DNA of 64,000 nucleotides from Giardia intestinalis. Its lineage: Eukaryota. How positions within the stretch are numbered: position 1 is the first letter of the stretch; each line of letters starts with the position of its first letter. Under the pieces are notes generated by a model. The model was not told where the DNA came from and did not search any database. It was given only the letters and a program-made list of their open reading frames with translations. The position numbers and the translations under genes were made by a program. Shown one piece after another: positions 1 through 64,000 of this stretch. The stretch lies in assembly GCA_000002435.2 (NCBI GenBank), contig CM018792.1, one strand, 5' to 3'.

Positions 1-831
1 GTACAAAAGTCGCTCCGCAGTGCTCTTTTCAAGAATTGCCTTTTGTGAAGCGTACATCTTGTTCTTGTAATTAGCCACAAGCGCATAGAACGCAGTCTTC
101 AAAATGCGAGTATCATCCAACTCAATTAGCATGTTAGACGCGTTAATAAGCATCCGAGGGCCTCGAGTTGAGCTCTTGGGCCTGCCAGGAGAGACGTTGG
201 AAGATTGTGGTTCTTGCTTTACTGTAGCTTCATTAAACAACGCATTCGAACAGGTTTGAAAAGTGACCGTAGATGAAGCTCTTTTACGAGGTAATGACTT
301 GCTGGAAGGATGAGCATTGTAAACCATGTGTGCAGGATATGCAAGAGATGAAAGAGAGGGCGAAGGCGATGGAAGATACGTGCTTGCACTGAAGCTTCTC
401 TGGCAGTTGTTTATGCACTCGGAGTGATCAGAATGAAAACGGACCCCTACTCGCTTTGCAGCTTTTAGCCCTTTCAGCCCTCTAAACAACTTGCGAAGAC
501 GACTAAAGATAGCAGCTGCACGAGCATTCATGTACAGATCAAGTGTTTTGCCATATGCCTCTGAAATGTGGTATCCGCGTTTGCCGATATCGATAACAGA
601 GGTTAAAAAGCTAGTGTAGAAGGTGTCAGCGGTGCGCCTCATATTGTGTGTCTGCAAAACAGTCTCGAATGCGTTATTGAAGTCAGTAAACGTGGGATAT
701 TTGATTGCTTGTACATGCACGACAAAAGTGTATAAATCGTTCAGGATCTGCTTATCCCCGTGCAGAAGCTCTAGCGTACGGGCGAGAAGGGAAAAGTGGG
801 GTCGAAGATCAGCCGTCCGTGGCTGGTGCAT
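1..831 (-). CDS. Hypothetical protein, partial (277 codons open to the left edge; C-terminus outside window). Start ATG at complement 829..831; an alternative internal ATG is possible
   Basis: Manual reverse-complement translation of 1..831 gives an uninterrupted frame (MHQPRTADLRP...KAILEKSTAERLLY) that ends cleanly at position 1. It is absent from the ORF track only because no stop lies in the window. No recognisable domain. Confidence 0.4.
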   Translation of the reverse strand, partial: MHQPRTADLRPHFSLLARTLELLHGDKQILNDLYTFVVHVQAIKYPTFTDFNNAFETVLQTHNMRRTADTFYTSFLTSVIDIGKRGYHISEAYGKTLDLYMNARAAAIFSRLRKLFRGLKGLKAAKRVGVRFHSDHSECINNCQRSFSASTYLPSPSPSLSSLAYPAHMVYNAHPSSKSLPRKRASSTVTFQTCSNALFNEATVKQEPQSSNVSPGRPKSSTRGPRMLINASNMLIELDDTRILKTAFYALVANYKNKMYASQKAILEKSTAERLLY

Positions 832-1110
832 CCTCGCGCCCAAGAAGCGTTTTTTCAGATCATAGTCTTTTTGAAAGAGCTGGGCAAAGTATACGGTAAA
901 CAGCATCTACCAGCATCTAGCTGAATGCCGAACTTTCGTCGGTCGATGGCACTTCAATTTACAACCAACGAATAACTACTAAGCAAGTAAGGGTGTGCTA
1001 TGCCCCAACCCATAGGTTCTTTGTCATACTTTGTATAAAACCATCAAATATGCAGAGTGGCGTCTGTGCCCCTTTTCCAAAACTGAAATTCAAATTACGC
1101 TAAAAAACAG

Positions 1111-2328
1111 ATGGCCAACGCAGGCGGACGACAAGCTGCTGGTGGTGTGGGGCAGGCCTTTGGCGCGAAGCCTACTAGTGCGGGAAAGGAGGCAAAGGAT
1201 GTGCGACAGCAGTATATCTTCCTCAACATCATCGGAAGCGGCTCCTTCGGGAAGGTCCACAAGGTCCAGTCCAGGACGAACGGGCGGATCTTCGCGTGCA
1301 AGGAAATCGACTACGCCAAGATGAGCGAGAAGGAGAAGAAGCTCCTCGTCCACGAGGTCAACACGCTCAAGGAGCTCAGCCACGAGAACATCGTCTCCTA
1401 CATCGACCGCTTTGTCGAGCGCGAGAACGCGAAGATGTTCATCGTCATGGAGTACTGCGAGAATGGAGACCTTGCCAGATACATCAAGCGGCACAAGACA
1501 GACAGGCGCTACATCGCTGAGGAGAAGATCTGGTCTGTCTTTGTCCAGCTCCTCCATGCCCTTAACTATTGCCATAGTTTGCACAAGCACGATGATACTG
1601 GCACCCACAAAGTTATCCACCGAGATATAAAGCCCGGCAACGTGTTCCTCACACGCGATGGCTCCATCAAATTGGGGGACTTTGGTCTTTGTAGATCATT
1701 GGGTGAACTTTCGCAAGCTAAGACAAACGTCGGCACCCCCCTCTACATGGCCATAGAGGTCCTCCAGAAGCAGTCCTACACAGAGAAGGCAGACATATGG
1801 TCCCTTGGCTGCGTCATCTACGAGCTCTGTGCCCTGCAGCCCCCATTCGTGGCATCTAACATGGATTCCCTTAAAGCTAAAGTCAAGCAAGGTGCGCGTC
1901 CTGCCATACCAGCACATTACTCCAGTGACTTATCAGCTGTCATCGATTCTATGCTCAATTCCAACTTTAACTCGCGACCGTCTGCCGCAGAGCTACTTAA
2001 TCATCGTAAGATCATTGAGATGTCGGAAAGGATGAAGAACGCTGGGATGACTGGGGCTGGCATGCAAGCTGCAGCCAATCCTCCACCTCCCGTCCAGGCC
2101 CCGGTCAGTGCTGCTGCACCACGTGCCGGTGAGGCTCTTGCCGCTCTTAAGAACGAAGCAGCCAATATCGGGAACCCGGTTGACGTAGCTCAGAAGGAAC
2201 GGGAACTAAAGGAGTGGGAAGAGAGACTTCAGCAGAGAGAACAGCAAATACGAGCCCGTGAAGAGCAAGTCGAGCGCGCTCTTGTTAGTGGCAAGTCCAA
2301 TGGTGGCGCTTACAAGTATAAGATGTAG
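1111..2328 (+). CDS. Ser/Thr protein kinase, NEK family (N-terminal kinase domain plus C-terminal coiled coil)
   Basis: Gly-loop IGSGSFGKVHKV, VAIK-type lysine (FACKEI), catalytic HRDIKPGNVFL, DFGLCRS, GTPLYMAIE, C-terminal REQQIRAREEQ coiled coil. AT-rich initiator ctaaaaaacagATG. Confidence 0.85.
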   Translation: MANAGGRQAAGGVGQAFGAKPTSAGKEAKDVRQQYIFLNIIGSGSFGKVHKVQSRTNGRIFACKEIDYAKMSEKEKKLLVHEVNTLKELSHENIVSYIDRFVERENAKMFIVMEYCENGDLARYIKRHKTDRRYIAEEKIWSVFVQLLHALNYCHSLHKHDDTGTHKVIHRDIKPGNVFLTRDGSIKLGDFGLCRSLGELSQAKTNVGTPLYMAIEVLQKQSYTEKADIWSLGCVIYELCALQPPFVASNMDSLKAKVKQGARPAIPAHYSSDLSAVIDSMLNSNFNSRPSAAELLNHRKIIEMSERMKNAGMTGAGMQAAANPPPPVQAPVSAAAPRAGEALAALKNEAANIGNPVDVAQKERELKEWEERLQQREQQIRAREEQVERALVSGKSNGGAYKYKM

Positions 2329-2432
2329 ATATGTTGTACTGCCTTGCGGTTCGCTATTACTGTAAACAACGCTCGCGAGATATGCGTTCTTGTCGTGTGC
2401 AGACCGCAAAAGGGAGAAGCGGACAGTTCAGT

Positions 2433-3152
2433 TTACAGGTCCGAAATGGAGCTGTCTAGACCCAACTCAGGAAAGTCGCCAACTTCAACGGACAATGGCT
2501 TAACAAACGCCCCATATTTCATCTGTGCGTTGAAGTATTTAGTGCCTCCATGAGTCCCGTCGCTGTCACCCACTGGTTCGTCCAAGGTGACTCCGACAAA
2601 GTGTCCTTTCCCTAAAGAAGGAACGGGGCCTACAAACGCCACCTCCCCGCGCCTATCTCCAGACAGTCTACAGCGCATCCCAACACCTATCTTCTCTAGA
2701 GCTTCTGCCTCCATGGCTACCTCTTTTCGTCTCTGGCGATGCGCATCTAGCACTTGCTTACGGTACTCTGGGTCACTCTTGAATTTCTCTCGGAGATACT
2801 GGCGCACGGTCCCGTCTAGCTTGTCATAGACTTCATCAGACATAACGTACTTTTCTATCTGAGAAAGATCGCTTAAGCCTGCTTCTCGAGCGATAGAGAG
2901 CGGGTTAGTGTCGTCCACTAGAAGCTCCATCCCATCTCTGGCGTTATAATCTGAAAGAGAAGAAGATGAATCTCCTAAATCTATCACCCGGTCATCTGAT
3001 ACTCTCAGTCGAAGCACCTGATGCTGTGGCATTGTCCCAGTCATCTTATAGATTTGATCTTTGACAGAGCTGAGAGGCTCATTTTCCGCAAACTTGCACT
3101 CAAAGAAGCGTTGCTGGAGAAGAGCGTGCCTGACGTGGAGTAAGACCACCAT
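2433..3152 (-). CDS. Tubulin-folding cofactor B-like protein (N-terminal ubiquitin-like region plus C-terminal CAP-Gly domain)
   Basis: C-terminal CAP-Gly signature RCRLSGDRRGEVAFVGPVPSLGKGHFVGVTLDEPVGDSDGTHGGTKYFNAQMKYGAFVKP. Size (239 aa) and architecture match TBCB. Initiator tttaattaaATG on minus strand. Confidence 0.6.
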   Translation of the reverse strand: MVVLLHVRHALLQQRFFECKFAENEPLSSVKDQIYKMTGTMPQHQVLRLRVSDDRVIDLGDSSSSLSDYNARDGMELLVDDTNPLSIAREAGLSDLSQIEKYVMSDEVYDKLDGTVRQYLREKFKSDPEYRKQVLDAHRQRRKEVAMEAEALEKIGVGMRCRLSGDRRGEVAFVGPVPSLGKGHFVGVTLDEPVGDSDGTHGGTKYFNAQMKYGAFVKPLSVEVGDFPELGLDSSISDL

Positions 3153-4199
3153 TAATTAAACTTTGGTTCAAAAGTCATTTTATTTATGGTGTGAATCGCT
3201 TGCTAGTATTTATAATAATCAGCGATAGGAGTACCCGCTACTGTATGCTAGGCCTTAAGGTACGAGCAGTTTCCAAGCAAATTTTCAAGCCCTAACTTCC
3301 GGTAGGAACTCTGCACTGCTTGATGTAATATACTGTTTTGTGTGTGCTAAGCGTGCAGCATCTTCTGTGAGCTAGTCTATTTACATGCAGAACAAGAGAG
3401 AAAGAACAGTTTAGTAGAGAAAGACATTCAAGGGAAAAAGCAGAGCAACCAGATCATGACGAGTAATTATCTTTCATATCAACGGTTTCATTAGGACTTA
3501 AGTTAGGTGGGCATCAAACTGATTGGTTACCAAGGAAAACTCGAGTCATGGAGGCTAGGGATTAACATCCACCGAAAAATCCCAAGTATCTTTATATCAG
3601 CGATACTGTCACTGATCATGCCAAAGACGACTGAGAGTAGAAAAACCTTGTTACCATTTAAGCAAACATACTGGCAATCAATAGCCTAATGGGCAAGTTA
3701 GTCATCGCAGGTAAGTGCTCAGCCGCCGATGCAGTGGCAGGATGGTGAGGCACCTCTGGCTGCGTTAAAGATGACAGCGTACAGCAGCTCTAGCCCCTGA
3801 AGAAGGCCTTTGAGAGCAACCGAGACTCGGGGGCTGAACAAGGGGCAGCATGGTGCGAAGGGCTAGCAATTTAACCCGGATTGACTCTAGTGCAACACAA
3901 CAGTTCTCTCGGACCGCTCTTTGCAGTTTGGGATCCTGGGAAGCGAAGAGACCAGGAAGCCGGATCATATCCTTACGACCGCAGGCACAACAGAGGACTG
4001 TGCAGGCACCCATTCGTCACACAAGGTAGTAAATCGTCAAGAGGGCTCAAGACAGTTGAATCCCACCAGATCTCTCAGCCGACAGCCAGAATGGCGAGTG
4101 TCCCCCTACGTTCCACCAGGCAGCGTCAAACGTAGCAGAGGTCTGCCGGAAATGCGCCAGATGCAGTCAACGCTTTTCTGGGTGTAGTGTTAACAGAAT

Positions 4200-4560
4200 C
4201 ACACACTACGACGCGTCCCAGACAGGCTCCACCTGGCAGCGGCGCCCCAGAGACGGGCCCCGGGGGACAAAGTATCTTCGGCCCTGTCCCTGCTCCAATG
4301 CGAGCGGCCCGCGGACAGAGCCGAGGATGGGGGCCAGTGCTCGGCTTCCTGCTGGTGCGGTAGCGCCGGGAGACCACCGGACCATCGACTCGGCCGCGGC
4401 AACCGGCGGAGCGCCCTGGGCTGCTGCTGTGCCCATGCGCCTGGAGCGCGCCGCAGCAGCCCGGGATGGGTCCGCAGACAGGCGTGCCGCCCCAGCCGTC
4501 CCGGGGGCCGGCTCCTCGTGGTGGGCGGTCCTGCTCCCTTTGACTTTTCAAATGGAGAAC
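4200..4560. other. GC-rich island (about 70-75% GC) in otherwise about 48% GC intergenic DNA upstream of the VSP array; no credible ORF
   Basis: Runs of gcgcc/ccggg/gcggcc. Overlapping both-strand ORFs are Ala/Arg/Gly/Pro-rich, typical of spurious GC-rich frames. Confidence 0.5.
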
Positions 4561-5113
4561 GCAGTTATGGATCCTAGCTCTGCTGCAGAAGGTGCCTTAT
4601 GAGACGCAGCACAGCTACACCAAGCGGTATCGGGGCTGAACACTCCTTGGGACGGGCTCCTGGCGCATCTGAGAGACGCTCGTTGCTGTGCACTGCCTCT
4701 TGGGCTTTGAATGCACGTTGTGCAGAGCTGCAGGGGTCGCCCTTGCAGTTGTCGGTGGACCGTTGATGGGATCATTGAAAGCTCTGGACCGCTACTGGGC
4801 CGTGTTGTCCCAGTGCACGTGTGGCAGCTTTGGTTCGCACTGGATGGTCCGCAGAGATTGCAACGGAGCCACGAGGTGCACTAATATGACATACACATTG
4901 AGACAACCGCAGTTCTATTCGGCTCAATCCACCTCCTTCTGGCCCTGTGCCGAGATTGCAGATTGCAGAGTAGTGTTCGCGATAGACCCGGTGAGTGTTG
5001 ATTCCATCAGCGCCTGTGGTCAACGTGTGCCAGAAGGATCAATCAACTGCATCAATCAACGCGGATTGACTGATGTACCGCGAGTATGTTCCTACCAATC
5101 TATCAATCGGGCA

Positions 5114-7324
5114 ATGTTTGGCAGTTTTGTTCTCGCGGGGGTACTCGTCCAGATTGCATGGGCAGAAAAAGTAACAGAGCGCGCGGCTCAATGCGCAGAT
5201 AACACTAATTGCGCAGCAGAAGCATGCAACGTTCTGATCGGTGGTAAATTGTATTGCTCTCAATGTAACACAGGATTTGTTCCTATCAATGGACAATGTG
5301 CAGGCAAAGAAGATGCAAAAACCAAGTGTAAAGATACCGATGGAGGCGATACAGCTGATCAGACCTGTGGACAGTGCGCTGAGCAGACTTTCATGTACAA
5401 GGGCGGCTGTTACGAAGCAGCCCAGCAGCCCGGACAGACCATATGTCAGGCGGCAGAAAATGGAAAATGCACACAGGCTAAGGCTGGATACTTCGTGCCG
5501 CCGGGCGCAGACGCCTCTCACCAATCGGTCATACCGTGCGGAGACGAAGAGGAAATAACGGTTAAGAACGATAAAAAGTACAAGGGCGTAGTGCATTGTA
5601 CTCAGTGTAACGCTCCCGCAGAAGCAGCAGATGCTAACGCCAAGGCCGCCACATGTACTGCGTGCGGCGATAGCAAGATCGTCAAGACGGCCAAGGACCA
5701 AGCCACCTCCTGCGTGACAGAAAAAGAGTGCACGGATGCCCCAGGCTTCTTCGTTGATACGACGAGCGGTAAAAAATGCAGCAAGTGCGCTGAGACATGC
5801 AAGACCTGTAAGACCGAGGCTGCGAAGTGCACCTCCTGTAAGGACGACAAGCCGTACCTGAAGAAGGATGACGAGTCCACAACTGGCACGTGCGTTGACG
5901 CAAACGGCTGCCCGGCAACTCATTACGTTGATAAGGAAGCAAAGGAGTGCAACACCTGCGTTTCAGGAGGGACGGTGGACTGCACCACTTGTGAGAAAGG
6001 CGCCAACGGAGTGGTTTGTAAGACGTGTACGACTGGTACGAAGACCAAGTTTGGCCTTGGAAAGAAGTCATGCGTTGAGAACTGCCCCTCGAACTCCAGC
6101 GATGAAAAGACCCCTGGCACCTGTGAGTGCGTCGAGGGCTACGTTCCCGACGACGCGGGCACCGGGTGTACGAAGAAATCCGACCCCCAGTGCAACACCC
6201 CCGGCTGCAAGACGTGCAGTGATCCGAAGAAAGACAAGGAGGTGTGCACAGAATGCGAAGACCCCAAGGCCCTCACGCCCACGGGCCAGTGCATCGATAA
6301 CTGCGGAGATCTGGGAGGCTACTACGAGGGCACCAACGAGGGGGGCAAGAAGGCCTGCAAGAAGTGCGAGGTCGAGAACTGCCTCCTGTGCAATGGGCAG
6401 GGACAGTGCGAGACCTGCAAGGACGGGTACTACAAGAGCGGAGCCGCCTGTGCCAAGTGCGATACCTCGTGCAAGACGTGCGCGAACGGGAAGCCCAACG
6501 GGTGTACGAGCTGCGAGCCTAAGCAGGTCCTCAGCTACGAAGGGGAGGGCACGGGGACGTACAAACCAGAATGCAAGCCAGTGAGCGGCGGCAAGGATGG
6601 AACGTGCAAGAGCTGCGACCTGAGCATAGACGGGACAAGCTACTGTTCTGCCTGTAACGTGGGCACGGAGTATCCAGAGAACGGTGTGTGCGTCAAGAAG
6701 TCGGCCCGCACAGCCTCCTGCCAGGTCGAACCGAGCAATGGTGTGTGCGGGACATGTGCAAAGGGCTTCTTCCGCATGAACGGGGGCTGCTACGAAACGA
6801 CCAAACTCCCTGGAAAGAACGTCTGTGAGGAGGCAGCACCGACCGGCGATACCTGTCAGACTCCGGCCGACGGGTACAAACTGAATAACGGCGCGCTCAT
6901 CACTTGCTCGGCCGGATGTAAGACGTGCACCAGCCAGGACCAGTGCGACACGTGTAAGGCTGGATATGCTAAGACTGGCGGTAACACTAAGAAGTGCGTT
7001 CCCTGCGCCACTGGGTGCTCCGAGTGCAATGCGGACGACGCCACCAAGTGCACGGTGTGCGCTGCAGGGTACTACCTGTCCAAAGAAAAGTGCATAGCAT
7101 GCGACAAGAGCGACGGCGGATCCATCACCGGCGTCGCCAACTGCGCCAACTGCGCTCCCCCAACCAACAATAAAGGGCCTGTCCTCTGCTACCTCATACA
7201 GAACACCAACAGGAGCGGGCTTTCCACGGGGGCCATAGCGGGGATCTCCGTCGCTGTCATCGCTGTCGTGGGGGGCCTCGTGGGCTTCCTCTGCTGGTGG
7301 TTCATATGTAGAGGGAAGGCGTGA
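5114..7324 (+). CDS. Variant-specific surface protein (VSP), head gene of the tandem array (737 aa; signal peptide, CXXC-rich ectodomain, TM, CRGKA tail)
   Basis: The track ORF begins at 4688, but the VSP-type signal peptide MFGSFVLAGVLVQIAWA begins at ATG 5114 (in frame). There are many CXXC and GGCY motifs. C-terminus is NRSGLSTGAIAGISVAVIAVVGGLVGFLCWWFICRGKA followed by stop. Confidence 0.9.
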   Translation: MFGSFVLAGVLVQIAWAEKVTERAAQCADNTNCAAEACNVLIGGKLYCSQCNTGFVPINGQCAGKEDAKTKCKDTDGGDTADQTCGQCAEQTFMYKGGCYEAAQQPGQTICQAAENGKCTQAKAGYFVPPGADASHQSVIPCGDEEEITVKNDKKYKGVVHCTQCNAPAEAADANAKAATCTACGDSKIVKTAKDQATSCVTEKECTDAPGFFVDTTSGKKCSKCAETCKTCKTEAAKCTSCKDDKPYLKKDDESTTGTCVDANGCPATHYVDKEAKECNTCVSGGTVDCTTCEKGANGVVCKTCTTGTKTKFGLGKKSCVENCPSNSSDEKTPGTCECVEGYVPDDAGTGCTKKSDPQCNTPGCKTCSDPKKDKEVCTECEDPKALTPTGQCIDNCGDLGGYYEGTNEGGKKACKKCEVENCLLCNGQGQCETCKDGYYKSGAACAKCDTSCKTCANGKPNGCTSCEPKQVLSYEGEGTGTYKPECKPVSGGKDGTCKSCDLSIDGTSYCSACNVGTEYPENGVCVKKSARTASCQVEPSNGVCGTCAKGFFRMNGGCYETTKLPGKNVCEEAAPTGDTCQTPADGYKLNNGALITCSAGCKTCTSQDQCDTCKAGYAKTGGNTKKCVPCATGCSECNADDATKCTVCAAGYYLSKEKCIACDKSDGGSITGVANCANCAPPTNNKGPVLCYLIQNTNRSGLSTGAIAGISVAVIAVVGGLVGFLCWWFICRGKA

Positions 7325-7338
7325 CTTAGGTAGTGAAT
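7325..7338 (+). promoter_or_regulatory. Conserved VSP 3' motif/polyadenylation signal (CTTAGGTAGTGAAT; AGTGAAT = AGTRAAY at 7332..7338)
   Basis: Immediately 3' of the TGA; fits the Giardia AGTRAAY polyA signal and the extended VSP 3' motif ACTYAGRTAGTRAAY (recalled from literature). Repeated at 9158-9171, 10991-11004, 12890-12903, 14699-14712, 63830-63843, and as AGTAAAT at 16544-16550. Confidence 0.75.
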
Positions 7339-9157
7339 GCTGTACAGTGATAGTGATAGTGATAGTGCTATGTGGTGTGGGGGTGATAGTGGTGGTGTGG
7401 GACTTTTCTTCATGGGCGGGTGCTACAAGACAGAGAGTCAGCCCGGCAGTGACATATGCACAGCAGCCAGTAATGGAGTATGCACTACTTGTAAGGCAGA
7501 TAACGGCCTGTTCAAGAACCCAGTTACACCTCAGAAGCCTGGTAGCGAGTGCATCCTGTGCTCTGATACTAAGGGAGCAGATGGATATACGGGGGTGGCC
7601 AACTGCCTCAAGTGCACAGAACCAACTAATAGTCCAGGAGCTGCCACGTGCACTGAGTGTCAAGAGGGGTACTATAAAGAGAATAACGAATGCAATCAGT
7701 GTGATCAGTCCTGTCTGACTTGCAGTGGAAGTGGTCCGAATCATTGCACATCCTGTAAGGAGGGGAAGTATCTGAAAAGCGATAATACCTGTTCACCTAC
7801 ATGTGAAGGAAACACTTATGCTGACCCTGTGACAAGGACATGCAAGGAGTCTGGTATAGCAGATTGCACCGCGTGTGAGTACAACACGACTGTCAGCAAG
7901 CCCCAGTGCACCGCCTGTAACAATAAGAAGGTGAAGACAGAGCTGGATGGGACAACCACTTGCGTCGATGATGCTGGGTGCGCAACAGATAACGTCGACG
8001 GATCCCACTTTCTGAGTGATGATAGCACCAAGTGCATATTATGCAGTGATACAACAACAGGAACAGAAGCAAACGACAAGGGGATTGCTAATTGTAAAAC
8101 GTGTAAGAAGAACGGAGCCAAGCCGACCTGCTCAGCTTGCCTCGACGGATACTTTGGTTCTGATACATGCACAGCTTGCGGTGCCAACTGTGCTACATGC
8201 TCTGCTGCTGGCAATGATCAGTGCACTAAATGCAAGCCTGGATTCTTCATGAAACAACCCGGCTCTACTGGTGAGTGTGTTGCTTGCGACAGTAAAGCCG
8301 ACAATGGCATCGAGGGATGCAGTGCATGCACAAACGATGGCGGTGCTTTCAAGTGCACCGATTGCAAGCCCAACTATCGCAAGGAGGGCAGTACTGGCTC
8401 TGTCACATGCACCAAGACCTGTGAAGATGATACTACCTGTGGTGGTACCTCTGGCGCCTGTGATGCCATGATAATAGATGATCAGGGCACCACAAAGCAC
8501 TATTGCTCATACTGTGGGGATAGTTCACAAGCTCCTATCGATGGTCTCTGTGCTACTGATAAGAATGGGAATACTTGTACCAATAATGTCTGTACATCAT
8601 GTACTCAAGGGTACTTCTTGTACATGGACGGCTGTTATAGTACTCAGAGTCAACCTGGTAACCTCATGTGCAAGACAGCTAACAACGGGGTCTGTACAGC
8701 CGTTAATGAGAATAATAAGTACTTCATAGTACCAGAAGCAAAGCCTACTCAGCAGTCTGTACTAGCATGTGGTAACCCATTAGGCACACTAGTAGATACT
8801 AAGGCATATGTGGGGGTGGATGGCTGCTCCCAGTGTACAGCCCCAACAGCTCCATCTGAGGGTGGCATGACCCCCGCTGTGTGTACCTCCTGTGACAGTG
8901 GTAAGAAGCCCAACAGGGATGGCACTGGGTGTGTGACATGCTCTGACACCAACTGCAAGAGCTGTGCGATGGACGGTGTGTGTGGGGAGTGCAACAGTGG
9001 CTTCAGTCTAGACAATGGCAAGTGCGTGTCCACTGGCGCCAACAGGAGCGGGCTCTCCACGGGGGCCATCGCGGGCATCTCCGTCGCCGTGGTCGTCGTC
9101 GTGGGGGGCCTCGTGGGCTTCCTCTGCTGGTGGTTCGTGTGCAGGGGGAAGGCGTGA
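7337..9157 (+). CDS. VSP-family ORF, 5'-truncated cassette (606 aa; no signal peptide; likely pseudogene or silent cassette). Its ATG lies inside the preceding gene's polyA signal
   Basis: Same frame as the head gene. Begins MLYSDSDSDSAMWCGGDSGGVGLFFMGGCYKTESQPG (translation of the microsatellite, then a GGCY module). Ends ...GLSTGAIAGISVAVVVVVGGLVGFLCWWFVCRGKA. Confidence 0.75.
   Translation: MLYSDSDSDSAMWCGGDSGGVGLFFMGGCYKTESQPGSDICTAASNGVCTTCKADNGLFKNPVTPQKPGSECILCSDTKGADGYTGVANCLKCTEPTNSPGAATCTECQEGYYKENNECNQCDQSCLTCSGSGPNHCTSCKEGKYLKSDNTCSPTCEGNTYADPVTRTCKESGIADCTACEYNTTVSKPQCTACNNKKVKTELDGTTTCVDDAGCATDNVDGSHFLSDDSTKCILCSDTTTGTEANDKGIANCKTCKKNGAKPTCSACLDGYFGSDTCTACGANCATCSAAGNDQCTKCKPGFFMKQPGSTGECVACDSKADNGIEGCSACTNDGGAFKCTDCKPNYRKEGSTGSVTCTKTCEDDTTCGGTSGACDAMIIDDQGTTKHYCSYCGDSSQAPIDGLCATDKNGNTCTNNVCTSCTQGYFLYMDGCYSTQSQPGNLMCKTANNGVCTAVNENNKYFIVPEAKPTQQSVLACGNPLGTLVDTKAYVGVDGCSQCTAPTAPSEGGMTPAVCTSCDSGKKPNRDGTGCVTCSDTNCKSCAMDGVCGECNSGFSLDNGKCVSTGANRSGLSTGAIAGISVAVVVVVGGLVGFLCWWFVCRGKA
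7347..7367 (+). repeat. (GTGATAG)3 perfect heptamer microsatellite in the VSP inter-unit junction
   Basis: cagtGATAGTGATAGTGATAGtgc. Identical copy at 12912..12932. Degenerate GGTGATA/GGTGATAG heptamers at 9182-9228, 11015-11058, 14723-14769, 63863-63898. Confidence 0.85.
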
Positions 9158-9220
9158 CTTGGGTAGTGAATGCTGTACAGTGGGTGATAATGGGTGATAG
9201 AAGGTGATAGAGGGTGATAG

Positions 9221-10990
9221 TGGAGTGAGATATGCACACAGGCTAGTGATGGACTGTGCACTGCTTGTAAGGCAGCTAACCAGTACATATTCCAGAACAG
9301 GGCAGAGAGGGTGACCCCTGGTGGGGAGTGCATCCTCTGTCATGATGCCACGGGAGCGAATGAGAACAAAGGAGTGGCTAACTGCCTCAAGTGCACGGCA
9401 CCAGCTAATAGTCCAGGGGCTGCCACGTGTACTGAGTGCATGTCTGGCTTCTCAGGAGACTCGTGTGCTACTCAATGCGGAGGAGACTGTGCCGCCTGTG
9501 ATAAGAGTAACCAAAATCAGTGCACCTCTTGTAAGACTGGGAAGTACCTGAAAGAGAATCAATGTGTGGAAAAAAGTGCATGTAACAACAATCACTACCC
9601 CGATGACACTAGCATGACCTGCGTCGCCTGTAGCACCATACAAGATTGCACAGCATGCACAATGGACCAGTCCACGGGGAAGCCAAAGTGCACTAACTGC
9701 GGTGCCAGTAAGATCCCCAGGACGACTCTCGACGGAACCTCGACCTGCGTGACAAAAGGGTATGATCAGTGTCAAGGCACAGATAAGGAGCTGTTCATGA
9801 AGGAGGACCAATCGGCGTGCTTATTATGCGGAGACAATACTGAGGATACATCTGAGTCCAATAAAAACCAGGGAACTCCTAATTGCAAGACCTGTACCAA
9901 GACAGCATCCACTAAACCGGTCTGTGAGACGTGCAAGGATGGCTTCTTCTTTAATACTGGTGATAAGACATGTACAAACAAGTGCGATGCCACCTGCAAG
10001 ACGTGCTCTGCTGCTACAGATGCTAACCGATGCTTAACTTGTATGCCCGGATACTTCCCCATCGATAGTACAGATCAACAAGGGAAGAAGTGCGTCCCAT
10101 GCGATAGTGTGGACGACAAGGGTCGCGAAGGGTGCAGTGTCTGCTCTAACAATGGTGGATTCAAGTGTACTGAATGTAAGGTGAACTATAAGAAGCAGTC
10201 CAATGGAGATGCAGGGGATGACTATACATGTGTGAAGACTTGTGAAGACCCCACGGCTTGTGGTGGGACCTCTGGCGCCTGCGATGCTATAGTAATCGAC
10301 AATGATGGAGTAGAGCATCATTACTGTTCTTATTGTGGAAATCAAGGAGATGTACCAATCAATGGTATATGCACCAGCTCACTTGCAAGTAATACCTGCG
10401 CCGATGGTGTCTGCAAGTCTTGTGCTCAAGGGTACTTTATGTATATGGGAGGGTGCTATGATGTGTCGAAGGCTCCTGGTAGTCACATGTGCAAGAAAGC
10501 AGATAACAATGGGATATGCACAGAGGCGGCAAGTAATAGGTACTTCGTAGTCCCTGGGGCACAGACCACTGATCAGTCTGTATTAGCCTGTGGCAACCCC
10601 CTAGGCACACTAGTAGGCACTCAAGGTACCGCTAAGGCATACGTGGGGGTGGATGGCTGCTCACAGTGCACAGCCCCAGCAGGTCTGTCTGAGGGTGGCA
10701 TGACCCCCGCTGTCTGTACCTCCTGTGACAATAGTAAGAAGCCCAACAAGGATGGCAGCGGGTGTGTGCTGTGCTCTGACACCAACTGCAAGAGCTGTGT
10801 GATGGACGGTGTGTGTGGGGAGTGCAACAGTGGCTTCAGTCTAGACAATGGTAAGTGTGTGTCCTCTGGCGCCAACAGGAGCGGGCTCAGCACGGGCGCC
10901 ATCGCGGGGATCTCCGTGGCTGTCATCGCTGTCGTGGGGGGCCTCGTGGGCTTCCTCTGCTGGTGGTTCGTGTGCAGGGGGAAGGCGTGA
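9221..10990 (+). CDS. VSP-family 5'-truncated cassette (VSP-like frame opens at 9221 after the last in-frame junction stop; track ORF 9311..10990, 559 aa; no ATG or signal peptide at the 5' end)
   Basis: ICTQASDGLCTACKAANQYIFQN...TPGGECILCHDATGANENKG..., ends ...ISVAVIAVVGGLVGFLCWWFVCRGKA. Near-identical to 14762..16531. Confidence 0.75.
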   Translation, partial: WSEICTQASDGLCTACKAANQYIFQNRAERVTPGGECILCHDATGANENKGVANCLKCTAPANSPGAATCTECMSGFSGDSCATQCGGDCAACDKSNQNQCTSCKTGKYLKENQCVEKSACNNNHYPDDTSMTCVACSTIQDCTACTMDQSTGKPKCTNCGASKIPRTTLDGTSTCVTKGYDQCQGTDKELFMKEDQSACLLCGDNTEDTSESNKNQGTPNCKTCTKTASTKPVCETCKDGFFFNTGDKTCTNKCDATCKTCSAATDANRCLTCMPGYFPIDSTDQQGKKCVPCDSVDDKGREGCSVCSNNGGFKCTECKVNYKKQSNGDAGDDYTCVKTCEDPTACGGTSGACDAIVIDNDGVEHHYCSYCGNQGDVPINGICTSSLASNTCADGVCKSCAQGYFMYMGGCYDVSKAPGSHMCKKADNNGICTEAASNRYFVVPGAQTTDQSVLACGNPLGTLVGTQGTAKAYVGVDGCSQCTAPAGLSEGGMTPAVCTSCDNSKKPNKDGSGCVLCSDTNCKSCVMDGVCGECNSGFSLDNGKCVSSGANRSGLSTGAIAGISVAVIAVVGGLVGFLCWWFVCRGKA

Positions 10991-11059
10991 CTTGGGTAGT
11001 GAATGCTGTACAGTGGGTGATAATGGGTGATAGAAGGTGATAGAGGGTGATAATGGAGT

Positions 11060-12889
11060 GTGATATGTACAGCAGCCAGTGATGGAGTGTGCACTGCTTG
11101 TAACACAGCTAACCAGTACATATTCCAGAACAAGGCTACGACAGTGACCCCTGGTGGGGAGTGCATCCTCTGTCATGATGCCACGGGAGCGAATGAGAAC
11201 AAAGGAGTGGCTAACTGCCTCAAGTGCACGGAACCAAGTGGTAGTCCAGGAGCTGCCACGTGTACAGAGTGTCAAGCAGGGTACTATAAAGATGGTAACG
11301 GTGCATGTGTCAAATGTAATGAAGCTTGTCTGACTTGCAGCGGTGAGGGCGCAACTAAGTGCACCCTCTGTGCGGGCGAGAAGTATCTCGATGGGAATAA
11401 TTGTGTAGATGCTAGCAGTTGTAATGGAGATAAGTACCCCAACCCAAGCACTGGGAAGTGCACAGCTTGTAACGCTGGAGCAGATCAGGGGGGCATACCA
11501 GAGTGCACTGCTTGCACGTACAATGCAAAGCTACAGAAGCCGGTGTGCAGTGCCTGTAACGGTAAGAAGGTGAAGACAGAGCTGGATGGGACAACAACCT
11601 GTGTCGATGATGCTGGGTGCAAAAAAGACAGCACACACTTTGTTGACGATGATAATACTATGTGTGTTCTGTGCAGCGATACCAGCGGAAACGAGCCAAA
11701 TAAGAACAAGGGACTCAAAGGCTGTAAGGCATGTACTAAGCAGTCCAGTAGTCCCCCCACGTGTACCGGATGCTTACCCGGATATTACGATTCCGGCTCG
11801 TTTGTTTGTGAGCTCTGCACAGGGAACTGTGCCACCTGCGAAGGTGCTAATGCTAACCAGTGCCAAACCTGCAAGCCGGGATACTTCCTGAAAGGAGGCC
11901 AAGCACCTGCGGAGTGTGTCGCCTGTGATAGCACCGCCGATAACGGAGTCCCCGGCTGCGCAACATGCACCTTTGATACCATACTAACATGCGACTCCTG
12001 CAAGCCCGACTACAAGCTAACAGGGACTGGGTGTCAAAAGGTCTGTGAGGACACAACGGGGTGTGGTGGTACCTCTGGCGCTTGTGATGCCACAGTGATC
12101 GATGCTAATGGAAAGGAGCTTCACTACTGTTCCTATTGTGGAGAGAGTGGTAAGTATCCTATCGATGGGAAGTGTGTTGATAACGCTCAAAGTAATCAAT
12201 GCGCTGATGGTGTATGTACACAGTGTGCTCAAGGGTACTTTATGTACATGGGCGGGTGCTATAGCACTACCAATGCTCCTGGTAAGTCCATGTGCAAGAC
12301 AGCTGAAGGTGGCAAGTGCACAGCTGCTAATGAGAATAATAGGTACTTCGTAGTACCAGGGGCATCCAACACTGATCAGTCTGTACTAGCATGTGGTAAC
12401 CCATTAGGCACACTAGTAGGCACTAGTAATACTGCTAAGGCATACGTGGGGGTCGAGGGCTGCTCACAGTGTACGGCCCCAGCAGCTCTGTCTGATGGTG
12501 GTATGACTGCTGCTATATGCACTTCTTGTGACAATAGTAAGAAGCCCAACAAGGATGGCAGTGGGTGCTTCACATGTACCATCGATGGATGCTCGCACTG
12601 CAATAGAGACAACATGTGCGAGGCATGTAGTGATGGTAAGAAGGTGAGCCCTGGGAGGAAGTCATGCGTGGATGGCTGCCCCAGCAACTCCACTGATGAT
12701 AACTCTGTCTGTGTGTGCAACGATGGGTACAGCCCTGATGATGCTGGGGCCTCCTGTGTGTCCTCTGGCGCCAACAGGAGCGGGCTTTCCACGGGGGCCA
12801 TAGCGGGGATCTCCGTCGCTGTCATCGCTGTCGTGGGGGGCCTCGTGGGCTTCCTCTGCTGGTGGTTCATATGTAGAGGGAAGGCGTGA
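11060..12889 (+). CDS. VSP-family 5'-truncated cassette (609 aa; GTG alt-start in track, no ATG or signal peptide)
   Basis: VICTAASDGVCTACNTANQYIFQNKATTVTPGGECILCHDATG..., ends ...ISVAVIAVVGGLVGFLCWWFICRGKA. Same frame as the others. Confidence 0.75.
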   Translation: MICTAASDGVCTACNTANQYIFQNKATTVTPGGECILCHDATGANENKGVANCLKCTEPSGSPGAATCTECQAGYYKDGNGACVKCNEACLTCSGEGATKCTLCAGEKYLDGNNCVDASSCNGDKYPNPSTGKCTACNAGADQGGIPECTACTYNAKLQKPVCSACNGKKVKTELDGTTTCVDDAGCKKDSTHFVDDDNTMCVLCSDTSGNEPNKNKGLKGCKACTKQSSSPPTCTGCLPGYYDSGSFVCELCTGNCATCEGANANQCQTCKPGYFLKGGQAPAECVACDSTADNGVPGCATCTFDTILTCDSCKPDYKLTGTGCQKVCEDTTGCGGTSGACDATVIDANGKELHYCSYCGESGKYPIDGKCVDNAQSNQCADGVCTQCAQGYFMYMGGCYSTTNAPGKSMCKTAEGGKCTAANENNRYFVVPGASNTDQSVLACGNPLGTLVGTSNTAKAYVGVEGCSQCTAPAALSDGGMTAAICTSCDNSKKPNKDGSGCFTCTIDGCSHCNRDNMCEACSDGKKVSPGRKSCVDGCPSNSTDDNSVCVCNDGYSPDDAGASCVSSGANRSGLSTGAIAGISVAVIAVVGGLVGFLCWWFICRGKA

Positions 12890-12901
12890 CTTAGGTAGTG
12901 A

Positions 12902-14698
12902 ATGCTGTACAGTGATAGTGATAGTGATAGTGCTATGTGGTGTGGGGGTGATAGTGGTGGTGTGGGACTTTTCTTCATGGGCGGGTGCTACAAGACAGAG
13001 AGTCAGCCCGGCAGTGACATATGCACAGCAGCCAGTAATGGAGTATGCACTACTTGTAAGGCAGATAACGGCCTGTTCAAGAACCCAGTTACACCTCAGA
13101 AGCCTGGTAGTGAGTGCATCCTGTGCTCTGATACGACAGATAGAAACGGGGTCATGGGAGTCGCTGGATGCTCAGAATGCTCCCACACGGGCACTAGCGG
13201 ACCGGCCACGTGTACAGAGTGTCAAGCAGGGTTCGTTACGAAGGACAGTGCATGTGTGAAGTGCGGAGACGGCTGCTCTGCTTGCTCAGCTGATACTCCG
13301 ACTCAGTGTACCGCCTGCGTTGAGGGGAAGTACTTGAAGGGTGGTAACACTTGTGTAGATGCTGGTGGATGTGACAATGGTAACTATGCGGACAAGAAGA
13401 CCTGGACCTGTAAGGCCTGCAGTGAGATACAAGGATGCACCGCGTGTGCATACGACGACGCCACGGGAAAGCCGAAGTGCACCGACTGCGGTAGTAAGAC
13501 GGTCAGAGACGAGCTGGATGGGACAACGACCTGTGTTGATGAGGCCGAGTGCAAAGTGGGCAAGACGCACTTCTACGACGCCTCGAAGTGCGTGCAGTGC
13601 GGCGACAATGGTAAGGGCGGAGTCCAGAACTGCAAGCTGTGCACCGCAAAAGGCACCTGCGAGGCTTGTGTCGACGGGTATAAAGTCAACGGAAACGCCT
13701 GCGAGGCCTGCACAGGAAACTGCGCAGAGTGCGGAACAGCGGGTCAAATCAACACATGTACAAGATGCATGCCGGGGTACTTCCTTAAGGATGGCCCGCC
13801 TAAGACATGCGTTCTCTGTGATGACGAGACAAGTGGGATTCCAGGCTGTGCCGAGTGCACAGGCGGCGTGGGGTCCCTCAAATGCACTGAATGTAAGCCC
13901 AACTACAGACCCAGCGGAGAACCTAGCGACCTCACATGTACAAAGACCTGCGAGGATGAGACGGCGTGTGGGGGTACCTCTGGCGCTTGTGATGCCACAG
14001 TGATCGATGCTAATGGAAAGGAGCTTCATTACTGTTCATACTGTGGAGAGAGTGGTAAGTATCCTATCGATGGGAAGTGTGTTGATAATGCTCAAAGTAA
14101 TACTTGTAACAACCATGTATGTACATCATGTGCTCAAGGGTACTTCTTGTATATGGGAGGTTGTTACAAGGTTGATACAGTACCTGGCAACTATATGTGC
14201 AAGGCATCAAGTAAGGAGGGGATATGCACAGAGGCAGCCAACAATAGGTACTTCGTAGTCCCTGGGGCACAGACCACTGATCAGTCTGTACTAGCATGTG
14301 GTAACCCATTAGGCACACTAGTAGGCACTCAAGGTACCGCTAAGGCATACGTGGGGGTGGATGGCTGCTCACAGTGCACAGCCCCAGCAGGTCTGTCTGA
14401 GGGTGGCATGACCCCCGCTGTCTGTACCTCCTGTGACAATAGTAAGAAGCCCAACAAGGATGGCAGCGGGTGTGTGCTGTGCTCTGACACCAACTGCAAG
14501 AGCTGTGTGATGGACGGTGTGTGTGGGGAGTGCAACAGTGGCTTCAGTCTAGACAATGGTAAGTGTGTGTCCTCTGGCGCCAACAGGAGCGGGCTCAGCA
14601 CGGGCGCCATCGCGGGCATCTCCGTCGCCGTGGTCGTCGTCGTGGGGGGCCTCGTGGGCTTCCTCTGCTGGTGGTTCGTGTGCAGGGGGAAGGCGTGA
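12902..14698 (+). CDS. VSP-family 5'-truncated cassette (598 aa), a mosaic: 5' region equals unit 7337-9157, middle equals unit 11060-12889, 3' region equals units 9221-10990 and 14762-16531
   Basis: Its first about 80 aa and its junction are identical to unit 2. The block CEDETACGGTSGACDATVIDANGKELHYCSYCGESGKYPIDGKCVDNAQSN is shared with unit 4. The C-terminal about 130 aa are shared with units 3 and 6. CRGKA tail. Confidence 0.75.
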   Translation: MLYSDSDSDSAMWCGGDSGGVGLFFMGGCYKTESQPGSDICTAASNGVCTTCKADNGLFKNPVTPQKPGSECILCSDTTDRNGVMGVAGCSECSHTGTSGPATCTECQAGFVTKDSACVKCGDGCSACSADTPTQCTACVEGKYLKGGNTCVDAGGCDNGNYADKKTWTCKACSEIQGCTACAYDDATGKPKCTDCGSKTVRDELDGTTTCVDEAECKVGKTHFYDASKCVQCGDNGKGGVQNCKLCTAKGTCEACVDGYKVNGNACEACTGNCAECGTAGQINTCTRCMPGYFLKDGPPKTCVLCDDETSGIPGCAECTGGVGSLKCTECKPNYRPSGEPSDLTCTKTCEDETACGGTSGACDATVIDANGKELHYCSYCGESGKYPIDGKCVDNAQSNTCNNHVCTSCAQGYFLYMGGCYKVDTVPGNYMCKASSKEGICTEAANNRYFVVPGAQTTDQSVLACGNPLGTLVGTQGTAKAYVGVDGCSQCTAPAGLSEGGMTPAVCTSCDNSKKPNKDGSGCVLCSDTNCKSCVMDGVCGECNSGFSLDNGKCVSSGANRSGLSTGAIAGISVAVVVVVGGLVGFLCWWFVCRGKA

Positions 14699-14761
14699 CT
14701 TGGGTAGTGAATGCTGTACAGTGGGTGATAATGGGTGATAGAAGGTGATAGAGGGTGATAG

Positions 14762-16531
14762 TGGAGTGAGATATGCACACAGGCTAGTGATGGACTGTGC
14801 ACTGCTTGTAAGGCAGCTAACCAGTACATATTCCAGAACAAGGCTACGACAGTGACCCCTGGTGGGGAGTGCATACTGTGCCATGATGCCACGGGAGCGA
14901 ATGAGAACAAGGGAGTGGCTAATTGCCTCAAGTGCACGGCACCAGCTAATAGTCCAGGGGCTGCCACGTGTACTGAGTGCATGTCTGGCTTCTCAGGAGA
15001 CTCGTGTGCTACTCAATGCGGAGGAGACTGTGCCGCCTGTGATAAGAGTAACCAAAATCAGTGCACCTCTTGTAAGACTGGGAAGTACCTGAAAGAGAAT
15101 CAATGTGTGGAAAAAAGTGCATGTAACAACAATCACTACCCCGATGACACTAGCATGACCTGCGTCGCCTGTAGCACCATACAAGATTGCACAGCATGCA
15201 CAATGGACCAGTCCACGGGGAAGCCAAAGTGCACTAACTGCGGTGCCAGTAAGATCCCCAGGACGACTCTCGACGGAACCTCGACCTGCGTGACAAAAGG
15301 GTATGATCAGTGTCAAGGCACAGATAAGGAGCTGTTCATGAAGGAGGACCAATCGGCGTGCTTATTATGCGGAGACAATACTGAGGATACATCTGAGTCC
15401 AATAAAAACCAGGGAACTCCTAATTGCAAGACCTGTACCAAGACAGCATCCACTAAACCGGTCTGTGAGACGTGCAAGGATGGCTTCTTCTTTAATACTG
15501 GTGATAAGACATGTACAAACAAGTGCGATGCCACCTGCAAGACGTGCTCTGCTGCTACAGATGCTAACCGATGCTTAACTTGTATGCCCGGATACTTCCC
15601 CATCGATAGTACAGATCAACAAGGGAAGAAGTGCGTCCCATGCGATAGTGTGGACGACAAGGGTCGCGAAGGGTGCAGTGTCTGCTCTAACAATGGTGGA
15701 TTCAAGTGTACTGAATGTAAGGTGAACTATAAGAAGCAGTCCAATGGAGATGCAGGGGATGACTATACATGTGTGAAGACTTGTGAAGACCCCACGGCTT
15801 GTGGTGGGACCTCTGGCGCCTGCGATGCTATAGTAATCGACAATGATGGAGTAGAGCATCATTACTGTTCTTATTGTGGAAATCAAGGAGATGTACCAAT
15901 CAATGGTATATGCACCAGCTCACTTGCAAGTAATACCTGCGCCGATGGTGTCTGCAAGTCTTGTGCTCAAGGGTACTTTATGTATATGGGAGGGTGCTAT
16001 GATGTGTCGAAGGCTCCTGGTAGTCACATGTGCAAGAAAGCAGATAACAATGGGATATGCACAGAGGCGGCAAGTAATAGGTACTTCGTAGTCCCTGGGG
16101 CACAGACCACTGATCAGTCTGTATTAGCCTGTGGCAACCCCCTAGGCACACTAGTAGGCACTCAAGGTACCGCTAAGGCATACGTGGGGGTGGATGGCTG
16201 CTCACAGTGCACAGCCCCAGCAGGTCTGTCTGAGGGTGGCATGACCCCCGCTGTCTGTACCTCCTGTGACAATAGTAAGAAGCCCAACAAGGATGGCAGC
16301 GGGTGTGTGCTGTGCTCTGACACCAACTGCAAGAGCTGTGTGATGGACGGTGTGTGTGGGGAGTGCAACAGTGGCTTCAGTCTAGACAATGGTAAGTGTG
16401 TGTCCTCTGGCGCCAACAGGAGCGGGCTCAGCACGGGCGCCATCGCGGGGATCTCCGTGGCTGTCATCGCTGTCGTGGGGGGCCTCGTGGGCTTCCTCTG
16501 CTGGTGGTTCGTGTGTAGAGGGAAGGCGTAG
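14762..16531 (+). CDS. VSP-family 5'-truncated cassette, near-identical duplicate of 9221..10990 (track ORF 14852..16531 encodes the identical 559-aa product); terminal unit of the array
   Basis: ORF-track proteins for 9311..10990 and 14852..16531 are identical. Ends CRGKA + TAG, then AGTAAAT polyA signal (16544..16550). No further junction follows. Confidence 0.75.
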   Translation, partial: WSEICTQASDGLCTACKAANQYIFQNKATTVTPGGECILCHDATGANENKGVANCLKCTAPANSPGAATCTECMSGFSGDSCATQCGGDCAACDKSNQNQCTSCKTGKYLKENQCVEKSACNNNHYPDDTSMTCVACSTIQDCTACTMDQSTGKPKCTNCGASKIPRTTLDGTSTCVTKGYDQCQGTDKELFMKEDQSACLLCGDNTEDTSESNKNQGTPNCKTCTKTASTKPVCETCKDGFFFNTGDKTCTNKCDATCKTCSAATDANRCLTCMPGYFPIDSTDQQGKKCVPCDSVDDKGREGCSVCSNNGGFKCTECKVNYKKQSNGDAGDDYTCVKTCEDPTACGGTSGACDAIVIDNDGVEHHYCSYCGNQGDVPINGICTSSLASNTCADGVCKSCAQGYFMYMGGCYDVSKAPGSHMCKKADNNGICTEAASNRYFVVPGAQTTDQSVLACGNPLGTLVGTQGTAKAYVGVDGCSQCTAPAGLSEGGMTPAVCTSCDNSKKPNKDGSGCVLCSDTNCKSCVMDGVCGECNSGFSLDNGKCVSSGANRSGLSTGAIAGISVAVIAVVGGLVGFLCWWFVCRGKA

Positions 16532-16718
16532 ATGTACTTAGGTAGTAAATGCGTCGACCGTGTTCAAGCTGTCAGGTGTTGTGGCATATACTTGTGAAGC
16601 TCGTCTGGTACTGGGATTTATAGACTTCCATCTAATTACCACGAACAGATAAATTTCTAAAAAACTCGCCGCTTGGGACTTCGAGGCTTTTATTAGTTAG
16701 CTTAGGCATTTCTAGGCA

Positions 16719-17813
16719 ATGGTCAAGATAGCAAGTTGCAATATCAACTACTGGCACGATTACCGTGGAATATATGTCGGAGAGCAGATCGTCTCGTTTC
16801 TTTCGTCTGCTGTTTCCTCTACGGATGTGCTGTGCCTTCAGAATGTATCATATACGCAGCGGTACCTTTCTACTGTGCCAGCGCACTTCAGAGAGGTTCA
16901 GCTTTGCTGCTCTCACTTTCATGGAGCAATGGTGGTGAAAGCAGACTGCTCATCTATATCTAACTTTGTCTCGTCTTTAAAGCAACACCTTGGCCTCCCA
17001 TTAACAGCAGTCATCTCTATTTGTTCAGAAGATAAGAAGTTTGTCATTCCAGGTACCCTTTCTCCTGAGAGTCAACAAACACCTGTTCCAGAGTTGTCCT
17101 CCATCCTTTTCATCACAATAGTGCATCCCGGATCATGGGCCGGTGCAGCCTCAATTCATACTAGCAGTGCCCTCAATGCCTTAATAGAAGAGCTTAAAAT
17201 GCCCAATATCTTCTGCTTTCCTGTGGGGACCAATTCAATGGGGACCGTGCTTCTATCGAGGTTCCCAGTAATGAGTATTACCATCCAGAATCTCTTTGTA
17301 ACCCCTAGTCATCTTCTATCTGTCCCCGTAGTAACTATACAGACTCCAGACAGTGTTCAGTTTAACCTTTTCATTATCTCTCTCACCAGCGACCATGCCA
17401 CGCGACGCTTAGAATGTAACCAATTGCAACTCTTTCTACAGACATGCAAAGACTTTCAATCTTGCCCCACATTTCTATGTGGAGAATTCAATGCAATCAA
17501 TCGTAACGAGTACACCAAAACCCAATGGAATCATATCACAAAGCAACATATAGAGAACGGAAGCCCTTTTCTTGATGAGCCAATTTACGATGAGCTCCTT
17601 AAAGATGGGTTTATAGACGTGCTTTGGGGAGCTCCGTTGCAGCCGAAAAGTGGTGATATCTTTATCCATAGCGGGAAGAACAGAAGGACTCAGTATATCT
17701 TTACTTCTGCACGTCTTCATGGGTGCACATCTAGAGCTTTATTTAGTCATGACGCCACAACGAAGCTGGACTACATAACAGCCGATATACATATGTCCTT
17801 GAGAGCATGCTAA
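16719..17813 (+). CDS. Endonuclease/exonuclease/phosphatase (EEP)-family protein
   Basis: N-terminal VKIASCNINYWHD (like ...SWNINGL), VLCLQNV (like DIVCLQEV), LTSDHA (SDH motif), C-terminal TQYIFTS. AT-rich initiator ttttattagttag...ATG. Confidence 0.45.
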   Translation: MVKIASCNINYWHDYRGIYVGEQIVSFLSSAVSSTDVLCLQNVSYTQRYLSTVPAHFREVQLCCSHFHGAMVVKADCSSISNFVSSLKQHLGLPLTAVISICSEDKKFVIPGTLSPESQQTPVPELSSILFITIVHPGSWAGAASIHTSSALNALIEELKMPNIFCFPVGTNSMGTVLLSRFPVMSITIQNLFVTPSHLLSVPVVTIQTPDSVQFNLFIISLTSDHATRRLECNQLQLFLQTCKDFQSCPTFLCGEFNAINRNEYTKTQWNHITKQHIENGSPFLDEPIYDELLKDGFIDVLWGAPLQPKSGDIFIHSGKNRRTQYIFTSARLHGCTSRALFSHDATTKLDYITADIHMSLRAC

Positions 17814-19420
17814 TTTACAACGATAGTTACTAGTATTAACGCCAAACCGACGCAAACAGAGACTGCGATACTGGTAGAACTAGCGAATGCACTAGTAATG
17901 GTGGTACATTGTTCTGTCTTGTGGTCCCATGTACCTTTTTTGCAGAAGCATCCGACGCCTGATTTTCCTGTGGGCCACCTATTACCAGAGGGACACTGCT
18001 GACATGTGGATGTTCCCCCCTTGCTATAGCTGTTTCTCTGACACTGAATACATCCAGCATCTATATTGTCTGCATCTCTTAGAACAAAGCCTGGCGCGCA
18101 CTCACAGTATTCTTCCAAGCGAGCACCGTCGTGCACCGTTGTCTTATTGGGAGGACAGGGTACACATTCGACTTGGCCAACTTCTTCATTGTAGAATCCT
18201 ATAGGGCACGGGTCGCATTCGGATGCAGCAGTCTTATTTGAATACGTTCCTGCTTCACACGGCGCACATGTGCCAGAACTGGCTTGTCCACGCTCTCCCG
18301 GGCCGCAGATAGCACCAAAGGCGACTATGGGGCTAACTTCATCAATATATGGTTCAGAACTAGGCTCTGCCACTACTTGATCAGGGAACAGTGTTTCCAA
18401 GACACTGTATGAAAACAGCTCAACCCCACTATTAGAGATAGAGGTTACAACATCTCCATTGACACTGTTGTAGAACCCTGTATCAAGGCTAGACTCTCGG
18501 TTATATAATAGAATAGTCTTTATCACAGCAGCGCTGCCTTCAGTTCTATCCATGTGCTCATGTGCAGTTTCTACAAATTCTTCCAGCCACATGCTCTTTG
18601 CCTTCGTGCTGCTAACCATTTCCCCGTGCCCATCATCCACCATGCTTGAGGTTCCACCTATGAGCATGACAGGTTTCCCTGGAGCGAGACTAGACGCAAC
18701 CCCCATCCCTACCTGAATCGGCTCCCTTGGATCTACCCAGTTATGTATGTCATCGTTGATGAGCTGCAATGCTATCCAATTAACGTAAGATTCTCCCGGG
18801 AAATACTCAGACGGTGTATGGACAAGATTGGTAGTATCCAAAGCATACGGATTGCCCTCGACTGCCTTAAACTTTGTAATATCAATATTCCACCCCCAGA
18901 TAATCCTGTCTGCAACTCCAGCTGCCTTCCCTTTAAGGTGAAGCCTCTTGTAAACCCTGACATACAGCTCTGGGTCTTCCGACCAGTACACGCCATTTGA
19001 ATTGCAGGTTGTGCCAAAGAAGAGCACACAATAGGATTTCTGCACTGTTCCATTCAGTAGTGTGAAAAAAGCGTCAATTATGTCGTCATGCAATCCATCC
19101 TCTATTGCCTGCAATGTGTCCCGATACGTGTCACTTAGTAAGGGGTTCCAGTTGATAACAGGAATTGCGTTCACAGATACGATTGCATTGATCTCGTCTT
19201 CAACACTTTTTAACGTTGCACTGGTTGTGGTCCAAGCCACGTCCAATGCTCTAAATACAAGCCGCTTTCCCAAGAAAAGCTCAGTATCAAATGTCTCATT
19301 AATAGGAAACCACCCACTGACACTTCCCAACACTGCAGCGCCTGCAAAGACAGGATGGAAAAGCCAGACACATACAAAGGCGATGCTTAGAAGCATAGGT
19401 ACGTGGATGTTACTGTACAT
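17810..19420 (-). CDS. Type I membrane protein: N-terminal signal/TM, large ectodomain, Cys-rich ephrin-receptor/GCC2_GCC3-like repeats, C-terminal TM
   Basis: MLLSIAFVCVWLFHPVFAGAA leader; repeats CAPCEAGTYSNKT..CDPCPIGFYNEE..CVPCPPNKTT..CIQCQRNSYSKGG..CQQCPSGN; terminal hydrophobic VSVCVGLALILVTIVVN. Stop overlaps the convergent neighbour by 4 nt. Confidence 0.5.
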   Translation of the reverse strand: MYSNIHVPMLLSIAFVCVWLFHPVFAGAAVLGSVSGWFPINETFDTELFLGKRLVFRALDVAWTTTSATLKSVEDEINAIVSVNAIPVINWNPLLSDTYRDTLQAIEDGLHDDIIDAFFTLLNGTVQKSYCVLFFGTTCNSNGVYWSEDPELYVRVYKRLHLKGKAAGVADRIIWGWNIDITKFKAVEGNPYALDTTNLVHTPSEYFPGESYVNWIALQLINDDIHNWVDPREPIQVGMGVASSLAPGKPVMLIGGTSSMVDDGHGEMVSSTKAKSMWLEEFVETAHEHMDRTEGSAAVIKTILLYNRESSLDTGFYNSVNGDVVTSISNSGVELFSYSVLETLFPDQVVAEPSSEPYIDEVSPIVAFGAICGPGERGQASSGTCAPCEAGTYSNKTAASECDPCPIGFYNEEVGQVECVPCPPNKTTVHDGARLEEYCECAPGFVLRDADNIDAGCIQCQRNSYSKGGTSTCQQCPSGNRWPTGKSGVGCFCKKGTWDHKTEQCTTITSAFASSTSIAVSVCVGLALILVTIVVN

Positions 19421-19490
19421 GCTCCGCGTTTTACCTTTATTTTGGCTGATCTACAGCTCCATCACAAAGGACAGAAAGTTGTAAAAAAGA

Positions 19491-20177
19491 ATGTCAGACA
19501 AGTTCTTTGGCGGGCCTTTCTTCTATGAGAATTCGATCATTAGTGGAGCACTACTGGTGACCGTTCTACTTCTCGGACTTGTTCCCGTTATCTTCGATGT
19601 GTCATCACTATTTCTTCTTAATCCATCCATGATGTTGGAGCAGAACCAATGGTGGCGGCTAGTAACGGGGTTTCTTGTTACAACGAATCCAGACATCCTT
19701 TGTCTCCTGGTGTACCTTCTTTACGTTGGAAGGGCCTATGAAGCGGCAAGTGGACGCTGGGCCTGCGCAAATCTGCTTTTGATAGCAGCTCTGGTATCCT
19801 GCGGTATAGCCTCTGCCCTCTGCTTCTGGAGCTACTATAGGTCGTACTACATTCCTCAATATGCTTTTGGGCTGGGGGCGGCATTTGGAACAGCCTCGAT
19901 CTTGACTAACAAGGGTAAGTGGCAGGCCCCAGTGTTTTCAAAGCTCATGATTTACAATAGCACAGGAACCTATGTGGCACTTGTTATGGCTTTCTTGAAC
20001 AGATTTGCCCTTGAGTCTGCCCTGTTCACTGCTGGTGGAATGTTGGCCGGCTTTTTGGTCGCCAAAAAGGTTCCGCCATTTTATATGTGCTGCAAGTGTT
20101 CTCATAGAAGAACAGCTCACGATGTTGATGCTGCGACGAATCTGGTGGAGACTACTACTGAATCTATACTTCAGTAG
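19491..20177 (+). CDS. Derlin/Der1-like (rhomboid-pseudoprotease family) multi-pass membrane protein
   Basis: Four predicted TM helices; the motif QNQWWRLVTGFLV matches the Der1-like Q.WRL.T.F signature. Initiator gtaaaaaagaATG. Confidence 0.5.
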   Translation: MSDKFFGGPFFYENSIISGALLVTVLLLGLVPVIFDVSSLFLLNPSMMLEQNQWWRLVTGFLVTTNPDILCLLVYLLYVGRAYEAASGRWACANLLLIAALVSCGIASALCFWSYYRSYYIPQYAFGLGAAFGTASILTNKGKWQAPVFSKLMIYNSTGTYVALVMAFLNRFALESALFTAGGMLAGFLVAKKVPPFYMCCKCSHRRTAHDVDAATNLVETTTESILQ

Positions 20178-20379
20178 TGGCATCTCCATGTTAACTATCG
20201 ATCGGGCATCCGAGAAGTAACAGTCTGCATATTAATATTTTTCCAGTATTTTTGATTGTAAATCAATCTTATCGTTATGATTAAAGATTGTACTCTTTTA
20301 ATCGGTAAATCAACTTGTCCTTTTACTTTGTGGACGTTGCAAGCTAGTCTTCGTCGTGGCCATAAATAAAAAAGGGTCC

Positions 20380-22359
20380 ATGCCAGGCTGCATTTTATGC
20401 CACAAAGAGGCAGAATCATGTTGTACCTTGTGTTTCTCTCCCCTATGTGAAGATCACCTCTTACCCTTGTCTCTACATAAGCAGCAATGCTCAGCTATCC
20501 TTCTCAAACGATTTACTGAAGCTGCTGCTCAAAGGGAGGTCAGTGACAATGCATCTCCAATGTATCACGATCTTCATAAATTATATATAGAGTGGGAGCA
20601 GGCTGCCACCAGGGTCATGCAGGCCGATGATTGCCTCACTAAGATAGACGCGCTGCTCCAGACACTTTGTCTTAGTAACACCCTATTTGGAAGTGGTCAT
20701 CCTGTGCCACAGGACGCCCTTGTTAGGTTACTTTCTCTTCTATCAGAAAGATATGTAGATGCCAAGGTGGTCATTGAAGTGCTTGACAACTTGGCCGAGT
20801 ATCCGTTGAAAATGACGTCGAAAATAAGGTACCTATACAACCTTTTCATTCTATCGTCCGGGTGTGTGCCCTCTAATTTAAAGGTCATAGGCAGTGATAG
20901 ATACCTGACGGTCAAGCGGAACATAAATCAAGCGATTTTTCTTCTCCTAAATGGTGAAGGGTGTTCAGCTCAGGCTTTGCTAGGAGACTTATTTCACCGT
21001 GACCGTTCACCAATTGAAACAGTGGTTTTGCGTTATGCATGGAGCTGCACTCAAACCAACAACAAAAACCGGCAAACCACTCTTTATTCGGTAACCGAAA
21101 AAGATCTGGAACAATCTTTTCCTAGGCAGTGTGAGGATGGCCATGTCACTATCTTTTTCATGCAACTGCTGCTTTACTTTACATATTATAATAGCCCATC
21201 CAACTACTCTAGTAAAACAGTGCATGACAAGATGGTGCTTGCCAAGTCTATGTTACGAGATACGCTGTATATGCTGCAAGGTGTTTGCACACTGAGCACT
21301 AGCATGTTGGCTGCTCTCTACATTCGAATTCTGGCTGTGCTTGTGGAAACATCATCGCTAAATAGTCTCATATATGAGTACGGCAGAGAAGCCAGCAGAA
21401 TCTTCGCGCAGTTTCTGCTACCTCCGAAGGAGTCGTCCGCACCAGACCAAACGGTAGAAGAGCCTGCTGGTTCCTCCGAGCGAGAATTAGTCATAGATGA
21501 TCTGGATATGACACCGCCTGTACGCAGAAAGATACATCACAGGCTGTGCTTCTTCCCCAGCGACTCCCTTCCGCCCATGCTAATCACAACAGTACCAAAT
21601 AACCCCTGTCTACAGGCAGAGCTAGCCTTCAATGTGACTAGGACTATGAAGTCGATACGTGCCTCAATCTCTAAACGGCAGAAAGAACGGTCGCTAGCAC
21701 GACGCGTAGCCTCGTCCTTTGTCGACCAGCGCATTTTGCCTCTCCATCACAAGAGCCCAAAGGTGAAAGCAATCTCCCAGCATCAAAGTGCACTCATACC
21801 TGCCAGCAATTTACAAAAAGGAGGAGTGGGTTGTGAAATGCTTGGTGGAAGCTCATCCAGGGGAAGAGCGGAGGCAAACCTAAGAGTACACGAAATCCTT
21901 GCAGACATGAGGCAGGCATACAGAGAGCGTACTAAGGCTTGCAACCTATCGGAAAAAATGACACTTGTATCTAACGATATAGACTTGGACTTCTTAGAAC
22001 ATAAATTGTACAGCTCTAGAATTGAAAGCTTTATCAAAAGCCCCGGAGACCAATACATTGCAACTCTTACTAAGGAAGTACTCTCCCCGTACTCTAAGCA
22101 ATCTCTTTGTAAGTTTTCAAAAGAGCTGGCTCGTAGTAGAGAGACAAGAAACCCTGATAGACTGATAAGTAGAAATCTTTGCTCTGTGGATATATCCTCT
22201 CCAGAATCAAAAGAGGCTTTCTCTGAACCACTTAAAACAATGAAGGGCAGTACATGGATTGCAGAGGTAGACGGGTTATTGGCAGCAACAACTGATGTTA
22301 TCAATGAGCTCAATGCTTACGAGATTGACGAGTTGAAGTCCGGTTGCGCACAGGTTTAG
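20380..22359 (+). CDS. Hypothetical protein (660 aa). Track start 20356 is a GTG; the first ATG is 20380, preceded by gccataaataaaaaagggtccATG
   Basis: Long ORF with an AT-rich initiator; no recognisable domain. Overlaps the convergent 2009-aa gene by 50 nt. Confidence 0.5.
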   Translation: MPGCILCHKEAESCCTLCFSPLCEDHLLPLSLHKQQCSAILLKRFTEAAAQREVSDNASPMYHDLHKLYIEWEQAATRVMQADDCLTKIDALLQTLCLSNTLFGSGHPVPQDALVRLLSLLSERYVDAKVVIEVLDNLAEYPLKMTSKIRYLYNLFILSSGCVPSNLKVIGSDRYLTVKRNINQAIFLLLNGEGCSAQALLGDLFHRDRSPIETVVLRYAWSCTQTNNKNRQTTLYSVTEKDLEQSFPRQCEDGHVTIFFMQLLLYFTYYNSPSNYSSKTVHDKMVLAKSMLRDTLYMLQGVCTLSTSMLAALYIRILAVLVETSSLNSLIYEYGREASRIFAQFLLPPKESSAPDQTVEEPAGSSERELVIDDLDMTPPVRRKIHHRLCFFPSDSLPPMLITTVPNNPCLQAELAFNVTRTMKSIRASISKRQKERSLARRVASSFVDQRILPLHHKSPKVKAISQHQSALIPASNLQKGGVGCEMLGGSSSRGRAEANLRVHEILADMRQAYRERTKACNLSEKMTLVSNDIDLDFLEHKLYSSRIESFIKSPGDQYIATLTKEVLSPYSKQSLCKFSKELARSRETRNPDRLISRNLCSVDISSPESKEAFSEPLKTMKGSTWIAEVDGLLAATTDVINELNAYEIDELKSGCAQV

Positions 22360-25300
22360 GGGAAGAGCTATCATCACTGGGCTCCGAGTCGCTGTTACTA
22401 ACGGTGCTGCTAGAAACTTCCTCAAGGTCTTGGCTTGTTTCAGCACTCTTTTCATCCTGATCATCACCTTGTGAACTTTCAAAGCGAACAGACTCACAAA
22501 TGGCTAGATACTCATTATCTGTCAAGGCGGCGATGCCACGCACTAACAGTAGCAAATTACCAATCAGCTTTTCACAGAACTCTGCACATATTGCTATTGT
22601 TTGATCGCCGTTAAAGGAGTCCCAGTTTCCAGCGATGATACGGATGTCATTAATTAGTGATCTAAAACATGTATAGTAGCCAGTGGCAATGCGGTGCATA
22701 ATTAAGTTAAACCATAATGGATGAGCCACTACCCCAGCATATCTCTTTATTCTACCACATGGGTTGGCAAACGTTTCAAGTAAAATGTCCCGATAGGCAG
22801 AGGTGGTTAAAGTAATGTTTATGGCCTCAACAAGTACCAAGAATAGCCTCATTCGTGAAAGTATGGACATGGGATTAAATATTCCATCAAATGTGAGAGC
22901 ATGCTCCTGTCTTGACCTCGAAGATTTGCGCAGTCCAGTATGGGTTCCGGACATGTTGCCAGGTTTGATTCCAAATGGTCTAACGGTCAAGCTTCTGATT
23001 ATTTGAGCAAAGGTAATACTCTCATCGTTATTGGTGCTGCATGATGAGTCAGCTGTACTTACTGTAGTGCTCTGTGGTGATACAAACGAAAAGTCCAAGT
23101 TTGTGTGTGTAATTTCATTAGCTTCTAACGCATAGGGGACTAACTCGGTTACCAGGGATGAGTACAAAGGCGACACCGGTGATTGCGAAGAGGAAGATTC
23201 AATCCCAGAGGCATTAAGTGATAGGGAGAATAGACTGGCGGGTATATATGTCAAAATATTTGTATCGCGAATATATAGATCCTCCAAAATACTGAAGATA
23301 CGTGCACACGTCTCTGCTGAAAACGTAGCAGACTGTGCATCTATGTTATCCCATACAGATGCTTGTTTGACGATTTCTTCTTGGGCTTGGTCTCTTGGAA
23401 CTTGCATGTCTTCAGTAAAGTAGTAAAGGCCTGAGGCAAAGGTATTGTCTCTGTAAAGTTGGTAGCACACACTTACCAAATAAGACTTTGATTCTTCCAA
23501 CTCTAGTTTGCTCAATTGTCGCTTTGTCAGATTATCAGATGGTGCATCAGGGAAGAATGTGTCCAGCACGTGCTCTCTGAACAGTGCTTCTGCTGAGTAA
23601 ATTTTGAGTGTGTCAGTGCGGGTTGTAGCTTTCAGGAATAGGTGATATAATAGACCAAATGCGTGAGGAATATAATGGTCGCCCCATCGCTTTGGAGATC
23701 CATTTCTTACAGCAGTTTGAACCATGAGAAGCCGGGGCGTGGATCGGGGAGAGTAAAAATAAGGTGTCTTCTTGATTGTGTCGTTAAAGAAGGCCGACAT
23801 GTGTTGAACTGAAGAGAGGACAAGCTTCCTGATGTATCCATGCTTGCGCTGGAAGCGAGTATCCTCAGATTCGTAGCTTGAGTCAGATTCTGTGTCTGAA
23901 GCAGAACTTGAGCTTGAGTTTTGCTTGGTCTTGTTACTCGTTTTCGACTCAGACGCCTTCTTAGAGGCAGTATTGGCGCGTAGGACAACATTCCCCCTGC
24001 TTGTTAAGGCAAAGAGCTGTGGATGAAGCACGTGCTCCGGAGCAGGGGCAAAAGGGACCGTTCTATGATAAGCTTCGAGCGGAAATGAGTCTGATATAGT
24101 CTTTATTTTCCTAATGTCTTGAATGGCAGCGGGAGGAAGTACAGATAGCTTTATTGGATAACTGAGACATTCCGCAAGAAGGGTGTCCTCCAGAAGATCA
24201 CAATATTCTAGGCCATGATGGCAATAGAAGTCACTGGTGAAGGTCAATGATGGAAACGATGCCTTAAAGCATTTGGCTACCTGTTCCGATGCACAAGGCC
24301 CCTCCCGAATGTATTTTATCCATTGTCCCAGGACCTTCGATAGCGTCCTCAAGTGGTAGGCGCCAGACCAGTAAGGCAATATCGGAAACTCAGGTATCAG
24401 GTTCCGTGGCTCCAGTAGAAGTGAGTGCGACAGAGGAAGGATTACAAGGTCGTGACTTTTAGTTATCTGCAGATTGTACGTATTTTTTGTGCGCTCATTT
24501 GCTAAAAGCTTGTCCAGAAGTTCATAATCTGGGGTTATCAAGGGAGTTATTTGATCTATGCTGGTTACTGGTTTAATGAGAATGGTAAGTAACGTAAGAG
24601 GCATTCCCACAAAAGGGGGTCTACCCTTGTCTATCTGCCAATACTGAGGGTAAATGTCCTTGATGATTGCAAGGTATGGCTTATTATTGGGGTTTTCGGG
24701 GGCGTCTCCATAAAACCCTGTTTCTGGAGGCGGCCCTATAAGTCGATCTAAGACTGTAATGGTGCTACCAGTTATTCTTTTATCGAAGAAGGAGTCGATG
24801 AATTGGATGGAGTATCGATAATGAACAGGCAACACCAAAATGGCGTCTCCCACCTGGGGTATTGCGTATGAGTTTGCTTTACCTGCAACCAGCGGGGTTG
24901 ATGATGCAAAATCCTTCATGAACTCTATATTTCTCTTAATAAGTGTCTTGTATTGTAAACTGAGAAAGACCTTCGTATACTTTACCAGAGCTGTTGCACT
25001 TGTTACCTTTTCAATATATCTCTTTAAAGGTGGTTCCGACTTGGATTGTTCAACGGTTTCTTTTTTCGTATTCTTTTCCAAAACGAACTCTTCTGTTGTC
25101 TCTATCTCTTCACTATACGCTACGCTGTCAGATCCGCTGCTAGAATAGACAAATGAGTCGGTATCCTGCATGTCTTTTATTCGCTTCTTTTTTCTTCTGC
25201 CAGGGTTTTCTAATGACTCCTCGGAGTCGTTGTCCTTAGTAGATCTTTCATAAGCACCGGATTCGCTAGCTGATGACGAAATCGATGCAGAAGATTCCTC

Positions 25301-28300
25301 CTCCTGTTCCTGCACGTCAGATTCAGACTCAAAGGCGAGCTCATCTGCTCCCAAACTAGAGATGCTGAGGAGAGACCCTTCTGATTCTCCGGGTCCCGAT
25401 TTATTAATGAGGTGTCGCCGTGGATTCCTGATGCGGCGCGGGACAGAAGGAACAACATGACTCGAGATTGCTTCCTCAATACGTGCGATACAATTATCCA
25501 TATCGTCGAAAACATCAGTGTTATCATCCTGTATTTCCTTGACTTGTTTGGTCTGTAATTCTATATTCGAAGAAGCAACGAAGCCAGAGACATCTGTTGC
25601 AAAGAGGGGTTCAGATGTATTGAGCAGGTCCGAGATCAGCTCTATCTTCTCTCGTTGCTTGACATCCTTAAGCGTTGTTACATTCTCTAAAAGCAGAAAC
25701 TTTGATGAAGCACGATCAAGCAAAAATTCAGCCGCTGGTTGACAAAGAATCATAGCATTTAAAGAAGCGCACTTGGGGGTGATGATCCCCAGGTCTAAAT
25801 AGGATAGTTCATTGATTGATCTCATCGAAATAATGCTCTCATAAAATCCATGATAACAATGCTTCTGAGCCTTCTCATAATAACGAGCTAACTCTTCCAG
25901 GTAAGAGGGTAATGACTGCCTTTGCCGGCTCTCTTCCAGCGATGCAGGAATGAAGTAAACAGTACCATAAAATGAGCAGATTGCTAGTGGGTTTTCATAA
26001 TTAGCTAGATATCTCACCGTGTCATATACAGACAGTCCTGTAAACATACTCTTGGGTGCTTTAATGCTGAGCTTGAGCATGTGGTCGGTAGTAAGAGTTC
26101 TTAGATCAAGGTTGGGCAGACGGGTGATCAAGGCATTGTGTAGAGTGTACCGGAAAATGGTATCTATCCTTCCGATGCAATAGACAGAAACCACAAAGTG
26201 ACCCTCCGCCTGCTTGGCCTCAAGTTTAGAAATCAATTGCTTAAGTTGGTTTGGCGAGTCGAATAGTAGACAGCTATCATCAGAAAAATGACACTCCACA
26301 GCTAACTCCTCTGACAGAATTTTTGATATGCTAGTGCTTAACTCTTCGTGAAACATCTTCATTCCTGTGACGTTCAGGATCGCCTTGGCCCCTTTGATCA
26401 TTAATGGTTGAGTTGTAGGTGAAGATAGTTGCTCTGTAGGCAGCAAAGATGATGCCGTGAGTGCAGAGTTAACAGACTCATCTGGATCTGTCCCATATCG
26501 AGCGCTAAAGATCCCTGGTAGCTCAAAGAACAGGAACTGCTCTTGAGGAGAAATATAGCTCGGTGGAAATGTTGCCCCAATACCAATGGACATTATCTGG
26601 CCAGTGACATTCGAGACGAATAGCTCTCCGGTCTCTGAACTAAGGCAGATATCGCTAAAGACCAAACCCTCATTGTCTTGAGAAGAACATGGCATGCGGA
26701 TGTTCCAGACATTCTGGGTGCCATCGGGAGAGAGAAAGAAAAGGAAGAGATCCAAAGGAGATATGGTTAAGGGCAGTTCCTCGCCAGTTCGTTCCAGAAA
26801 GCGCAGACCAGTATTTTCCAGGTTCATGGTATCACTGACAACCCAAACATATGGAAGAGATGAGGATGAAGTGGCAGGGACGGCGCAGTTGAAGTAGGGA
26901 TGATTGGATAAGTCAAGACAGCAGATTGAGATACCGAAACCACAACCACACAGTATAACACGCGAAGTAGGTGATACCTTACGCTCAATAAAGGACTCGT
27001 CTGCCCCTAGGGGAAACTCATTTGCTCTATCGTGAGCCTCATCAGTAACCATTTGCTGTTCTAGCAAAGCTAGAGAAGGTGCGGCCGAAATATACGTATA
27101 CAGTAAAGCTAGTTCAAAGAACACGAGATAATTCTTACTAAACTTAGTGTTAGAGCACTTAACTTGTGCTGCAAGATAACGACTGTCGGGACTGATAAAG
27201 AACGATGTACAAGACCAGTAACTGGTGTTTGCCTCGCAGTATGATACGACTGACACAGAAATAAGCGTAAGACACCATGGCTTAAGATCCCGAACCATTG
27301 GAAATGGAAGAATTCGATATCCGCTGGTGTCAGACCCTGAAGACGCTAAGTTGGCGTCTTCAAAAGAGCCAGTATCTAGTTTTGCAAAAGAACCTCTATA
27401 CTCAGATGTGCTATAGGCTAACAAGCAAGACATGTTATGAAAGCTTACGACGAGGAGAAGGTCGTTTGGAGCGTACTGAATGTACTTAGGAAAAATGAGA
27501 ACGGTGCTGAGACCCCATTCTGTCTGTGGAGCTTCAATACAAAAGTGCATTAGATGCATCCCGCACACTTCTCCCCTGATTAGTGTCTGCCCATCGATAG
27601 AAATGTACTTCCATGGAAGCAAAGAGAAAGATCCGTTATCAGTGTATACCTCTTTAATATTGCTCGTCCTGAGAATGGTTATAAATGGCAGCCCATTTGC
27701 TGTCCAGGCGATGGCTAATTCAGTGGATGACTCATTAAGACAAGCCCAAACAATCCGGTTGTTCTCGGCATCAGTTGAGGAGGCTGTGAGCTCCATTATG
27801 ATGGCTGCATCACCTGTCGCGATGCATACTAGAAAGATGATTGCAGAAGATTGTACAATAGCAAAGGGGCTATTCTTAATGGTTAGAAGCTTCTCCAGCT
27901 GGTTTACGTAAAGGCTACTGCTCTTCTTTCCCACTGGCTGGGTTGTTCGTAGATAGCTTGAAGAAATATACGTGCAACTGCAGTAAAGTTCAGGTCCGTC
28001 CGCGATATCCAACGGAATGTCCCACACTATTACCACGTCCATCCACATGGCAACGACATAGCGCTCCTGGCTGATGGCCAGGTCGATTATCCGACTATGG
28101 TGTTCTACTGGAGAAATTAAATAACCGACTAAACGGACCACAGGGCCTTGAACATACCAAAGTTTTACTGCCCCGTCGTCAGATGCACTCACAAGATAGT
28201 GCTTTCTAAGAAGCTGAAGAGGAGTAAAGCCAACCCCATGGATCTGATGCCCATGGACAATAAAATTTCTTACAATCACGCCACTAAAGTCATGAAAAGC

Positions 28301-28339
28301 ATCTAGGTCTTGACAAGAAAGACCCCTGCGCTGTAGCAT
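22310..28339 (-). CDS. Large hypothetical protein (2009 aa) with N-terminal WD40-like repeat(s) and an acidic/Ser-rich C-terminus
   Basis: HGHQIHGVGFTPLQ...LVSASDDGAVKLWYVQG WD repeat near the N-terminus. Uninterrupted 6-kb ORF. Acidic SDSE/DSEPSDD tracts. Confidence 0.6.
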   Translation of the reverse strand: MLQRRGLSCQDLDAFHDFSGVIVRNFIVHGHQIHGVGFTPLQLLRKHYLVSASDDGAVKLWYVQGPVVRLVGYLISPVEHHSRIIDLAISQERYVVAMWMDVVIVWDIPLDIADGPELYCSCTYISSSYLRTTQPVGKKSSSLYVNQLEKLLTIKNSPFAIVQSSAIIFLVCIATGDAAIIMELTASSTDAENNRIVWACLNESSTELAIAWTANGLPFITILRTSNIKEVYTDNGSFSLLPWKYISIDGQTLIRGEVCGMHLMHFCIEAPQTEWGLSTVLIFPKYIQYAPNDLLLVVSFHNMSCLLAYSTSEYRGSFAKLDTGSFEDANLASSGSDTSGYRILPFPMVRDLKPWCLTLISVSVVSYCEANTSYWSCTSFFISPDSRYLAAQVKCSNTKFSKNYLVFFELALLYTYISAAPSLALLEQQMVTDEAHDRANEFPLGADESFIERKVSPTSRVILCGCGFGISICCLDLSNHPYFNCAVPATSSSSLPYVWVVSDTMNLENTGLRFLERTGEELPLTISPLDLFLFFLSPDGTQNVWNIRMPCSSQDNEGLVFSDICLSSETGELFVSNVTGQIMSIGIGATFPPSYISPQEQFLFFELPGIFSARYGTDPDESVNSALTASSLLPTEQLSSPTTQPLMIKGAKAILNVTGMKMFHEELSTSISKILSEELAVECHFSDDSCLLFDSPNQLKQLISKLEAKQAEGHFVVSVYCIGRIDTIFRYTLHNALITRLPNLDLRTLTTDHMLKLSIKAPKSMFTGLSVYDTVRYLANYENPLAICSFYGTVYFIPASLEESRQRQSLPSYLEELARYYEKAQKHCYHGFYESIISMRSINELSYLDLGIITPKCASLNAMILCQPAAEFLLDRASSKFLLLENVTTLKDVKQREKIELISDLLNTSEPLFATDVSGFVASSNIELQTKQVKEIQDDNTDVFDDMDNCIARIEEAISSHVVPSVPRRIRNPRRHLINKSGPGESEGSLLSISSLGADELAFESESDVQEQEEESSASISSSASESGAYERSTKDNDSEESLENPGRRKKKRIKDMQDTDSFVYSSSGSDSVAYSEEIETTEEFVLEKNTKKETVEQSKSEPPLKRYIEKVTSATALVKYTKVFLSLQYKTLIKRNIEFMKDFASSTPLVAGKANSYAIPQVGDAILVLPVHYRYSIQFIDSFFDKRITGSTITVLDRLIGPPPETGFYGDAPENPNNKPYLAIIKDIYPQYWQIDKGRPPFVGMPLTLLTILIKPVTSIDQITPLITPDYELLDKLLANERTKNTYNLQITKSHDLVILPLSHSLLLEPRNLIPEFPILPYWSGAYHLRTLSKVLGQWIKYIREGPCASEQVAKCFKASFPSLTFTSDFYCHHGLEYCDLLEDTLLAECLSYPIKLSVLPPAAIQDIRKIKTISDSFPLEAYHRTVPFAPAPEHVLHPQLFALTSRGNVVLRANTASKKASESKTSNKTKQNSSSSSASDTESDSSYESEDTRFQRKHGYIRKLVLSSVQHMSAFFNDTIKKTPYFYSPRSTPRLLMVQTAVRNGSPKRWGDHYIPHAFGLLYHLFLKATTRTDTLKIYSAEALFREHVLDTFFPDAPSDNLTKRQLSKLELEESKSYLVSVCYQLYRDNTFASGLYYFTEDMQVPRDQAQEEIVKQASVWDNIDAQSATFSAETCARIFSILEDLYIRDTNILTYIPASLFSLSLNASGIESSSSQSPVSPLYSSLVTELVPYALEANEITHTNLDFSFVSPQSTTVSTADSSCSTNNDESITFAQIIRSLTVRPFGIKPGNMSGTHTGLRKSSRSRQEHALTFDGIFNPMSILSRMRLFLVLVEAINITLTTSAYRDILLETFANPCGRIKRYAGVVAHPLWFNLIMHRIATGYYTCFRSLINDIRIIAGNWDSFNGDQTIAICAEFCEKLIGNLLLLVRGIAALTDNEYLAICESVRFESSQGDDQDEKSAETSQDLEEVSSSTVSNSDSEPSDDSSSPKPVRNRTSTRQSRKH

Positions 28340-28612
28340 TCGCGGAGAAGTGAAAAATGTGGTGGTAATATCTGTAAGCGCTTTGGACGCTCGTACTCCT
28401 CTGGTAGCAAGGTTATTAAGTGTCTGTATCTGTGTGTTAGGCTGTTGGGAAAAAATAAATCATACGATAGTATATGTGCTTGCCTTGATCTGTGGCCAGG
28501 AACGGATGGTCTGGAGCAGCTCGAGTGTTTGGGCTTCTGGTACACCTTCTTCGCGAAGGGCCGCAAGAAAAAGAGAGATCACAGAATCCAGCATTTTTTA
28601 ATCTGAAGAGTT

Positions 28613-31006
28613 CTAACCCTGGAACCACGTCTCCATGCGTTTACCTAGTAAAGTACTTAGCGAGAGATGTGGATAGCTGTCCCACCTGGGGACCTTCCAC
28701 GAGTGCAAAAGGTGAACAATGAAGTTTTCTCTTACAGAGGAATCTAGGGGGTGTAGATGTGGGGAAAAGTTTGCTTTGGCGCTACTAATAGAACTGTCCC
28801 TACTATTACGTGAGCTCCTATCGTCTGGGCCAGTTATGAAGATACTACATTGCCGCTTGTTGCCGCTGAGGATCGTCTGCAGCTTGCTCTCCCACATGCT
28901 GATTTCGCTTGACGACCACAGTAGTCCTACAAAGAAGCATACATATGTACGACTAAGGGCAAAACATATGGATACAGCGTCGTCTATGCACACCAAGGCG
29001 GCTAGCTCGCCGCTTTGGAGCCTGTGTATGCTGTCTAAAGAGGCATTCATATTTCTTTTCTCACTAATGCTTTCTACTTTCAATCCGTTGTTGCGTAGAG
29101 CATCTGCTAATAAGTCTCCTGTCTCTTTTCCATGTACGATAACTATGAACTGTATTGAATTAAGAGAATAGAATCCCGCAAGCGTATCTGCTAGAAGCAT
29201 CACAGCTACTTCGGAGTCACGCACCTCAATAAGCATGTCATTGTCTGTGCTTCTGTTAGTCCGCGTGTCCCTTTCACCTTCTAAATATAGGATAAAGCGT
29301 TGTTTAGGCCCAACGTACCTTTCAGACAATCTGCTGAGGCAACATATACCAAATATATACGCTAATTCATCTTGCATGCTTACTCCTGATGCTGTCGTAA
29401 TAACTTTTCCGCTTCTTAATTCTCGCTTTTTCAGCTCACAATAACGTGCAAGAAACTCCATCCTTCCGAGAGATAAGCCTAGTATGATTAGTTGTGGATG
29501 TAGGACTTTCAAAAGGCTCACACAGGCAATAGAGATGCATGTTATTACACGGGAGCAAGTAGATAAGATTAGAGAGAGCTCTTTGGTACGCTTTGAAGAC
29601 ATATCTTTGTAATCTTGGGCGTCCGATAATATAAACGTTGACGATTGAGTGTGAATTAGGCCATTTTTATAGAGAGTCAGAAAGTTTTGTGCTGTAAGGA
29701 CGATAATCATCCGTCTTCTACAAACAGTAACGCCTTCGAAGCATGTCTGAACTGCGTGCGTGTATACTTGTGAAAAGGCACCACGAGATGTGATGTCCTC
29801 ATACCCTAGAGCGTAGATAGCAGAGGCACTATCTGGGTTGATGTTATACTCACATGGCAGCTCATAAACCCGTCTGAGCCTCGTTCGCTTCATCACTTTG
29901 ACTTCAGATCCTGAAGACCGCTTTAGAGCCACCTTTTTCAGACTATTTGTCTTTGCCTCATGCGCGTCCTTCTCTTTCAACCACTGCGACATACAACTAC
30001 GCCGCGCTGGCTCGGTATTGTACCACAGATACACCTGTTCTTTCCAGTATGAAATAGAGTTTGTATGCACGATTATGAACAGCGGGAAGCTGTCCTTGTA
30101 CTGGTATGTGCTAAGAAGAGCCTGCGCAGCAACACCCATCTCTGGAGGATCTGCCAGGATGCACTTCCCTCCACGTAAAAGGTAAAACTCTATTGCTTCC
30201 CTCTGCCATGGCCGCAGACTGTACAAGTTTGGAGTGGATGGATCAATACTATACTTATAACTCTTGTGCTCTTCTCGTTTTATTCTATTGTTGGTTATAA
30301 TTACAGGGAGAGACCAGTTTAGTAAGGCCAGCGGAATGCATACATTAGCTCTAACGAGCACTCCGTTTAATCGTTCCGCGGTAAAATTGCGAGTCTTTTT
30401 CTCTATATCTTTAATGTGCTGGTTGTACTCTAATACCGAAACAGTGTATGCTGTGCGAGAACGGGGTACTTTGTTTGAAAGAGTAGGGCAGTCTATAGAT
30501 GCTGTTTGGATTCGCTTTGCGGTGGAGCAACTGTCAATGGCGGTTTGTATAGATTGTGGCACGGAAGGTGTGCTTGATAGACTTTGAACAAATACCACGT
30601 CGATCCTAACAACAGTAACTTCAATTAGTTGACACGTTAGATCTATTATCGCCTTTATTTCTGGTTGTTGCATATGGATTGCTGTCACCTTTCCTTTGCG
30701 GATATCTCTGGATTGGCTTTTGTTGGGAGTACTTTCAGTACCACATAAGGGGCACTTGGTTTGCACAATAATGGAAGTAAATGAAGTGGCAGAAGCTTTC
30801 TTGTCTTCAGGTAGATCCTCTGCTGTGAGTGTTGCTGGTTGAGAAGGTGATACGAGGAATGGACCGGGACTTTTAAGAGGTGGTTCAGTAGCCGCCACAT
30901 TGTCAACGCTGTGCTTACTATCAGTAAGAGCATCTCTTATTGATCGAATAAACGGACATGGACGAAAGGGTTTTGGCTGGGGGATTTGCTCACCTGGAGA
31001 GGACAT
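28613..31006 (-). CDS. Rad54/SNF2-like protein with a degenerate (probably catalytically dead) motif I. Start set at the ATG at complement 31004..31006; the track ORF extends to 31246
   Basis: LRPWQREAIEFYLLRGGKCILADPPEMGVAAQALL aligns to SNF2 motif I LRPhQ.EGV.FL...G.ILADEMGLGKT.Q, but the GKT is replaced by GVAAQ. C-terminal region has a helicase-C-like fold hint (FIVIVHGKETGDLLADALRNNGLKVESI...RLQSGE). The longer track ORF would overlap the divergent gene at 31155. Confidence 0.45.
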   Translation of the reverse strand: MSSPGEQIPQPKPFRPCPFIRSIRDALTDSKHSVDNVAATEPPLKSPGPFLVSPSQPATLTAEDLPEDKKASATSFTSIIVQTKCPLCGTESTPNKSQSRDIRKGKVTAIHMQQPEIKAIIDLTCQLIEVTVVRIDVVFVQSLSSTPSVPQSIQTAIDSCSTAKRIQTASIDCPTLSNKVPRSRTAYTVSVLEYNQHIKDIEKKTRNFTAERLNGVLVRANVCIPLALLNWSLPVIITNNRIKREEHKSYKYSIDPSTPNLYSLRPWQREAIEFYLLRGGKCILADPPEMGVAAQALLSTYQYKDSFPLFIIVHTNSISYWKEQVYLWYNTEPARRSCMSQWLKEKDAHEAKTNSLKKVALKRSSGSEVKVMKRTRLRRVYELPCEYNINPDSASAIYALGYEDITSRGAFSQVYTHAVQTCFEGVTVCRRRMIIVLTAQNFLTLYKNGLIHTQSSTFILSDAQDYKDMSSKRTKELSLILSTCSRVITCISIACVSLLKVLHPQLIILGLSLGRMEFLARYCELKKRELRSGKVITTASGVSMQDELAYIFGICCLSRLSERYVGPKQRFILYLEGERDTRTNRSTDNDMLIEVRDSEVAVMLLADTLAGFYSLNSIQFIVIVHGKETGDLLADALRNNGLKVESISEKRNMNASLDSIHRLQSGELAALVCIDDAVSICFALSRTYVCFFVGLLWSSSEISMWESKLQTILSGNKRQCSIFITGPDDRSSRNSRDSSISSAKANFSPHLHPLDSSVRENFIVHLLHSWKVPRWDSYPHLSLSTLLGKRMETWFQG

Positions 31007-31154
31007 GTATAGGGACAGAATGAAAGTACAGACAGAGTAGGGTAAATTCTGAAGTAGTAAACCTTGATAGCTTGGTGCACAGAATCGTGAGTGTTGCTGT
31101 GTCTTCTGAATGTTAACGCAATGCTCTCTCCAAATAATTGAAATCGAGGCCACG

Positions 31155-32936
31155 ATGACTCTGACTCCCCTGCAGTCTGCGCGCATCATCCTCGCAGACG
31201 ACGTTGGATTTGTGCGCGTTATGTACCCTATGCTTCCAAATCTCAATGGGGGACAGGCTCATCGAATAAATTCGGTCTCCAGATACTCTGTCCCCATAAC
31301 AGCAATGTGCTACGGTGAGACAGAAGAGACAGTCATTATGGCATACAAAGACGGGAAAGTTGAAATATACCATATACCTCTGAAATTCACCGCGTATACC
31401 AATGGTACATACAAATTTGACGAGCCGAAGCTTATAACGTATACAAATATCTCTGTTGTTGTTGATGTTGCAGAGCACCGTGTCTACCGAGAAACAGTGG
31501 ATGATAAGGATCAGGCGCTTAGACAGCGCATTAGTCCACGGGAAATTCGTGCCATAGCATTTGCTAAGCCTAACAATTTGGTGATGATAACGTCCAATTC
31601 GAAAGTGCACAGATTCATTTTAGAAAACAATGATAACGGAAAGCCATCAATCACCTTTATGTCTTCTTTCCAAATGAGTCTAAACATTCAGGCACCAAGG
31701 CCCCTTCCAGCTCCGACGTTGGGCGATTTTGTGCAGGAAGAGCCGCCTCCAGAACTGCGCAACGCTTCTTCTGAGGCATATATCCTTATACCTATAGGGC
31801 AGAAAATATATGCTGCATGCGGTGGATGGGGTCATGCCCCACGAATTTACGACTCTGCTTCTGGGAAGGTGGTCTATGTGCCCCGCGACCCTCCTCCCTC
31901 CTTTCCAGCTCGTGCCGCTCTTCGATTCATAGCTACTTGTTTCTGCTATGATGAGAAGGATGGCATCTTTGTTGTTGGTGACATGGACGGATGGATACAC
32001 TGTTATAAGACAGGTCTCTGGGGGCCTGCAGTGCCCATTGCAGAACGACCGGAAAATATCAGTGGCTGGAACGAGCCGCAAGAGCTTAAGAAGCGCAAAG
32101 GACGGCCAATCCAGAGTGTCTCAGAGCTGGTTCCACACAACGTGGTCGACGACGTACACAAGCAGCCCTATCAGCTTTCCGAGGGGGTAATAAGTAGTGC
32201 AGCATTGTGGTATAACCGCAATTTTGAGAGGAAGGTATGTGCAGTTAGTATTGTGACAGTACGTTTGGACGACGGTATTGGGAAGTATCTTTGTGCTTCA
32301 AATGGCGAGGGAACATGCGACCTCCTTTCTTTAGAGTCAGGGAAGCTTTGCAGGCGCTTTAACAAGCACGGAGGTGCAGTGAAGTGTTTCGCTAGTCTCC
32401 GACTTAATGAAGTATTAGCAGCTCATATGAACAAAAGCTTTTCTAGGAAGATACAAAGACTCAATGACGACCAATCAGCTGATAGCGACTCTACTGACTC
32501 CACAAGCAATAGTCTATCTTCGGAGATTTCTGAAGATGATGCCGACCAAAAGTCTGTTGCAGCGGTCGTGCTGGGGAACTCCTCAACAGCTCACAAGGAT
32601 ATGAAGACAACTGACACGCTGATATTCACTGGATGCTTGGACAAGTTCCTACGAGTGTATATACCTGGATCTAGAGAGCCCCTGTGCAGCCATTATGTTG
32701 TCAATAGCCCACTAGTTCTGTTGGCTTCATTTGGTAAGATGCGTTATGAGCGGGCTCTAGAAGAGTCAGGAGATTCACCTGAAGAAGCTACATCCTCAGA
32801 ATCAGAAAGTTTTGACGATGAAACAAAACGGCCTGCGGACCTCCCAGAAGACTCCATTGATAACATAGACCTAAACCTTAATATTACGACGTCCGTTTTG
32901 CAAAAGAAGAACACGCAAAAGGTTATTAAGCGATGA
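31155..32936 (+). CDS. Hypothetical protein (594 aa) with an acidic Ser/Asp-rich C-terminal region
   Basis: ATG at 31155 preceded by ccaaataattgaaatcgaggccacgATG; the track ORF from 31110 has a non-ATG start. No recognisable domain. Confidence 0.5.
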   Translation: MTLTPLQSARIILADDVGFVRVMYPMLPNLNGGQAHRINSVSRYSVPITAMCYGETEETVIMAYKDGKVEIYHIPLKFTAYTNGTYKFDEPKLITYTNISVVVDVAEHRVYRETVDDKDQALRQRISPREIRAIAFAKPNNLVMITSNSKVHRFILENNDNGKPSITFMSSFQMSLNIQAPRPLPAPTLGDFVQEEPPPELRNASSEAYILIPIGQKIYAACGGWGHAPRIYDSASGKVVYVPRDPPPSFPARAALRFIATCFCYDEKDGIFVVGDMDGWIHCYKTGLWGPAVPIAERPENISGWNEPQELKKRKGRPIQSVSELVPHNVVDDVHKQPYQLSEGVISSAALWYNRNFERKVCAVSIVTVRLDDGIGKYLCASNGEGTCDLLSLESGKLCRRFNKHGGAVKCFASLRLNEVLAAHMNKSFSRKIQRLNDDQSADSDSTDSTSNSLSSEISEDDADQKSVAAVVLGNSSTAHKDMKTTDTLIFTGCLDKFLRVYIPGSREPLCSHYVVNSPLVLLASFGKMRYERALEESGDSPEEATSSESESFDDETKRPADLPEDSIDNIDLNLNITTSVLQKKNTQKVIKR

Positions 32937-32951
32937 ACTGGCTTCGCTAAA

Positions 32952-33398
32952 CTAATCTGCAACTGGCTCGTGCTTAGATAGGAGTTCTTGGTACTCAGCA
33001 GGCTCGTTATCCAGTACAGTCGGGTCTATAGCCACAGCGCTGAATAAAAATTCAAGCGCCTCCTCTATCTGCCCTAGCTTGAAGCAACTCTGCCCCAGAC
33101 GCATGTTGATATGGGCGTCAATAATGCCCCCGGGAGATGAAATTGCCCACCTGAAGAATTCGTCTGACGCCTCATAATCCTTCTGCTGAAAGTATAGCTC
33201 GCCTGTGTTCGCAAAAAGCCAGCAGGATATTCCCCATTCCTCACGCGGATCTGGGAGGAGTTGAATAGCCTGTTCCCATGAGTAAATGGCCTCGTCAAGG
33301 TCATTCTTCCCCTTGTCTTCGAGTCCCTTCTTGCACAGCTCCTTGATACGCTTCAAAACGTCACTGGGAAGGTCATTGAACGTGTCATCTGGCTGCAT
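32952..33398 (-). CDS. Small TPR-like repeat protein (149 aa). Start re-anchored to ATG at complement 33396..33398 (MQPDDTFNDL...)
   Basis: Helical repeat signatures (...AIYSWEQAIQLLP..., ...LGQSCFKLGQIEEALEFLFSAVAIDP). AT-rich initiator cttttgtattttttattcgctaATG on minus strand. The longer track ORF would overlap the divergent gene. Confidence 0.45.
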   Translation of the reverse strand: MQPDDTFNDLPSDVLKRIKELCKKGLEDKGKNDLDEAIYSWEQAIQLLPDPREEWGISCWLFANTGELYFQQKDYEASDEFFRWAISSPGGIIDAHINMRLGQSCFKLGQIEEALEFLFSAVAIDPTVLDNEPAEYQELLSKHEPVAD

Positions 33399-33422
33399 TA
33401 GCGAATAAAAAATACAAAAGAG
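33399..33422. promoter_or_regulatory. 24-bp AT-rich bidirectional initiator region shared by the divergent genes 32952..33398 (-) and 33423..34805 (+)
   Basis: tagcgaataaaaaatacaaaagag lies between the two ATGs. Giardia promoters are short AT-rich elements abutting the start codon. Confidence 0.5.
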
Positions 33423-34805
33423 ATGAGCGGCCTTGAAGCAAAGCTCCAGGGTATGCTGGCTAGCGCGTGCCAACGCTCTGTAAGGGTGTCTGCTACAGAT
33501 CAAAAACCAAGTTCTCCGCGACGCAGTACGCGTATATCGGGTATTCGGCCCTTTCTTCCCGGAGACACCTCCAGACAAATTCCAGGGTATATGCTCCCGC
33601 GAGAAACTGTCCAGCAGCGTGAGGAGCGACTCGAAGCACTCAAAGCAGAGCGAGAGGCGCAGGAGCTGGCCGAATGTACCTTCCGGCCTGCAATTAACCC
33701 AGAGAGTGTCTACTACGCAGGAGAAAGATCTGGGCCAGCATATGAAAGGCTATATAACCATGCACTAGATAAGCAAGAACGAGAGCAGGATTTATTTGAG
33801 ATGGGCGACGTCCTTGACGAAACAGTCTACACATTCAAACCTCAGCTCAAGGCTAAGTACGTACCCAAGTCAGATAGCTCCAAAGTGGTAATACGTATGG
33901 CCGATGTTCCCAGTGAGATGAAGCAGTGCGTTTTCAAGCCAAAGCTATCCCCGACCAGCGAGAGAATATGCAAGAGAAAGTTTGGAGACACACCGGTTTT
34001 TGAGCGTCTTACACGACCACCCGAGCGGCCCGCCAGTGCGTCAGATAAGTGCCCGTCAAGTGCAAACACTAGTATAAATGGATGTACAAGTCCAGATACA
34101 ATTGAGAAGACGGGTACGAGAGGGGCCTCTGGAGGACCTAAGAGGAGGTCAACCGTTGAATCTTTCAACGAATTCCTCAGCAGACAAGAATATATAGTGG
34201 CCAAAAAGCAGTTGACTGCATCTCGAGTCAATAAGGAGGAGCTTCGCGAGTGTACATTCAAGCCAAAGATCAGTGAAACAAGCAAGCTTATAGCTCAAAC
34301 TATTGGAGCACGTGACCCTCTCTATGAACGTACATATTCTGCTGATACCAGAGGCTCAAGCCCAAGAAGGACTGCTGGGACGTATCCTTCGCTAGACGAC
34401 CAAGACACCTTCATACCCCATATAAATGAAAGATCAAAGAGAATTATGTCCGCCAAGTGTGACATACCTGTATATGACCGGCTCTACCAGGATTCAGAGA
34501 CGCAGCACCGCTTAGAGCTCTTGAAGAAACAGCAGGACCAGCTTAGTGCAGATGGATGCACATTTCAACCTGCCAAGATTGCCAATCAGCCCGAGCACAT
34601 AGCAAGTACCATTAAAAACCTTGACGAATACATGGAGGAGCGAAAGCAGATGCGCCTCAGGATGGAGCAGGAGCGGCAAGCCAGAGCTGACCAGCGGGAG
34701 GATTTCGGAGAGTGCACCTTTAAACCCAAAATTATTAAAGCACCATCCTCCATCCGCAAAATAGTTTCTGAATTAAGGAAAAATGATATTCACGCACGCC
34801 TGTAG
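33423..34805 (+). CDS. Hypothetical protein with six dispersed C/T-F-K/R-P-K-I motif repeats (possible microtubule-associated, TPX2-like)
   Basis: ECTFRPAINPES, YTFKPQLKAKYVP, CVFKPKLSPTSE, ECTFKPKISETSK, GCTFQPAKIANQ, ECTFKPKIIKAPS spaced about 40-80 aa apart; coiled-coil segments. Confidence 0.5.
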   Translation: MSGLEAKLQGMLASACQRSVRVSATDQKPSSPRRSTRISGIRPFLPGDTSRQIPGYMLPRETVQQREERLEALKAEREAQELAECTFRPAINPESVYYAGERSGPAYERLYNHALDKQEREQDLFEMGDVLDETVYTFKPQLKAKYVPKSDSSKVVIRMADVPSEMKQCVFKPKLSPTSERICKRKFGDTPVFERLTRPPERPASASDKCPSSANTSINGCTSPDTIEKTGTRGASGGPKRRSTVESFNEFLSRQEYIVAKKQLTASRVNKEELRECTFKPKISETSKLIAQTIGARDPLYERTYSADTRGSSPRRTAGTYPSLDDQDTFIPHINERSKRIMSAKCDIPVYDRLYQDSETQHRLELLKKQQDQLSADGCTFQPAKIANQPEHIASTIKNLDEYMEERKQMRLRMEQERQARADQREDFGECTFKPKIIKAPSSIRKIVSELRKNDIHARL

Positions 34806-34837
34806 AGATAGCTAAAAGGGCTTTTGTGTAAATTTTA

Positions 34838-37800
34838 ATGACCAATGCAGGGTTTTATCGCACTCTATGGAAGACAGGCCTCTTTGACACTGACATGCTG
34901 AAGCGGCAAGTCCAAGAAAAAGACGAGGATGTTCAGCTCTGGAGTAGTGCGGAGCTGCTATTAGATCTTATCAGATCTGATAGACCACGTCCCCCCTTTA
35001 CCAAAGTCAGTGCAGAGATCTTTTTTGATGGCTCCCAATCCGCAGAAGCTGATGAGAAACCTTCCATAGACGTTAAAGGGGCCACTTTGAACCTTTTCTT
35101 TGACATCTTACATCAGTCGTCAATCTTGACCAGTAGCCTAGTTCAATACTTGACCACCAAACTACTCCTTAATTGGAGTGATGTGGATACAATTTCAGCG
35201 TCCCTAGATCCTGTGGGATACGTTTGTTTACTGCTGGTTTACCACTCAATGGTCTCATCAGATTCGGCACTCGTCCTTTTAATAGAGAAGTTAATTACGG
35301 CAACTATCCATTCAATCAGTAATAAGCGCTTCAATGAGACTTTAGGAACGTTTTTGGTCATTTGTCGGGGAACTCTAGTTGACATTGAGGAGCTAATAAT
35401 ACGTCACTCCATCTCTCTGCAAAACCTTGCACAGTATGAGAGGAATCTTGCCTTTCTTTCAGGGATGGCACACGGGTACACATACCTGCAAATAGAGTCC
35501 CATAAGTTCGCTGTTTTAAGCAAGCACTGCGGCTTCTCTCGCGGGGATACATTCGCTCTATCACAATCACTAATGAAAGTGCTGCCGGCAAACCAGTGTT
35601 TGTTACAATATCAATATATGGATCTCCTTGCTATTGTTCTGTCCGTCAATCTGTGGCAACCTCAAGCGTGCAGCACTCTTACCGATTTCCTAAATCACAT
35701 TCAGGCATTAAGTCATCAAGCAGGCTATAAATTAAAGACTGCAATGCGCATCAATCCCCATAGCTTCTTAGCTGTTTCTATTATCCGTCTATGCTCACGA
35801 CTTAAAAGCTTTGTCAATGGATCTCTTGAGCAATTGCAAGTGAAGACTCCAGCGCAACAAAATATTCTCGTCACGCTGCGCACGCTGCTGCAGCGGATGC
35901 AGCTATTGATCACTGATGCCCTCAACGGACAGGCAACCGTGGCAGCTAAGAGCAATATTTTTCTGAAGGACCTTCGATCAACGTTCCCGACCATGTACAG
36001 TGAGTTTATACGGCCATATTGTTGCGCATTTATAGTACTGCTTGATGTATGTGCATATTTGAATAAGAGAGGCGTAGAGATCGGACTCGACACGACAGAC
36101 ATGCAAGAGTCTTTGCTTATCATCTGGAGGTCACTTATTGTCTTGGATGCTCCTTATCTGGGCCATAAAGACACCAAGAAAGGCCTTTACTTCCATCTCT
36201 CCTCGGGCTTCTATTGTGATTCCCTGTTAGACTTTCTACTAGAACATCTCAACATTTCTACGTCAGACAACAATTTCTTCAGTAAGTTAACTGAGGTAAA
36301 TTGGTCCACACTATTCAAGCACCTTGCCTTTCATACAGAGCCAGTTCCGTTTGTCTTTTCTTCCGATAGGAAATATAGTTTAGAGGAGGAAATGCCGGCC
36401 GGAAGTCTGCATCACCTACGTGAGTCCCTGATAGCCGAGCTTAACTCCCGGTCGTTGTCTCATCGGAAGACGCGAGATGCGGTTAACTCCATTCCTGATG
36501 GATACATCTGTGGGCTCTACGCTCTCACTCTCATTGAGATTTATTCTGCGCTTTGGTCTGGACGAGGTTCATTGAGTCTAGCGTTCAACAAGAAAGAGAA
36601 ATCCGTAGTGGGCAGACTTAGTCGATATAATATCTATGGATACTTGCCTAAAGAACCTTTCAATGAGCTTATTAATTTTGAAAAGGAGATTGTAAGGCAG
36701 AAGTCCGAGGATAAAGGTGGTATCTACCTCCTCAATGAATCAGCAGGAGATGTTCCACTATACTTTTCATCTTCTAGCCCGTTAGATGCAGAGAACTGCA
36801 TTGTCTCTGTAGGGCCCATACCAGATGAGCCCCTTACAAATAATAAGAGCTCTGCAGGGATTTCTTCAACAAACTTTTTTAAGTTCTATGCCGAGCTTTT
36901 CTGTTCGGTGTATGAACAGCTCTCTTCATACACGTTTTTGGAAGAGCTTATCATTCACCAAGAAGTAGCACACAAATGGACTTCAATTTGCTTTGCTAGT
37001 AATCCTAAGACACACACTCGCACAATCCCTGTCTTTCTTGTTAAGGACGTGGACATCCCTGACCCTCTGCCAGACCTTTTATTTCGCAAGATTGTTTTTG
37101 AAATTGTCAATCTTCTTGTGAGCGCAGAAGACTCTATGTCGCTCACTGAAATTAATATCTATCTCGACTTCGCAGGCACACTATTGCAGAAGCTTCCCAA
37201 TATAAAGCTTAGCCCGTCTATACTCAGTCAATATATTCAAACAGGGGTTTCAATTTATAACAAATTTAATTTCATATTTGGTGTCACGGCAGATTATTTT
37301 GCATCCATTATGTCGAATTCTTTCTTTTTTGAACAGCTCTTAACGAGTGCATTTATCTGCAATGACAGACAGAAGATGCTCATGGTGGTACCAGCCATTA
37401 ATGAATTTTTCTCGAAGCTTTTCTCACACAATCGTTTTATCTCCGTCCTGTATGCACATGCTATTAATCATGCTGCCCTGAAACACTCAGATGTTAATTT
37501 TTCCACTGCAAACTTGCCCACTACCCTGTCGATAATTTTAAGCAACATATTCCTGAAGTTTACTCGTAACTCCTTCTTAGTCCAGCAACCTCAAGTTCAC
37601 AGTACTGAGGAATCCAACCAAGAGGGGTACAGATACATAGTTACAAGTCAGATTGAGTTCTCTTGTCTCATGACGGAGCTCAGAGAGCACTTGTGTAGCC
37701 TGCCCATTTGGGAGTACAAGCAGACGGCTATTGCGTGCCTAGAGTCCATGCTTGATATGCTGACAACTCCGCCCATAGCCCTAAACTTGGGCTCTAGCAA

Positions 37801-40800
37801 ACAGGCTTGCCGATATATATCTGTAGAGGACCATTTCCTTGCTAAATATATTCCTGATACCTTCTATCTTCTGAATCAGAAGCGGTTGTCTGTGTTAGTG
37901 CCCACAGACTTCGGATTTACCGAACTGACAACAACCATGCACGGAATCTGTATCGATGGACATACAAAGAAGTGTGGTATACAGCTCACCCTTTACTTTT
38001 CATCGCATTTGATGCGTCTCATTGTTATGATGAAGCGGGGAGCAAGCCCACTTTTACGCCCGATCATAAAGGGGCAAAATTGTACTCTTGAAACGAGCAT
38101 GACGCAGATTCAGCAGCCTGCAGAGGCTGATGTCAATCCTCTGCTGATAGATCTTGACGAGGGTTGTGAGTTACTCAATGCCCTTCTGATATTTGCAAGC
38201 AATGAGCTAGATTTCGACCTTGCAGTGCGAGCCTCAATCTTTTGCAGCGACTTCATATATGTTTTAGCATCCACCTGGCCTGTTATGCTCTTCATTCAAA
38301 AGTTTTCAACAAACATGTTTCTTTCCCACTCGTCTTCAAATGTAAAGCCGTCTATGGTACTGCCACTAATCTCATTAAAAGATACAGGTATGTCAGGGTA
38401 TACACTACTGACAACTTTGCGCACATTGCAAATAATTTTATACTTTAATCAATTTTTTATGTACAATTCAACCAATCTTCATCTTAGAACAAAGTACAGA
38501 TTTCAGCTGTATAGATATTCTTATAAAACGGTGGTTGAGTTGAACAGTATCTGGACAAAACCGTCTCGTTCATCAAAAGGCCCCAGCAAGCGAGGATTCG
38601 ACTCGTCCCTAATAGCCTGTTACTTGGCCTTCTACTACACAAAGGCAATTATTGCTAAGCTACTGATCAATCTTGTATTCCTTTTGCGTTGTGACAAGTC
38701 TAACCTTCTGACCTACACTGATAGATACTTTGCTGATTGTCTTTCTGAGCTGCACCAGATTGTCCCATACTTTTGTGATGTACAACGCAATGAGGCATCG
38801 GTAAGGTCTGCCCTGGATAATCGTCAACACTCTGACCGCAAGACCACAATGGATCACGGCTTTTCATTGAATACAAATAGGTTTTCTCGTGAGCTATCGT
38901 TCTATGTTTCAAATATTATGCCACTTATTGCCGAAATATCTCATTGCAGCATCGCAAATCCGGCGTCTCTATATACCAATCAAACAGGAGCCAGTGGTTT
39001 TAGAGTCTTGGAAGACGACACAATCTCAACCTCCATCCTGAAGATCGTCGCCTTGCTCGGTCGAAGACATGGAGAAACCTTAGACGCGAGTCTCCAACTC
39101 ATGCGGAACTTTATCCCGCTTATGGATGGAGCCAAGATTGCAATAGGCTGGCTTGTGGACGTCCTTCAGACATACCTAAATCCTCTTCGGGCTATTCTAC
39201 CAAAGAATAGTAAGGTATTTACATTAGCCTCAAACATTAATCGCTCCTGTAATAGCCTGCCCAACTTTGCTCCAATGTGCGCTGAAACAGGTAGTGAAGC
39301 ACGCCATATGACGGCAGCGACAGGCCTGTTATGGTCTTATCAGCGCCAAGATACTCTTTTTGCCCAGTACTGCGTGTGCAAGAATGCCTTCGTTAACACA
39401 CTTTATGAGAATATGTTCAGCAAGGAAACCATTTCCGCACTCATTCATACCACTTGCTACATGGATAACCGGGACTATCAAAAGTATATGAATCCATATT
39501 ACATTTCTCGATCACGGTCAGGACTTGAACAGCAGTACCAACAAAAGTACGAGCATGACCATTTTCTAAAAATCACCACACCGGCCATTTTACCTGATAG
39601 AATCCCTTTATCTGCCGATATTATAACCAATTCATCATTTGTCATGACGATTCTTCAAATATTAGCGTCTGCTGATCTCATTAATGCGAATATACTAGCT
39701 TCTTTTGCAGATATGATAAATAAGAAAAGCGTCTTCACAGAGCTGTCAAACTACACGGAAAGCTGCTTGCTACCGTCTAATAAAGAGAGTGCACGGTACC
39801 CAACCGCTGCCATAGAGCTCCATGCTCATCCTTCCAAAAAGATCCATACAGCCCGCCAGCTTCTCTGCATGGCGGTTCCATCAATATCCATTGCGTGTTC
39901 CCTCCTCAATAGCTACTCCTGCCAAGAGATCCGCTACGTAGCTGCTCTAAAATTCTATTACCTCTCGCACATAGGGAAAAGCAAAACAATCCTGGCATAC
40001 CTTCTTTTCCTCACCAATGCATTACACTTCGACATGTACTCCGGTGATTTGCTCATCAACATAGCCTCTCATTCGCGTCTTTTTGGGCTCTACACGTTGA
40101 TTCAGCTTAGCTCTTTATATTCTCAGTTTCTCACACAACAGCACAGTGAGATCTTTCTCAGTGTTGCAGTTGGCGGAGCTGTTGCAGAAGAGCTGCTATC
40201 AATTATAAAAAGTATGACATTAGACAAGCTGGTTGTGTACATCCACGGTAATCCATTTTCCAAGCAGATCGAGCAACAGAAATATTTAGCGTTGCAGGAG
40301 GTAATAACGAAGAAGCTTTCTAGTAAAGGAGTCACTCTACAGACCATAAGAACTAATCTGATGACATTCTTTGGCTATACGAAAGCAGGGGCTGCTCCAG
40401 ATAACGGTCCCATCTATGCGCTCTATCAGCAACTAATGCTTTCGATACCAGATACGAATCATATTGTTATTCGTGCATATCTATTGTACCTCCTTATCCT
40501 AACATCAGGTTCTAAGGAAGATGCCCTATTTTATATAGCCAATCTTCATTTTTATGATACTATGACGAACTATTCCGCTGAGTTACTACGAATAAATGCC
40601 GGAAACAGGGATCCAGTCCTGGCCCAGAAGCTGAAGGAGTTCAGTGCAGTACTAAATGCAAAGAGCAACATCGTGCTACTTAGCGACCCTGATTACACAA
40701 TAACAGGGATTTGCTATCAGAAAGCGAAGTGCTTGAAATCTCATGCAAAGGCACCCTATCTGGTGTTCTTTAACACTCTAAAGACCAACGCCACCCACAA

Positions 40801-41617
40801 AGCAGCTGTTAAGGGAGGAATATTCAAAGCAGGAGACGATGTCTCGCAAGATCAGCTAACAATGGTGTTGATCTCGCTGTTCAAACAGGTCTTCGAGCCA
40901 TTGAAGATGTGGCTTTCTCCTTACATTGCACTTCCAATAGGAAAGGACTACGGCTTCATAGAGCTTTTAAACAAGGCCAGCAGCCTTGACCAGATAGGTG
41001 CAACTTCGGACAACTTCTTAGTGGGATACATAAGTAGCATTACCGAAGCCAGTAGAGAGGAAGCTACTGGCACCCCGCACGCTTCACAAAAGCTAAGTCT
41101 TACCGTCGCCAAACGGCGCTTTCTATTATCTTACGCTGGGTACTCAATTCTTAGCTATCTATTATCATTCAAAGATAGACACAACGGAAACATCATGATT
41201 AACGAGTACTGCAACGTAATTCATATAGATTTTGGGTTTCTTTTGGAAATAGCCCCTGGGGGAAAGTTTAATACTGAAAGCGCACCATTCAAGCTGACAA
41301 AGGCGTTTAAAACGATATTAGGTGGCGAAGAATCAACGTCATATACACTGTTTCAGCACATCTTCGTTAGAGGCCTGCTCTTGTCTAAAATATTTGGGAA
41401 GGATATTTCTTATTTAATTGAAGCCATGCTGAAGTCAAATCTCCCTGCAATCAAGGGCAGTGGGTCCATCACACAGTTCAGACAAAGGATGTTCCTGGAA
41501 GATTCGTTTGGGTCTGCTGCGGAGCAGGCAGTTCAGCTAATCAACGAGAGTTCTAAGAAAGGGTATGGGGCGTATGATAAGTTCCAGAGCTGGCAGAACA
41601 ATATAACCTATGGCTAG
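34838..41617 (+). CDS. Phosphatidylinositol 4-kinase (PI3K/PI4K superfamily; PI4K-alpha-like, 2259 aa)
   Basis: C-terminal catalytic domain GDDVSQDQLTMVLISLFKQVFE...; catalytic loop DRHNGNIMI; activation loop IHIDFGFLLE...PFKLTKAF. The long helical N-terminus is typical of PI4KIIIalpha. Initiator gtgtaaattttaATG. Confidence 0.8.
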   Translation: MTNAGFYRTLWKTGLFDTDMLKRQVQEKDEDVQLWSSAELLLDLIRSDRPRPPFTKVSAEIFFDGSQSAEADEKPSIDVKGATLNLFFDILHQSSILTSSLVQYLTTKLLLNWSDVDTISASLDPVGYVCLLLVYHSMVSSDSALVLLIEKLITATIHSISNKRFNETLGTFLVICRGTLVDIEELIIRHSISLQNLAQYERNLAFLSGMAHGYTYLQIESHKFAVLSKHCGFSRGDTFALSQSLMKVLPANQCLLQYQYMDLLAIVLSVNLWQPQACSTLTDFLNHIQALSHQAGYKLKTAMRINPHSFLAVSIIRLCSRLKSFVNGSLEQLQVKTPAQQNILVTLRTLLQRMQLLITDALNGQATVAAKSNIFLKDLRSTFPTMYSEFIRPYCCAFIVLLDVCAYLNKRGVEIGLDTTDMQESLLIIWRSLIVLDAPYLGHKDTKKGLYFHLSSGFYCDSLLDFLLEHLNISTSDNNFFSKLTEVNWSTLFKHLAFHTEPVPFVFSSDRKYSLEEEMPAGSLHHLRESLIAELNSRSLSHRKTRDAVNSIPDGYICGLYALTLIEIYSALWSGRGSLSLAFNKKEKSVVGRLSRYNIYGYLPKEPFNELINFEKEIVRQKSEDKGGIYLLNESAGDVPLYFSSSSPLDAENCIVSVGPIPDEPLTNNKSSAGISSTNFFKFYAELFCSVYEQLSSYTFLEELIIHQEVAHKWTSICFASNPKTHTRTIPVFLVKDVDIPDPLPDLLFRKIVFEIVNLLVSAEDSMSLTEINIYLDFAGTLLQKLPNIKLSPSILSQYIQTGVSIYNKFNFIFGVTADYFASIMSNSFFFEQLLTSAFICNDRQKMLMVVPAINEFFSKLFSHNRFISVLYAHAINHAALKHSDVNFSTANLPTTLSIILSNIFLKFTRNSFLVQQPQVHSTEESNQEGYRYIVTSQIEFSCLMTELREHLCSLPIWEYKQTAIACLESMLDMLTTPPIALNLGSSKQACRYISVEDHFLAKYIPDTFYLLNQKRLSVLVPTDFGFTELTTTMHGICIDGHTKKCGIQLTLYFSSHLMRLIVMMKRGASPLLRPIIKGQNCTLETSMTQIQQPAEADVNPLLIDLDEGCELLNALLIFASNELDFDLAVRASIFCSDFIYVLASTWPVMLFIQKFSTNMFLSHSSSNVKPSMVLPLISLKDTGMSGYTLLTTLRTLQIILYFNQFFMYNSTNLHLRTKYRFQLYRYSYKTVVELNSIWTKPSRSSKGPSKRGFDSSLIACYLAFYYTKAIIAKLLINLVFLLRCDKSNLLTYTDRYFADCLSELHQIVPYFCDVQRNEASVRSALDNRQHSDRKTTMDHGFSLNTNRFSRELSFYVSNIMPLIAEISHCSIANPASLYTNQTGASGFRVLEDDTISTSILKIVALLGRRHGETLDASLQLMRNFIPLMDGAKIAIGWLVDVLQTYLNPLRAILPKNSKVFTLASNINRSCNSLPNFAPMCAETGSEARHMTAATGLLWSYQRQDTLFAQYCVCKNAFVNTLYENMFSKETISALIHTTCYMDNRDYQKYMNPYYISRSRSGLEQQYQQKYEHDHFLKITTPAILPDRIPLSADIITNSSFVMTILQILASADLINANILASFADMINKKSVFTELSNYTESCLLPSNKESARYPTAAIELHAHPSKKIHTARQLLCMAVPSISIACSLLNSYSCQEIRYVAALKFYYLSHIGKSKTILAYLLFLTNALHFDMYSGDLLINIASHSRLFGLYTLIQLSSLYSQFLTQQHSEIFLSVAVGGAVAEELLSIIKSMTLDKLVVYIHGNPFSKQIEQQKYLALQEVITKKLSSKGVTLQTIRTNLMTFFGYTKAGAAPDNGPIYALYQQLMLSIPDTNHIVIRAYLLYLLILTSGSKEDALFYIANLHFYDTMTNYSAELLRINAGNRDPVLAQKLKEFSAVLNAKSNIVLLSDPDYTITGICYQKAKCLKSHAKAPYLVFFNTLKTNATHKAAVKGGIFKAGDDVSQDQLTMVLISLFKQVFEPLKMWLSPYIALPIGKDYGFIELLNKASSLDQIGATSDNFLVGYISSITEASREEATGTPHASQKLSLTVAKRRFLLSYAGYSILSYLLSFKDRHNGNIMINEYCNVIHIDFGFLLEIAPGGKFNTESAPFKLTKAFKTILGGEESTSYTLFQHIFVRGLLLSKIFGKDISYLIEAMLKSNLPAIKGSGSITQFRQRMFLEDSFGSAAEQAVQLINESSKKGYGAYDKFQSWQNNITYG

Positions 41618-41620
41618 GTT

Positions 41621-43498
41621 CTACTTAGTGCTCTTGGGTGCACGGTGCTTTGGCATGGTCTCTACTCCGGCTATGCGTGCAGCAAATTTGAGAGAGCTTA
41701 CAGCCTCCTGGTAGTTGCTCTCCTCTGGGGCCAGAGTGACAACGACCATTGTCTTGCTGTCCCCGGAGAGCGATGGCTGCAATATACTTGTTAGTTTAGA
41801 GTCTCTATAAGGAACATGAGGGGTCTTTGTAACCAGACTACATATAACACTAGAAAGTGCAGTTAGTGACTTGTTGATAGCAATTGCCTCTGCAAGGCGC
41901 TCTTCCTTTGCCCCGCTCTTCTCGACATTCTCGCTCCCAGCCAGATCTATGAGATTGAGCTGTCCGTGCAATTGCTGATTGTGTTCTTCGTTAGACGCGT
42001 TGATGTCCAGCTGAAAAATCGCATGTGAACGTGACGAGCGCGCATTCATATCCGTAGAACCAACTGCCCTATTATCAAAAGCTTGGCATAGGAGCCAGTT
42101 GAGCTCTTCTGGTGATGCTACATTTTTCTTGAAGAGGTTGTCGACGTATGCGTTCCCATTAGCATCTCGCATTATCTGGCACTTCTTCCCCGTGTTGCTG
42201 CCTGACTTTTGAACAAGAAGATCCTGTACTGTGTCATTGTATATCTCAAAGAATGAGGCGGTTAGCTCGTACGACCACTTATCCCGCGCCGTCTCACTAG
42301 CAAACAGGAAGATCTGCTCTACTGCACGAGGCATGATGCCCTTGTCTTCCGGAGCCATGGTTGCCCACGATCCAGAGCTAGGACCAAGCATTGTATGTGT
42401 TTTACCCGAAGCTGTCTGGCCATAAGCAAATATGCAGACTCTGAAGCCATCTAGTGCCGACTGCACTAACTCACTGACATCGTTCCAGATGTCCTGCTGT
42501 GTTGCATCCATGGAGTACACTCGGTCAAATTCATAAGAATGCTCTGCTCTTCTGACCTTCATGCCATCAAGTGATTTTTCTGCTCTACCAAAGAGTGAAA
42601 TTAGCCGCTTATCTGTTGCACTATCTGGGAACTCAAACCGTATGCCGCCATCTGTACCACCTGGAGACGTGACAGCCGTACTGGGTCGGAGCCGAACCGC
42701 AACACGAATGGCGCCTCGCAGATCTTGTATAATGTTGTGAAGCCGTCGGCGTTCTTGCATATCTAATTGACGCTGAGCGAGAAGGTGGCGTGTTTCTTCA
42801 CGCAGCTCTTCTAGCTGAGCGACTATGGTCCCCTTCTCCTGAGAGGATGTGGCCAAGTGTGTCTCCATCATGCGCTCCCGCTCCAGAAGCCTCTGGTTGT
42901 CGTCTTTCAACGTTGCATTTGTGGCCTGTAATACAGCTATTTGTTCCTGCAAACTTTCTACGTCCACGTTACCAATGGCCAACAGTTTGGTGTGCTCGGT
43001 CTGGAGTTCAGTAAGCCGTTGCACCATGCTTGCCAGCTGTTGCTCCAAAGCATCCTTCTCAGCTGTTAAATTACATGTTACCTGTTCTTGAGCCCGAAGT
43101 TGTCCTTTAAGCCTGGCAATCTCATCATTAGCTCTATCGGATAGTTGAATAAGGGGTCTAGAAAAGTCTGTCGCATTCAGCTGTTCAATAAGCGCTTTTG
43201 CCTTGGAGTTTGTGGTCACCGCATCCTCTGTCGTCTTCATGATGTCTCGTAAAGCTTGCTTCTTACTCCCCCTGGTAGAATGCCTATCATGCTCAATGCT
43301 GTGAATTTCACTCAAAGATGCTCCAGCTAGGGTCTTTGTGGCAGTCTTGCCTAGGGTACTCATCATCTTTGCTGTCTTGTGAGAAAATAGAGCTTGACTT
43401 GACTTCTTCATGACCGACGGACTTACACCGGATTCCCTGGTTTCGCTACGCACGCCACTTTCTACAAAAGAGCGAGATCCGCGGAGCGAATTCGGCAT
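41621..43498 (-). CDS. Kinesin-14 (C-terminal motor kinesin)
   Basis: N-terminal coiled coil; kinesin-14 neck RRRLHNIIQDLRGAIRVAVRLRP; P-loop FAYGQTASGKTHTM; switch I NARSSRSHAIFQ; switch II LIDLAGSE. Motor at the C-terminus. Its stop lies 3 nt from the PI4K stop (convergent). Confidence 0.85.
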   Translation of the reverse strand: MPNSLRGSRSFVESGVRSETRESGVSPSVMKKSSQALFSHKTAKMMSTLGKTATKTLAGASLSEIHSIEHDRHSTRGSKKQALRDIMKTTEDAVTTNSKAKALIEQLNATDFSRPLIQLSDRANDEIARLKGQLRAQEQVTCNLTAEKDALEQQLASMVQRLTELQTEHTKLLAIGNVDVESLQEQIAVLQATNATLKDDNQRLLERERMMETHLATSSQEKGTIVAQLEELREETRHLLAQRQLDMQERRRLHNIIQDLRGAIRVAVRLRPSTAVTSPGGTDGGIRFEFPDSATDKRLISLFGRAEKSLDGMKVRRAEHSYEFDRVYSMDATQQDIWNDVSELVQSALDGFRVCIFAYGQTASGKTHTMLGPSSGSWATMAPEDKGIMPRAVEQIFLFASETARDKWSYELTASFFEIYNDTVQDLLVQKSGSNTGKKCQIMRDANGNAYVDNLFKKNVASPEELNWLLCQAFDNRAVGSTDMNARSSRSHAIFQLDINASNEEHNQQLHGQLNLIDLAGSENVEKSGAKEERLAEAIAINKSLTALSSVICSLVTKTPHVPYRDSKLTSILQPSLSGDSKTMVVVTLAPEESNYQEAVSSLKFAARIAGVETMPKHRAPKSTK

Positions 43499-43544
43499 GG
43501 GAAATCAAAAGTTTTAGCAAAGTTTTAGATCTGGGAATTTACTA

Positions 43545-45968
43545 TCACTTGTCCAACTTCTTCAGCAGCTCACTGTTTTCACGCGTAAGACGCTTAACTG
43601 TATTCATTAGCTCTGTACGCGCAGCTATGGAGTAGATCTCTCCCTGAGGCATGCCTTCTACCTCAAAACTATAGAGAAAATCGTCAATTCGAATCCTTTT
43701 ATAGTCAAGCATGTAGAATGCTCTGATCATTCCGAAGAGCTCCATAAACGCTCTGAGCCGCTTTTCCTTGTCCTCTGCATGGTTGACGCCAATCTTGACT
43801 CTTCTTCGACTTTCATTAGCAAAGATTGAAAGCGTACTCGACGAATTGGGTAGTGGTACGGGATTTAGAATATATCGTATCAATGATATTGTGCTTATTT
43901 CGGCCATAACATTCCTCTCAATGGATGCATCACGTGACTGATCCCCTTTCGCAAACACATCTGAGAGTGCTGCATACTCCTTGGTAAGCTTCCCAAACTT
44001 TTCCTTAAGTACCTGGTATTCCATATATACTTTTCTAAACTCTTCTACAGTAAGCCCGCTATCCTTTTCACTTTGTTTGTATAACAGATCCCTCTCTTGA
44101 CGCAACCGATCTGCGTCTTCCTTTAGTGCACAGTTCTTGTCTGTCAGTTTCCTATTTTCTGCTTTCAAAATGATATTAGATTTTTGTAACTCTGCAATGG
44201 TACGTTGCATAGTGTCTTGCCTCGTCTCCATCTCCTTGATAAGAAGAGTGAGACTGCTTTCCTTTTTGTCCATCTCGAGCTTTAGCTGCTCCGCTACTTC
44301 GACAGACATATGTGTGGCAGAAGTTAAGGCGGTCGTAATTCCACTAGCAGCTGTGGAAGAGCTGATGAGTTGATCTATGTTACCATCTGGCCGGCTACTC
44401 TTGTTCAGCTCGGCACGAAGCTTCTCGTTTTCATTCTTCAGTGCCATATATGCGGAGACAGAGACATTGGGTACCGATTGGAGACTTGCTTCCTCTAGAG
44501 TACGCTGGGTTGCGTGTAGCTGCTCAGATTTTTGGATGACTTCCTTTTCCAATGCATCTATTCTTTCCAGCAAGCGTTCATAGGCCAAAGGTAGCTCTGT
44601 TTGAAGAGCGGAACTAGACGGTGTACCAGGAGAAGTGTAGCTTTTTTGTCCATGTTCATGCAGATGCGTACGTGTTCCCTTCTCTTTTGTGGTGATGCTG
44701 CCGTTCCTGGTTGCATCAGGTGACTCTCCCGTGCTACCAGACTCTAGCGTGCTATTCCCCAGAGATGCCAAAGCAGCCACACTGAGAGGCGACTCTTCAA
44801 ATAGTTGCTTACAGTTCAAACAGATCGCTTTTCCATTTAGAAACCGGGACATAGTCATCGCCAGCTCATTTATAAAGTTCTTTACCTGGCGCAATGTCTC
44901 GTTAGACTCATTAATCCCGTTCATAATGTAATCCTGATCAGACTTGGCGTGAAATGAGAGCTGAAGAAGTTCGGTGAGCATGTGGATGGGGTCTTCTGCT
45001 AGACTAGTGGCCTGTGGTTTGGCATGTGACTCATCTCGACCCGAATTGAGGCGCATTAAAGAGTCAGATTGATTTAGACGCGTGCTGTTGTGTGGACTAT
45101 GTAACTCTGTAATAAGCTGATCTTGAATGCAGTCTCTAACCAGTGCGCTGGCAGCGGAGTAAGTTACCTCGTCAAGAGAAAGGTCTTGCAACAACGTGTC
45201 GTTGTGGGCTATTAGCGTCAAGAAAATGTGCCGCTGTACAGTCCTGTTGGGAGACGAATCCATGGAGAATCTGTGTGGGCATGTTATAATGTGGTCATTA
45301 TATAATTTAAATAGGGTATCTGAAAATGTGCAGCCCTTCTGTGCATAAGGACAGCGGGTTATCAATCTTGTTTGTGTTTCTTCTAAAAGTATGGCGTCAA
45401 CTAGGGCCAGACCTATTCTGTCTGTACAAGCAGGGCACGAAAAAGATCGCTGATCAATGGAGGCAACCCCCTTCTCAATGCAAGTGGAACATACAACGTG
45501 GGTGCACGGATAGATAATTATGGGCACAAACAGGATCTCTTTGCAATGAGCACATCGAGCTAGGGAAGCCTCGGTGTCATGCGATTCTGATAGTAAAGCA
45601 TCATGCTTTAAAGGACCAGAAGAAAGAGACATGGGATCTGCTCCTTCTTGATTCAGAGGTACTCCAGCTGAGGTAGTACATTCACTAGAAACAACCGTTT
45701 CCGTATTTAACGCCACAGGTTGCACATCCCCCCTCAGATGGTAAAGCAAATAGTCGTTTGGGAGCATGATCAGTGGGTTGAACCTACCATCATTGAGTAG
45801 GCAAACGAAGTATTTGAGGACTTGGGATAGATGAGCCATCACTTGCTGGTCCACTTCAAAAGTCCGAATGGCTCCCGTGCATTTCATGATAAGAGTCTGA
45901 ATACAATGGGACTCGACGTTACTATCGCCTTCTATCCCTAGTGCAGACAAAATACCGAATGCAGACAT
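43545..45968 (-). CDS. RING-finger coiled-coil protein (putative E3 ligase-like). Start re-anchored to ATG at complement 45966..45968 (the track start 46046 is a TTG)
   Basis: C3HC4-like CAHCKEILFVPIIIYPCTHVVCSTCIEKGV...CPACTD; extensive coiled coil in the C-terminal half. Confidence 0.55.
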   Translation of the reverse strand: MSAFGILSALGIEGDSNVESHCIQTLIMKCTGAIRTFEVDQQVMAHLSQVLKYFVCLLNDGRFNPLIMLPNDYLLYHLRGDVQPVALNTETVVSSECTTSAGVPLNQEGADPMSLSSGPLKHDALLSESHDTEASLARCAHCKEILFVPIIIYPCTHVVCSTCIEKGVASIDQRSFSCPACTDRIGLALVDAILLEETQTRLITRCPYAQKGCTFSDTLFKLYNDHIITCPHRFSMDSSPNRTVQRHIFLTLIAHNDTLLQDLSLDEVTYSAASALVRDCIQDQLITELHSPHNSTRLNQSDSLMRLNSGRDESHAKPQATSLAEDPIHMLTELLQLSFHAKSDQDYIMNGINESNETLRQVKNFINELAMTMSRFLNGKAICLNCKQLFEESPLSVAALASLGNSTLESGSTGESPDATRNGSITTKEKGTRTHLHEHGQKSYTSPGTPSSSALQTELPLAYERLLERIDALEKEVIQKSEQLHATQRTLEEASLQSVPNVSVSAYMALKNENEKLRAELNKSSRPDGNIDQLISSSTAASGITTALTSATHMSVEVAEQLKLEMDKKESSLTLLIKEMETRQDTMQRTIAELQKSNIILKAENRKLTDKNCALKEDADRLRQERDLLYKQSEKDSGLTVEEFRKVYMEYQVLKEKFGKLTKEYAALSDVFAKGDQSRDASIERNVMAEISTISLIRYILNPVPLPNSSSTLSIFANESRRRVKIGVNHAEDKEKRLRAFMELFGMIRAFYMLDYKRIRIDDFLYSFEVEGMPQGEIYSIAARTELMNTVKRLTRENSELLKKLDK

Positions 45969-46163
45969 GAAAATCCAGAACCCTGTCGATCTATTTTTAA
46001 CTTTGGAATTTGCCTTTCTGTCTTTCGCTTTTTGGATGTCCTTCAATCTTATTTCAAAGAGCTCTCAAACATGTACGCGTCCGCTGGCAACCTTTTAGGA
46101 TACGTTAGTCTGGTCACAAATCTTTAGCATCAAATTTGAGTGTCTGGCTTGCATAGAGAAAAA

Positions 46164-46664
46164 ATGGCGCTCAGCTCGTCCCAAGTAGCCATTCTGAAGG
46201 AAGTCTTTTATATTTATGAAGATCCCGCTAAGCGTAGTGGTCCTGTTCGGGATGATAGTGTAGACCCTACTGGACGAATACGAAAGTCTGACCTTCTCCG
46301 CTTCCTACGTGCTCTGGGGTTGCCATTTACTCTTAAAGATGTTGCTGATTATACTAGTCAATACTCAATAACTGGTAACTCTATATCGTTTACGGATGCT
46401 GTTACATTGGTGACGGCTTGGAAGCGCTCCAGCCACCCTGATCCCTCTGATGCCGTCTCTGTCATCTTCAATGCATGTACTCCACGAGACGGTGTAATTA
46501 CAATTCAAAAGTTGAAATCTGTCATTTGCAGTTCAGCCTTGGAAGATGGCATCACGCCTATGGACTTTGATCTTTTGATCTCCGATCACGGGTTTTCTGG
46601 GAATTCAGTGCTTACGCTCCCGGATCTCGTGAAGCTTCTTGGGCCTCCTACTCCGTTGATATAG
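46164..46664 (+). CDS. Small EF-hand-like (calmodulin/centrin-like, degenerate) protein. First ATG is 46164; the track start 46140 is a GTG
   Basis: ILKEVFYIYED...G.I....LLRFLRALG and ...FNACTPRDGVITIQKLKSVI resemble a degenerate EF-hand pair. Initiator gagaaaaaATG. Confidence 0.35.
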   Translation: MALSSSQVAILKEVFYIYEDPAKRSGPVRDDSVDPTGRIRKSDLLRFLRALGLPFTLKDVADYTSQYSITGNSISFTDAVTLVTAWKRSSHPDPSDAVSVIFNACTPRDGVITIQKLKSVICSSALEDGITPMDFDLLISDHGFSGNSVLTLPDLVKLLGPPTPLI

Positions 46665-46692
46665 AACCTTTGTTAAACCTAAAAAGTAAACG

Positions 46693-48291
46693 ATGGACGA
46701 GAACGGCCGTAAAATACGTCCGTTCCCGCCCACGGGAATAGGTGCAGACTCTCGGCAAGGATCCATTAGTAGCACAGGACCAGGACAGCGGTCACGGGGT
46801 GCATGGCCCCACGTTTCTCAATACTCTACCACATATCCAGATGCTGCTTCTGCCTCCCTTTGCAACCCCTATCAGACGAACTTTACGTCATCTCAAGCTG
46901 GGCAACCCAGATATTCAGAGCACAGCGTCTATCCTAATACTCTAATTTGGACCCCTTCTACCAGCTCTTTGAATCAGGAAATACCCAATGTTGAGCAGCA
47001 GCAACAGCAGCAGTACGTGCCAAAAGATCGAACAGCTCTTCCACGACACTCCTTGCAGCCAGGTCAATCACATTTTGTGGGGCCTTTTCAAGATCCATCA
47101 TCCTATACAATCTCGTCATTTGAGAACAATCCACAGTTTCAACCGAATAACCCCAGTGCATATCCACAGTCTCAGACACCGATAAGTAACATTATCACAC
47201 AGACCCCCAGTCTAATGTATCATCCCCAAGCCTATGTCCCCGTGCCATCCATGTCCATGCCTCCGCAGTTGTACTCACACCCCCCTGCCTTGGCTGACCA
47301 GCAATCGATCGGCTATGACACAATTAGTATGGGATCCGTGCAGCCAGTTGCGTCCAATTCCTTGATACAAGAGATTCTTGCCCGCATGCGAATTCTTTAC
47401 ACCTCTCTCTTTAATCTATACACAAATTCTAATAAGGTTATGCTAGCATATCGGAATTCTCAGGTGTTTCAGGTATATTACGACATATCTATGACGATGT
47501 GGTATCTTGGGAAGACTACTTCAGAGATAATTCAGCTAATCACTAGTTCTATCGCGTCCTCGTCAACGTTGCCTCTTTCCATGGACGCAAATTTGGGCCT
47601 TGGCAGCACCTCAAATTCTATATCTCGCTTGGCAAATCCTCGGACCAAGGAGGACTCTGTAATAGAGACGGAGCCCAAGGCCACTATCGACGCCTTTGCC
47701 TCAATCATCACCCATACAAAAGACTTTCTTGGATCAGACCCGGTTTATCCGCATGCAGAAATTACATTCGAAAAGAAGTCCACTGAGGACCGGATTGCAG
47801 AGTTAGAGTCTAACTTACGAAGGATGATTAAGCACATCTATGGCGAATTAGACGTTGATGCAGTGCTGGAAGCAGCCGGGTTAGCCTCGCTTGTTGCCGA
47901 GAAGGCTACCCCTAGTGCAACTATAGGTTATCTCACAGGAGCTGATGAGGAACCGGTTTATTCTAAGGATGTCCTCTTGGCAATGGATAAGAGCCAATTG
48001 GTAGAACGGATAGAGGCGCAGAATGCAATCATTGACACTCTACGACACACTTTTAGTCTAGTAACTGCAAATATTACGACGCTATCTCGAGCCTCAGTTC
48101 CTTCGAACGCGATGGGCGCGACTGATGAGCTGAGCAATACTACACCACCTGCTGTCAGCACATTAATGAAACAGTTAACTGAGCGCACTACGCAGTTGGC
48201 ATCTGCCCAGAGACGGCTCTTGACAGCAGAAGCAGAGCTACGGTGCCTTAGAGCTGAACGTGAGCAGCAGCACCCAGTGTCTACAAGCTAG
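46693..48291 (+). CDS. Hypothetical Gln/Pro-rich protein with a C-terminal coiled coil (532 aa)
   Basis: QQQQQYVPKDRT..., low-complexity N-terminal half, C-terminal LTAEAELRCLRAEREQQ. Initiator cctaaaaagtaaacgATG. Confidence 0.45.
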   Translation: MDENGRKIRPFPPTGIGADSRQGSISSTGPGQRSRGAWPHVSQYSTTYPDAASASLCNPYQTNFTSSQAGQPRYSEHSVYPNTLIWTPSTSSLNQEIPNVEQQQQQQYVPKDRTALPRHSLQPGQSHFVGPFQDPSSYTISSFENNPQFQPNNPSAYPQSQTPISNIITQTPSLMYHPQAYVPVPSMSMPPQLYSHPPALADQQSIGYDTISMGSVQPVASNSLIQEILARMRILYTSLFNLYTNSNKVMLAYRNSQVFQVYYDISMTMWYLGKTTSEIIQLITSSIASSSTLPLSMDANLGLGSTSNSISRLANPRTKEDSVIETEPKATIDAFASIITHTKDFLGSDPVYPHAEITFEKKSTEDRIAELESNLRRMIKHIYGELDVDAVLEAAGLASLVAEKATPSATIGYLTGADEEPVYSKDVLLAMDKSQLVERIEAQNAIIDTLRHTFSLVTANITTLSRASVPSNAMGATDELSNTTPPAVSTLMKQLTERTTQLASAQRRLLTAEAELRCLRAEREQQHPVSTS

Positions 48292-48411
48292 CTTTGCTGA
48301 CGAGAAAGTGCTTATCATGACATGCATGATTATCTAGTATAGCTGTATCAGCAGTACTGTTAGGTTCTTCTTGTATCATGGAAAGAAGGCGGTTGGTAAA
48401 AAATAATTGTT

Positions 48412-49818
48412 ATGGCCAGTCGTCAGACTCAGTTTGCCTTAGAGAAAATGGTACCAGAGTTCACCGCATACAAGCGGGCTAAGGTGTTCCAGCCAGAGGA
48501 GTTGGTCAAACTCGTTCGTCGGCGAAAGGAATTTGAAGAAAAACTTAATGCAGATCTGCCCCCCTTAAGGCTCTTCCTCCAGTATATTATGCATCTGCAC
48601 TCTACATACAAGCTTGCGGCAGATCGATGGGTACAGCTAGGAAACTCGAAAGAGGAGCTATTTGAGGAGGCCCGGAGTGTTTATGTTAGGGCAAGCGGAG
48701 TAGTGGATCTCGCCATTAGACGTTATAGAGGGAACCCAGAAGCGTGGCAGGCTCTTCTAGAGCTACTTGGACGTATCAAAATGTTGGATAAGCGAGCCAC
48801 TGTTGCTCAGCTTTATCTGCAGACTTTTCCATCAGATGCCGAGCCTTGGATCTTGGCGGCCCATATTGCTGAAGAGACTGAGGGCGTCACTCATGCACGT
48901 AGTATTTACCAGCAGGCAGTCAAGTCGATTGGCTTACTCTCCGGAGTCACACTGAATGGCCGATACCATGGATCGGGACGCTCAGGAATCGCCAACACAG
49001 AAACAAACAAGCGCATTGTTGAGGTTGCTATCCGCAGGAAATTGGATTCTGTTCGAGCAAGTACAGACCCCCAATTGATGCTGTCTCCCTGGAAGCGATA
49101 TTCTTCACTTATCATCAATTGGGCCTGCTTCGAGGTGCGGCATATAGCAGCGTTACGCGGAAAACACAACGAGAAAAACTACCTCTCTGATTACATCATT
49201 GATAAAAGATTTGATGGGTCTCCATATATGCAGAAGATACTTCAAGGGGAATTGGTTGCCATCGTCCTGAGACGAGGAATTATCGCCGCCTTAAGTGTTA
49301 CTAAGCTACCAGGCATACCCGATAGCATTGAATTTGATCTTCTAAGTGCGTATGAGCAGGGGAAAATGCCATACCTAGATCACCCGACAGAGTATAGAGC
49401 GATTTGCTACACGAGTATTGACAGGATATTGAGCTCTCCACTTGTTGAGGCCTTTCTGAAAGATGTGTATGAAGCACTAGAGCCCATTTGTGTGCAGAAC
49501 AAATGGGTGTCTTGGTGGACCGATAGAGTGCTGAATTGGGCTCTGCAGAAGACAGCGGCAACGCTTCAAAGAGCCATTGAAACAGAGGAGCTTTCTGTTT
49601 TGAAGAGGTATCAGGTTGAGACCAGCGCTGTTCATCAGTCTGCGTTTGACTGGTTAAGACATCTTAATAACGATGATTATAGTAACGATCCGCTCAGAAA
49701 TGTAGCTGATTCTATCTCCCTGGAGGACCTTCAGCGTTTGCAGGAGAGGATCAGCACTGCAATGTTAGACTTGACCGAGACACAACACAAAGACCTCGAT
49801 GTACAAAATCTCGAATAG
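48412..49818 (+). CDS. U3 snoRNP protein UTP6-like (HAT-repeat nucleolar rRNA-processing factor)
   Basis: N-terminus FALEKMVPEFTAYKRAKVFQPEELVKLVRRRKEFEEKLNADLPPLRLFLQYIMHL matches the UTP6 N-terminal domain pattern; HAT/TPR-like helical repeats follow. Initiator ggtaaaaaataattgttATG. Confidence 0.55.
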   Translation: MASRQTQFALEKMVPEFTAYKRAKVFQPEELVKLVRRRKEFEEKLNADLPPLRLFLQYIMHLHSTYKLAADRWVQLGNSKEELFEEARSVYVRASGVVDLAIRRYRGNPEAWQALLELLGRIKMLDKRATVAQLYLQTFPSDAEPWILAAHIAEETEGVTHARSIYQQAVKSIGLLSGVTLNGRYHGSGRSGIANTETNKRIVEVAIRRKLDSVRASTDPQLMLSPWKRYSSLIINWACFEVRHIAALRGKHNEKNYLSDYIIDKRFDGSPYMQKILQGELVAIVLRRGIIAALSVTKLPGIPDSIEFDLLSAYEQGKMPYLDHPTEYRAICYTSIDRILSSPLVEAFLKDVYEALEPICVQNKWVSWWTDRVLNWALQKTAATLQRAIETEELSVLKRYQVETSAVHQSAFDWLRHLNNDDYSNDPLRNVADSISLEDLQRLQERISTAMLDLTETQHKDLDVQNLE

Positions 49819-50853
49819 TGTAAAGTAAATCCCTCTGGGTTTAAGGATTTTGTACGCGCCCGTTAAGATATTAGCGGAAAGAAATGCCCACTGCCCTCGG
49901 ACAGGTGGGACTGAGTCATGAGGGCAATGTACGGTGAGGATCCAACAGCAGTATGTTGTTGCCAACAAAAGAAACACAACAGCGGGAGACATAAAATGGG
50001 CATTGACACCCGCCTGGGATGGGAAGTAGAAGAGACAAAGTAGGACTAGGATCATTAGATGTTTCAGGTTCTTATTAGAATGATCTTGGGCTATTGTGAA
50101 TATAAGCTGCGTGAGCACATGTAGCGGGAAGTACCCTAGCAGCGCAGCCCATGGTCCTGCAAATCTCAGTACTGGGTTCTGCGGATAAAATGATAAAATC
50201 ACCTGGTTTAATCCCATCAATGTACCTATACATAATAGGCTTTGGGTTCTTTTTAGACGCTTTGCCAGGAAACCGAGGACGCGCACCAAAAGCATTGTTA
50301 GAAAGGAGTTCCAATATGGACCGTACTCTTCCTTATCAGCGCCTGGAAGATAGAAGCCAATACAAACCCGCACGATCCCTGCAACTAAAAGATATAGTTG
50401 TCCCTTCCAGTATGGACAAGAGCGATTGATAGAGCTCAGTGAATCACTAATTATGAAGTAACCTAGACCTGTATCCATTAAGCTTAACTGGCCTGCTTCC
50501 CAAGTGCTTTTTCTATGTTTTGCTGGAAGAATTCCCGTATCAATCTCATGAATACAGACGGCCGTAAAGCCAAGGGTTGCTAATCTTAATGCTCGTCTAA
50601 AGTTACTGGAAGTAGAGGCGGTTGCAATTTCAGTTCCTGTACAGTGCGATCGAAAGTACCTGGTTACCGCATATAACGCTATACATTCAATGGCTCCCCC
50701 ATAGGAGGAAAGTAGTGTCAGAGTTACAAGAACGCAGAGCCGTCCGCGAGGAGCAACTAGAACGACCATGTATCCAGAGATCACAGTAGTTATTGTGTCA
50801 ACAGTCTTAAGTACCGGTGGAGAAACGTATAACAAGGAACCTACCCACGCCAT
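49765..50853 (-). CDS. Polytopic membrane protein (8 or more predicted TM helices), function unknown
   Basis: Repeated hydrophobic segments throughout. Overlaps the UTP6-like 3' end by 54 nt (convergent). Confidence 0.5.
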   Translation of the reverse strand: MAWVGSLLYVSPPVLKTVDTITTVISGYMVVLVAPRGRLCVLVTLTLLSSYGGAIECIALYAVTRYFRSHCTGTEIATASTSSNFRRALRLATLGFTAVCIHEIDTGILPAKHRKSTWEAGQLSLMDTGLGYFIISDSLSSINRSCPYWKGQLYLLVAGIVRVCIGFYLPGADKEEYGPYWNSFLTMLLVRVLGFLAKRLKRTQSLLCIGTLMGLNQVILSFYPQNPVLRFAGPWAALLGYFPLHVLTQLIFTIAQDHSNKNLKHLMILVLLCLFYFPSQAGVNAHFMSPAVVFLLLATTYCCWILTVHCPHDSVPPVRGQWAFLSANILTGAYKILKPRGIYFTLFEILYIEVFVLCLGQV

Positions 50854-50928
50854 TTCTATTGCTCACTGACTGTAGAGAGCAGACTGTTTAGCCTAGAACC
50901 ATATTATTCAGTAGTCAAGTTCACTCAA

Positions 50929-51855
50929 TCAGGGGGCACCTGACCCCAGGGCGGCCCGCAGGCCCGCGACCTCCCCCCGGAGCCGGGCGACCTCGTCCTC
51001 CAGGGCCTTGAAGCGCAGGGCCGTCGCGACCGCAGGCGCCCCGCCCTCTGCGTCGAGGAGCTCCACGAGGGCCGCGGCGGTGAGGCGGCGCTCCGGCTCC
51101 AGGACGAGGAGGTGGGCGAGGACGCCCCGGACGACGGGGTCCCCGACCGCGCCCAGGTCCGGCCGCCAGCCCGCGACGTAGACCTCCGCGGGGGCCCGCC
51201 CGGAGAGGAACGGGGGCCTGCCGCCCGCCGCGAGCTCGTAGGCGACCATCCCGAGGCTCCACATGTCCGCGGCCGGCGTGTGGCTCCCGCCCCGCAGGAC
51301 CTCCGGCGCGGCGTAGACGGGGACGGCCATGGAGGCGAGCCCCCCGGGGCCCTCCCTGCAGAGCCCGAAGTCGGAGATGGCGAACTCCGCCCCGGCCTCG
51401 TCGAGGAGGACGTTCGCGGGCCGCAGGTCGCAGTGCGTGAGGGCGGGGAGCGGGGCGCCCGCGGCGTCGGTCTTCCCGGGCCGGTGGAGGTAGGCGAGCC
51501 CCGCGCCCACCTGGCGGAGGACGGCGACGACCATCTCGCGCGGGGCGAGCTGCCTTCTGCGGCGGAGGCTCCGGATGGCCCCGTCGAGGGAGCCTGCGTA
51601 GCGCCGCATCTCGACGTAGATGTAGCCCTCGTGCCGGACGACGCGCCCGTACTCGACGACGTTCGGGTGGCGGAGGCGCGGGAGGGTCCGGAGCTCGAGC
51701 TCGAGCGAGGCCTGCGCGTCGGGGGGCAGCCCGTCGGTCGGGATCTCCTTGACCGCCCGGTCGGGGGCGCTCTTCAGGCCGTAGACGGTCCCGTGGGCCC
51801 CGCTCCCGAGCTCTGCGCCCAGGTCTTCGAGGAGGGCGTCGATGGCCTCGGACAT
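50929..51855 (-). CDS. Ser/Thr protein kinase (NEK-like) with C-terminal coiled coil; extremely GC-rich coding sequence
   Basis: LGSGAHGTVYGLKS, AVKEI, HCDLRPANVLLD, DFGLCREG, APEVLRG, WSLGMVAYEL; C-terminal LEDEVARLRGEVAGLRAALG. Initiator gcggattaaaaagATG. Region 50.9-52.1 kb is about 70% GC. Confidence 0.8.
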   Translation of the reverse strand: MSEAIDALLEDLGAELGSGAHGTVYGLKSAPDRAVKEIPTDGLPPDAQASLELELRTLPRLRHPNVVEYGRVVRHEGYIYVEMRRYAGSLDGAIRSLRRRRQLAPREMVVAVLRQVGAGLAYLHRPGKTDAAGAPLPALTHCDLRPANVLLDEAGAEFAISDFGLCREGPGGLASMAVPVYAAPEVLRGGSHTPAADMWSLGMVAYELAAGGRPPFLSGRAPAEVYVAGWRPDLGAVGDPVVRGVLAHLLVLEPERRLTAAALVELLDAEGGAPAVATALRFKALEDEVARLRGEVAGLRAALGSGAP

Positions 51856-52906
51856 CTTTTTAATCCGCGACTGGGCGATTGGGTGGGCTCAATCGCTTGG
51901 GCTCAGATCGGGGCCTGTATAGGTCTACAATGGTCACCGTGGCAGTCGTTGTCTCCCTTCTCATCATAGCGGCCGTCGCCCTCACATGCTGGCTCGTCCT
52001 GCGGAGGCGGCGGGGATCGAAGCCGATCTCGAAGAAGAGGGCAGCGGCCGAGAACGTGGAGCTCATGGGGACGGTGGACGAGTTCTAGCTCTGCGGCTGG
52101 CGGGCCGCAGCTCATAGAGAGTGAATGCTTAGGGCCCGGATCATCCCCTGGACTGACGCCCAGCCCCTTGCAAGCGCCTCCCGGACCGCCAGATCGTGGC
52201 CTGCCCCCAGCGGGTGGGTGCCACCGGCCTCTCAGTGCACAAACCTCAAGCTAGGGTGCAGGTAAGAAGACAACTTTGGTCATCGCGCCTCAGATGACCA
52301 TACTGCTGCCACAGCAGCGAAGCTGAGAGTGTACTAGGTACTATGTTGCCACGTTCCTGGTCGAGAGGCCAGCCGTGATATCCATAGGACCGGACTCTCA
52401 GGGACTGACTAATACTTGATTCAGCCAACGGATTGTATTGGACGTAAAGAGGTAGCGGACATCTACCTTTACGACTCACTATAGATCAAGATACAGGAAC
52501 CCATTGGGCTGATCCTTGGTTTCGCACGTAGCTGACGGTGAAGTACACGATGGATACCGCGACAGTCGAGAAGAGAGAGTATTGCTGTAGATTGTATTGT
52601 GATTGAGATACACAATCAGCAGGGCAAAAATCTGCAAATAAGGAGCACAATATGATACAGAAGTAACAGAGATTGCAGGGAGCAGTACTACTTAAACACC
52701 TTGTAAATGGATTGGACAATATCAGGATTTTCAATTTCAATTCATAGATCCTCGTATGTAATGTTGTGGATTTACTCAAGTTTCCCAAAAACTAGTATCA
52801 GCATCCAATAATATGGTAAAAAGATACACAGCAGTATTATTCAGCACTATTAAGGTCAAAGATTTTCTAATGGATTTATTATTAAGCAAGACAACAATTT
52901 CTCTGA

Positions 52907-54418
52907 ATGCTGGTCTTATTACTTCTCTCCGCCATTTTATCATGTGACATGAATACACCTTTCACTGAGGAGCCCAGCCATGGGATGGGTGTGCGTTTCA
53001 CTCAGCGTGGATTGGAGAAGTTTTGTCAGAAAGGTTATGCTATTATTCCTGATATCATCTCTGCAATGCCTTCACTTCAGGTCCCAGAAGTAACTGTTGG
53101 ACCTCTCAAGTTTACTTTGTCAAATGTCAAACCTCGCGCAGCGCGCGTCTCGACTATGAAGGTTCATTTGCAGGACAACAACTTTGTCAAGATGGAGGCC
53201 CGGGACGGCATCATGCAGATCTCGATGCGGCTTAAAACTACCATCACTGGGATCACCGGGACCGTCGACTGCACCTTCACCCTCAAAGACTTCGGGGCAG
53301 ACATCTCCCTGAGGATCGGAGATGACCCCACCTGTCCCTATCACTTCGGGCTCTTCGAAATATTGAATGTCATATACTCGTCTGGGCTCGACATCGATGC
53401 CATCGGACTCGACACAGGCGGATCTGTCCTTGCAACTGCCATCCAGGGCATGGCGCCCACGTTGGAGACCTTAATAAAGGACACCGTACTGCAGTTCCTC
53501 TTAGATACCATCTTTAAGTCGATAAAACAGTCAATGCTTAATTTGGGCCTTGTTGCTTATGTTGGTAATTATTGCACTGATCAGCGTTATATCGGCGGGA
53601 TCAATATCATCGACAACAAGATAGTGGCAAACCAAGGAGGATATTCTATGATTGAAGATCCAATGGATTGGCCCATCCAAAAAGTCTATCCAAACAAGAT
53701 CACCTCTCCTCCTCCAAAAACAGTCTACACTAATCGAGACTATGAGTTCTATCTTGACAGAGAGTCTTTTAACTCTTACTTATACATCTGGCATACGAAG
53801 TACGACAAGTTCAAGGCAGACGGTCTCACTGTTCCGTACAGCACCATCAGGGCGCAGAACATACCCGGCCTTGCAGAGGCTCTTGTGGAGGCCGGACTAC
53901 TAAACAATGTTAACGACCTTGGACTCGGGGTCACCTTGACTCTGTCGGTCAGCCCCTCCAAGGACACTGCTCCCCACATACCGTGGATCGGGGCGGCTGC
54001 ACTACCGGTCAACCTCACGGGGGCACTCGTTGTGACAGCCAGCAAGGCTTCCACCTCTGCTTCTAAACTGTTGGTTAGTGCAGAAGGCAATGTGCTCTTC
54101 TCTGCTCGACCTCGACTGAGAAAGCACACGTATGGGTTTAACAACGACCAAGCCCGTGCATACTTAGAACTCACTGAGCTAGCTAATATCACCATAACTA
54201 AGGAGGATAGAGGAGCCATGCATGAGTCCGAGCCCCTGCTGAAGTATCTAGTTCTAAACAAGTACCTCCCTTTTGTCAACAGCATTCTCATTGACCCAGG
54301 AGTATGCCTCATGAACGGGAACTTCATTGATCTTGCTAGCGTCACTCCTGTTCAGTTGTGCGACGAGGACAGGGTGCTTTTCGTCGCCGACATTGAGAAG
54401 AATCAGTACTTCACTTGA
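52907..54418 (+). CDS. BPI/LBP/CETP-family (lipid-binding) secreted protein-like
   Basis: Signal peptide MLVLLLLSAILSC. The N-terminal domain GVRFTQRGLEKFCQKGYAIIPDII...SLQVPEV resembles the BPI N-terminus (RISQKGLDYASQQG...). 503 aa, two-domain size. Confidence 0.55.
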   Translation: MLVLLLLSAILSCDMNTPFTEEPSHGMGVRFTQRGLEKFCQKGYAIIPDIISAMPSLQVPEVTVGPLKFTLSNVKPRAARVSTMKVHLQDNNFVKMEARDGIMQISMRLKTTITGITGTVDCTFTLKDFGADISLRIGDDPTCPYHFGLFEILNVIYSSGLDIDAIGLDTGGSVLATAIQGMAPTLETLIKDTVLQFLLDTIFKSIKQSMLNLGLVAYVGNYCTDQRYIGGINIIDNKIVANQGGYSMIEDPMDWPIQKVYPNKITSPPPKTVYTNRDYEFYLDRESFNSYLYIWHTKYDKFKADGLTVPYSTIRAQNIPGLAEALVEAGLLNNVNDLGLGVTLTLSVSPSKDTAPHIPWIGAAALPVNLTGALVVTASKASTSASKLLVSAEGNVLFSARPRLRKHTYGFNNDQARAYLELTELANITITKEDRGAMHESEPLLKYLVLNKYLPFVNSILIDPGVCLMNGNFIDLASVTPVQLCDEDRVLFVADIEKNQYFT

Positions 54419-57400
54419 GTATTCATATTTATCCCATCTGGCACATACACAAGGAACCAAGCTATATCCGCGAACGGCCTCCTTTGAATAAAGAACGCCA
54501 TCTCCGGTTTAGTTTTTAATGTAAACTCTTGTGCAGACTCTCGAGCGTGTGCTGACCACGGCAGCCGGTACCGTTGTCTAGCAGTCTCATACTAGAATGC
54601 AGGGTCATGCATTGTTTCAATAGCAGGTATGAGCAATACCGCACTGAGAACTGCACAGGCCAGAAAGATGATGGTAGCTAGCGAAGATGCTCAGTGTTTA
54701 ATAAGGCCTCGTACTCACAGACCATGGTCCACACCAATACGTGGCTAAGATATACACAGATCGATGACTTCTCAGGAGAGAACTAGACAAACTAGTGAGC
54801 AGGAGCACAGCAGTGTACGGTTAGCATTGCACAAGCAAGGTAGCAGACAACACAATGGAGTCGGTGAGAATGGCGTCTAAAAGGGAGATGGTGCATGCAG
54901 GACCGATACACGAGCGCGCAGGATAGCGCAATCCTTCTAACAAAACTCGAGACGCTTGGGACCGAGCAAGAACTGGAGATGGCCATGCATGAAGTTCAGC
55001 TCCCTTGCGGCTATGGAAGGACAGTAGCATGCTAGTCGTTACATACACGTTCCCAAAGGTTGTGATATCACGATGCATACAACCAGCAGATCAATAGGAT
55101 GGTTTGCTGGACAAAGTGCCTTCCCATCGTATTGAGAACTTCAGTGTGCAGATGAAGCAACGAGGCGCACATCCCCACACTATAGGTGACGGATGGACGA
55201 GACGATATGAGAGCCTGAGGAGAGGCAGCAAATAAGTGCCCGGTGGTATTAGCAATACCATTAGTCTCTATGCCCATAGTAGCGTTCTACAGTGGAAGGA
55301 CCAGATGTTCATGGTACTAACGGGCAGTGGCTCGATGGGTAGATCAGTCGTAGCTTGTAGACTCCTAAGGCTATCCAGGTGGAGCGGTGGGTCAAGGCAA
55401 GGACAACTCCAAGCTGTACTAGAAGGTAGCGCTGGGTACCATTCCAACCCTCGGAGGATGCTTCCAAAACGACTGCACAACTCGACGAGGAGACACGTAG
55501 TCGTGCTAGAAGTTGCTGGTCCAGGCTGGTAGCTCTGGATAAGAAGTTGTCTCCCAGTGTTGTCTGCAGCAATAAGATGGACCTCGAGTGCGCGCACGCT
55601 GCCGCGGACTGTCGCCCTGCCACTCGGAGGGATGCGGTGGACCCGCTCGTGGTAGAAGGCAGCGAGGGCCTACGACGTCCTTCCAGTGGGCGCAGGAGTG
55701 GCCAGCGTCAGCTGTGGGGCCGCTCGAACAGGCTCAGCCCTCGTACCGGCTCCTCCCCGGCCGCTTCATTCACGGTGCCACCGAGAAGACGCGTGCCCTG
55801 ACTCGCGAACCAAGGCGCTGACCATGGAGCAGCGACATGCGGTAAGTAGAGTACAAAAAATCCACAACACCGGCAAGCGATGCACTCGGGCAAAGGTGCC
55901 TCCTGCCTCGGGAGATCATGCATCTAGACACCGATGCTGCTCTTCCGTTGCTGCGGCTCCAGGCTTCCAGATAGTCCGGCCCTTTCCAGTATCACACATC
56001 CTCTTCTATCTGACATGAGACCAGGACTACGGTGCTCTGAGCTCTGAACGTCGCCCTATGGGTGTGGCGGAATTTTACAGCCCTCACTGTCGAGCGGCCT
56101 TACCCATAGGCATCCCCACAGCTCAGGGCCAGCAGGCGTAGGTGGCGCCCTTGCAGTGAGCCCCAGAGAACAGCCAGCGCGGAGTTTGATACGATCCTTA
56201 TCATACCTCGCCAGACCTGGTCGAGAGCGCCCCCATTTTCCATAGAATGGCCCCCAACACAGTCCCAAGGCTGGGCGTAATGGGCAGCCTTTGGATTGCA
56301 GGGCGACACAGTGGATACTAGTGCACCCCGGCGAGACCTTGTGACCTGCTTCAGAGGTTGCAAGAAATGCCCGTCTCTGGCCTACGTTTGTGCTAACGCT
56401 ACGGTTTCAGAACGAAGCGAGGGAAGAACGCCTTGCCAGGCTCCGTGGTAGCCCGTCTGTTTGGGAGACTGCAGATTACTGACTTGTGCGAGGCAACCGG
56501 AGGAGCCTGCTAGGCCAGACTACGAGGACTATGAGAGCCGCGGACATAGCAGCCACACGGCCCCTACCTTCTTTCGGCTTCTCGAATCTCAGTTGGCGCA
56601 TCTGGCTGTGCACGACTCTATTTCCCTTTGTCAGGTGCATGGCGCGAGGGTAGAGCAGCCCAGTCACAGCGTTCAACGCGTCTACTGCTGGATGGGCCCG
56701 AATAGTAGAAGAATGCCTATGGGTGTAATGACAGCGGCGATTCACGGGCAGTCCACGATTGTACGTTCCACAGCCACCGACCGGAGTAGCCTTCGACTGG
56801 GCGTGTCTATACTAAGCCGTGGGCTGCTCTTCGAGGCTCTAGATGCGTTTGATCCCTGCTCATGCATCCTGGCCTTATGCCTGCGGGTCTTTGGCTCGCA
56901 GCTATCTGGGCTTTGTCTACCATGGACCGTTCGCTATGTATCCTTGTTCCTGGAAAGCCCTCTAATGGCTGACAGAACAGGATCACAGGCTCCTGTGTCG
57001 CCGCAGTACGTGTCCGTTTCCTTCACCAGGTGATCGTACTCTCGCAAATGACTCTGCCACCGGCTCTGTCGTCTTGGAAGAGTCTATACTGCAGGACTTC
57101 CCGTGAACTGTTTCTATGCAGATTAGAAATCTTACGTGCTTACCAACGTAGGGATCCAATAACATGGCGCCATGCTCACAGTCCCAGGGTCACCAGACAA
57201 TGGAGCACGGGGCTGAGAAACTCAGATTGCAGCAGTCCAGCTCTTGAGAATCCCTGCATATATTAGGACAGAGTGACTGGGCTAGCACACAGTGACATAT
57301 TGAACCAGCCAGAGAGGCAAACAATCTCCTCTCATGTAAGACCCCTGTATATCTAGGGCGCCCAGACCATCTGAACTCGTAGGCATGCATCCAGTTCAAT

Positions 57401-58869
57401 ATCGGTAATCTAAGCACTGATAGACCGGTTGTGAGGCAGAGCCAGTGCCGACCCCAAGAGCTCAACTGCTCTGAGGCAGCACATTGTAGGCTATAACATT
57501 CTACACACTTCTGCTGATCGACCTCGCGCTCCAGCTGGCGGCAGAGGAGTGCACAGAAGTAGCTGATGGCCGCCACAGCCACTGCACGGGCCTCCAGGGC
57601 AGGGGGTCTCTCTGCCACTGCAATCTGCAGCAGCGTGGGGGCCGCCCCGTGTGCTGCCCCCTCTGCCGTAGCGGGGCTTCAGGCATGCCATCGGGACTGT
57701 CCGACGGTCGCCGGTTGGGCCCTGTGTGACAGCAACAGACGAGAAGACTGTCCCACAACGACATGCCCTCGCTGGAGGACTGTCAGCAGGGCGGGGGAAG
57801 CTGCGGCCCACTGGGCGGGTGAACGATCTCCGTGGGTCCAGGCGCACTTCACTGCGGGTCTGTCGGCTCAGGCTCTGATGGGCGCCGCGATCGCTCTGCC
57901 CGGTCTGGCAGATCACGGGGGACCTGAGGCCGGCCTATTGGGAGGAGGACCGGGACCCTCGCTGATGGTCGAGCAGAGTCACCACAGGGGGGCATGAGCT
58001 CGAGTGAATGAGGGCCCTCTTAGCAGCGCGCATGTCAACCGAGCAAGGAGAATGACATAGCAGACACCAAAGGAGCCATGACCTTCTGAGCCCTCTGAGG
58101 TTTGTACTAGGCTCGCTGGGCTTATCAATCTCAGGCTCTGGTTCGCTCGAGTGAGCACTGCAAGGGTGGGAAGGGAACCTAAATGGAGATAAGCCTCCAC
58201 AAGTGGCGGACAGAGTATCTGTGATCGACACTTGCCACTGATGCTGTCTGGCAACTTGGCTTCGAGAGGCCCATTGAGTAGGCACTCCAGGCAGTAACAA
58301 CGCAGTCAGCTAGCCACTGCTCTAGACTGCTCCTGGAGACCTGCAGCGAGGAAAGGCGAAGTCCCTAGAGCTTACCGATGCAGTGCCAGAGCTTATGCTC
58401 TTCTTCGATGATCTGCTGAGGCTATCTCAACGGCTCCAAGATTATGGAGAGGGAAGCTTGATAGTAGGAATTCATAATCAGTGCTGCTCAGGACCCAGTA
58501 AGCCCTCCTCTCCAGTCATGGCGAGCTGCCGGGCCCTGGGAACGTCAGATGGCCTTGCCGATGTGCATGGGCGGTGGGTAAGAGTTCCTCAAATGTCTAC
58601 GGTTCACCGGAGCTGTTTTACTACAGGCTGTCAGGCTTCTTCCATGACATCACAGGGTTTTTGAAGCAGAGGCCCGGCAGAAAGAAGGTGGTGATAAGAT
58701 AGCCAGGTCTCCAGCAGTGCAACAGAGAAGACCCTTGCTCTATTAACCACGACTCGCTTCTGTTTCTGGACACAATCGAGCATTGACTGAAGTTACTCAC
58801 GGGATCCTTGGGGTGTGCTCGTAGGCAAGGGTCCTAGCAGCACAACGCTGAAGATGACTGGTAGACGGA

Positions 58870-59775
58870 ATGAAGAAGTCCGAAGCTCTAGTGCCCACCC
58901 TGCACTGGTGCCCAGCCGGCTACAACCCCACAATTGAAGTCATCTCTCATTGGGCACTTGCCACACAAGGCAAGAAGAGCAGAGGGGATCCAGGGCGTAC
59001 AATCCGTGTTTGGTGCGCTATCTGGATGATCTGTAAACAATACCGTGAATCGCAAGCTTACCAGTACACGCGTTTCCTTTGTGACCATGGAATAAAAATG
59101 TCGTCTACAGATTATTCAGGTCAATTCCTTCAGGAGCACGACTGCGCCCCACCCCTCATGTCTGAGAAGAACACCGACGATGAGTATACGAGCGAAGACA
59201 GTCCCACCGAGTCTTCAGAGATGGATGGTGAAGATGGCGTGGACGAGGACGGCGTCACTGAGCTCATGAAGGCGGCCAGACGAAACGACGTAGATGCAGT
59301 GAAGCGCTATATTCCTCAGCAGGCGGGAATGGTGGCGAAGTTTTTCAGGGCAAGGATGGTAGATATACACGGGGGGACGGCCCTGATGGTCGCCGCGGTG
59401 CTTGGACACGCTGAGGTGGTGAAGCTGCTGATGAAGCACGAGAGCCGCATGAGGAGCAGCAATGAGTACACGGCCCTCATGTGGGCGACAGCCAACGAGC
59501 GTATCGAGGTTGTGAGGCTACTCCTGGATGCTGAGGGCTGCATGGAGAGGGACAGGGGCTTTACTGCCCTCACAATTGCAGCATACTTTGGTTGTTTGGA
59601 CTGTGTCAAAGTGCTGTTGGAGAAGGAGAAGTACATAAGCAGCAGGTCTGCTCTTTGCGTAGCTGATATGAATGGTCACCCCGAGGTGGTGTCTCTTCTC
59701 AAGAGTGAAGGCGTTGGACTGGAGGAGCCCCGTCTACGGATGCCGCCCAGAAAGCCCGTGAGTGAACGCGCCTAA
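58870..59775 (+). CDS. Ankyrin-repeat protein (Giardia 'protein 21.1'-like)
   Basis: At least four ANK repeats: GGTALMVAAVLGHAEVVKLLMKH, NEYTALMWATANERIEVVRLLLDAEG, GFTALTIAAYFGCLDCVKVLLEK, MNGHPEVVSLLKSEG. The true ATG may be internal. Confidence 0.6.
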   Translation: MKKSEALVPTLHWCPAGYNPTIEVISHWALATQGKKSRGDPGRTIRVWCAIWMICKQYRESQAYQYTRFLCDHGIKMSSTDYSGQFLQEHDCAPPLMSEKNTDDEYTSEDSPTESSEMDGEDGVDEDGVTELMKAARRNDVDAVKRYIPQQAGMVAKFFRARMVDIHGGTALMVAAVLGHAEVVKLLMKHESRMRSSNEYTALMWATANERIEVVRLLLDAEGCMERDRGFTALTIAAYFGCLDCVKVLLEKEKYISSRSALCVADMNGHPEVVSLLKSEGVGLEEPRLRMPPRKPVSERA

Positions 59776-60077
59776 CTGTTGATTGCATCCGACGATGGAC
59801 TAGAATCTCCCTCAGCTGTGCAGCAAACAGACACCTCAATGAAGTGGTGGCTGTCAGTGGATCACGCAGCTGCCCGTTTCCGCAGAGGCCAGGGAGAGCA
59901 GGCCTCCTTGCCCCTGGCCAGCACTGGAACGCCGGTGGGTGAAACGGTCGCACGGGTGGCCTTCTCGCTCCTGATGCAGTAGTCCTCCGCAAGCATTGGT
60001 CACTACAGATCTGTAGACATAAACCTCTGTGGAAACAGATCGTTTCCAAAACGGTAGATTACCAAAATAATACCAGG

Positions 60078-61374
60078 ATGGACACTGCCTTGTCTGGGTC
60101 TGCAACAACAGCTGTCAGTGTCCCACCGTTCACCCCTAGGGAGGTTCATGAGCGGTTAGGTGATGTGCTTAATGAAAACACCATGGGGACAGTCTACTCT
60201 CTCAAAGCTATCTGGGCCTCGCTGTAAAGGTCATTCAGCTTGGAGACCTGGACAAGGATGACGTGGAAATCATCAGACTAGAGCTGACCACCCTCCCCGA
60301 CCTCTCCAACCCAGGGGTTCTCAGGCACCACCAGGTGCTTACGGACGAGGGCTTCACCTACATCGTCATAGACCGCCACGACAAGACCCTCGAGCGCCTC
60401 CTTATAGAGCACAAACGAAGGAAGACTCTCATCCCTATCGCTGTGATCCTCTCCGCCATGAAGCAGGTCGCTGCCGCCCTCGCCTACCTCCACGGCCTCA
60501 GCGAGGTAAGTGCTAACAGGCTTGTCCACCGCGACCTCAGGCCTACCAGCATCCTTATCAGCGCAGACGGAGAGCGCTTCGTCATTGCTGATTTCGGCCT
60601 CTGTAAGGACGCCCTGTGGAGTGGGAGCACTCTCATGGGAATAATGGCGTACATGGCCCCCGAGGTGCTCCTCCGTAATGAGACCAGCCCTGCTTCCGAC
60701 GTGTGGAGCCTCGGGGTCATCCTCTACGAGATGGCCACTCTAAGGAAACCGGACTTCCTAGAAGGTAAAGACCCAGCAGAGGTCTTCGTGACGGGTGGAG
60801 GCCGGACCTGAGCGGTGTCACTGATGGCTTCATAAAGAGTGTTCTGGAGAGGATACTCGTGCTGGAGCCAGAGAGGAGGCCGATGGTCAGGGAGCTGCAC
60901 GAGACGCTCGCTACATTCGACATCCCAGTTAGTGAGCTGGGGCATCGGTGTGTGGCGCTAGAGGACAAGTGCAGCGCCTTGGAGACTGCGATGAGTAATA
61001 TTAATGACAGGATTGCTATTCTTGAGGCGGCCCTCGAGAGCAAGCCGACCAGGGACCGCGCCGAGCTCTGGATGCATCGATGGAGAGGAGCTCTTAGTAT
61101 GTTATCCACAACCAGCCATCGTCTCCGGACGGTCGAGAAGTGGGCGCAGCTTACCCATGAGACCTCTGAGCGCACCTGCAGGCGGGCCCAGCGATACAGC
61201 GACAGCAATGTACAGGAGTGCGCCCCGAACAATCACTCCACAAAGGTGCGTTCTGAGTCTGGCCCTCACCGATCCTGTTCCTATCGAAGCCAGGGGGAAC
61301 TGCGCTATCAGCCGACCTCTGGTGGGTGTGCTCCTATCTTGTCCTTCTCCAGTACAACTGATCAAGGAGAGTAA
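60078..61374 (+). pseudogene. Frameshifted NEK-like protein kinase, a paralogue of 50929..51855, with two -1 frame changes (near 60197-60227 and near 60793-60808)
   Basis: Segment 1 (frame 0, ATG 60078): ...VHERLGDVLNENTMGTVYSLKA then stop. Segment 2 (track ORF 60263..60811): ...LAVKVIQ...HRDLRPTSILI..DFGLCKD..APEVL..WSLGVILYE...AEVFVTGG then stop. Segment 3 (track ORF 60859..61374): GWRPDL...LVLEPERRPMVREL plus coiled coil. The joined sequence is collinear with the GC-rich kinase. Shift sites fall in a (CT)3 run and a GGG run. Confidence 0.5.
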
Positions 61375-61447
61375 GAGCGGCTGTCTCTCACTGCTCGCGG
61401 CAACACACCAGCCTGACGGAAGAGCAGTGGCACGTGTACTCCGGCTA

Positions 61448-63829
61448 ATGTTGGTAGGATTTCTCCTAGTTTGTGCAACCGTGCTGGCAAAGGACACCGG
61501 GAAGACCGCATGCGAGCTTTCCAACACAGAATGCGCCCAAAACCTGAAGGACGCGGGCTGCAAGACGTGCGTCGGGACGGAGCCTGACCAGACGTGCACT
61601 GAGTGTACAGATCCCTCCCACAATGTACAGATTGACAAGAAGAGTTGCGACGCCAACTGCCCGGAGCACGCCGCGGCCAACTCGAAAGTGTGCGGGTGCG
61701 TCGCTGGGTACCAGCCGACTCCCGGGCAGAACCAGTGCGAGCTTTCCAACACAGAATGCGCCCAAAACCTGAAGGACGCGGGCTGCAAGACGTGCGTCGG
61801 GACGGAGCCTGACCAGACGTGCACTGAGTGTACAGATCCCTCCCACAATGTACAGATTGACAAGAAGAGTTGCGACGCCAACTGCCCGGAGCACGCCGCG
61901 GCCAACTCGAAAGTGTGCGGGTGCGTCGCTGGGTACCAGCCGACTCCCGGGCAGAACCAGTGCGAGCTTTCCAACACAGAATGCGCCCAAAACCTGAAGG
62001 ACGCGGGCTGCAAGACGTGCGTCGGGACGGAGCCTGACCAGACGTGCACTGAGTGTACAGATCCCTCCCACAATGTACAGATTGACAAGAAGAGTTGCGA
62101 CGCCAACTGCCCGGAGCACGCCGCGGCCAACTCGAAAGTGTGCGGGTGCGTCGCTGGGTACCAGCCGACTCCCGGGCAGAACCAGTGCGAGCTTTCCAAC
62201 ACAGAATGCGCCCAAAACCTGAAGGACGCGGGCTGCAAGACGTGCGTCGGGACGGAGCCTGACCAGACGTGCACTGAGTGTACAGATCCCTCCCACAATG
62301 TACAGATTGACAAGAAGAGTTGCGACGCCAACTGCCCGGAGCACGCCGCGGCCAACTCGAAAGTGTGCGGGTGCGTCGCTGGGTACCAGCCGACTCCCGG
62401 GCAGAACCAGTGCGAGCTTTCCAACACAGAATGCGCCCAAAACCTGAAGGACGCGGGCTGCAAGACGTGCGTCGGGACGGAGCCTGACCAGACGTGCACT
62501 GAGTGTACAGATCCCTCCCACAATGTACAGATTGACAAGAAGAGTTGCGACGCCAACTGCCCGGAGCACGCCGCGGCCAACTCGAAAGTGTGCGGGTGCG
62601 TCGCTGGGTACCAGCCGACTCCCGGGCAGAACCAGTGCGAGCTTTCCAACACAGAATGCGCCCAAAACCTGAAGGACGCGGGCTGCAAGACGTGCGTCGG
62701 GACGGAGCCTGACCAGACGTGCACTGAGTGTACAGATCCCTCCCACAATGTACAGATTGACAAGAAGAGTTGCGACGCCAACTGCCCGGAGCACGCCGCG
62801 GCCAACTCGAAAGTGTGCGGGTGCGTCGCTGGGTACCAGCCGACTCCCGGGCAGAACCAGTGCGAGAAGGCCCCTAACACGCAGTGCAATACTCCCAACT
62901 GCAAGACCTGTGACAACCCCAAAACAGACAACGAAATCTGCACCGAATGTAATGATGGCAACTACCTCACCCCGACAAAGCAGTGCACGCAGAGCTGCGG
63001 AACAATAGGAAGCTACTATGATGGAGACAAAGCGTGCGAGCCTTGTGATCCTAGCTGTGCTGGGTGCACCACAAAGGGGCCAGCGAAGTGCACGCTGTGT
63101 CCTCCCGGGAAGAGGCTCCAGTACACCAATGATGATCCTAATCAAGGTGGATCTTGTGTAGATGAGTGCAAAGCAGAGATGGACGGGTGTGCAGAGTGTG
63201 GAGCGATAATCGGCGGTACGAAGTACTGTTCAAAATGCAAGGAAGATAAGTGGGCACCTCAGAATGGCGTGTGCGCTAATTCAGTAACAAGGAATTCATT
63301 CTGCACGAACGCAGCAGGTGGTGTATGCACTCAGTGTGCTGCAGATCATTTCCTTCAAGATGGCGGTTGCTACAAACTCGGCAGACAGCCTGGTGTCCAG
63401 ATATGTGCAGCGGCGGGTCCCAATAGCCTGTGTACTACGTGCGTAAATGGACAGAGACCAGATACCAATACTGGAGCCTGTCCTGTGTGTCCAACAGGCT
63501 GTGACACATGTACAGGGACATCCTCGCGGGCGCCCGAATGCCAATCTTGCCTTCTGGGATACTATTTCGATTCTGATAAAAAACTGTGTGTGAAATGTAC
63601 CGAGAATAGTAGTGCTATTCAAGGTGTTAGCAGCTGTGTGAGCTGCGCTCCTCCATCTAACAATCAAGGATCTGTCGTCTGCTACCTCATAAATGATAGC
63701 GGTAGCACAAACAAGAGTAGCGGGCTCTCCACGGGGGCCATAGCGGGGATCTCCGTTGCTGTGGTCGTTGTTGTGGGGGGTCTCGTAGGGTTCCTTTGCT
63801 GGTGGTTCCTCTGCCGGGGCAAGGCGTGA
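61448..63829 (+). CDS. Variant-specific surface protein (VSP, 793 aa) containing six perfect 75-aa tandem repeats
   Basis: Signal peptide MLVGFLLVCATVLA at ATG 61448 (the track ORF from 61004 is an upstream in-frame extension). CXXC-rich. C-terminus NKSSGLSTGAIAGISVAVVVVVGGLVGFLCWWFLCRGKA + TGA + CTTAGGTAGTGAAT. Confidence 0.9.
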   Translation: MLVGFLLVCATVLAKDTGKTACELSNTECAQNLKDAGCKTCVGTEPDQTCTECTDPSHNVQIDKKSCDANCPEHAAANSKVCGCVAGYQPTPGQNQCELSNTECAQNLKDAGCKTCVGTEPDQTCTECTDPSHNVQIDKKSCDANCPEHAAANSKVCGCVAGYQPTPGQNQCELSNTECAQNLKDAGCKTCVGTEPDQTCTECTDPSHNVQIDKKSCDANCPEHAAANSKVCGCVAGYQPTPGQNQCELSNTECAQNLKDAGCKTCVGTEPDQTCTECTDPSHNVQIDKKSCDANCPEHAAANSKVCGCVAGYQPTPGQNQCELSNTECAQNLKDAGCKTCVGTEPDQTCTECTDPSHNVQIDKKSCDANCPEHAAANSKVCGCVAGYQPTPGQNQCELSNTECAQNLKDAGCKTCVGTEPDQTCTECTDPSHNVQIDKKSCDANCPEHAAANSKVCGCVAGYQPTPGQNQCEKAPNTQCNTPNCKTCDNPKTDNEICTECNDGNYLTPTKQCTQSCGTIGSYYDGDKACEPCDPSCAGCTTKGPAKCTLCPPGKRLQYTNDDPNQGGSCVDECKAEMDGCAECGAIIGGTKYCSKCKEDKWAPQNGVCANSVTRNSFCTNAAGGVCTQCAADHFLQDGGCYKLGRQPGVQICAAAGPNSLCTTCVNGQRPDTNTGACPVCPTGCDTCTGTSSRAPECQSCLLGYYFDSDKKLCVKCTENSSAIQGVSSCVSCAPPSNNQGSVVCYLINDSGSTNKSSGLSTGAIAGISVAVVVVVGGLVGFLCWWFLCRGKA
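61511..62860 (+). repeat. Six perfect head-to-tail copies of a 225-bp (75-aa) coding repeat inside the VSP
   Basis: Unit CELSNTECAQNLKDAGCKTCVGTEPDQTCTECTDPSHNVQIDKKSCDANCPEHAAANSKVCGCVAGYQPTPGQNQ begins at 61511, 61736, 61961, 62186, 62411, 62636. The copies show no visible nucleotide divergence (minus-strand ORF translations are also perfectly periodic). Confidence 0.9.
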
Positions 63830-64000
63830 CTTAGGTAGTGAATGCTGTACAATGTGTGATAGAAGGTGATAGTGGGTGATAGTGTGATAATGGAGTGTGA
63901 TATGTACAGCAGCCAGTGATGGAGTGTGCACTGCTTGTAACACAGCTAACCAGTACATATTCCAGAACAAGGCTACGACAGTGACCCCTGGTGGGGAGTG
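63830..64000 (+). other. VSP junction module (3' motif + heptamer repeats) followed by the start of another 5'-truncated VSP cassette running off the right edge
   Basis: The sequence after 63829 is near-identical to junction 10991-11170 (..GGTGATAG.. repeats, then SVICTAASDGVCTACNTANQYIFQNKATTVTPGGEC). Confidence 0.7.

Follow-up and report, generated by a model that had tools for sequence, protein, structure and literature searches.

A vsp linear array of Giardia lamblia WB chromosome 4: repeat-unit anatomy, coding constraint and mosaic structure

One complete head gene and five 5'-truncated units

The window, i.e., the whole stretch of 64,000 nucleotides analysed here, contains six VSP units arranged head-to-tail at positions 5114-16531 of the plus strand, on which all features described below are located. 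A complete head gene is followed by five 5'-truncated copies. The locus lies on chromosome 4 of Giardia lamblia WB and was previously catalogued as a "VSP linear array". Adam et al. (2010, BMC Genomics 11:424) named such loci "linear arrays" and described them as at least two adjacent head-to-tail vsp genes separated by short spacers (60 bp on average, up to 241 bp), of which the first has a normal upstream region and an initiator (Inr) and the downstream members have no Inr. Their table flags vsp92-94 and vsp103-105 as LA, on chromosome 4. Counted from their first ATGs, units 1-6 encode 852, 606, 516, 409, 598, and 516 amino acids; all six lengths agree with vsp92-94 and vsp103-105, as do their order, the chromosome, and the LA flags. 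The preliminary description had presented the array as new, but the 2010 catalogue of vsp genes already contains this exact locus (Adam et al., 2010). The GL50803 numbers given below were assigned by length match and not through GiardiaDB sequences. Literature searches under gene IDs or GenBank accessions returned nothing relevant.

Unit 1 (5114-7324; vsp92/GL50803_137606 by length match) is a complete VSP gene of 736 amino acids, which had earlier been annotated with 852 residues from an upstream ATG at 4766. Its initiator, CAATGTT at 5112-5118, is the sole match to PyAATGTT on the plus strand between 4 and 17 kb. The signal peptide MFGSFVLAGVLVQIAWA reaches an 8-residue Kyte-Doolittle maximum of 3.05, and the protein contains 28 CXXC motifs and matches the Pfam VSP family with an E-value of 1.6e-141. 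A signal peptide (Xu et al., 2020; Rodriguez-Walker, 2022) and a PyAATGTT initiator are features of a complete, expressible VSP. As in the published linear arrays, the normal upstream region and the Inr are found in unit 1, and the Inr is missing downstream.

Unit 2 has an ORF at 7337-9157 (606 residues; vsp93/GL50803_114065 by length match), which matches at 100% a VSP of G. lamblia ATCC 50803 from an older RefSeq release (XP_001706653.1). Its cassette spans 7399-9157, homology to full-length VSP DNA beginning at 7399 with an FLFMGGCY motif, and it has neither a signal peptide nor an Inr. Unit 3 (9221-10990; vsp94/GL50803_112009, 516 residues, by length match) comprises 589 open codons with the first ATG at 9440, and its homology to full-length VSPs begins at 9221 with a GSDICT motif. 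Unit 4 (11054-12889; vsp103, 409 residues, by length match) has 611 codons with the first ATG at 11660. Unit 5 (cassette 12964-14698, ORF 12902-14698 of 598 residues; vsp104/GL50803_114653 by length match) has the same junction and ATGs as unit 2, and unit 6 (14762-16531; vsp105, 516 residues, by length match) is a near copy of unit 3.

None of units 2-6 has a PyAATGTT initiator in the same plus-strand search of 4-17 kb. By the crude hydropathy measure used as signal-peptide test (8-residue Kyte-Doolittle), the stretches following their in-frame methionines reach at most 1.79, compared with 3.05 and 3.09 for the head genes of this array and of a second one at the right edge of the window. Units 3, 4, and 6 had been described as having no ATG near the 5' end, which agrees with first in-frame ATGs at codons 74, 203, and 74. 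For unit 2, the only ATG had been placed inside the upstream polyA signal. The first ATG (7337) indeed overlaps the AGTGAA hexamer, but two more in-frame ATGs follow at codons 12 and 26. A signal-peptide exon spliced to the cassettes was also considered and rejected: no CTRACACACAG-type (Giardia) splice acceptor was found near the cassette starts, and relaxed matches occurred only far inside the cassettes.

The 3' ends present a different picture, and all six units were found, as previously noted, to carry a complete C-terminus with a TM segment, CRGKA, a stop codon, and an extended polyA signal. Each unit contains 24-28 CXXC motifs and 70-87 cysteines and matches Pfam VSP (PF03302), with E-values from 2e-34 to 1.6e-141. 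Two main statements of the preliminary description are thereby borne out: only unit 1 has a VSP signal peptide and its own initiator, and the locus comprises one complete gene with five probably silent, 5'-truncated cassettes instead of six independent genes. By their sequence, the cassettes are unable to make a surface protein on their own. The motifs, together with the behavior of the corresponding arrays of G. muris (see below), suggest that they are silent.

Junction types and the shared reading phase

The five junctions between units reduce to two related types, which we call A and B. The type A filler of 74 nt (7325-7398) has no homology to full-length VSPs; it consists of an extended polyA signal (7325-7340), TGTACA, and a G/T-rich, (GTGATA)n-like filler, whose three frames read SDSDSD, VIVIVI, and TGA/TAG stops. 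A copy of it is located at 12890-12963. The type B filler of 63 nt (9158-9220) combines the extended polyA signal with four to five copies of a 10-bp GGTGATAnnn repeat and contains six in-frame stops; further type B fillers are found at 10991-11053 and 14699-14761. The extended polyA signal reads CTTrGGTAGTGAATGC in units 1-5 and ACTTAGGTAGTAAATGC in unit 6, where the terminal signal ATGTACTTAGGTAGTAAATGC at 16532-16552 is followed by unique sequence. A conserved anchor lies 129 nt after the stop codon in type A and 72 nt after it in type B. After each stop, the reading frame opens again at a distance of 12 nt in type A and 63 nt in type B, in line with the short spacers of linear arrays. A scan of metagenomes for the junction motif gave no matches, and there were no Rfam matches within the window.

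A second linear array begins at the right edge of the window. Its head VSP (61448-63829; vsp95) starts at a TAATGTT initiator, carries a signal peptide, and contains six perfect 225-bp repeats. It is followed by a type B-like junction, homologous to the type A and B junctions, and the start of the first cassette (63830-64000). Upstream, the two head genes show no homology to each other.

The stop codons of the six units end at 7324, 9157, 10990, 12889, 14698, and 16531, giving stop-to-stop spacings of 1833, 1833, 1899, 1809, and 1833 bp. Recomputing these positions reproduced the earlier observation that all six ORFs share one frame (coordinate mod 3 = 2) with spacings that are multiples of three. 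The interpretation of this phase relation as an organizing principle did not hold. The junctions are copies of two types, stops lie between the units, and the neighboring array is out of phase: the anchor offset at its junction at 63830 is 70 nt, 2 nt shorter than in type B, and its first cassette is +1 out of phase with its head. In isolate DH, a junction with an anchor offset of 117 nt is in phase; the loci compared from isolates P15, GS, and DH contain single VSPs or pairs only. When copied junctions are counted once per type, the few independent junctions sampled in the window are in phase in two of three cases, for which P(≥2 of 3 | 1/3) = 0.26. The shared phase does not exceed chance and is a by-product inherited through duplication, not a design feature. 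Otherwise, the multiples of three say no more than that every cassette is an intact ORF. Types A and B would both happen to equal 0 mod 3, a value that hexamer slippage would preserve and duplication would copy.

A functional role of the layout, be it read-through translation, a polycistronic product, or selection to keep recombinants in frame, might be suspected from the five in-phase junctions out of five in this array and the in-phase DH junction. We regard it as extremely improbable. The phase has no way to take effect because the units are separated by 3 in-frame stops in type A and 7 in type B, the unit's own stop counted, and because homologous crossover would preserve the frame whatever the spacer length. 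Duplicated junctions of two related types and the out-of-phase second array argue in the same direction.

Mosaic structure and the probable role of the cassettes

The array has a mosaic structure. By self-BLAST, the tract at 7206-7569, which runs through the conserved 3' module and the type A junction into the first ~170 nt of the following cassette, is 99.7% identical to 12771-13134, i.e., the tail of unit 1 with the head of unit 2 matches the tail of unit 4 with the head of unit 5. Over 1833 bp, units 3 and 6 are distinguished by 15 positions, which are clustered; their central ~1.59 kb is identical, and their flanks differ. Unit 5 is a chimera whose ends resemble unit 2 and whose middle differs. 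By protein-level comparison, residues 40-154 of unit 5 (13019-13363) are identical at 111 of 115 positions to the intact VSP GL50803_00114674 (GL50803_114674), located on another contig of 1.97 Mb. Outside this tract and the conserved C-terminal end, the two proteins are mostly 45-75% identical. The near-identical tract lends support to possible exchange between cassettes and intact genes, in either direction and of any age.

The head gene stands apart from the cassettes. Self-BLAST found no significant tract common to the body of unit 1 (5114-7205) and the cassettes, identity between units 1 and 4 begins abruptly at 7206, and dS between unit 1 and the cassettes is 2.2-2.9. Because only the last 119 bp are common to both, the head gene is not the cassettes' expression site. 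The reading of the head gene as an expression site supplied by this array was thus rejected; the head gene shows no cassette-derived tracts that would speak for such feeding.

All five cassettes retain 589-611 stop-free codons, and their centers are only 40-60% identical at the nucleotide level. Pairwise dN/dS among the cassettes is 0.30-0.33 at dS of about 1, values that come from a recombining, partly saturated alignment. Cysteine columns are conserved at 67 of 70 positions, compared with 189 of 475 for other columns. The cassettes thus diverged under coding constraint, which could have been acquired before they entered the array.

Taken together, the locus is probably a vsp linear array of one intact, expressible VSP gene and five promoterless psiVSP cassettes that serve as an exchange reservoir, the common phase being a by-product. 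The head would be independently expressible; the cassettes have no promoter, signal peptide, or 5' end. The repeating unit comprises the previous unit's extended polyA signal, 47-58 nt of GTGATA-type filler, and VSP coding sequence that sets in at about residue 79-106 of a full-length relative and extends to the stop after TM-CRGKA. The array probably expanded as such units underwent tandem duplication and unequal crossing-over, and it is joined to an unrelated head gene only via the conserved 3' TM module. Gene conversion among the cassettes and with intact same-clade VSPs elsewhere presumably lets them persist as intact, constrained ORFs, providing a sequence reservoir over evolutionary time. 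Such a donor or reservoir role, one of those proposed in the preliminary description, is the best supported: the mosaic tracts are consistent with it, and it is the published hypothesis for this locus class (Adam et al., 2010; Xu et al., 2020; Rodriguez-Walker, 2022). Downstream members were proposed to be silent recombination cassettes or a reservoir by Adam et al. (2010), and such members are annotated as psiVSPs, in psiVSP arrays, by Xu et al. (2020, Sci Data 7:38).

Discarded vsp-gene remnants were the alternative offered for the downstream members by Adam et al. (2010). That the cassettes are dead and without any role would fit the missing start codon, signal peptide, and initiator, as well as the frameshifts and stops present in other psiVSPs of the genome. 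We nevertheless consider it unlikely, given that all five remain free of stops over 589-611 codons despite their divergent centers, that dN/dS is about 0.3 with almost fully conserved cysteines, and that tracts are common to cassettes and an intact VSP. The same intact, constrained ORFs could instead belong to real genes expressed from non-canonical starts; the older RefSeq entered unit 2 as a VSP starting at the ATG inside the polyA signal, and the filler of another array encodes an ATG-initiated hydrophobic peptide in frame with the cassette (XP_001707663). This seems very unlikely, since the cassettes lack an Inr, none of their in-frame methionines is followed by a signal-peptide-like segment, the first ATG of units 3, 4, and 6 is 74-203 codons away, such entries have been re-annotated as psiVSPs in the current reference, and the arrays of G. 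muris are reported to be non-transcribed.

Small RNAs in both directions have been reported in the literature for VSPs and VSP-like tandem repeats, and cassettes and intact VSPs share long tracts; the array might therefore be mainly a source of read-through or antisense RNA feeding RNAi-type VSP silencing, which would be compatible with a reservoir role. Yet nothing in the sequence speaks for it, Rfam included, every unit has its own polyA signal that should stop read-through, and the G. muris arrays are reported to be silent, making this a rather improbable main function. It is about equally improbable that units 2-6 owe their number or order to an assembly artefact. The 1.59 kb of perfect identity between units 3 and 6, short-read assemblies that break at the array edge with contigs ending at 16500-16687, and the splitting of the locus over two contigs in the 2010 assembly might raise this suspicion. 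On the other hand, units 3 and 6 differ at clustered positions and in their flanks, the Sanger-era catalogue independently lists two 516-residue members along with those of 606, 598, and 409 residues in a compatible order, and six independent datasets agree on the distal boundary.

A more active version of the reservoir, in which segmental gene conversion between such arrays and intact clade-I VSP genes such as GL50803_114674 would be frequent enough, in culture or during infection, to create new antigen variants, seems unlikely to us. If true, G. intestinalis would use recombinational diversification besides epigenetic or RNAi-based switching. Unit 5 and GL50803_114674 form a concrete candidate pair bearing on whether psiVSP arrays feed the expressed repertoire.

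Relation to known antigen-gene arrays

The locus class and its organization are already known, and nothing essential differs from the WB linear arrays. As an example of a documented organization of Giardia antigen genes, the locus changes little. To the published description we add the exact truncation breakpoints (7399 and 9221), the GTGATA filler, the phase relation, dN/dS, the mosaic structure, and the tract common to unit 5 and GL50803_114674. Their value is modest and lies in the base-level anatomy of the repeat unit, the coding constraint of the cassettes, and one candidate exchange partner.

The closest counterparts outside G. lamblia are the telomere-adjacent psiVSP arrays of G. muris, which are reported to be non-transcribed and to engage in gene conversion with intact VSPs (Xu et al., 2020, Microb Genom 6:mgen000402). 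They likewise consist of tandem head-to-tail VSP copies without signal peptides. However, nearly all of them are located at chromosome ends and comprise 5-23 genes, whereas the present array lies inside a chromosome, is short, and begins with an intact VSP from another clade.

In the vls system of Borrelia burgdorferi, promoterless, truncated cassettes lie head-to-tail in one orientation next to the complete vlsE and serve as donors in segmental gene conversion. These cassettes run together as an almost continuous ORF, have no 3' ends of their own, and convert the adjacent vlsE during infection. The likeness extends to promoterless, truncated, one-orientation cassettes beside a complete gene, but in the Giardia array no unit has lost its stop, TM domain, or polyA signal. 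A vls-like expression site would share both flanks with the cassettes and carry cassette-derived tracts; the head gene here has only 119 bp in common with the cassettes and contains no converted tracts.

The subtelomeric VSG pseudogene arrays of Trypanosoma brucei are large silent archives of incomplete antigen genes, which contribute to mosaic VSG formation as donors for segmental conversion into expressed genes, a somatic use that has been demonstrated. They have 70-bp flanking repeats, and most of the array genes carry frameshifts or stops. The Giardia array resembles them as a silent archive of incomplete antigen genes; the gene family and the flanking repeats differ, and all five cassettes are intact ORFs. 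Antigen switching in Giardia is held to be epigenetic or post-transcriptional, and somatic use of such archives has been demonstrated in trypanosomes, not in Giardia.

Six VSP reading frames and a single initiator

Six VSP-type reading frames, all with coordinate mod 3 = 2, appear on the + strand of the array at 5114-16531, both in the ORF list and when stop codons are scanned directly. The stop codons end at 7324, 9157, 10990, 12889, 14698 and 16531 (units 1-6, i.e., the complete head and five 5'-truncated cassettes), and the stop-to-stop distances of 1833, 1833, 1899, 1809 and 1833 bp reproduce the shared frame and the spacings claimed in the preliminary description. All six units match the Pfam VSP family (PF03302), and the C-terminus of each is the conserved TM segment with CRGKA. 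The stop is followed by CTTrGGTAGTGAATGC in units 1-5 and by ACTTAGGTAGTAAATGC in unit 6, and the complete C-terminus, stop and polyA signal ascribed to each unit were indeed seen in all six.

Between 4 and 17 kb, the only + strand match to the PyAATGTT initiator (Inr) lies at 5114, in unit 1. Only unit 1 begins with a hydrophobic signal peptide (8-residue hydropathy maximum of 3.05), whereas the maximum at the in-frame methionines of units 2-6 never exceeds 1.79, with no signal-peptide-like segment among them, as expected if an own initiator and signal peptide are limited to the first unit. Units 3, 4 and 6, described as lacking an ATG near the 5' end, reach no in-frame ATG until codons 74, 203 and 74, respectively. 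However, the ATG within the polyA signal is not the only one of unit 2, as had been stated, because two more follow in frame at codons 12 and 26; unit 5 shares both the junction and the ATGs of unit 2. On the - strand, antisense ORFs of up to 558 aa cover the VSP bodies, even across the junction between units 1 and 2 (e.g., 6068-7744), probably as an artefact of VSP codon composition.

XP_001706653.1 (“VSP [Giardia lamblia ATCC 50803]”) has 100% identity to the ORF of unit 2, which places the window in isolate WB. Counted from the first in-frame ATG, units 1-6 comprise 852, 606, 516, 409, 598 and 516 aa, an exact match in the same order to vsp92, vsp93, vsp94 and vsp103-105 (Adam et al., 2010). 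Additional file 1 of that study places all six on chromosome 4 and flags them as “LA”, with vsp92 (GL50803_137606) flagged as the first of a linear array; vsp93 and vsp94 are 114065 and 112009. Upstream of the true PyAATGTT start of this head and of the head of a second array, about 147-151 in-frame codons are free of stops (4673-5113 and 60995-61447), which accounts for the 852 aa formerly annotated for vsp92 and for the “no Inr” flag on it. Between these two stretches, no homology was detectable.

Junctions and the common reading phase

Every junction consists of an extended VSP polyA signal with TGTACA and a G/T-rich filler, which leads directly into internal VSP coding sequence. In the type A junctions (units 1 to 2 and 4 to 5), the filler is (GTGATA)n-like, and comparison with full-length clade-I VSP DNA of other isolates sets the breakpoint at 7399, at the FLFMGGCY motif. 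In the type B junctions (units 2 to 3, 3 to 4 and 5 to 6), the filler repeats a 10-bp GGTGATAnnn unit four to five times, and VSP homology starts from 9221 at the GSDICT motif. As both fillers share the 3' end GGGTGATAGTGG, type B looks like type A minus about 55 nt plus a 2-nt filler change. Alignments of the cassette proteins begin at residues ~79-106 of full-length relatives, so that the cassettes have neither the signal peptide nor the first Cys-rich module.

The hexamer filler reads SDSDSD in the cassette frame, VIVIVI without an ATG in another, and TGA/TAG stops in the third. At 7341-7398 and 12906-12963, the +1 frame of the (GTGATA)n filler encodes the very hydrophobic peptide VIVIVIVLCGVGVIVVVW, again without an ATG. 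In another WB array, vsp60 of the old annotation (XP_001707663) begins with MIVLCGVLCSVGDSDS, a hydrophobic peptide that the filler encodes from an ATG in the frame of the cassette, and this could be a de novo signal-peptide-like start. Isolate GS (assemblage B, three loci on AHHH01 contigs) has head-to-tail VSP runs with a different fixed truncation point, whose units start with VNDPAGVSIDSLCRP; many have a frameshifted C-terminus (…ISVTKSS…) replacing TM-CRGKA, and near-complete VSPs follow with V at the start-Met position.

The one new element of the preliminary description was the preservation of the reading phase. The distance from the stop to a conserved anchor (ATATGYACA) is 129 nt in type A and 72 nt in type B, each a multiple of three. 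With 99.7% identity between 7206-7569 and 12771-13134, the type A pair are copies of each other, and the same holds among the three of type B, so that the five junctions amount to at most two related events. The second array serves as a natural control inside the same window: at its type B-like junction, the anchor offset is 70 nt and the cassette is in frame +1 relative to the head. Two of three independent junctions are in phase, an unremarkable outcome (P(≥2 of 3) = 0.26 at p = 1/3). A junction with the type A breakpoint in isolate DH has an offset of 117 nt, two hexamers below WB; hexamer slippage thus conserves the phase automatically, as slippage of the 10-mer would not. The common phase also has no obvious use, since three (type A) or seven (type B) in-frame stops, the unit's own included, intervene between units and the frame is kept in homologous recombination between units at any spacer length. 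Beyond this, the multiples of three only restate that each cassette is an intact ORF. Phase preservation is therefore not beyond chance plus inheritance and, as a special feature, is contradicted by the neighbouring array.

This second linear array corresponds to vsp95/vsp96 of Adam et al. (2010). Its head (vsp95, 61448-63829, + strand) has a TAATGTT initiator, and after the junction and the first cassette start (63830-64000, + strand) the array runs off the right edge of the window. A 225-bp unit occurs six times inside the head (61511-62866), with 100% identity among the copies. The bidirectionally transcribed tandem-repeat RNAs named “Girep” have units of 222-228 nt homologous to VSP repeat units, one of them of 225 nt (Chen et al., 2009), a likeness in unit length. 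Elsewhere in the window, a 308-aa protein kinase ORF (50929-51855, - strand; Pfam Pkinase 4.3e-32) is embedded in a 1-kb block whose GC content is 74%, against ~45-49% on either side, a striking local composition anomaly.

Constraint, mosaicism and the head gene

The centres of units 2-5 share only 40-60% nucleotide identity, whereas identity rises to 86-100% at the ends that span the junctions. For cassette pairs, dN/dS is 0.30-0.33 at a dS of about 1, and of the ungapped columns, all four distinct cassettes conserve 67 of the 70 with Cys compared with 189 of 475 others, which indicates divergence under protein-level constraint and not decay. Apart from their own old annotation, no relative among the best 120 database matches exceeds 68% identity; the cassettes are thus not recent copies of intact genes. 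Units 3 and 6 differ at only 15 of 1833 positions, clustered at the ends, and 8403-10988 resembles 13932-16529. Unit 5 has ends like unit 2 with a different middle. By these comparisons the array is a mosaic.

Residues 40-154 of unit 5 (13019-13363) are identical at 111 of 115 positions, in a protein-level comparison, to GL50803_00114674, which is located on a 1.97-Mb contig and is one of the 136 complete VSPs listed by Rodriguez-Walker et al. (2022). Outside this tract and the conserved C-terminal end, the two are mostly 45-75% identical. Units 3 and 4 reach only 38-57% identity to this VSP across the same 40-residue windows, so conservation of the region alone does not account for the tract. 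It is the signature expected if a cassette and an intact VSP gene exchanged segments, in either direction.

The body of unit 1 (5114-7205) shares no significant tract with the cassettes. Identity between units 1 and 4 sets in abruptly at 7206, where the conserved TM-proximal module starts, and extends across the junction. Unit 1 belongs to clade II and the cassettes to clade I; more generally, Inr-bearing array heads are mostly clade II and downstream members nearly all clade I (Adam et al., 2010). The abrupt onset together with the clade split suggests that recombination within the conserved 3' module brought head and array together. We rejected unit 1 as an expression site fed by its own cassettes, given the late onset of identity, a dS of 2.2-2.9 to the cassettes and the different clade. 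The partners of the cassettes are likely intact clade-I genes elsewhere.

Alternative readings and known VSP arrays

Five intact and constrained ORFs are difficult to reconcile with the cassettes being pure junk. Their independent expression is contradicted by the lack of an Inr and a signal peptide, by type B cassettes without any nearby ATG, and by the current annotation, in agreement with the preliminary description that these are not six independent genes. A signal-peptide exon spliced onto the cassettes is unlikely, as a search near their starts found no Giardia-type splice acceptor motif. The array might also be a putative RNAi trigger; against this stand an Rfam search of the window, which gave no matches, and the polyA signal that each unit has of its own.

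The array is unlikely, in its main lines, to be an assembly artefact. The same members, the two 516-aa copies among them, appear independently in the Sanger-era catalogue, and the flanks of units 3 and 6 are distinct. Six independent short-read assemblies reproduce the distal boundary, breaking at 16500-16687, where the identity between units 6 and 3 ends. The copy number itself is provisional.

The array was accurately observed, and its reading as silent cassettes is the standard hypothesis for a catalogued locus of a well-described class. Our additions are incremental and refine this known array: the breakpoints, filler structure, constraint estimates, head/cassette discontinuity and the candidate exchange tract with GL50803_114674. 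Adam et al. (2010) defined linear arrays, which hold more than half of the vsp repertoire with spacers averaging 60 bp; at the first gene, the upstream region is often normal and an Inr present, and every downstream member lacks the Inr. Such copies have been named a sequence reservoir (Rodriguez-Walker et al., 2022). The G. muris genome paper reported arrays of psiVSPs (copies without the signal peptide) as essentially non-transcribed, with recombination or gene conversion between them and intact VSPs, and credits the earlier description of such arrays in G. intestinalis. Both the object and its main interpretation were thus already published.

Follow-up and report, generated by a model that had tools for sequence, protein, structure and literature searches.

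A linear array of pseudo-VSP cassettes behind a complete VSP gene in Giardia lamblia WB, with patchwork identity best explained by non-allelic recombination

Within the window (the whole 64,000-nt stretch of DNA analysed here), a complete VSP gene (U1) is followed by five 5'-truncated pseudo-VSP cassettes (U2 to U6, 7325-16531), in frame and with zero spacer. This region of Giardia lamblia WB (assemblage A1) is very probably the chromosome-4 'linear array' vsp92-94/vsp103-105, whose cassettes have recombined non-allelically. Judging from the sequence patterns, the patchwork of identity among the units is best explained by gene conversion and/or unequal crossing-over between non-allelic copies. 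A sequence-only reading of the window had described sharp-bounded patchwork identity, and this, with changing nearest neighbours, was borne out by our tract map, the PHI test and tests on runs of polymorphic sites.

Table 1. Features of the array, with positions in the window.
Feature	Position	Strand	Basis
U1, head gene, complete VSP, 736 aa	5114..7324	+	Pfam PF03302; start/upstream sequence; exact match to WB protein
U2, pseudo-VSP, 1833 nt, vsp93 (GL50803_114065)	7325..9157	+	606/606 identity to XP_001706653.1; catalogue match
U3, 1833 nt, vsp94 (GL50803_112009)	9158..10990	+	length and order match
U4, 1899 nt, vsp103 (409 aa from first ATG)	10991..12889	+	unit alignment; catalogue match
U5, mosaic, 1809 nt, vsp104 (GL50803_114653)	12890..14698	+	597/598 identity to XP_001703944.1; tract map
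U6, terminal unit, near-copy of U3, 1833 nt, vsp105 (516 aa)	14699..16531	+	alignment; catalogue match
VSP extended polyadenylation signal ACTTAGGTAGTAAAT, after U6 TAG stop	16536..16550	+	motif search
Perfect tract, 340 nt, across U1/U2 boundary; repeated at 12771-13110 across U4/U5 boundary	7206..7545	+	repeat search; alignment
Perfect tract, 235 nt, across U2/U3 boundary; repeated at 14606-14840 across U5/U6 boundary	9065..9299	+	93 nt upstream extension + 142 nt
U3/U6 variable patch, 83 nt, partner 14841-14923	9300..9382	+	alignment; 11/15 differences
Perfect repeat core of U3, 1592 nt, = U6 14924-16515	9383..10974	+	alignment, 0 differences
U5 segment without donor in array, 53-57% identity to array units	13111..13972	+	alignment to array units; protein comparison
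U5 tract matching U4 12068-12183, 113/116 (97%)	13973..14088	+	other cassettes 65-67%
U5 tract matching U3 10535-10908 / U6 16076-16449, 369/374 (99%)	14243..14616	+	307 nt exact included

The six units lie head-to-tail, each with a length that is a multiple of three, and are joined by two types of junction. Every cassette starts directly after the stop codon of the preceding unit. Compared with a full-length gene, each is short of ~70-80 codons at its 5' end, signal peptide included, and has no promoter; the cysteine-rich body is in frame and intact, and the 3' end complete. All six units match the Pfam VSP family (PF03302, E=1e-140 for the head gene to 3e-34 for cassettes), keep the CXXC and GGCY motifs and conserve 67 of 71 cysteine columns in the unit alignment, and end in ...GGLVGFLCWWF(I/V)CRGKA plus stop (6/6). 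The extended polyadenylation signal of VSPs, ACTYAGRTAGTRAAY, stands at or just after every stop codon: U6 and the stops of U1 (7324-7338) and U4 (12889-12903) have the exact motif (4 exact matches against 0 expected), and U2, U3 and U5 have a variant with one mismatch, ACTTGGGTAGTGAAT. Only the head gene has a signal peptide and, at its start codon, the initiator element YAATGTT; the five cassettes, which lack both, are therefore pseudo-VSPs rather than complete VSPs.

The cassettes differ in how they open. U2 and U5 have a type-A junction (CTTAGGTAGTGAATG followed by (AGTGAT)n) and are open from ATGs at 7337 (606 aa) and 12902 (598 aa), each beginning MLYSDSDSDS at GAATGCT, without a signal peptide or other hydrophobic leader. 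U3 and U4 have a type-B junction (CTTGGGTAGTGAATG followed by (GGTGATAnn)4 in U3); in U3, U4 and U6 the junction carries in-frame stops and is followed by 94-223 codons without an ATG, the first ATG of U3 lying at 9440 (516 aa). U4 also has an extra C-terminal module of ~32 codons and shares the tail of the head gene. Comparison of the cassettes gave a dN/dS of ~0.3 at a dS of ~1, as expected of coding constraint.

The head gene combines a signal peptide (MFGSFVLAGVLVQIAWA), an initiator-like CAATGTT at the ATG, a cysteine-rich ectodomain, a transmembrane domain, the CRGKA tail and the polyadenylation signal. Its product is an exact match to XP_001706652.2/KAE8303950.1 (a WB protein, 2.76-Mb contig), and by length and position the gene is probably vsp92 (GL50803_137606), peptides of which have been found in encysting cells (PMC3877021). 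Upstream of its ATG, ~2 kb without a long ORF extend back to a 239-aa ORF at 2433-3152. The array has the form that Adam et al. (2010) define as linear, in that an initiator and non-coding DNA upstream are found at its first member and at none of the later ones. The aa lengths (852/606/516 and 409/598/516), the chromosome-4 site and the 'LA' labels agree with Additional file 1 of that study, where vsp92 is marked as first in its array, and the gene lengths and order fit two separate runs, vsp92-94 and vsp102-105, in the 2007 Sanger-based catalogue. The assignment to vsp92-94/103-105 was made by lengths, order, chromosome and two RefSeq proteins rather than by comparison with the GL50803 sequences themselves.

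U5 is a patchwork of five or more parts: U2-like, without a donor in the array, U4-like, U3/U6-like and again U2-like. The sequence-only reading had recognised a mosaic here; its count of three parts was too low. Its individual matches were recovered by alignment, namely a junction and first ~230 nt identical to U2 (12890-13110, 221/221 nt), a middle block common with U4, ~130 C-terminal codons common with units 3 and 6, and the transmembrane variant of unit 2 (14617-14698, 82/82 nt, part of an exact 93-nt run starting at 14606). It also held that the transmembrane segment of the head gene recurs only in U4, and indeed the last 119 nt of the head gene (7206-7324) are identical to the last 119 nt of U4 and of no other unit. 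What it described cassette by cassette, as matching junctions and matching transmembrane segments, proved to be single tracts running across the unit boundaries (Table 1).

The donorless segment of U5 has relatives elsewhere in the genome. At the protein level, U5 ORF residues 85-359 (nt 13154-13978) are identical at 275 of 276 positions to KAE8304682.1, a WB chromosome-5 paralogue on a 4.02-Mb contig, which diverges from U5 exactly where the U4-like tract starts. In the 5' third of this segment, 103 of 104 aa, again by protein comparison, are shared with GL50803_114674, reclassified as a complete VSP (10.1101/2022.03.07.483299), on another chromosome-scale contig. The 5' end of U4 has an identical 117-nt copy at 63884-64000, in the cassette that comes first behind a second VSP, in another array 47 kb from this one. 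Given these outside matches, placing the conversion 'within the array' was too narrow.

U3 and U6 differ at 15 positions over 1833 nt, with zero indels. Eleven of the 15 fall in the 83-nt patch and four in the last 16 nt, leaving the perfect 1592-nt core; the chance of such a gap among 15 uniformly placed differences is ~6e-12. Six differences lie at 9300-9310 (cagggcagagagggtg vs caaggctacgacagtg), and five, all at synonymous third positions, at 9334-9382; the last 16 nt hold two synonymous changes and a stop codon that is TGA in U3 and TAG in U6. The patch is itself a micro-mosaic, since at 9300-9310 U6 equals U4 and U3 is unique, and at 9334-9382 U3 equals U4 and U6 is unique. The differences are thus spread over the patch and the 3' end and are not, as had been reported, confined to a few junction bases. 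The earlier description of two near-identical units with identical products stands in that translation from 9311 and from 14852 gives the same protein; the '559-aa' length does not, as that ORF begins at GTG, a bacterial ORF convention, and these 5'-truncated pseudo-VSPs have 516 aa from the first ATG. Either gene conversion or unequal crossover could have produced this pair.

Could the patchwork have arisen without recombination, by common ancestry and uneven purifying selection, for instance on the conserved 3' region? The last ~120 nt are strongly conserved in all VSPs (PMC2996952), which speaks for this explanation. However, four changes of nearest neighbour occur along U5, at sites polymorphic among the cassettes, and tracts of 100% identity adjoin segments of 55% within one and the same pair, the opposite of the uniform divergence that would have spoken against the sequence-only reading. 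Tract identities exceed the local background, the binomial P being 4e-4 for the 82-nt tail and as low as 1e-49 for other tracts. The PHI test (p<=0.001) and Sawyer-type tests on runs of concordant polymorphic sites (p<=0.0005 in all pairs) take polymorphic sites only, and the permutation tests reject a recombination-free history at p<=0.001, which leaves selection alone vanishingly improbable. Misassembled repeats are a very improbable source of the U3/U6 near-copies and of the mosaic U5. Short-read assemblies do all break at the array edge, and the 2010 catalogue has the array as two separate gene runs, as would follow from a break in the 2007 assembly; since linear arrays often end contigs (Adam et al.), we infer that the vsp92-94 and vsp102-105 runs came from separate contigs. 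Yet both 516-aa copies are in Adam et al. (2010) with different neighbours, the mosaic U5 was already annotated in 2007, and U3 and U6 lie in different contexts, without indels, their differences being structured patches common with U4. This evidence speaks against an assembly duplication of the identical units, the other outcome that would have undone the earlier reading.

Recombination may also have worked on a larger scale, a ~5.5-kb block (U1 tail+U2+U3) having been duplicated as (U4 tail+U5+U6) by unequal sister-chromatid exchange; sequence from elsewhere would then have overwritten the U2 or the U5 interior, as well as the body before the first tail. The tails do follow a period of three (U1=U4, U2=U5, U3=U6), the three long perfect tracts stand at the near-equal offsets of 5565 or 5541 nt, and the offset difference equals the length difference between U2 and U5. 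However, the U2 and U5 interiors are only ~55-65% identical over ~1.5 kb and the body of U4 is unrelated to that of the head gene, so that two or more large replacements must have followed and parsimony is no better than for independent conversions. We regard the single block duplication as possible but doubtful; it is in any case a sub-variant of the same recombination mechanism and not different biology. Under non-allelic recombination in general, because the cassettes are 65-73% identical overall and have nearly invariant 3' tails and junctions, they would be able to misalign and recombine. Short and long conversion tracts, together with unequal crossovers, would paste segments between neighbouring cassettes, and exchange would also link the array with the second array and the cassettes with copies of VSPs on other chromosomes; for every transfer, we infer the direction. 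The U3/U6 near-duplicate, the five-part U5 and the identical boundary-spanning tracts would be the products.

In kind, this behaviour is already known, and the new detail is modest: Adam et al. (2010; BMC Genomics 11:424, PMC2996952) published the linear arrays, the missing downstream initiator, vsp recombination with GENECONV evidence, and the hypothesis of a cassette reservoir. The present array is one member of those arrays and of the pseudo-VSP arrays, lacking start codons, that the PacBio WB genome contains (Xu et al. 2020, Sci Data 7:38; PMC7000408); later papers describe the cassettes as pseudo-VSP arrays undergoing segmental gene conversion. It shares with the arrays of Adam et al. a first member with initiator and upstream non-coding region, and downstream members without initiator at spacings there of 0-241 bp. 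Its genes, however, fall outside the sets tested with GENECONV in that study, which found identical genes only as inverted pairs, whereas here two direct copies have identical 516-aa ORFs; the contiguous sequence adds the full six-unit order and the tract map. The pseudo-VSP arrays of G. muris (Xu et al. 2020, Microb Genom 6:mgen000402) comprise 5-23 genes, are almost all telomere-adjacent and are transcriptionally silent, in contrast to the present chromosome-internal array directly behind an intact VSP.

An expressible gene beside contiguous, promoterless, 5'-truncated cassettes with patchwork identity, as is typical of segmental gene conversion, also resembles the Borrelia vlsE/vls cassettes and the VSG pseudogene arrays of Trypanosoma brucei with their mosaic VSG formation. 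Unlike in those systems, transfer from cassette to adjacent gene went undetected here, and the recombination documented is all on an evolutionary time-scale. The head body (5114-7205) gave no significant nucleotide match to its own cassettes, only 28-nt matches at E=0.004; the array thus yields no evidence of cassette-to-head transfer, and vls-like copying into the linked expression gene is not seen. To our knowledge, VSP switching in Giardia proceeds without detectable DNA rearrangement. Adam et al. (2010, PMC2996952) call it epigenetic. It is unlikely that the cassettes form a programmed donor archive in active use, copied piecemeal into expressed VSPs during infection as in Borrelia vls or mosaic VSGs. 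The layout of an expression-competent gene followed by in-frame cassettes, their ORFs preserved under constraint, the 104-residue tract in near-identity with the complete VSP GL50803_114674 and the 1592 nt without differences would suit such an archive, an idea raised in PMC2996952 and PMC7641422. Against it, the head ectodomain has no tract in common with its own cassettes, U2 is identical (606/606 aa) to the 2007 annotation and U5 differs from it in one residue (597/598), VSP genes were reported in 2024 to be conserved between two AI isolates (PMC11169602), and G. muris pseudo-VSPs are essentially all untranscribed. Were it true, antigenic diversity would gain a recombinational component beside epigenetic/RNAi switching. 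Otherwise the cassettes could act as a reservoir, supplying coding segments from which expressed VSPs diversify in evolution, or could be leftovers that are tolerated; because they diverged under coding constraint and have near-identical tracts in common with a complete VSP, we lean towards a reservoir acting on evolutionary time-scales.

Measured against the A1/A2 split, the tract events are recent, the 1592-nt core of U3 and U6 having 0 differences against a divergence of 1.2-2.7% between WB and DH flanks. Calling the conversion 'ongoing', as the sequence-only reading did, claims more than this, for recency is seen and present-day activity is not. At the syntenic locus, DH (A2) has one VSP with a U1-like body and a U6-like last ~105 nt and flank, which could reflect a change of copy number by crossover in the tail, or a collapse in the 454 assembly. 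In WB, the surroundings of the array are housekeeping genes (a PI3/PI4-kinase-like protein, kinesin), and a unique gene lies downstream at 16719.

Every unit of the array matches Pfam PF03302 (Giardia variant-specific surface protein, VSP) and has a transmembrane segment and CRGKA as its C-terminal end. The head gene (U1) is a 736-aa ORF that opens at ATG 5114, has CAATGTT at the start codon and encodes a typical signal peptide. Its product is exactly that of KAE8303950.1 / XP_001706652.2, a VSP encoded on a 2.76-Mb contig of Giardia intestinalis WB clone C6. Among the 5'-truncated pseudo-VSP cassettes that follow (U2-U6), the U2 ORF (7337-9157) is identical to XP_001706653.1 over 606/606 residues, and the U5 ORF (12902-14698) agrees with XP_001703944.1 at 597/598. 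The odd residue is codon 487 of U5 (14360-14362), Asp in the window and Glu in the 2007 protein; U4 has Glu at this position, and U3/U6 have Asp. The discrepancy could stem from a micro-conversion, from alleles or nuclei that differ, or from a consensus error in the repeat. In the catalogue of Adam et al. (2010, Additional file 1, PMC2996952), vsp92/93/94 (852, 606 and 516 aa; GL50803_137606, 114065 and 112009; GenBank AF236019) and vsp103/104/105 (409, 598 and 516 aa) fit the array by their lengths, order, chromosome and 'linear array' labels. Since these two groups are listed apart, and the 5'-incomplete vsp102 precedes the second (PMC2996952), we read the 2007 assembly as having broken inside the repeat formed by U3 and U6.

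The five cassettes follow the head gene with zero spacer, each starting at the base after the preceding stop codon. All unit lengths are multiples of three, and a single frame therefore runs through the whole array, broken only by the stops at the junctions. The VSP extended poly(A) signal is found at every unit end, exact at U1, U4 and U6 and with one mismatch at U2, U3 and U5. There are two types of junction. Type A, at U1/U2 and U4/U5, has (AGTGAT)n, keeps a GGCY-coding stretch, and has an ATG 12 nt past the stop that opens a frame, though its product lacks a signal peptide. Type B, found at U2/U3, U3/U4 and U5/U6 and again at 63830, 3' of a second VSP, carries in-frame stops in four GGTGATAnn repeats and is missing ~55 nt of type A. 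Homology of the cassettes to a full-length clade-I VSP from ENA starts ~200 nt into the gene, so that the leader and about the first 70-80 codons are missing from them; this VSP, at ~75% nucleotide identity, was used solely to place the start of cassette homology. The short repeats at the junctions are either (AGTGAT)n, which translates as SDSDSDS, or (GGTGATAnn)4, and they lie directly 3' of the poly(A) hexamer AGTGAA. Speculatively, a truncated VSP body may first have become joined to a VSP 3' end through AGTGAA/AGTGAT microhomology. The neighbours of the array are ordinary genes, and its setting is chromosome-internal, not subtelomeric. Across 5-16.5 kb the VSP units are overlapped by minus-strand ORFs as long as 558 aa (for example 6068-7744, minus strand); we rejected these as genes, since the G+C-rich, stop-poor, in-frame repeat composition most likely accounts for them.

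Units, U5 segments, junction repeats and neighbouring genes of the array, in window coordinates
Feature	Position	Strand	Detail
U1, head gene	5114-7324		complete VSP
U2	7325-9157		1833 nt
U3	9158-10990		1833 nt
U4	10991-12889		1899 nt
U5	12890-14698		1809 nt
U6	14699-16531		1833 nt
U5 segment	12890-13110		best match U2, 221/221
U5 segment	13111-13972		no array match (53-57%)
U5 segment	13973-14088		best match U4, 113/116
U5 segment	14243-14616		best match U3/U6, 369/374
U5 segment	14617-14698		best match U2, 82/82
Junction short-repeat region	7325-7400		
Junction short-repeat region	9158-9230		
Junction short-repeat region	10991-11063		
Junction short-repeat region	12890-12965		
Junction short-repeat region	14699-14771		
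Junction short-repeat region	63830-63900		
Cysteine-rich protein with ephrin-receptor-like domain	17810-19420	minus	
PI3/PI4-kinase-like protein, 2259 aa	34838-41617	plus	
Kinesin	41621-43498	minus	

The sequence-only reading had described U5 as a mosaic of three parts; a mosaic it is, but one of at least five segments. The same reading had the tail of the head gene recurring only in U4, and the last 119 nt of that gene are indeed identical to those of U4 alone. Matches of tail plus junction run unbroken over unit boundaries (7206-7545 = 12771-13110; 9065-9299 = 14606-14840), which means that the type of tail is coupled to the type of the next junction and that exchange does not proceed cassette by cassette. 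Duplication of one 5.5-kb block is insufficient as the sole explanation, as the interiors of U2 and U5 differ. We ran recombination tests on polymorphic sites only, and for every pair the longest concordant runs exceeded those in all 2000 site permutations. The PHI statistic came to 0.104, compared with 0.170 +/- 0.003 under permutation; for single tracts, binomial probabilities against local background were highest for the 82-nt tail (4e-4) and went down to 1e-49. The tract map, run permutations and PHI thus bear out the patchwork identity claimed for the cassettes. Uniform divergence along the units, which would speak against it, was not seen: U5 changes its nearest neighbour four times within the one unit, and this also rules out uneven constraint as the cause. 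We conclude that the pattern observed is genuine, with solid statistics behind it, and that there is good support for non-allelic homologous recombination among VSP-family repeats as its mechanism.

U3 and U6 differ at 15/1833 positions, with eleven differences in 9300-9382, four in the last 16 nt and zero in the 1592 nt between, a clustering with a chance probability of ~6e-12; the coding differences are synonymous without exception. The variable patch is itself a mosaic, in that U6 carries the U4 sequence (also that of the second array, which begins 3' of the second VSP) at 9300-9310 and U3 carries it at 9334-9382. The difference-free tract bounds divergence at <0.19% (95% bound), compared with 1.2-2.7% for the flanks between WB (assemblage A1) and DH (assemblage A2), which places the U3/U6 event long after the A1/A2 split. 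A homologue search of annotated proteins with the U3/U6 ORF found no close relative of this cassette, that is, no protein above 61% identity. The two cassettes had been credited with identical products, which holds for their 516-aa ORFs; the bacterial-style reading from GTG starts does not hold, this being a eukaryote and the GTG starts a by-product of G+C-rich in-frame repeats. According to Adam et al. (2010, PMC2996952), identical vsp genes occur only in inverted pairs; U3 and U6 refine that statement, being direct copies with identical ORFs. The description of exchange as 'ongoing' was not sustained: against the 2007 annotation U2 is unchanged and U5 one residue off, and VSP genes are reported to be conserved among AI isolates (PMC11169602).

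Nor is exchange confined to the array, as had been proposed, with donors also in the second array and on other chromosomes. At the protein level, U5 residues 85-359 are identical at 275/276 to the chromosome-5 paralogue KAE8304682.1. This ORF, annotated 'High cysteine protein' and located on a 4.02-Mb WB contig, departs from U5 at CGGT(S/A)GACDA, the exact point where the U4-like sequence of U5 begins. Residues 40-143 of U5 are likewise identical at 103/104, at the protein level, to GL50803_114674 (720 aa, with leader, 1.97-Mb contig), reclassified as a complete VSP by Rodriguez-Walker et al. (10.1101/2022.03.07.483299). Exact blocks of 25-64 residues are common to the cassettes and many other WB VSP or pseudo-VSP proteins, and the first cassette of the second array shares 117 identical nt with U4 (63884-64000 and 11047-11163), up to the window end. 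The WB genome counts 133 VSPs and 208 pseudo-VSPs. The matches to the second array and to paralogues on other contigs thus make the exchange family-wide. The locus shows pseudo-VSP cassettes swapping segments with adjacent units, with a further array and with VSP copies located on other chromosomes.

The syntenic locus of DH (AHGT01000038.1, 13916-16213) has a single VSP and the same flanking genes as WB 5114-16531. This VSP passes from a U1-like body to a U6-like sequence ~105 nt before its stop, and the U6 flank carries on beyond. Either the single VSP is the expected product of unequal crossover between conserved tails, deleting or never acquiring 9.2 kb, or it could be a collapse in the 454 assembly, for which the same picture is expected. 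Short-read contigs carrying the downstream 364-aa gene all end in the U6 tail, and a second head-like VSP in DH sits at a different locus from the array. The WB and DH head orthologues have 38-94% amino acid identity in 50-residue windows, compared with 97-99% identity in the flanks, and alternate between blocks of ~90% and ~40% (WB 5114-7324 against the DH VSP at 13916-16213). This comparison of sequences suggests that segments have been replaced in the head gene too, between sub-assemblages. The adjacent cassettes were not the donors, because the body of the WB head gene has no significant match to them.

VSP antigenic variation underlies chronic giardiasis, and the source of VSP diversity is still debated. 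Pairwise among the four distinct cassettes, dN/dS is 0.30-0.34 at dS of ~0.8-1.1. Conservation extends to 67/71 cysteine columns, and neither frameshifts nor internal stops interrupt the 560-610 codons of the cassettes. Thus, the cassettes diverged as coding sequence and not as freely decaying pseudogenes. Exchange between cassettes and between chromosomes and divergence under coding constraint both fit the published reservoir hypothesis. Linear arrays hold more than half of all vsp genes, with an initiator element in the first member that is absent downstream, and recombination in other vsp groups was found with GENECONV and DualBrothers (Adam et al. 2010, PMC2996952). In the PacBio WB genome, Xu et al. 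(2020) call them pseudo-VSP arrays (PMC7000408). The segmental-exchange interpretation is the published view; array, phenomenon and hypothesis are already in the literature, and no new principle is added. The locus is a clean worked example, whose worth is as a precisely mapped target for long-read tests of present-day exchange.

The second VSP lies within 61004-64000 (PF03302; ORF end 63829). A 225-nt tandem repeat occurs in it in six perfect copies (61511-62866, 100% match), and 3' of it come the type B junction and the first part of another cassette array. Adam et al. (2010) probably list this VSP as vsp95/vsp96, with just 2 repeat copies assembled (PMC2996952).

What the first reader, a model, noticed from the sequence alone, without database searches (positions are those of the whole stretch)
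7325..7420. Conserved inter-unit junction: VSP 3' motif, triple in-frame stops, and a (GTGATAG)n heptamer microsatellite that reads as (SD)n
Every unit boundary is TGA + CTT[A/G]GGTAGTGAAT + degenerate GTGATAG/GGTGATA heptamers, then the VSP-like frame resumes at once. This pattern is at 7325, 9158, 10991, 12890, 14699 and 63830. In phase, the junction contributes three to six stop codons (TGA..TAG TGA..), so read-through translation is excluded. In junctions 1 and 4 the heptamer is a perfect (GTGATAG)3, translated in the cassette ORF as SDSDSD. The heptamer tract may be a slippage-prone spacer, a recombination hotspot delimiting cassettes, or a degenerate remnant of coding sequence. The array terminates differently at 16529-16550 (TAG + AGTAAAT).
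Basis: partly seen in the sequence, partly recalled or inferred. Interest (0 to 1): 0.55.

Follow-up and report, generated by a model that had tools for sequence, protein, structure and literature searches.

The report
Giardia VSP pseudogene array junctions
These are the boundaries between a complete Giardia surface-antigen (VSP) gene and the headless VSP pseudogene copies lined up behind it: each keeps the family's known stop-plus-polyadenylation signal followed by a short, unstable GT-rich repeat, an arrangement already described for this parasite.

Summary
The window is Giardia intestinalis WB chromosome 4. The motif is real: CTTRGGTAGTGAAT follows all seven CRGKA-stop VSP ends in the window (one variant with AGTAAAT at the array's end) and occurs nowhere else. 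It is the published VSP-specific extended poly(A) signal, ACUUAGRUAGURAAYRY.

The array is a published "linear array". A complete VSP (5114-7324, with Inr and signal peptide) is followed by five 5'-truncated pseudo-VSPs that have neither.

The "heptamer microsatellite" is mis-measured. The 7-letter words are real, but they recur every 6 bases in J1 and J4, which is why they read as SD-SD-SD. In J2, J3, J5 and J7 they recur mostly every 10 bases.

The same junction module occurs at other WB loci and in two independent contigs. There it has 1-5 cores, and the downstream unit starts at different points and in different phases. That pattern fits a slippage- and deletion-prone spacer inherited by descent.

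Identity tracts run across junctions rather than ending at them, so the junction does not delimit exchange. The spacer matches no VSP coding or 5' sequence held here.

One point is of some interest. The pseudogene bodies look protein-constrained (no stops, dN/dS about 0.3, cysteines kept) and mosaic. This fits the published reservoir hypothesis. Overall the finding is already known and of low interest.

The parts
5114..7324 (+). G1: complete VSP gene, head of the array (736 aa). It has the initiator CAATGTT at the ATG, the signal peptide MFGSFVLAGVLVQIAWA, and a TM segment plus CRGKA plus TGA at the end.
   Evidence: It is an exact match to KAE8303950.1 / XP_001706652.2 'VSP' on a 2.76-Mb WB contig.
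7322..7396 (+). J1 junction. Stop TGA 7322-7324, overlapping the extended poly(A) signal ACTTAGGTAGTGAATGC 7324-7340 (hexamer AGTGAA 7332-7337). Then GCTGTACA up to 7346, (GTGATA)3 at 7347-7364, a GT-rich tract with a fourth core at 7383-7388, ending where VSP homology begins.
   Evidence: The motif equals the published extended PAS (bioRxiv 10.1101/2022.03.07.483299).
7397..9157 (+). U2: 5'-truncated pseudo-VSP that starts at the ..FFMGGCY motif. The open frame runs from ATG 7337, which lies inside the poly(A) signal. There is no signal peptide and no Inr.
   Evidence: Pfam PF03302 VSP, E = 1.5e-39. 100% identical to the 2007 model XP_001706653.1, which is held only in the old protein set.
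9155..9224 (+). J2 junction. TGA, then ACTTGGGTAGTGAATGC, then TGTACAGTGG, then four GTGATA cores exactly 10 bases apart. There are 7 in-frame stops.
   Evidence: (TRF 9179-9228, period 10).
9225..10990 (+). U3: 5'-truncated pseudo-VSP that starts at ..SEICTQAS (the GGCY segment is missing).
   Evidence: It is 99.3% identical to U6.
10988..11057 (+). J3 junction, of the J2 type.
   Evidence: (TRF 11014-11056).
11058..12889 (+). U4: 5'-truncated pseudo-VSP. Its last 119 bases are identical to the end of G1.
12887..12961 (+). J4 junction, identical to J1. The identity tract runs from -119 to +220 around the motif.
12962..14698 (+). U5: 5'-truncated pseudo-VSP with a mosaic make-up. Residues 1-78 equal U2. 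Residues 40-143 match the complete VSP P0014, which lies on a different (1.97-Mb) contig, at 103 of 104 positions. Residues 448-577 equal U3 and U6.
14696..14765 (+). J5 junction, identical to J2.
   Evidence: (TRF 14720-14769).
14766..16531 (+). U6: the last 5'-truncated pseudo-VSP of the array.
16529..16552 (+). Array terminus. TAG, then ATGT, then ACTTAGGTAGTAAATGC (the AGTAAA form). No GTGATA repeats follow; unrelated DNA comes next.
61448..63829 (+). G7: second complete VSP (793 aa). It has Inr TAATGTT, signal peptide MLVGFLLVCATVLA, and six perfect 225-base repeats. It heads a second array.
   Evidence: Exact match to KAE8303970.1.
63827..63895 (+). J7 junction. Same module, with core spacings of 10, 10, 8 and 13. 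The downstream unit is out of phase by one base.
63896..64000 (+). U8: start of the next 5'-truncated pseudo-VSP. It runs off the window and is 94% identical to the start of U4.

Best explanation
The junction is the inherited boundary module of a Giardia intestinalis VSP 'linear array'. A complete, expressible VSP gene is followed head-to-tail by 5'-truncated pseudo-VSP copies.

The left half of each junction is the normal VSP 3' end: the conserved TM/CRGKA coding block, the stop codon, and the VSP-specific extended poly(A) signal ACUUAGRUAGURAAYRY. At J1 this signal presumably ends the mRNA of the head gene. By the published 13-15 base rule, cleavage would fall at about 7345-7347, just where the repeats begin. 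At the internal junctions the signal is carried along with each copy.

The right half is a short GT-rich low-complexity spacer built on the core GTGATA. It is non-coding filler that expands, contracts and suffers deletions into the next unit. I infer no function of its own.

The module arose once. It spread by tandem duplication, unequal crossing-over and gene conversion, which use the conserved 150-base 3' block as homology.

The downstream units lack an initiator, a proper start and a signal peptide, so they are silent as surface antigens. Their bodies are kept open and VSP-like by exchange with functional VSPs, which is the published 'sequence reservoir' idea.

Shown here: the anatomy, common descent of the junctions, copy-number and breakpoint variation, tracts that cross junctions, and protein-like constraint on the bodies.

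Inferred: use of the J1 signal for cleavage, silence of the downstream units, and the direction and timing of exchange.
For: - Identity of the locus: ORF 7337-9157 is 100% XP_001706653.1 'VSP [Giardia lamblia ATCC 50803]'. G1 and G7 are current WB VSP proteins on a 2.76-Mb contig.
- The motif follows 7 of 7 CRGKA stops and occurs nowhere else. It matches the published extended PAS, for which 323 of 327 genome hits lie at VSPs or pVSPs.
- The architecture matches the linear arrays of Adam et al. 2010: the first member has an Inr, downstream members have none, and spacers are about 60 bases. It also matches Xu et al. [quoted passage not shown] G1 and G7 have CAATGTT and TAATGTT plus signal peptides; U2-U6 do not.
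- Common descent and instability. Other WB models begin MLYSDSDSAMWCGGDS.., with 2 SD rather than 3. Two independent ENA contigs carry five more junctions with the same AGTGAAT + GCTNTAYARTG + 1-5 GTGATA cores. Those junctions are joined to three different VSP positions and to different phases.
- Stand-alone VSP 3' flanks and the array terminus lack the repeats.
- The block from -120 to +18 is 86-96% identical between units whose bodies have pS of about 0.55.
- Identity tracts cross junctions. U3 and U6 are 99.3% identical. Mosaic exact runs link units to each other and to a complete VSP on a different contig.
- The bodies have 0 stops in about 2,950 codons, dN/dS of 0.29-0.33, and cysteines 92-100% conserved against 55-62% for other residues.
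- The cleavage distance rule and the absence of GU-rich auxiliary elements in Giardia come from PMC9014877.
Against: - No transcript, 3'-end or small-RNA data could be examined, so use of the signal and silence of the units are inferred.
- All 11 internal junctions use AGTGAAT, while the terminus and five stand-alone VSPs use AGTAAAY. Descent explains this, but it could also reflect a functional difference.
- The 11 bases beyond the published signal (TGTACAGTG and variants) are 79% identical on average across junctions. That is more than a purely neutral spacer would suggest.
- The exact 10-base phasing of four cores is striking and unexplained.
- Only assemblage-A-like sequences yielded arrays. 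The loci fetched from P15 (assemblage E) and GS_B (assemblage B) were not arrays.
Confidence: 0.8

Rival explanations
1. The GT-rich GTGATA repeats are a cis-acting recombination signal. They would mark the 5' edge of each silent cassette and initiate or delimit gene conversion into expressed VSP genes, as the 70-bp repeats do upstream of silent VSG genes in Trypanosoma brucei.
For: - The repeats lie upstream of every silent unit and are absent from stand-alone VSP flanks.
- The junction is far better conserved than synonymous sites of the bodies.
- The cassettes are mosaic and share exact runs with a complete VSP on a different contig.
- Spacers J1 and J4 reach G4Hunter 1.64, in the top 0.1% of the window.
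Against: - The identity tracts seen here run across junctions and break inside coding bodies.
- Core number, spacing and downstream join point vary freely.
- Most junctions score below the usual G4 threshold, and there is no canonical G4 in the window.
- The papers read here describe VSP switching as epigenetic (abstract of PMC2996952). Those that mention pseudo-VSP arrays treat them as a possible sequence reservoir rather than as donors during switching.
Confidence: 0.08
2. The GT-rich tract is a GU-rich downstream element, or a terminator or insulator, that strengthens the weaker AGUGAA poly(A) signal and stops transcription from running into the next unit.
For: - The repeats begin at the predicted cleavage site, 13-15 bases from the hexamer start (for the rule; for the positions).
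- All internal junctions carry AGUGAA, the less preferred hexamer (15% versus 45% of genes).
Against: - Giardia shows no enrichment of GU-rich downstream elements and only low-confidence CstF candidates (PMC9014877).
- Stand-alone VSP genes and the array terminus lack the tract.
- The tract varies from 1 to 5 cores.
Confidence: 0.06
3. The units are retroposed (processed) copies of VSP mRNAs. They would be 5'-truncated cDNAs ending at the poly(A) site and inserted head-to-tail by a non-LTR retrotransposon reverse transcriptase.
For: - Units are complete at the 3' end up to about the predicted cleavage site and truncated at variable 5' positions: GGCY, SEICT, or only the last 70 residues.
Against: - No A-tract or target-site duplication is present at any junction.
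- The same spacer is joined to different truncation points, which fits later deletions better.
- Higher-order duplicates and junction-spanning identity tracts fit unequal crossing-over.
Confidence: 0.03
4. The downstream units are real genes translated from the ATG inside the poly(A) signal (AGTGAATG..), by re-initiation or from their own transcripts.
For: - U2 and U5 have uninterrupted ORFs from that ATG (606 and 598 aa) and were annotated as VSPs in 2007.
- The bodies look protein-constrained.
Against: - The N-terminus MLYSDSDSDSAMWCGG.. has no hydrophobic signal sequence, and there is no PyAATGTT initiator.
- J2, J3 and J5 have seven in-frame stops and no ATG start. The units after J7 and in L005 are out of phase.
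- The current annotation policy and a later study class VSP copies without a signal peptide as pseudogenes.
Confidence: 0.03

Closest known systems
Giardia lamblia WB vsp 'linear arrays' (Adam et al. 2010, BMC Genomics 11:424, PMC2996952) and the psiVSP arrays of the 2020 WB reference genome (Xu et al., PMC7000408)
   Same: Head-to-tail VSP copies with very short spacers. The first member has an Inr and upstream non-coding DNA. Downstream members lack an Inr or a proper start. The CRGKA 3' end is conserved, close duplicates occur within an array, and a reservoir or cassette role is hypothesised. This window is part of that same genome.
   Different: Nothing essential differs. The papers read here do not spell out the spacer sequence (GTGATA cores at 6- or 10-base period). 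A full-text search for it together with Giardia found nothing.
VSP extended polyadenylation signal ACUUAGRUAGURAAYRY (Rodriguez-Walker et al., bioRxiv 10.1101/2022.03.07.483299) and the Giardia AGURAA poly(A) signal (Bilodeau et al. 2022, PMC9014877)
   Same: J1, J4, J7 and the terminus match exactly. J2, J3 and J5 have one mismatch (G for A at position 5). The motif lies within a few bases of the stop and is restricted to VSP and pseudo-VSP ends.
   Different: Here the stop TGA overlaps the first base of the motif. All internal junctions use the AGUGAA form.
Telomere-adjacent psiVSP arrays of Giardia muris (Xu et al. 2020, PMC7641422)
   Same: Tandem arrays of VSP copies without signal peptides, plus evidence of genetic exchange between pseudogenes and intact VSPs.
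   Different: The arrays here are chromosome-internal, are headed by an intact VSP, and are shorter. G. muris junction sequences were not compared.
Silent VSG arrays with upstream 70-bp repeats (Trypanosoma brucei) and vls silent cassettes (Borrelia burgdorferi). This comparison comes from my own knowledge, not from anything tested here.
   Same: Arrays of promoter-less, 5'-incomplete antigen cassettes. Each is flanked upstream by short repeats and downstream by a conserved 3' block, and the products are mosaic.
   Different: No expression-site conversion is known in Giardia. The tracts seen here do not end at the repeats. The repeats are much shorter and more variable.

Membership tests
VSP extended poly(A) signal (ACUUAGRUAGURAAYRY) | Sequence match to the 17-base consensus | tested here: met
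   ACTTAGGTAGTGAATGC at J1, J4 and J7 and ACTTAGGTAGTAAATGC at the terminus match exactly. J2, J3 and J5 have one mismatch.
VSP extended poly(A) signal (ACUUAGRUAGURAAYRY) | Lies within about 28 bases downstream of the stop of a CRGKA-ending ORF, and not after other genes | tested here: met
   It follows 7 of 7 CRGKA stops, overlapping the stop or 4 bases after it, and occurs 0 times elsewhere on either strand. The plain AGTRAAY hexamer occurs 31 times in the window.
VSP extended poly(A) signal (ACUUAGRUAGURAAYRY) | Directs cleavage and polyadenylation of the transcript | not testable with these tools
   No RNA data were available. The predicted cleavage at about 7345-7347 follows from the published 13-15 base distance.
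Giardia VSP linear array / psiVSP array | Two or more head-to-tail VSP units separated by very short spacers (mean 60 bases; range from overlap to 241) | tested here: met
   Six units on one strand. There are about 70-75 bases between a stop and the start of VSP homology, and only 12 bases between ORFs at J1 and J4.
Giardia VSP linear array / psiVSP array | First member has PyAATGTT and a signal peptide; downstream members lack both | tested here: met
   G1 has CAATGTT and MFGSFVLAGVLVQIAWA. G7 has TAATGTT and MLVGFLLVCATVLA. U2-U6 start inside the mature protein, at GGCY or SEICT. The signal peptide was judged by eye; no predictor was run.
Giardia VSP linear array / psiVSP array | Units are VSP family members with a TM segment plus a CRGKA end | tested here: met
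   Pfam PF03302, E = 1.5e-39, for U2. All units end ..GGLVGFLCWWF[IVL]CRGKA.
Heptanucleotide microsatellite | Head-to-tail copies with period 7 | tested here: not met
   Core start positions differ by 6 in J1 and J4 and by 10 in J2, J3 and J5. TRF reports period 10.
Cassette-delimiting recombination repeats (as in the T. brucei 70-bp repeats) | Repeat lies upstream of each silent cassette | tested here: met
   Present at all 11 internal junctions examined and absent from stand-alone VSP flanks.
Cassette-delimiting recombination repeats (as in the T. brucei 70-bp repeats) | Exchange tracts begin or end at the repeat | tested here: not met
   The J1/J4 tract runs from -119 to +220 and the J2/J5 tract from -93 to +141. 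Both cross the repeat.
Cassette-delimiting recombination repeats (as in the T. brucei 70-bp repeats) | Conversion of cassettes into an expressed gene during switching | not testable with these tools
   This needs sequencing of switched clones. Only static mosaicism is seen here.
GU-rich downstream element of poly(A) sites | General presence downstream of cleavage sites in the organism, with a CstF-type reader | tested here: not met
   Absent after 5 stand-alone VSPs and after the array terminus. The literature reports no enrichment in Giardia and only low-confidence CstF candidates.

The most novel reading that the evidence does not exclude
The pseudo-VSP arrays are an actively maintained donor-cassette system. 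The GTGATA-core spacer, phased at 10 bases and starting at the poly(A) cleavage site, would be its cis-acting element. For example, it could be a protein-binding or break-prone site that starts segmental gene conversion into expressed VSP genes. That would give Giardia a DNA-level route to new antigens alongside the non-genetic (epigenetic) switching reported for it.
Probability: 0.08. Interest if true: 0.65.

Novelty: already known. Interest (0 to 1): 0.17.

Why it matters
As it stands, this is a correct re-discovery of two published features of the Giardia WB genome: the VSP-specific extended poly(A) signal and the linear arrays of 5'-truncated pseudo-VSPs.

It adds two small points.
- A precise description of the inter-unit spacer: GTGATA cores at a period of 6 or 10, with variable copy number and variable join points.
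- A quantitative note that the pseudogene bodies look protein-constrained while the junction is homogenised.

Both points bear on an open question: are these arrays a working reservoir for making new VSPs, or discarded copies? The spacer could also serve as a simple genome-wide marker for array junctions, and as a copy-number marker between isolates.

Tried and rejected
- Fetching the same locus from other assemblies failed. Exact-protein look-ups of U2, G1 and G7 found no indexed gene position, although the proteins are in the collection. The isolate-to-isolate copy-number comparison at this very locus could therefore not be done.
- Look-ups of P0002, P0062, P0023, P0053, P0044 and P0067 returned stand-alone or non-array VSPs. 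They served only as controls for 3' flanks and 5' ends.
- A scan of JGI metagenome contigs for ACTTRGGTAGTGAATGCTGTACA found nothing.
- A protein search with the 62-residue junction peptide returned no candidates because of the word index, so that search was wasted.
- Spacer as a decayed signal-peptide or start region: local alignments to four VSP 5' ends did no better than shuffles (one of 16 comparisons reached p=0.04). Rejected.
- Spacer as a remnant of VSP coding sequence or of a common 3' flank: blastn-short against about 170 kb of Giardia DNA with the junctions masked gave only E>0.3. A hand alignment upstream of 7397 was unconvincing. Not supported.
- G-quadruplex: only J1 and J4 exceed the G4Hunter threshold, and there is no canonical motif. 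Not a consistent feature.
- Structured RNA: there were no Rfam matches in the window.
- Frame conservation as a sign of function: J1-J5 are in phase, but they amount to only two or three independent junction types, and the units after J7 and in L005 are out of phase. Rejected.
Full report
**What the sequence is.** The ORF at 7337-9157 is 100% identical to XP_001706653.1, 'VSP [Giardia lamblia ATCC 50803]', and its other relatives are Giardia variant-specific surface proteins. Pfam places it in PF03302. The two complete VSPs in the window, 5114-7324 (G1) and 61448-63829 (G7), are exact matches to the current WB proteins KAE8303950.1/XP_001706652.2 and KAE8303970.1. Both are recorded on a 2,761,001-base contig, a size that fits a whole chromosome; I take it to be chromosome 4, whose optical-map size is 2.79 Mb. 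The genes around the arrays are ordinary Giardia genes: kinases, an ankyrin protein, a CAP-Gly protein and others.

**Checking the observation.**
- CTTRGGTAGTGAAT is at exactly the six stated positions, with a one-mismatch copy at 16537. That is 7 matches against 0.71 expected.
- All seven copies directly follow a ...CRGKA stop, all on the + strand. The extended pattern occurs nowhere else, although the plain AGTRAAY hexamer occurs 31 times.
- All six internal junctions continue with GCTGTACA and then repeats of a GTGATA core.
- The 7-letter words GGTGATA and GTGATAG are each present 26 times, against 6.5 and 8.8 expected, and most lie in junctions.
- The period is wrong. In J1 and J4 the words start 6 bases apart (7347, 7353, 7359), so the repeat is (GTGATA)3. 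This is why it can read as Ser-Asp three times; a true heptamer could not.
- In J2, J3 and J5 four cores lie exactly 10 bases apart, and TRF reports period 10. J7 has spacings of 10, 10, 8 and 13.
- In-frame stops number 3 in J1 and J4 and 7 in J2, J3 and J5.
- The array ends differently, as described: TAG, four bases, and the AGTAAAT form of the motif, with no repeats.

**Anatomy.**
- G1 has the published VSP initiator (CAATGTT at the ATG) and a hydrophobic signal sequence. G7 has TAATGTT and a signal sequence.
- The five units behind G1 have neither. In J1 and J4, homology to full-length VSP DNA begins at about 7397, at the ..FFMGGCY motif roughly 100 residues into a full-length protein. In J2, J3 and J5 it begins 57 bases further in, at ..SEICT...
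- Unit lengths are 1833, 1833, 1899, 1809 and 1833, so J1-J5 keep one reading phase. The unit after J7 is shifted by one base.

**What is already known.**
- The motif is the VSP-specific 'extended PAS' ACUUAGRUAGURAAYRY. It was found at all 136 VSPs, and 323 of 327 genome hits lie at VSPs or pseudo-VSPs (bioRxiv 10.1101/2022.03.07.483299).
- AGURAA is the Giardia poly(A) signal, and cleavage most often falls 13-15 bases away. AGUAAA is preferred over AGUGAA. GU-rich downstream elements are not enriched (PMC9014877).
- The arrangement is the 'linear array' of Adam et al. 2010. Over half of the WB vsp repertoire lies in such arrays. Spacers average 60 bases. The first member often has an Inr, and no downstream member does. 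The authors already proposed that downstream members are unexpressed cassettes for recombination, or else discarded genes (PMC2996952).
- G. muris has similar arrays that exchange sequence with intact VSPs (PMC7641422).
- A full-text search for the spacer sequence together with Giardia found nothing. The spacer's make-up may therefore be undescribed, but it is a detail within a known structure.

**Is the junction general?**
- Three other WB 2007 protein models begin MLYSDSDSAMWCGGDS.. They carry the same junction with two SD rather than three. A fourth reads the same DNA in another frame.
- Two independent ENA assemblies (L005 and L006) carry five more junctions. All have TGA, ACT[TC]AGGTAGTGAAT, GCT[ACG]TA[CT]A[AG]TG, and then 1-5 GTGATA cores, mostly 10 bases apart.
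- The spacer there is joined to different places: the GGCY motif (L006a), the ICT motif with the last core fused to the coding GTGA.ATATGC (L005), or only the last 70 residues of a VSP (L006b). The phases also differ.
- In contrast, five stand-alone VSP genes and the array terminus have AGTAAAY followed by unrelated sequence.
- So the module marks array junctions, is inherited by descent, and varies by slippage and by deletions running into the downstream unit.
- I could not obtain arrays from assemblages B or E.

**Does the junction delimit recombination?** It does not.
- J1 and J4 are identical from -119 to +220 around the motif and diverge abruptly inside the coding bodies. J2 and J5 are identical from -93 to +141.
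- U3 and U6 are 99.3% identical.
- The units are patchworks. U5 shares residues 1-78 with U2. It shares 103 of 104 residues with P0014, a complete VSP on a different (1.97-Mb) contig. It shares 130 residues exactly with U3 and U6.
- The block from -120 to +18 is 86-96% identical between units, and the next 11 bases are 79% identical.
- The bodies, by contrast, differ at more than half of their synonymous sites (pS about 0.55, dS about 1).
- The simplest reading is concerted evolution of the conserved 3' block plus junction, with the bodies diversified by exchange.

**State of the pseudogene bodies.**
- There is no stop or frameshift in about 2,950 codons.
- CXXC density is 13.6-15.1 per kb, as in real VSPs.
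- dN/dS is 0.29-0.33.
- Cysteines are 92-100% conserved, against 55-62% for other residues.
- These copies do not look like freely decaying DNA. Their diversity was either acquired in functional genes and copied in, or their openness is selected. Both readings fit the published reservoir idea, and neither is proved here.

**Origin of the spacer.**
- The core resembles the coding string AGTGA(C/G)ATATGC at the start of the J2-type units, and in L005 the two are fused. This suggests microhomology-mediated deletion. It does not establish where the core came from.
- G-quadruplex potential is high only in J1 and J4.
- No Rfam family matches.

**Mechanism proposed.**
- At J1 the stop and extended poly(A) signal end the mRNA of the head gene. 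Cleavage is predicted at about 7345-7347, where the repeats start (inference).
- The internal signals are carried along with each copy.
- The GT-rich spacer is unstable filler.
- The array grows and is homogenised by unequal crossing-over and gene conversion through the conserved 3' block.
- The units are silent as antigens and may serve as a sequence reservoir.
- Rivals are listed with their tests: a recombination signal, a downstream poly(A) element, retroposed copies, and translated genes. Together I give them about 0.2.

**Verdict.** The structure is already described in the Giardia literature. Interest is low, with a small residual chance that the phased GTGATA spacer is a functional recombination element.

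Noticed in passing
window 61511-62866: G7 contains 6.0 perfect (100% identical) tandem copies of a 225-base (75-residue) unit. A 398-residue paralogue on the 4.0-Mb contig (P0126) shares exact runs of 68 and 112 residues with G7's C-terminal part.
   Followed up: partly
window 7397-16531 (units U2-U6): The pseudo-VSP bodies have no stops or frameshifts. dS is about 1.0, dN/dS is about 0.3, and cysteines are 92-100% conserved against 55-62% for other residues. They do not look like decaying pseudogenes.
   Followed up: yes
window junctions; L005 1872-1935; L006 1-110, 1877-1935, 2145-2215; L001-L004 VSP 3' flanks: All 11 internal array junctions use the AGTGAAT form of the poly(A) hexamer. The array terminus and five stand-alone VSPs use AGTAAAY. 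Stand-alone flanks share their own short continuation (GCG[TC]CGA..).
   Followed up: partly
window 12902-13330 (U5) versus protein P0014: U5 residues 40-143 match a complete WB VSP encoded on a different (1.97-Mb) contig at 103 of 104 positions, while the rest of the two proteins differs. This is a clear mosaic patch between an array pseudogene and an intact gene.
   Followed up: partly
L006 1877-2147: A mini-unit of only 70 residues (the last cysteine motif plus TM plus CRGKA) lies between two full junction modules. It resembles the 224-base 'vsp14' described by Adam et al. 2010.
   Followed up: no
L002 9650-9716, minus strand (GS_B, assemblage B): A 5'-truncated VSP that is not part of an array is preceded by GTGCTAGGTGATAGTGCGTGGTGG just upstream of ..FLFMGGCY. 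This resembles the J1-type spacer and may be a relic or may be chance.
   Followed up: no
window 6068-7744 minus, 61102-62961 minus, and similar: Long antisense ORFs of up to 619 residues overlap the VSP genes. They are most likely by-products of the G+C-rich, stop-poor composition of VSP coding DNA rather than genes.
   Followed up: no
window 9183-9219, 11016-11052, 14724-14760: Four GGTGATA cores sit at exactly 10-base spacing, about one helical turn, in three junctions. No explanation beyond minisatellite slippage was found.
   Followed up: partly
window 17810-19420, minus strand: A cysteine-rich protein with ephrin-receptor-like and TNFR-like repeats lies just downstream of the array, after an endonuclease/exonuclease/phosphatase-like gene. 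It may be one of Giardia's non-VSP cysteine-rich membrane proteins.
   Followed up: no

Follow-up and report, generated by a model that had tools for sequence, protein, structure and literature searches.

We show here that a 797-residue protein encoded in a 64,000-nucleotide stretch of Giardia intestinalis contig CM018792.1 (referred to below as the window) is homologous to the SNF2 ATPases and is closest to those of the SMARCAL1/HARP type. On the alignments described below, the Walker A Gly, Lys and Thr, the Walker B Asp and Glu, motif III and the motif VI Arg fingers have been replaced in all of the G. duodenalis-complex lineages sampled (assemblages A and B and two other lineages). The protein is probably the orthologue, in the G. 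duodenalis complex, of a SMARCAL1-like SNF2 ATPase of diplomonads; it would have turned into a pseudo-ATPase after the split from the G. muris lineage, and purifying selection has maintained it since.

The gene is a complete CDS (28613..31006, minus strand) of 797 codons from ATG, plus stop, and its product is identical to G. intestinalis WB XP_037901997.1 / KAE8303956.1, which carries the database name 'putative SNF2 family helicase'. The ORF picked out by the initial annotation is therefore real, and the Rad54/SNF2-like segment quoted there corresponds to residues 262–298. The identical protein was found on 69 contigs, same-length orthologues are present in other G. duodenalis-complex lineages, and the synteny around the gene is conserved. 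The VSP genes of the window mark it as Giardia DNA. We rejected an 877-aa ORF with a TTG start (to 31246) that some older annotations give, since it runs into the start of the divergently transcribed neighbour; the C/D-like proteins P0002 and P0004 and the GS protein P0240 all start at the homologous ATG.

The likeness to SNF2 proteins is far above chance and, as judged from sequence comparison, is visible to profile methods only. Of the HMM searches which had been proposed as a check, the single-sequence Pfam search of the 797-aa protein gave no match, while profile searches found SNF2 and the helicase-C lobe. With all five clade members, Pfam reported only Helicase_C in one orthologue (E = 0.01), and phmmer with the single sequence against the PDB returned nothing significant for SNF2 (SMARCAD1 only, E = 0.79). 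Profile A1, consisting of the five G. intestinalis-complex orthologues, identified 234 proteins at E ≤ 1e-3 in a library of 1.84 billion sequences, with canonical SNF2 proteins at values down to E = 4e-15, and SNF2-rel_dom was present in 59/59 of the matches sampled. The clade profile A5 matched CHD1L (1.6e-10) and SMARCAD1 (2.5e-10) in the PDB, and DDX19B lobe 2 was matched by the helicase-C block at E = 0.11 with A1 and 6e-7 with A5. By profile methods, then, the protein has both the SNF2 N-lobe and Helicase_C.

An AF2 model (pLDDT 76.8, pTM 0.78) predicts two RecA-like lobes with SNF2-type helical protrusions, and the best Foldseek matches to this model were Ino80, BAF, Chd1, CSB and Rad54 (E about 1e-11). 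The SNF2-family two-lobe ATPase fold suggested earlier is thus upheld by the A1 profile, the AF2 model and Foldseek, as is the C-terminal helicase-C-like block by the Helicase_C and DDX19B matches and the second predicted lobe. It should be noted that the fold evidence leans partly on the homology evidence, because AF2 reached confidence only when canonical SNF2 proteins made up most of the alignment; a model from just the five clade sequences had a pLDDT of 32.7 and was not used for the fold search. The regions we recognise, from the N-terminus, are:

30692..31006, minus strand: N-terminal region, residues 1–105, predicted to be disordered and fast-evolving (pLDDT <50; omega 0.27–0.45)
30941..30973, minus strand: short conserved N-terminal motif KPFRPCPFIRS with the core CPF[IV] (alignment and translation)
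30242..30676, minus strand: folded beta-rich N-domain, residues 111–255 (AF2 pLDDT 66–89; omega 0.11–0.17)
29282..30241, minus strand: RecA-like lobe 1, the SNF2 core, residues 256–575
29717..30019, minus strand: diplomonad-specific insertion in lobe 1, residues 330–430 (alignment and AF2)
28817..29215, minus strand: RecA-like lobe 2, helicase-C-like, residues 598–730 (profiles and AF2)
28613..28816, minus strand: C-terminal tail, residues 731–797, with the conserved end RENF..LLHSWKVPRW.SYP, assigned with low-to-moderate confidence (alignment and AF2)

The N-domain has the predicted pattern beta-beta-alpha-beta-beta-long alpha-beta, and the lobe 1 insertion contains a long basic helix (residues 332–363 in the AF2 model), which exceeds the G. 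muris helix by about 22 residues. Counterparts of the N-terminal CPF[IV] motif are RPSPFVIRS in G. muris and KHSPFIKK in P0006.

Within the two lobes, the conserved motifs of the family can be placed as follows:

30116..30154, minus strand: ablated motif I (Walker A), ADPPEMGVAAQAL versus the consensus ADEMGLGKTxQAL (translation and alignment)
30041..30091, minus strand: motif Ia region, SFPLFIIVHTNSISYWK, with the conserved Pro changed to His and 82% invariant in the clade (alignment)
29606..29638, minus strand: ablated motif II (Walker B) with motif IIa kept, TFILSDAQDYK versus IxDESHxLK (alignment and translation)
29516..29551, minus strand: ablated motif III, RVITCISIACVS versus the consensus RxxLLSGTPALS (alignment)
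29363..29455, minus strand: retained RYC block, FLARYCELKK...SGVSMQDEL (alignment)
28943..28999, minus strand: degenerate motif V, ALVCIDDAVSICFALSRTY versus the consensus VAxLSITAAxxGLTLTAAS (alignment)
28865..28918, minus strand: ablated motif VI, WSSSEISMWESKLQTILS versus the consensus WxPGxLxQAEDRxHRIGQ (alignment and translation)

The initial annotation had described a destroyed P-loop, and both the Lys and the Thr are indeed gone (K292V and T293A, with G289E, taking GLGKT to EMGVA); the Walker A Lys position is occupied by Val or Ile across the clade, which we refer to as dead, while K292 and T/S293 are kept in 93/93 aligned sequences from outside the G. duodenalis complex (4 diplomonad relatives and 89 more distant SNF2 proteins). 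It had also seen no intact DEAH, and at the motif II site, which it had not located, DESH has become SDAQ (D461S, E462D, S463A and H464Q). The damage is wider than these two losses, with motifs II, III, V and VI all ablated: motif III has changed from SATP to ISIA (T493I and P494A), and motif VI from QAEGRIRR to MWESKLQT (Q704M) with the loss of both arginine fingers (R708K and R711T). A pattern scan of the whole 797-aa protein found no match to GK[ST], Walker A or DExH/D, leaving no canonical GxGKT elsewhere, and the clade has no conserved alternative GK[ST] or DExH, just a lone chance SGKT at a non-homologous site in P0004. With catalytic motifs I, II, III and VI no longer intact, the protein is a member of the SNF2 family by structure and evolution, and would not be an enzyme of that family. 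One further protein, P0076, was considered as a second 'dead' relative and rejected, as its GVGKT is intact and its gene model is either fragmentary or misaligned.

The catalytic motifs are intact in the orthologues from G. muris (P0005, CM016928.1, also named 'putative SNF2 family helicase'), a muris-like Giardia and a further diplomonad (P0154 and P0006), all three of which have significant Pfam SNF2 and Helicase_C matches. G. muris keeps GLGKT, DESH, SATP and QAEGRIRR (motif I is ADAPGLGKTVQAL and motif II is FIVDESHEYKD). Identity between the G. muris orthologue and the window protein is only about 27%, and the two share domain order, the lobe 1 insertion, the N-terminal PF[IV] motif and their neighbours. 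The divergent WD-like neighbour is homologous at the loci of the live relatives (E = 1e-72 and 1e-92), and the gene set at the G. muris locus matches (WD-like gene, TPR gene, kinesin and PI3/4-kinase). The G. muris protein differs in having kept the ATPase motifs, in being detectable by Pfam, and in an omega about half that of the dead clade. Because syntenic orthologues outside the complex keep all of the motifs, we place the loss of catalysis in the G. duodenalis-complex stem, after the split from the lineage leading to G. muris.

Four lineages separated by dS >1 all have the ORF intact at 797 codons, free of frameshifts and stops. Between dead lineages dN/dS is 0.11–0.20 at dS 1–2.6 (0.06–0.10 for residues 256–335), and these omega values are approximate because dS is saturated in most pairs, though pN is far below pS throughout. 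The live pair has a dN/dS of 0.09 compared with 0.14–0.20 for the dead pairs set against it, and at similar dS, dN is 0.23 for the dead and 0.12 for the live G. muris lineage. The core has evolved faster than that of G. muris against every outgroup, and the N-domain is not accelerated. These estimates show a constraint that is relaxed roughly twofold yet still strong, and it is because of this purifying selection that the term pseudo-ATPase, already used in the initial annotation, is the right one. Former motifs I, II and VI are 67–75% invariant in the dead clade, compared with 48% for the core, and the RYC block is 85% invariant, while the motif III site is free to drift (8% invariant). That the old nucleotide cleft, made up of ex-motifs I, II and VI, is conserved above background suggests that it has taken on a new role in structure or binding.

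The defining activity of SNF2 motors is DNA translocation driven by ATP, and the annealing, branch-migration and fork-regression activities of SMARCAL1/HARP need ATP. Judging from its residues, the dead protein would be unable to hydrolyse ATP and probably does not bind it either, and without hydrolysis there would be no DNA translocation, fork regression or annealing drive; ATP-dependent annealing-helicase, fork-regression and branch-migration activity is almost certainly absent. Most likely its role is that of a structure-specific DNA binder or adaptor which works at stalled forks or on branched DNA with no need of ATP. Contributions to this role may come from the surfaces of the lobes (motif Ia, motif IIa YKD..KRTK, RYC block), from the folded N-domain in the HARP position and from the conserved N-terminal CPFIR motif, a candidate docking site for a partner. 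The scaffold role suggested in the initial annotation is likewise an inference. The ancestral activity is extrapolated from distant SMARCAL1 proteins, because the HARP homology is not significant and Pfam HARP is absent from the intact orthologues. We offer more tentatively, as a possible fuller account, that this is the first natural SMARCAL1/SNF2 pseudo-ATPase, lost to catalysis in the G. duodenalis-complex stem, in which the cleft was re-purposed as a conserved binding site and not just tolerated, and which now senses or protects stalled forks or branched DNA independently of ATP, with G. muris retaining the live match. A literature search found no paper on a natural, selected SNF2 or SMARCAL1-type pseudo-ATPase.

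The same conservation of ex-motifs I, II and VI in a new form could instead reflect a protein that is mainly a protein–protein regulator, acting through the re-purposed cleft and CPFIR motif as an allosteric partner of another repair or remodelling factor (RPA, PCNA or another SNF2 ATPase), as a decoy for it or as a dominant-negative-like brake on it. An N-terminal linear motif kept across diplomonads amid a disordered and fast-evolving region would suit such a role, and pseudohelicases are known in complexes (Utp25 in the SSU processome, and a C. elegans complex centred on a pseudohelicase). We think this unlikely as the main function, since motif Ia, motif IIa (YKD..KRTK) and the RYC block, which form the DNA-facing side of SNF2 lobes, are strongly retained too; regulation and DNA binding are nonetheless compatible.

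Selection across the whole core might also be expected of a still-active ATPase in which a non-canonical site is compensated by residues elsewhere, for which the relocated lysine of WNK-type kinases provides a parallel and K281 (in GGKC just upstream of strand beta-1), D462 and E706, all retained, offer candidates. We consider this very improbable given that motifs I, II, III, V and VI have been hit together, with P-loop Gly changed to Glu, Lys to Val or Ile, and the Arg fingers lost, and that the clade conserves no substitute GK[ST] or DExH. The drifting site, motif III, is the one that generally links ATP hydrolysis with movement along nucleic acid in SF2 enzymes.

The roughly doubled nonsynonymous rate relative to the live G. 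muris lineage, the accelerated core and the loss of Pfam recognition are what a decaying, functionless relic on its way to becoming a pseudogene would display, and yet an ORF left open in lineages so far apart, omega values of 0.1–0.2, the conserved synteny and the exact protein on so many contigs make this reading scarcely credible.

In placing this pseudo-ATPase within the SNF2 family, the evidence favours a SMARCAL1-like parent over Rad54 or a chromatin remodeller, because all of the sampled A1 matches carry SNF2-rel_dom and 17/59 carry HARP. The best non-diplomonad matches, P0008 (E = 4e-15), P0009 (E = 1.7e-12), P0012 and P0014, are HARP + SNF2 + Helicase_C proteins, and SMARCAL1-type proteins of this architecture, which have the RYC block in common with the window protein, score 50–71 bits with profile A1. 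R521, Y522 and C523 are at least 90% conserved over the 97 sequences of alignment A3 and retained here, and an SGTPALSRP-type motif III is conserved in the relatives across the same alignment. To our knowledge both features are absent from other SNF2 subfamilies, and we therefore take them as marking the SMARCAL1-like subgroup, to which the ATPase core of the window protein belongs. The Rad54 or chromatin-remodeller origin proposed in the initial annotation is accordingly set aside as highly implausible: the motif I flank does resemble Rad54 and other SNF2 proteins, and Rad54 1z3i is among the fold matches and is found by clade profile A5 (E = 8.7e-6, only 27 bits), but no Rad54, ISWI, CHD or other SNF2 chain in the PDB reached E <10 with profile A1, no Rad54 protein occurs among the 59 sampled top matches, remodeller accessory domains are absent (chromo, bromo and SANT in 0/59), and an ARIP4-like gene, ORF 7890, already has its own Rad54-like entry in the published Giardia SF2 catalogue.

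Compared with SMARCAL1/HARP, the window protein has the same core order (Q-like LxPxQxE, ILAD, motif Ia with Trp, motif IIa K..KRTK, RYC and lobe 2), a folded N-domain directly upstream of the core at the HARP position, and a size comparable to these relatives (600–800 aa, in a group including ZRANB3-type proteins). It differs in that every ATP-binding or hydrolysis residue is replaced and in carrying a roughly 100-residue insertion in lobe 1. Pfam HARP was not detected in it or in the intact diplomonad orthologues, and although MAFFT places SMARCAL1 HARP domains on residues 111–255, we do not call the N-domain HARP because the hhalign profile–profile comparison there is not significant (probability 4.6%, P = 0.009). 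In our alignment the protein has no counterpart of the SMARCAL1-type N-terminal helical motif (LTEDQK..ME.KR..A in P0008, P0009, P0012 and P0014), which we take to be RPA32-binding, and a CPF[IV]R-type motif stands at the same position instead. Rad54 shares the generic SNF2 two-lobe core and similar motif I flanks, with a much weaker profile similarity and, as far as we know, no RYC block. Lineage-specific or family-wide loss of ATPase motifs in a functional protein retaining the SF2 fold is also seen in Deinococcus radiodurans PriA, which also binds replication-fork structures, and in yeast Utp25 (PMC4504706, PMC9539457), though these belong to other SF2 families (PriA and DEAD-box-like) and not to SNF2.

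The name 'putative SNF2 family helicase' claims more than the likely activity of this protein, and the older names 'membrane spanning protein' and 'hypothetical protein' give no hint of its family. A literature search on Giardia with SMARCAL1, annealing helicase or HARP found nothing on it, and the 2012 catalogue of Giardia SF2 proteins lists seven Swi2/Snf2 genes, none of them SMARCAL1-like and this gene not included. By that catalogue and our search of a representative library, the protein may be the sole member of the fork-remodeller subgroup in G. intestinalis; we note that a word-index search with the G. muris protein cannot be used as evidence against an intact paralogue, because it missed the known G. 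intestinalis orthologues. The dead G. duodenalis and live G. muris orthologues at the same locus form an unusually clean natural pair, which could show which functions of SMARCAL1-type fork remodellers work without ATP. SMARCAL1/HARP has been described as an annealing helicase that can also migrate branches and regress forks (PMC4035279). If the window protein is the only member of its subgroup, ATP-driven fork regression by the SMARCAL1-type route would be absent from the human parasite, and this would bear on the response of Giardia to replication stress, including that caused by DNA-damaging drugs.

The ATG-start ORF at 28613–31006 on the minus strand (797 codons) encodes a protein identical to XP_037901997.1 / KAE8303956.1 from G. 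intestinalis WB clone C6, and as this is named 'putative SNF2 family helicase' the SNF2 label, and with it family membership, is already known from public annotation; that the catalytic site has been lost is not recorded there. Earlier database entries for this gene or its orthologues read 'Putative membrane spanning protein' (ESU36840.1, 877 aa) and 'hypothetical protein GL50581_1081' (assemblage B). The extra 5' part of some older gene models, ESU36840.1 among them, lies at 31007–31246 (minus strand) and uses a TTG/upstream start. We rejected the longer TTG-start ORF to 31246 because it runs into the divergent neighbour, whose start is at 31110, and no orthologue supports it, the lineage-conserved gene model being the 797-aa ATG version.

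Family membership was barely visible from the single sequence, for which Pfam gave no SNF2 or helicase match and phmmer against the PDB returned only SMARCAD1 (E = 0.79, residues 261–331). A word-index search found orthologues in four clusters (98, 64, 61 and 58% identity, the 64% cluster including the assemblage B GS protein), all sharing the gene neighbourhood of the target, and a five-sequence profile of these plus the target recovered 234 proteins at E ≤ 1e-3 in an exhaustive search of 1.84 billion representatives. When the 59 top non-diplomonad matches were scanned with Pfam, SNF2-rel_dom was present in all 59, Helicase_C in 57 and HARP in 17, with chromo, bromo, SANT and other remodeller modules in 0/59. 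The best of these matches (P0008, E = 4e-15, with P0009, P0012 and P0014) are built like SMARCAL1 (HARP + SNF2 + Helicase_C). SMARCAL1-type proteins scored 50–71 bits with the profile in a library 10,000 times the size of the PDB, where no Rad54, ISWI, CHD, INO80 or SWI/SNF chain reached E < 10, and this points to a SMARCAL1-like DNA remodeller as the parent rather than Rad54 or a nucleosome remodeller. The initial annotation had proposed a Rad54/SNF2-like protein derived from a chromatin remodeller; its SNF2 assignment stands on the profile, the remodeller derivation does not, and on these scores a Rad54 origin is very improbable. In a 97-sequence alignment the target and its SMARCAL1-type relatives share a Q-like LxPxQxE, ILAD, the motif Ia Trp, motif IIa K..KRTK, and an R-Y-C block (residues 521–523) followed by SG.S...EL. 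The closest enzymes are the SMARCAL1/HARP proteins, described as annealing helicases (PMC4035279).

An AF2 model built with the 97-sequence alignment reached pLDDT 76.8 and pTM 0.78 (32.7 pLDDT with the five clade sequences alone). The C-terminal helicase-C-like block that the initial annotation noted is corroborated by this model, by Helicase_C at E = 0.01 in one orthologue, and by matches to DDX19B lobe 2 (E = 0.11 with the five-sequence profile, 6e-7 with a diplomonad profile).

Features of the protein, with motifs compared to the consensus of 89 relatives.
Residues 1–105: disordered N-terminus (AF2, 97-sequence alignment)
30941–30973, minus strand, residues 12–22: N-terminal motif KPFRPCPFIRS, core [CS]PF[IV]
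Residues 111–255: folded N-domain, an AF2 beta-beta-alpha-beta-beta-alpha unit (pLDDT 66–89)
Two RecA-like lobes in the AF2 model, the second agreeing with the helicase-C block
30116–30154, minus strand: motif I, consensus ADEMGLGKTxQAL, target ADPPEMGVAAQAL (G289E, K292V, T293A)
29717–30019, minus strand, residues 330–430: diplomonad-specific lobe 1 insertion between motifs Ia and II
Motif II: consensus IxDESHxLK, target ILSDAQDYK (D461S, E462D, H464Q)
Motif III: consensus LLSGTPALS, target TCISIACVS (T493I, P494A)
Motif V: consensus LSITAAxxGLTLTAA, target CIDDAVSICFALSRT
Motif VI: consensus QAEDRxHRIGQ, target MWESKLQTILS (Q704M, R708K, R711T)

The motif assignments are unambiguous because the flanks align gap-free. 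The replaced Walker A GKT and missing DEAH reported in the initial annotation were both confirmed, the peptide it quoted being present, and we found no GK[ST], [AG]x4GK[ST] or DExH/D string, and so no canonical GxGKT, anywhere in the protein. These losses are common to all four lineages of the G. duodenalis complex (referred to here as dead). A chance SGKT at residue 649 in lobe 2 of P0004, one of these lineages (L003:6001–8394), was discounted as a relocated P-loop, as the site is non-homologous and the other lineages lack it. In SF2/SNF2 enzymes Mg-ATP is coordinated by the Walker A Lys/Thr together with the Walker B Asp/Glu, the arginines of motif VI act as gamma-phosphate sensors, and motif III couples hydrolysis to movement. 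From the residues lost, the protein would be unable to translocate or to carry out ATP-driven annealing or fork regression, and residual catalysis seems highly unlikely.

Every motif is intact in the closest outgroups (the live relatives), P0005 and P0154 and the more distant P0006 and P0010. P0005, annotated in G. muris as 'putative SNF2 family helicase', has ADAPGLGKTVQAL, FIVDESHEYKD, CSATP and QAEGRIRR, the protein from a muris-like Giardia (P0154) is 80% identical to it, and Pfam recognises both SNF2-rel_dom and Helicase_C in P0005 and P0006. Beyond the G. duodenalis complex, 93/93 sequences in the alignment (four intact diplomonad relatives and 89 more distant SNF2 proteins) keep the Walker A Lys and Thr/Ser, and an apparent motif II exception, P0076, was ruled out as a misaligned gene model; among the aligned sequences, catalytic-site loss thus appears confined to the complex. 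The WD-like neighbour (31110–32936) is homologous to the same-position gene beside P0154 (E = 1e-72) and P0006 (E = 1e-92), and the G. muris locus (CM016928.1) has the same gene set of kinesin, TPR protein, WD-like gene, SNF2 gene and PI3/4-kinase. We take the live and dead genes to be orthologues, not paralogues, on this evidence. The Giardia WB SF2 helicase catalogue lists seven 'Swi2/Snf2' ORFs, which it assigns by best match to ARIP4-like, ISWI, BRG1, INO80, XPB, CSB and CHD and all of which are said to possess eight motifs (PMC3566956); none is of the target's length or SMARCAL1-like, and according to the catalogue an intact family member is therefore not known in G. intestinalis.

Pairs of dead lineages gave dN/dS of 0.11–0.20 (Nei-Gojobori) at dS 1.0–2.7, which is saturated, but pN (0.17–0.24) is far under pS (0.55–0.73), and the motif I region (residues 256–335) is the most constrained part (dN/dS 0.06–0.10). 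The live pair, G. muris and the muris-like Giardia, has diverged to a comparable extent (dS 1.3) with a dN/dS of 0.09, and has a dN of 0.12 compared with 0.23 for assemblages A and B; constraint is thus about twofold relaxed and far from neutral. The gene is maintained by selection, and simple decay can be considered most improbable. In the ATPase core the dead clade is farther than G. muris from every outgroup (p-distances 0.73–0.81 and 0.62–0.74, respectively), and no such asymmetry is found in the N-domain with the same outgroups; it is thus specifically the motor whose evolution sped up. Within the dead clade, former motifs I, Ia, II/IIa and VI and the RYC block are 67–85% invariant compared with 48% for the whole core, and motifs III, IV and V fall to 8–37%, a contrast from which the nucleotide cleft looks to have been re-fixed in a new form with the coupling motifs drifting.

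HARP domains fall on residues 111–255 in a MAFFT alignment, with an hhalign probability of only 4.6% (P = 0.009) for N-domain against HARP; Pfam HARP was not found even in the intact diplomonad relatives. The [CS]PF[IV] motif is kept in assemblages A and B, the two other lineages, G. muris (RPSPFVIRS) and P0006 (KHSPFIKK), in an N-terminus that is otherwise disordered and fast-evolving, and may be a docking motif in place of the N-terminal helical motif of SMARCAL1 orthologues. The lobe 1 insertion holds a long, highly basic predicted helix (residues 332–363; KEKDAHEAKTNSLKKVALKRSSGSEVKVMKRTRLRR), which in the G. duodenalis complex exceeds the G. muris version by some 22 residues and could be an NLS or extra DNA-binding element.

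The window carries VSP genes (PF03302) at 7337–9157 and 61004–63829, which identify it as Giardia chromosome, plus kinases, kinesin and ankyrin proteins. Five head-to-tail VSP-type ORFs (606, 559, 609, 598 and 559 aa) occupy 7337–16531 (plus strand) with a period of about 1.8 kb, and some 300-nt blocks 100% identical between copies (10387–10686 and 15928–16227; 7206–7505 and 12771–13070) indicate that a segment of about 5.5 kb was recently duplicated inside the array. Long opposite-strand ORFs overlapping in GC-rich VSP-like sequence (4688–7324, plus, with 6068–7744, minus; 61004–63829, plus, with 61102–62961 and 61466–63145, minus) are probably compositional artefacts, and a weak KARI_N match in the 941-aa VSP is probably spurious. 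Directly downstream of the target is a 2009-aa ORF (22310–28339, minus strand) with no Pfam domain and long Ser/Asp/Glu-rich stretches, kept in position in other G. duodenalis-complex contigs (1941–2037 aa); the genes that come after the SNF2 gene in G. muris are a PROPPIN gene and the PI3/4-kinase, which shows that this region differs by a rearrangement between the species. The 3' end of the 2009-aa ORF overlaps that of the convergent long ORF 20356–22359 (plus strand) by 50 nt (22310–22359), as is typical of the compact Giardia genome. The divergent neighbour (31110–32936, plus strand) encodes a 608-aa WD40-like protein with a weak ANAPC4_WD40 match. This head-to-head pair is kept in the G. 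duodenalis complex and the muris-like (L006) and P0006 (L005) loci, and in G. muris (L007) the corresponding head-to-head position is taken by a gene of comparable length (510 aa). With no more than about 100 nt between them, the two genes may be transcribed from a shared bidirectional promoter and could also be linked in function.

The protein has a SNF2/SMARCAL1-like fold, is under selection, and is without the nucleotide-binding and hydrolysis residues. Taken as a package, we consider it probable that it is a selected pseudo-ATPase derived from a SMARCAL1-like enzyme. In the model we prefer, it would work at stalled forks or branched DNA without ATP, either binding DNA in a structure-specific way or serving as an adaptor. 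For this it would use its N-domain together with the lobe surfaces that have been kept (motifs Ia and IIa, RYC block), with the conserved N-terminal CPFIR motif as a possible docking site; this specific mechanism is tentative and, in our estimate, perhaps falls somewhat short of an even chance. The chief rival, a mainly protein–protein regulatory role, we regard as rather unlikely. The closest concept to such a pseudo-ATPase is the pseudohelicase, with examples in Deinococcus PriA, a fork-binding SF2 protein that has lost its helicase motifs (PMC4504706), and Utp25 (PMC9539457). Our literature search found no description of a natural SNF2-family pseudo-ATPase or of this Giardia protein, and the novelty lies in its status as a pseudo-enzyme, its SMARCAL1-like parent and the dated pair of live and dead orthologues. 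This pair, whose functional significance we infer, provides a tidy and testable natural experiment.
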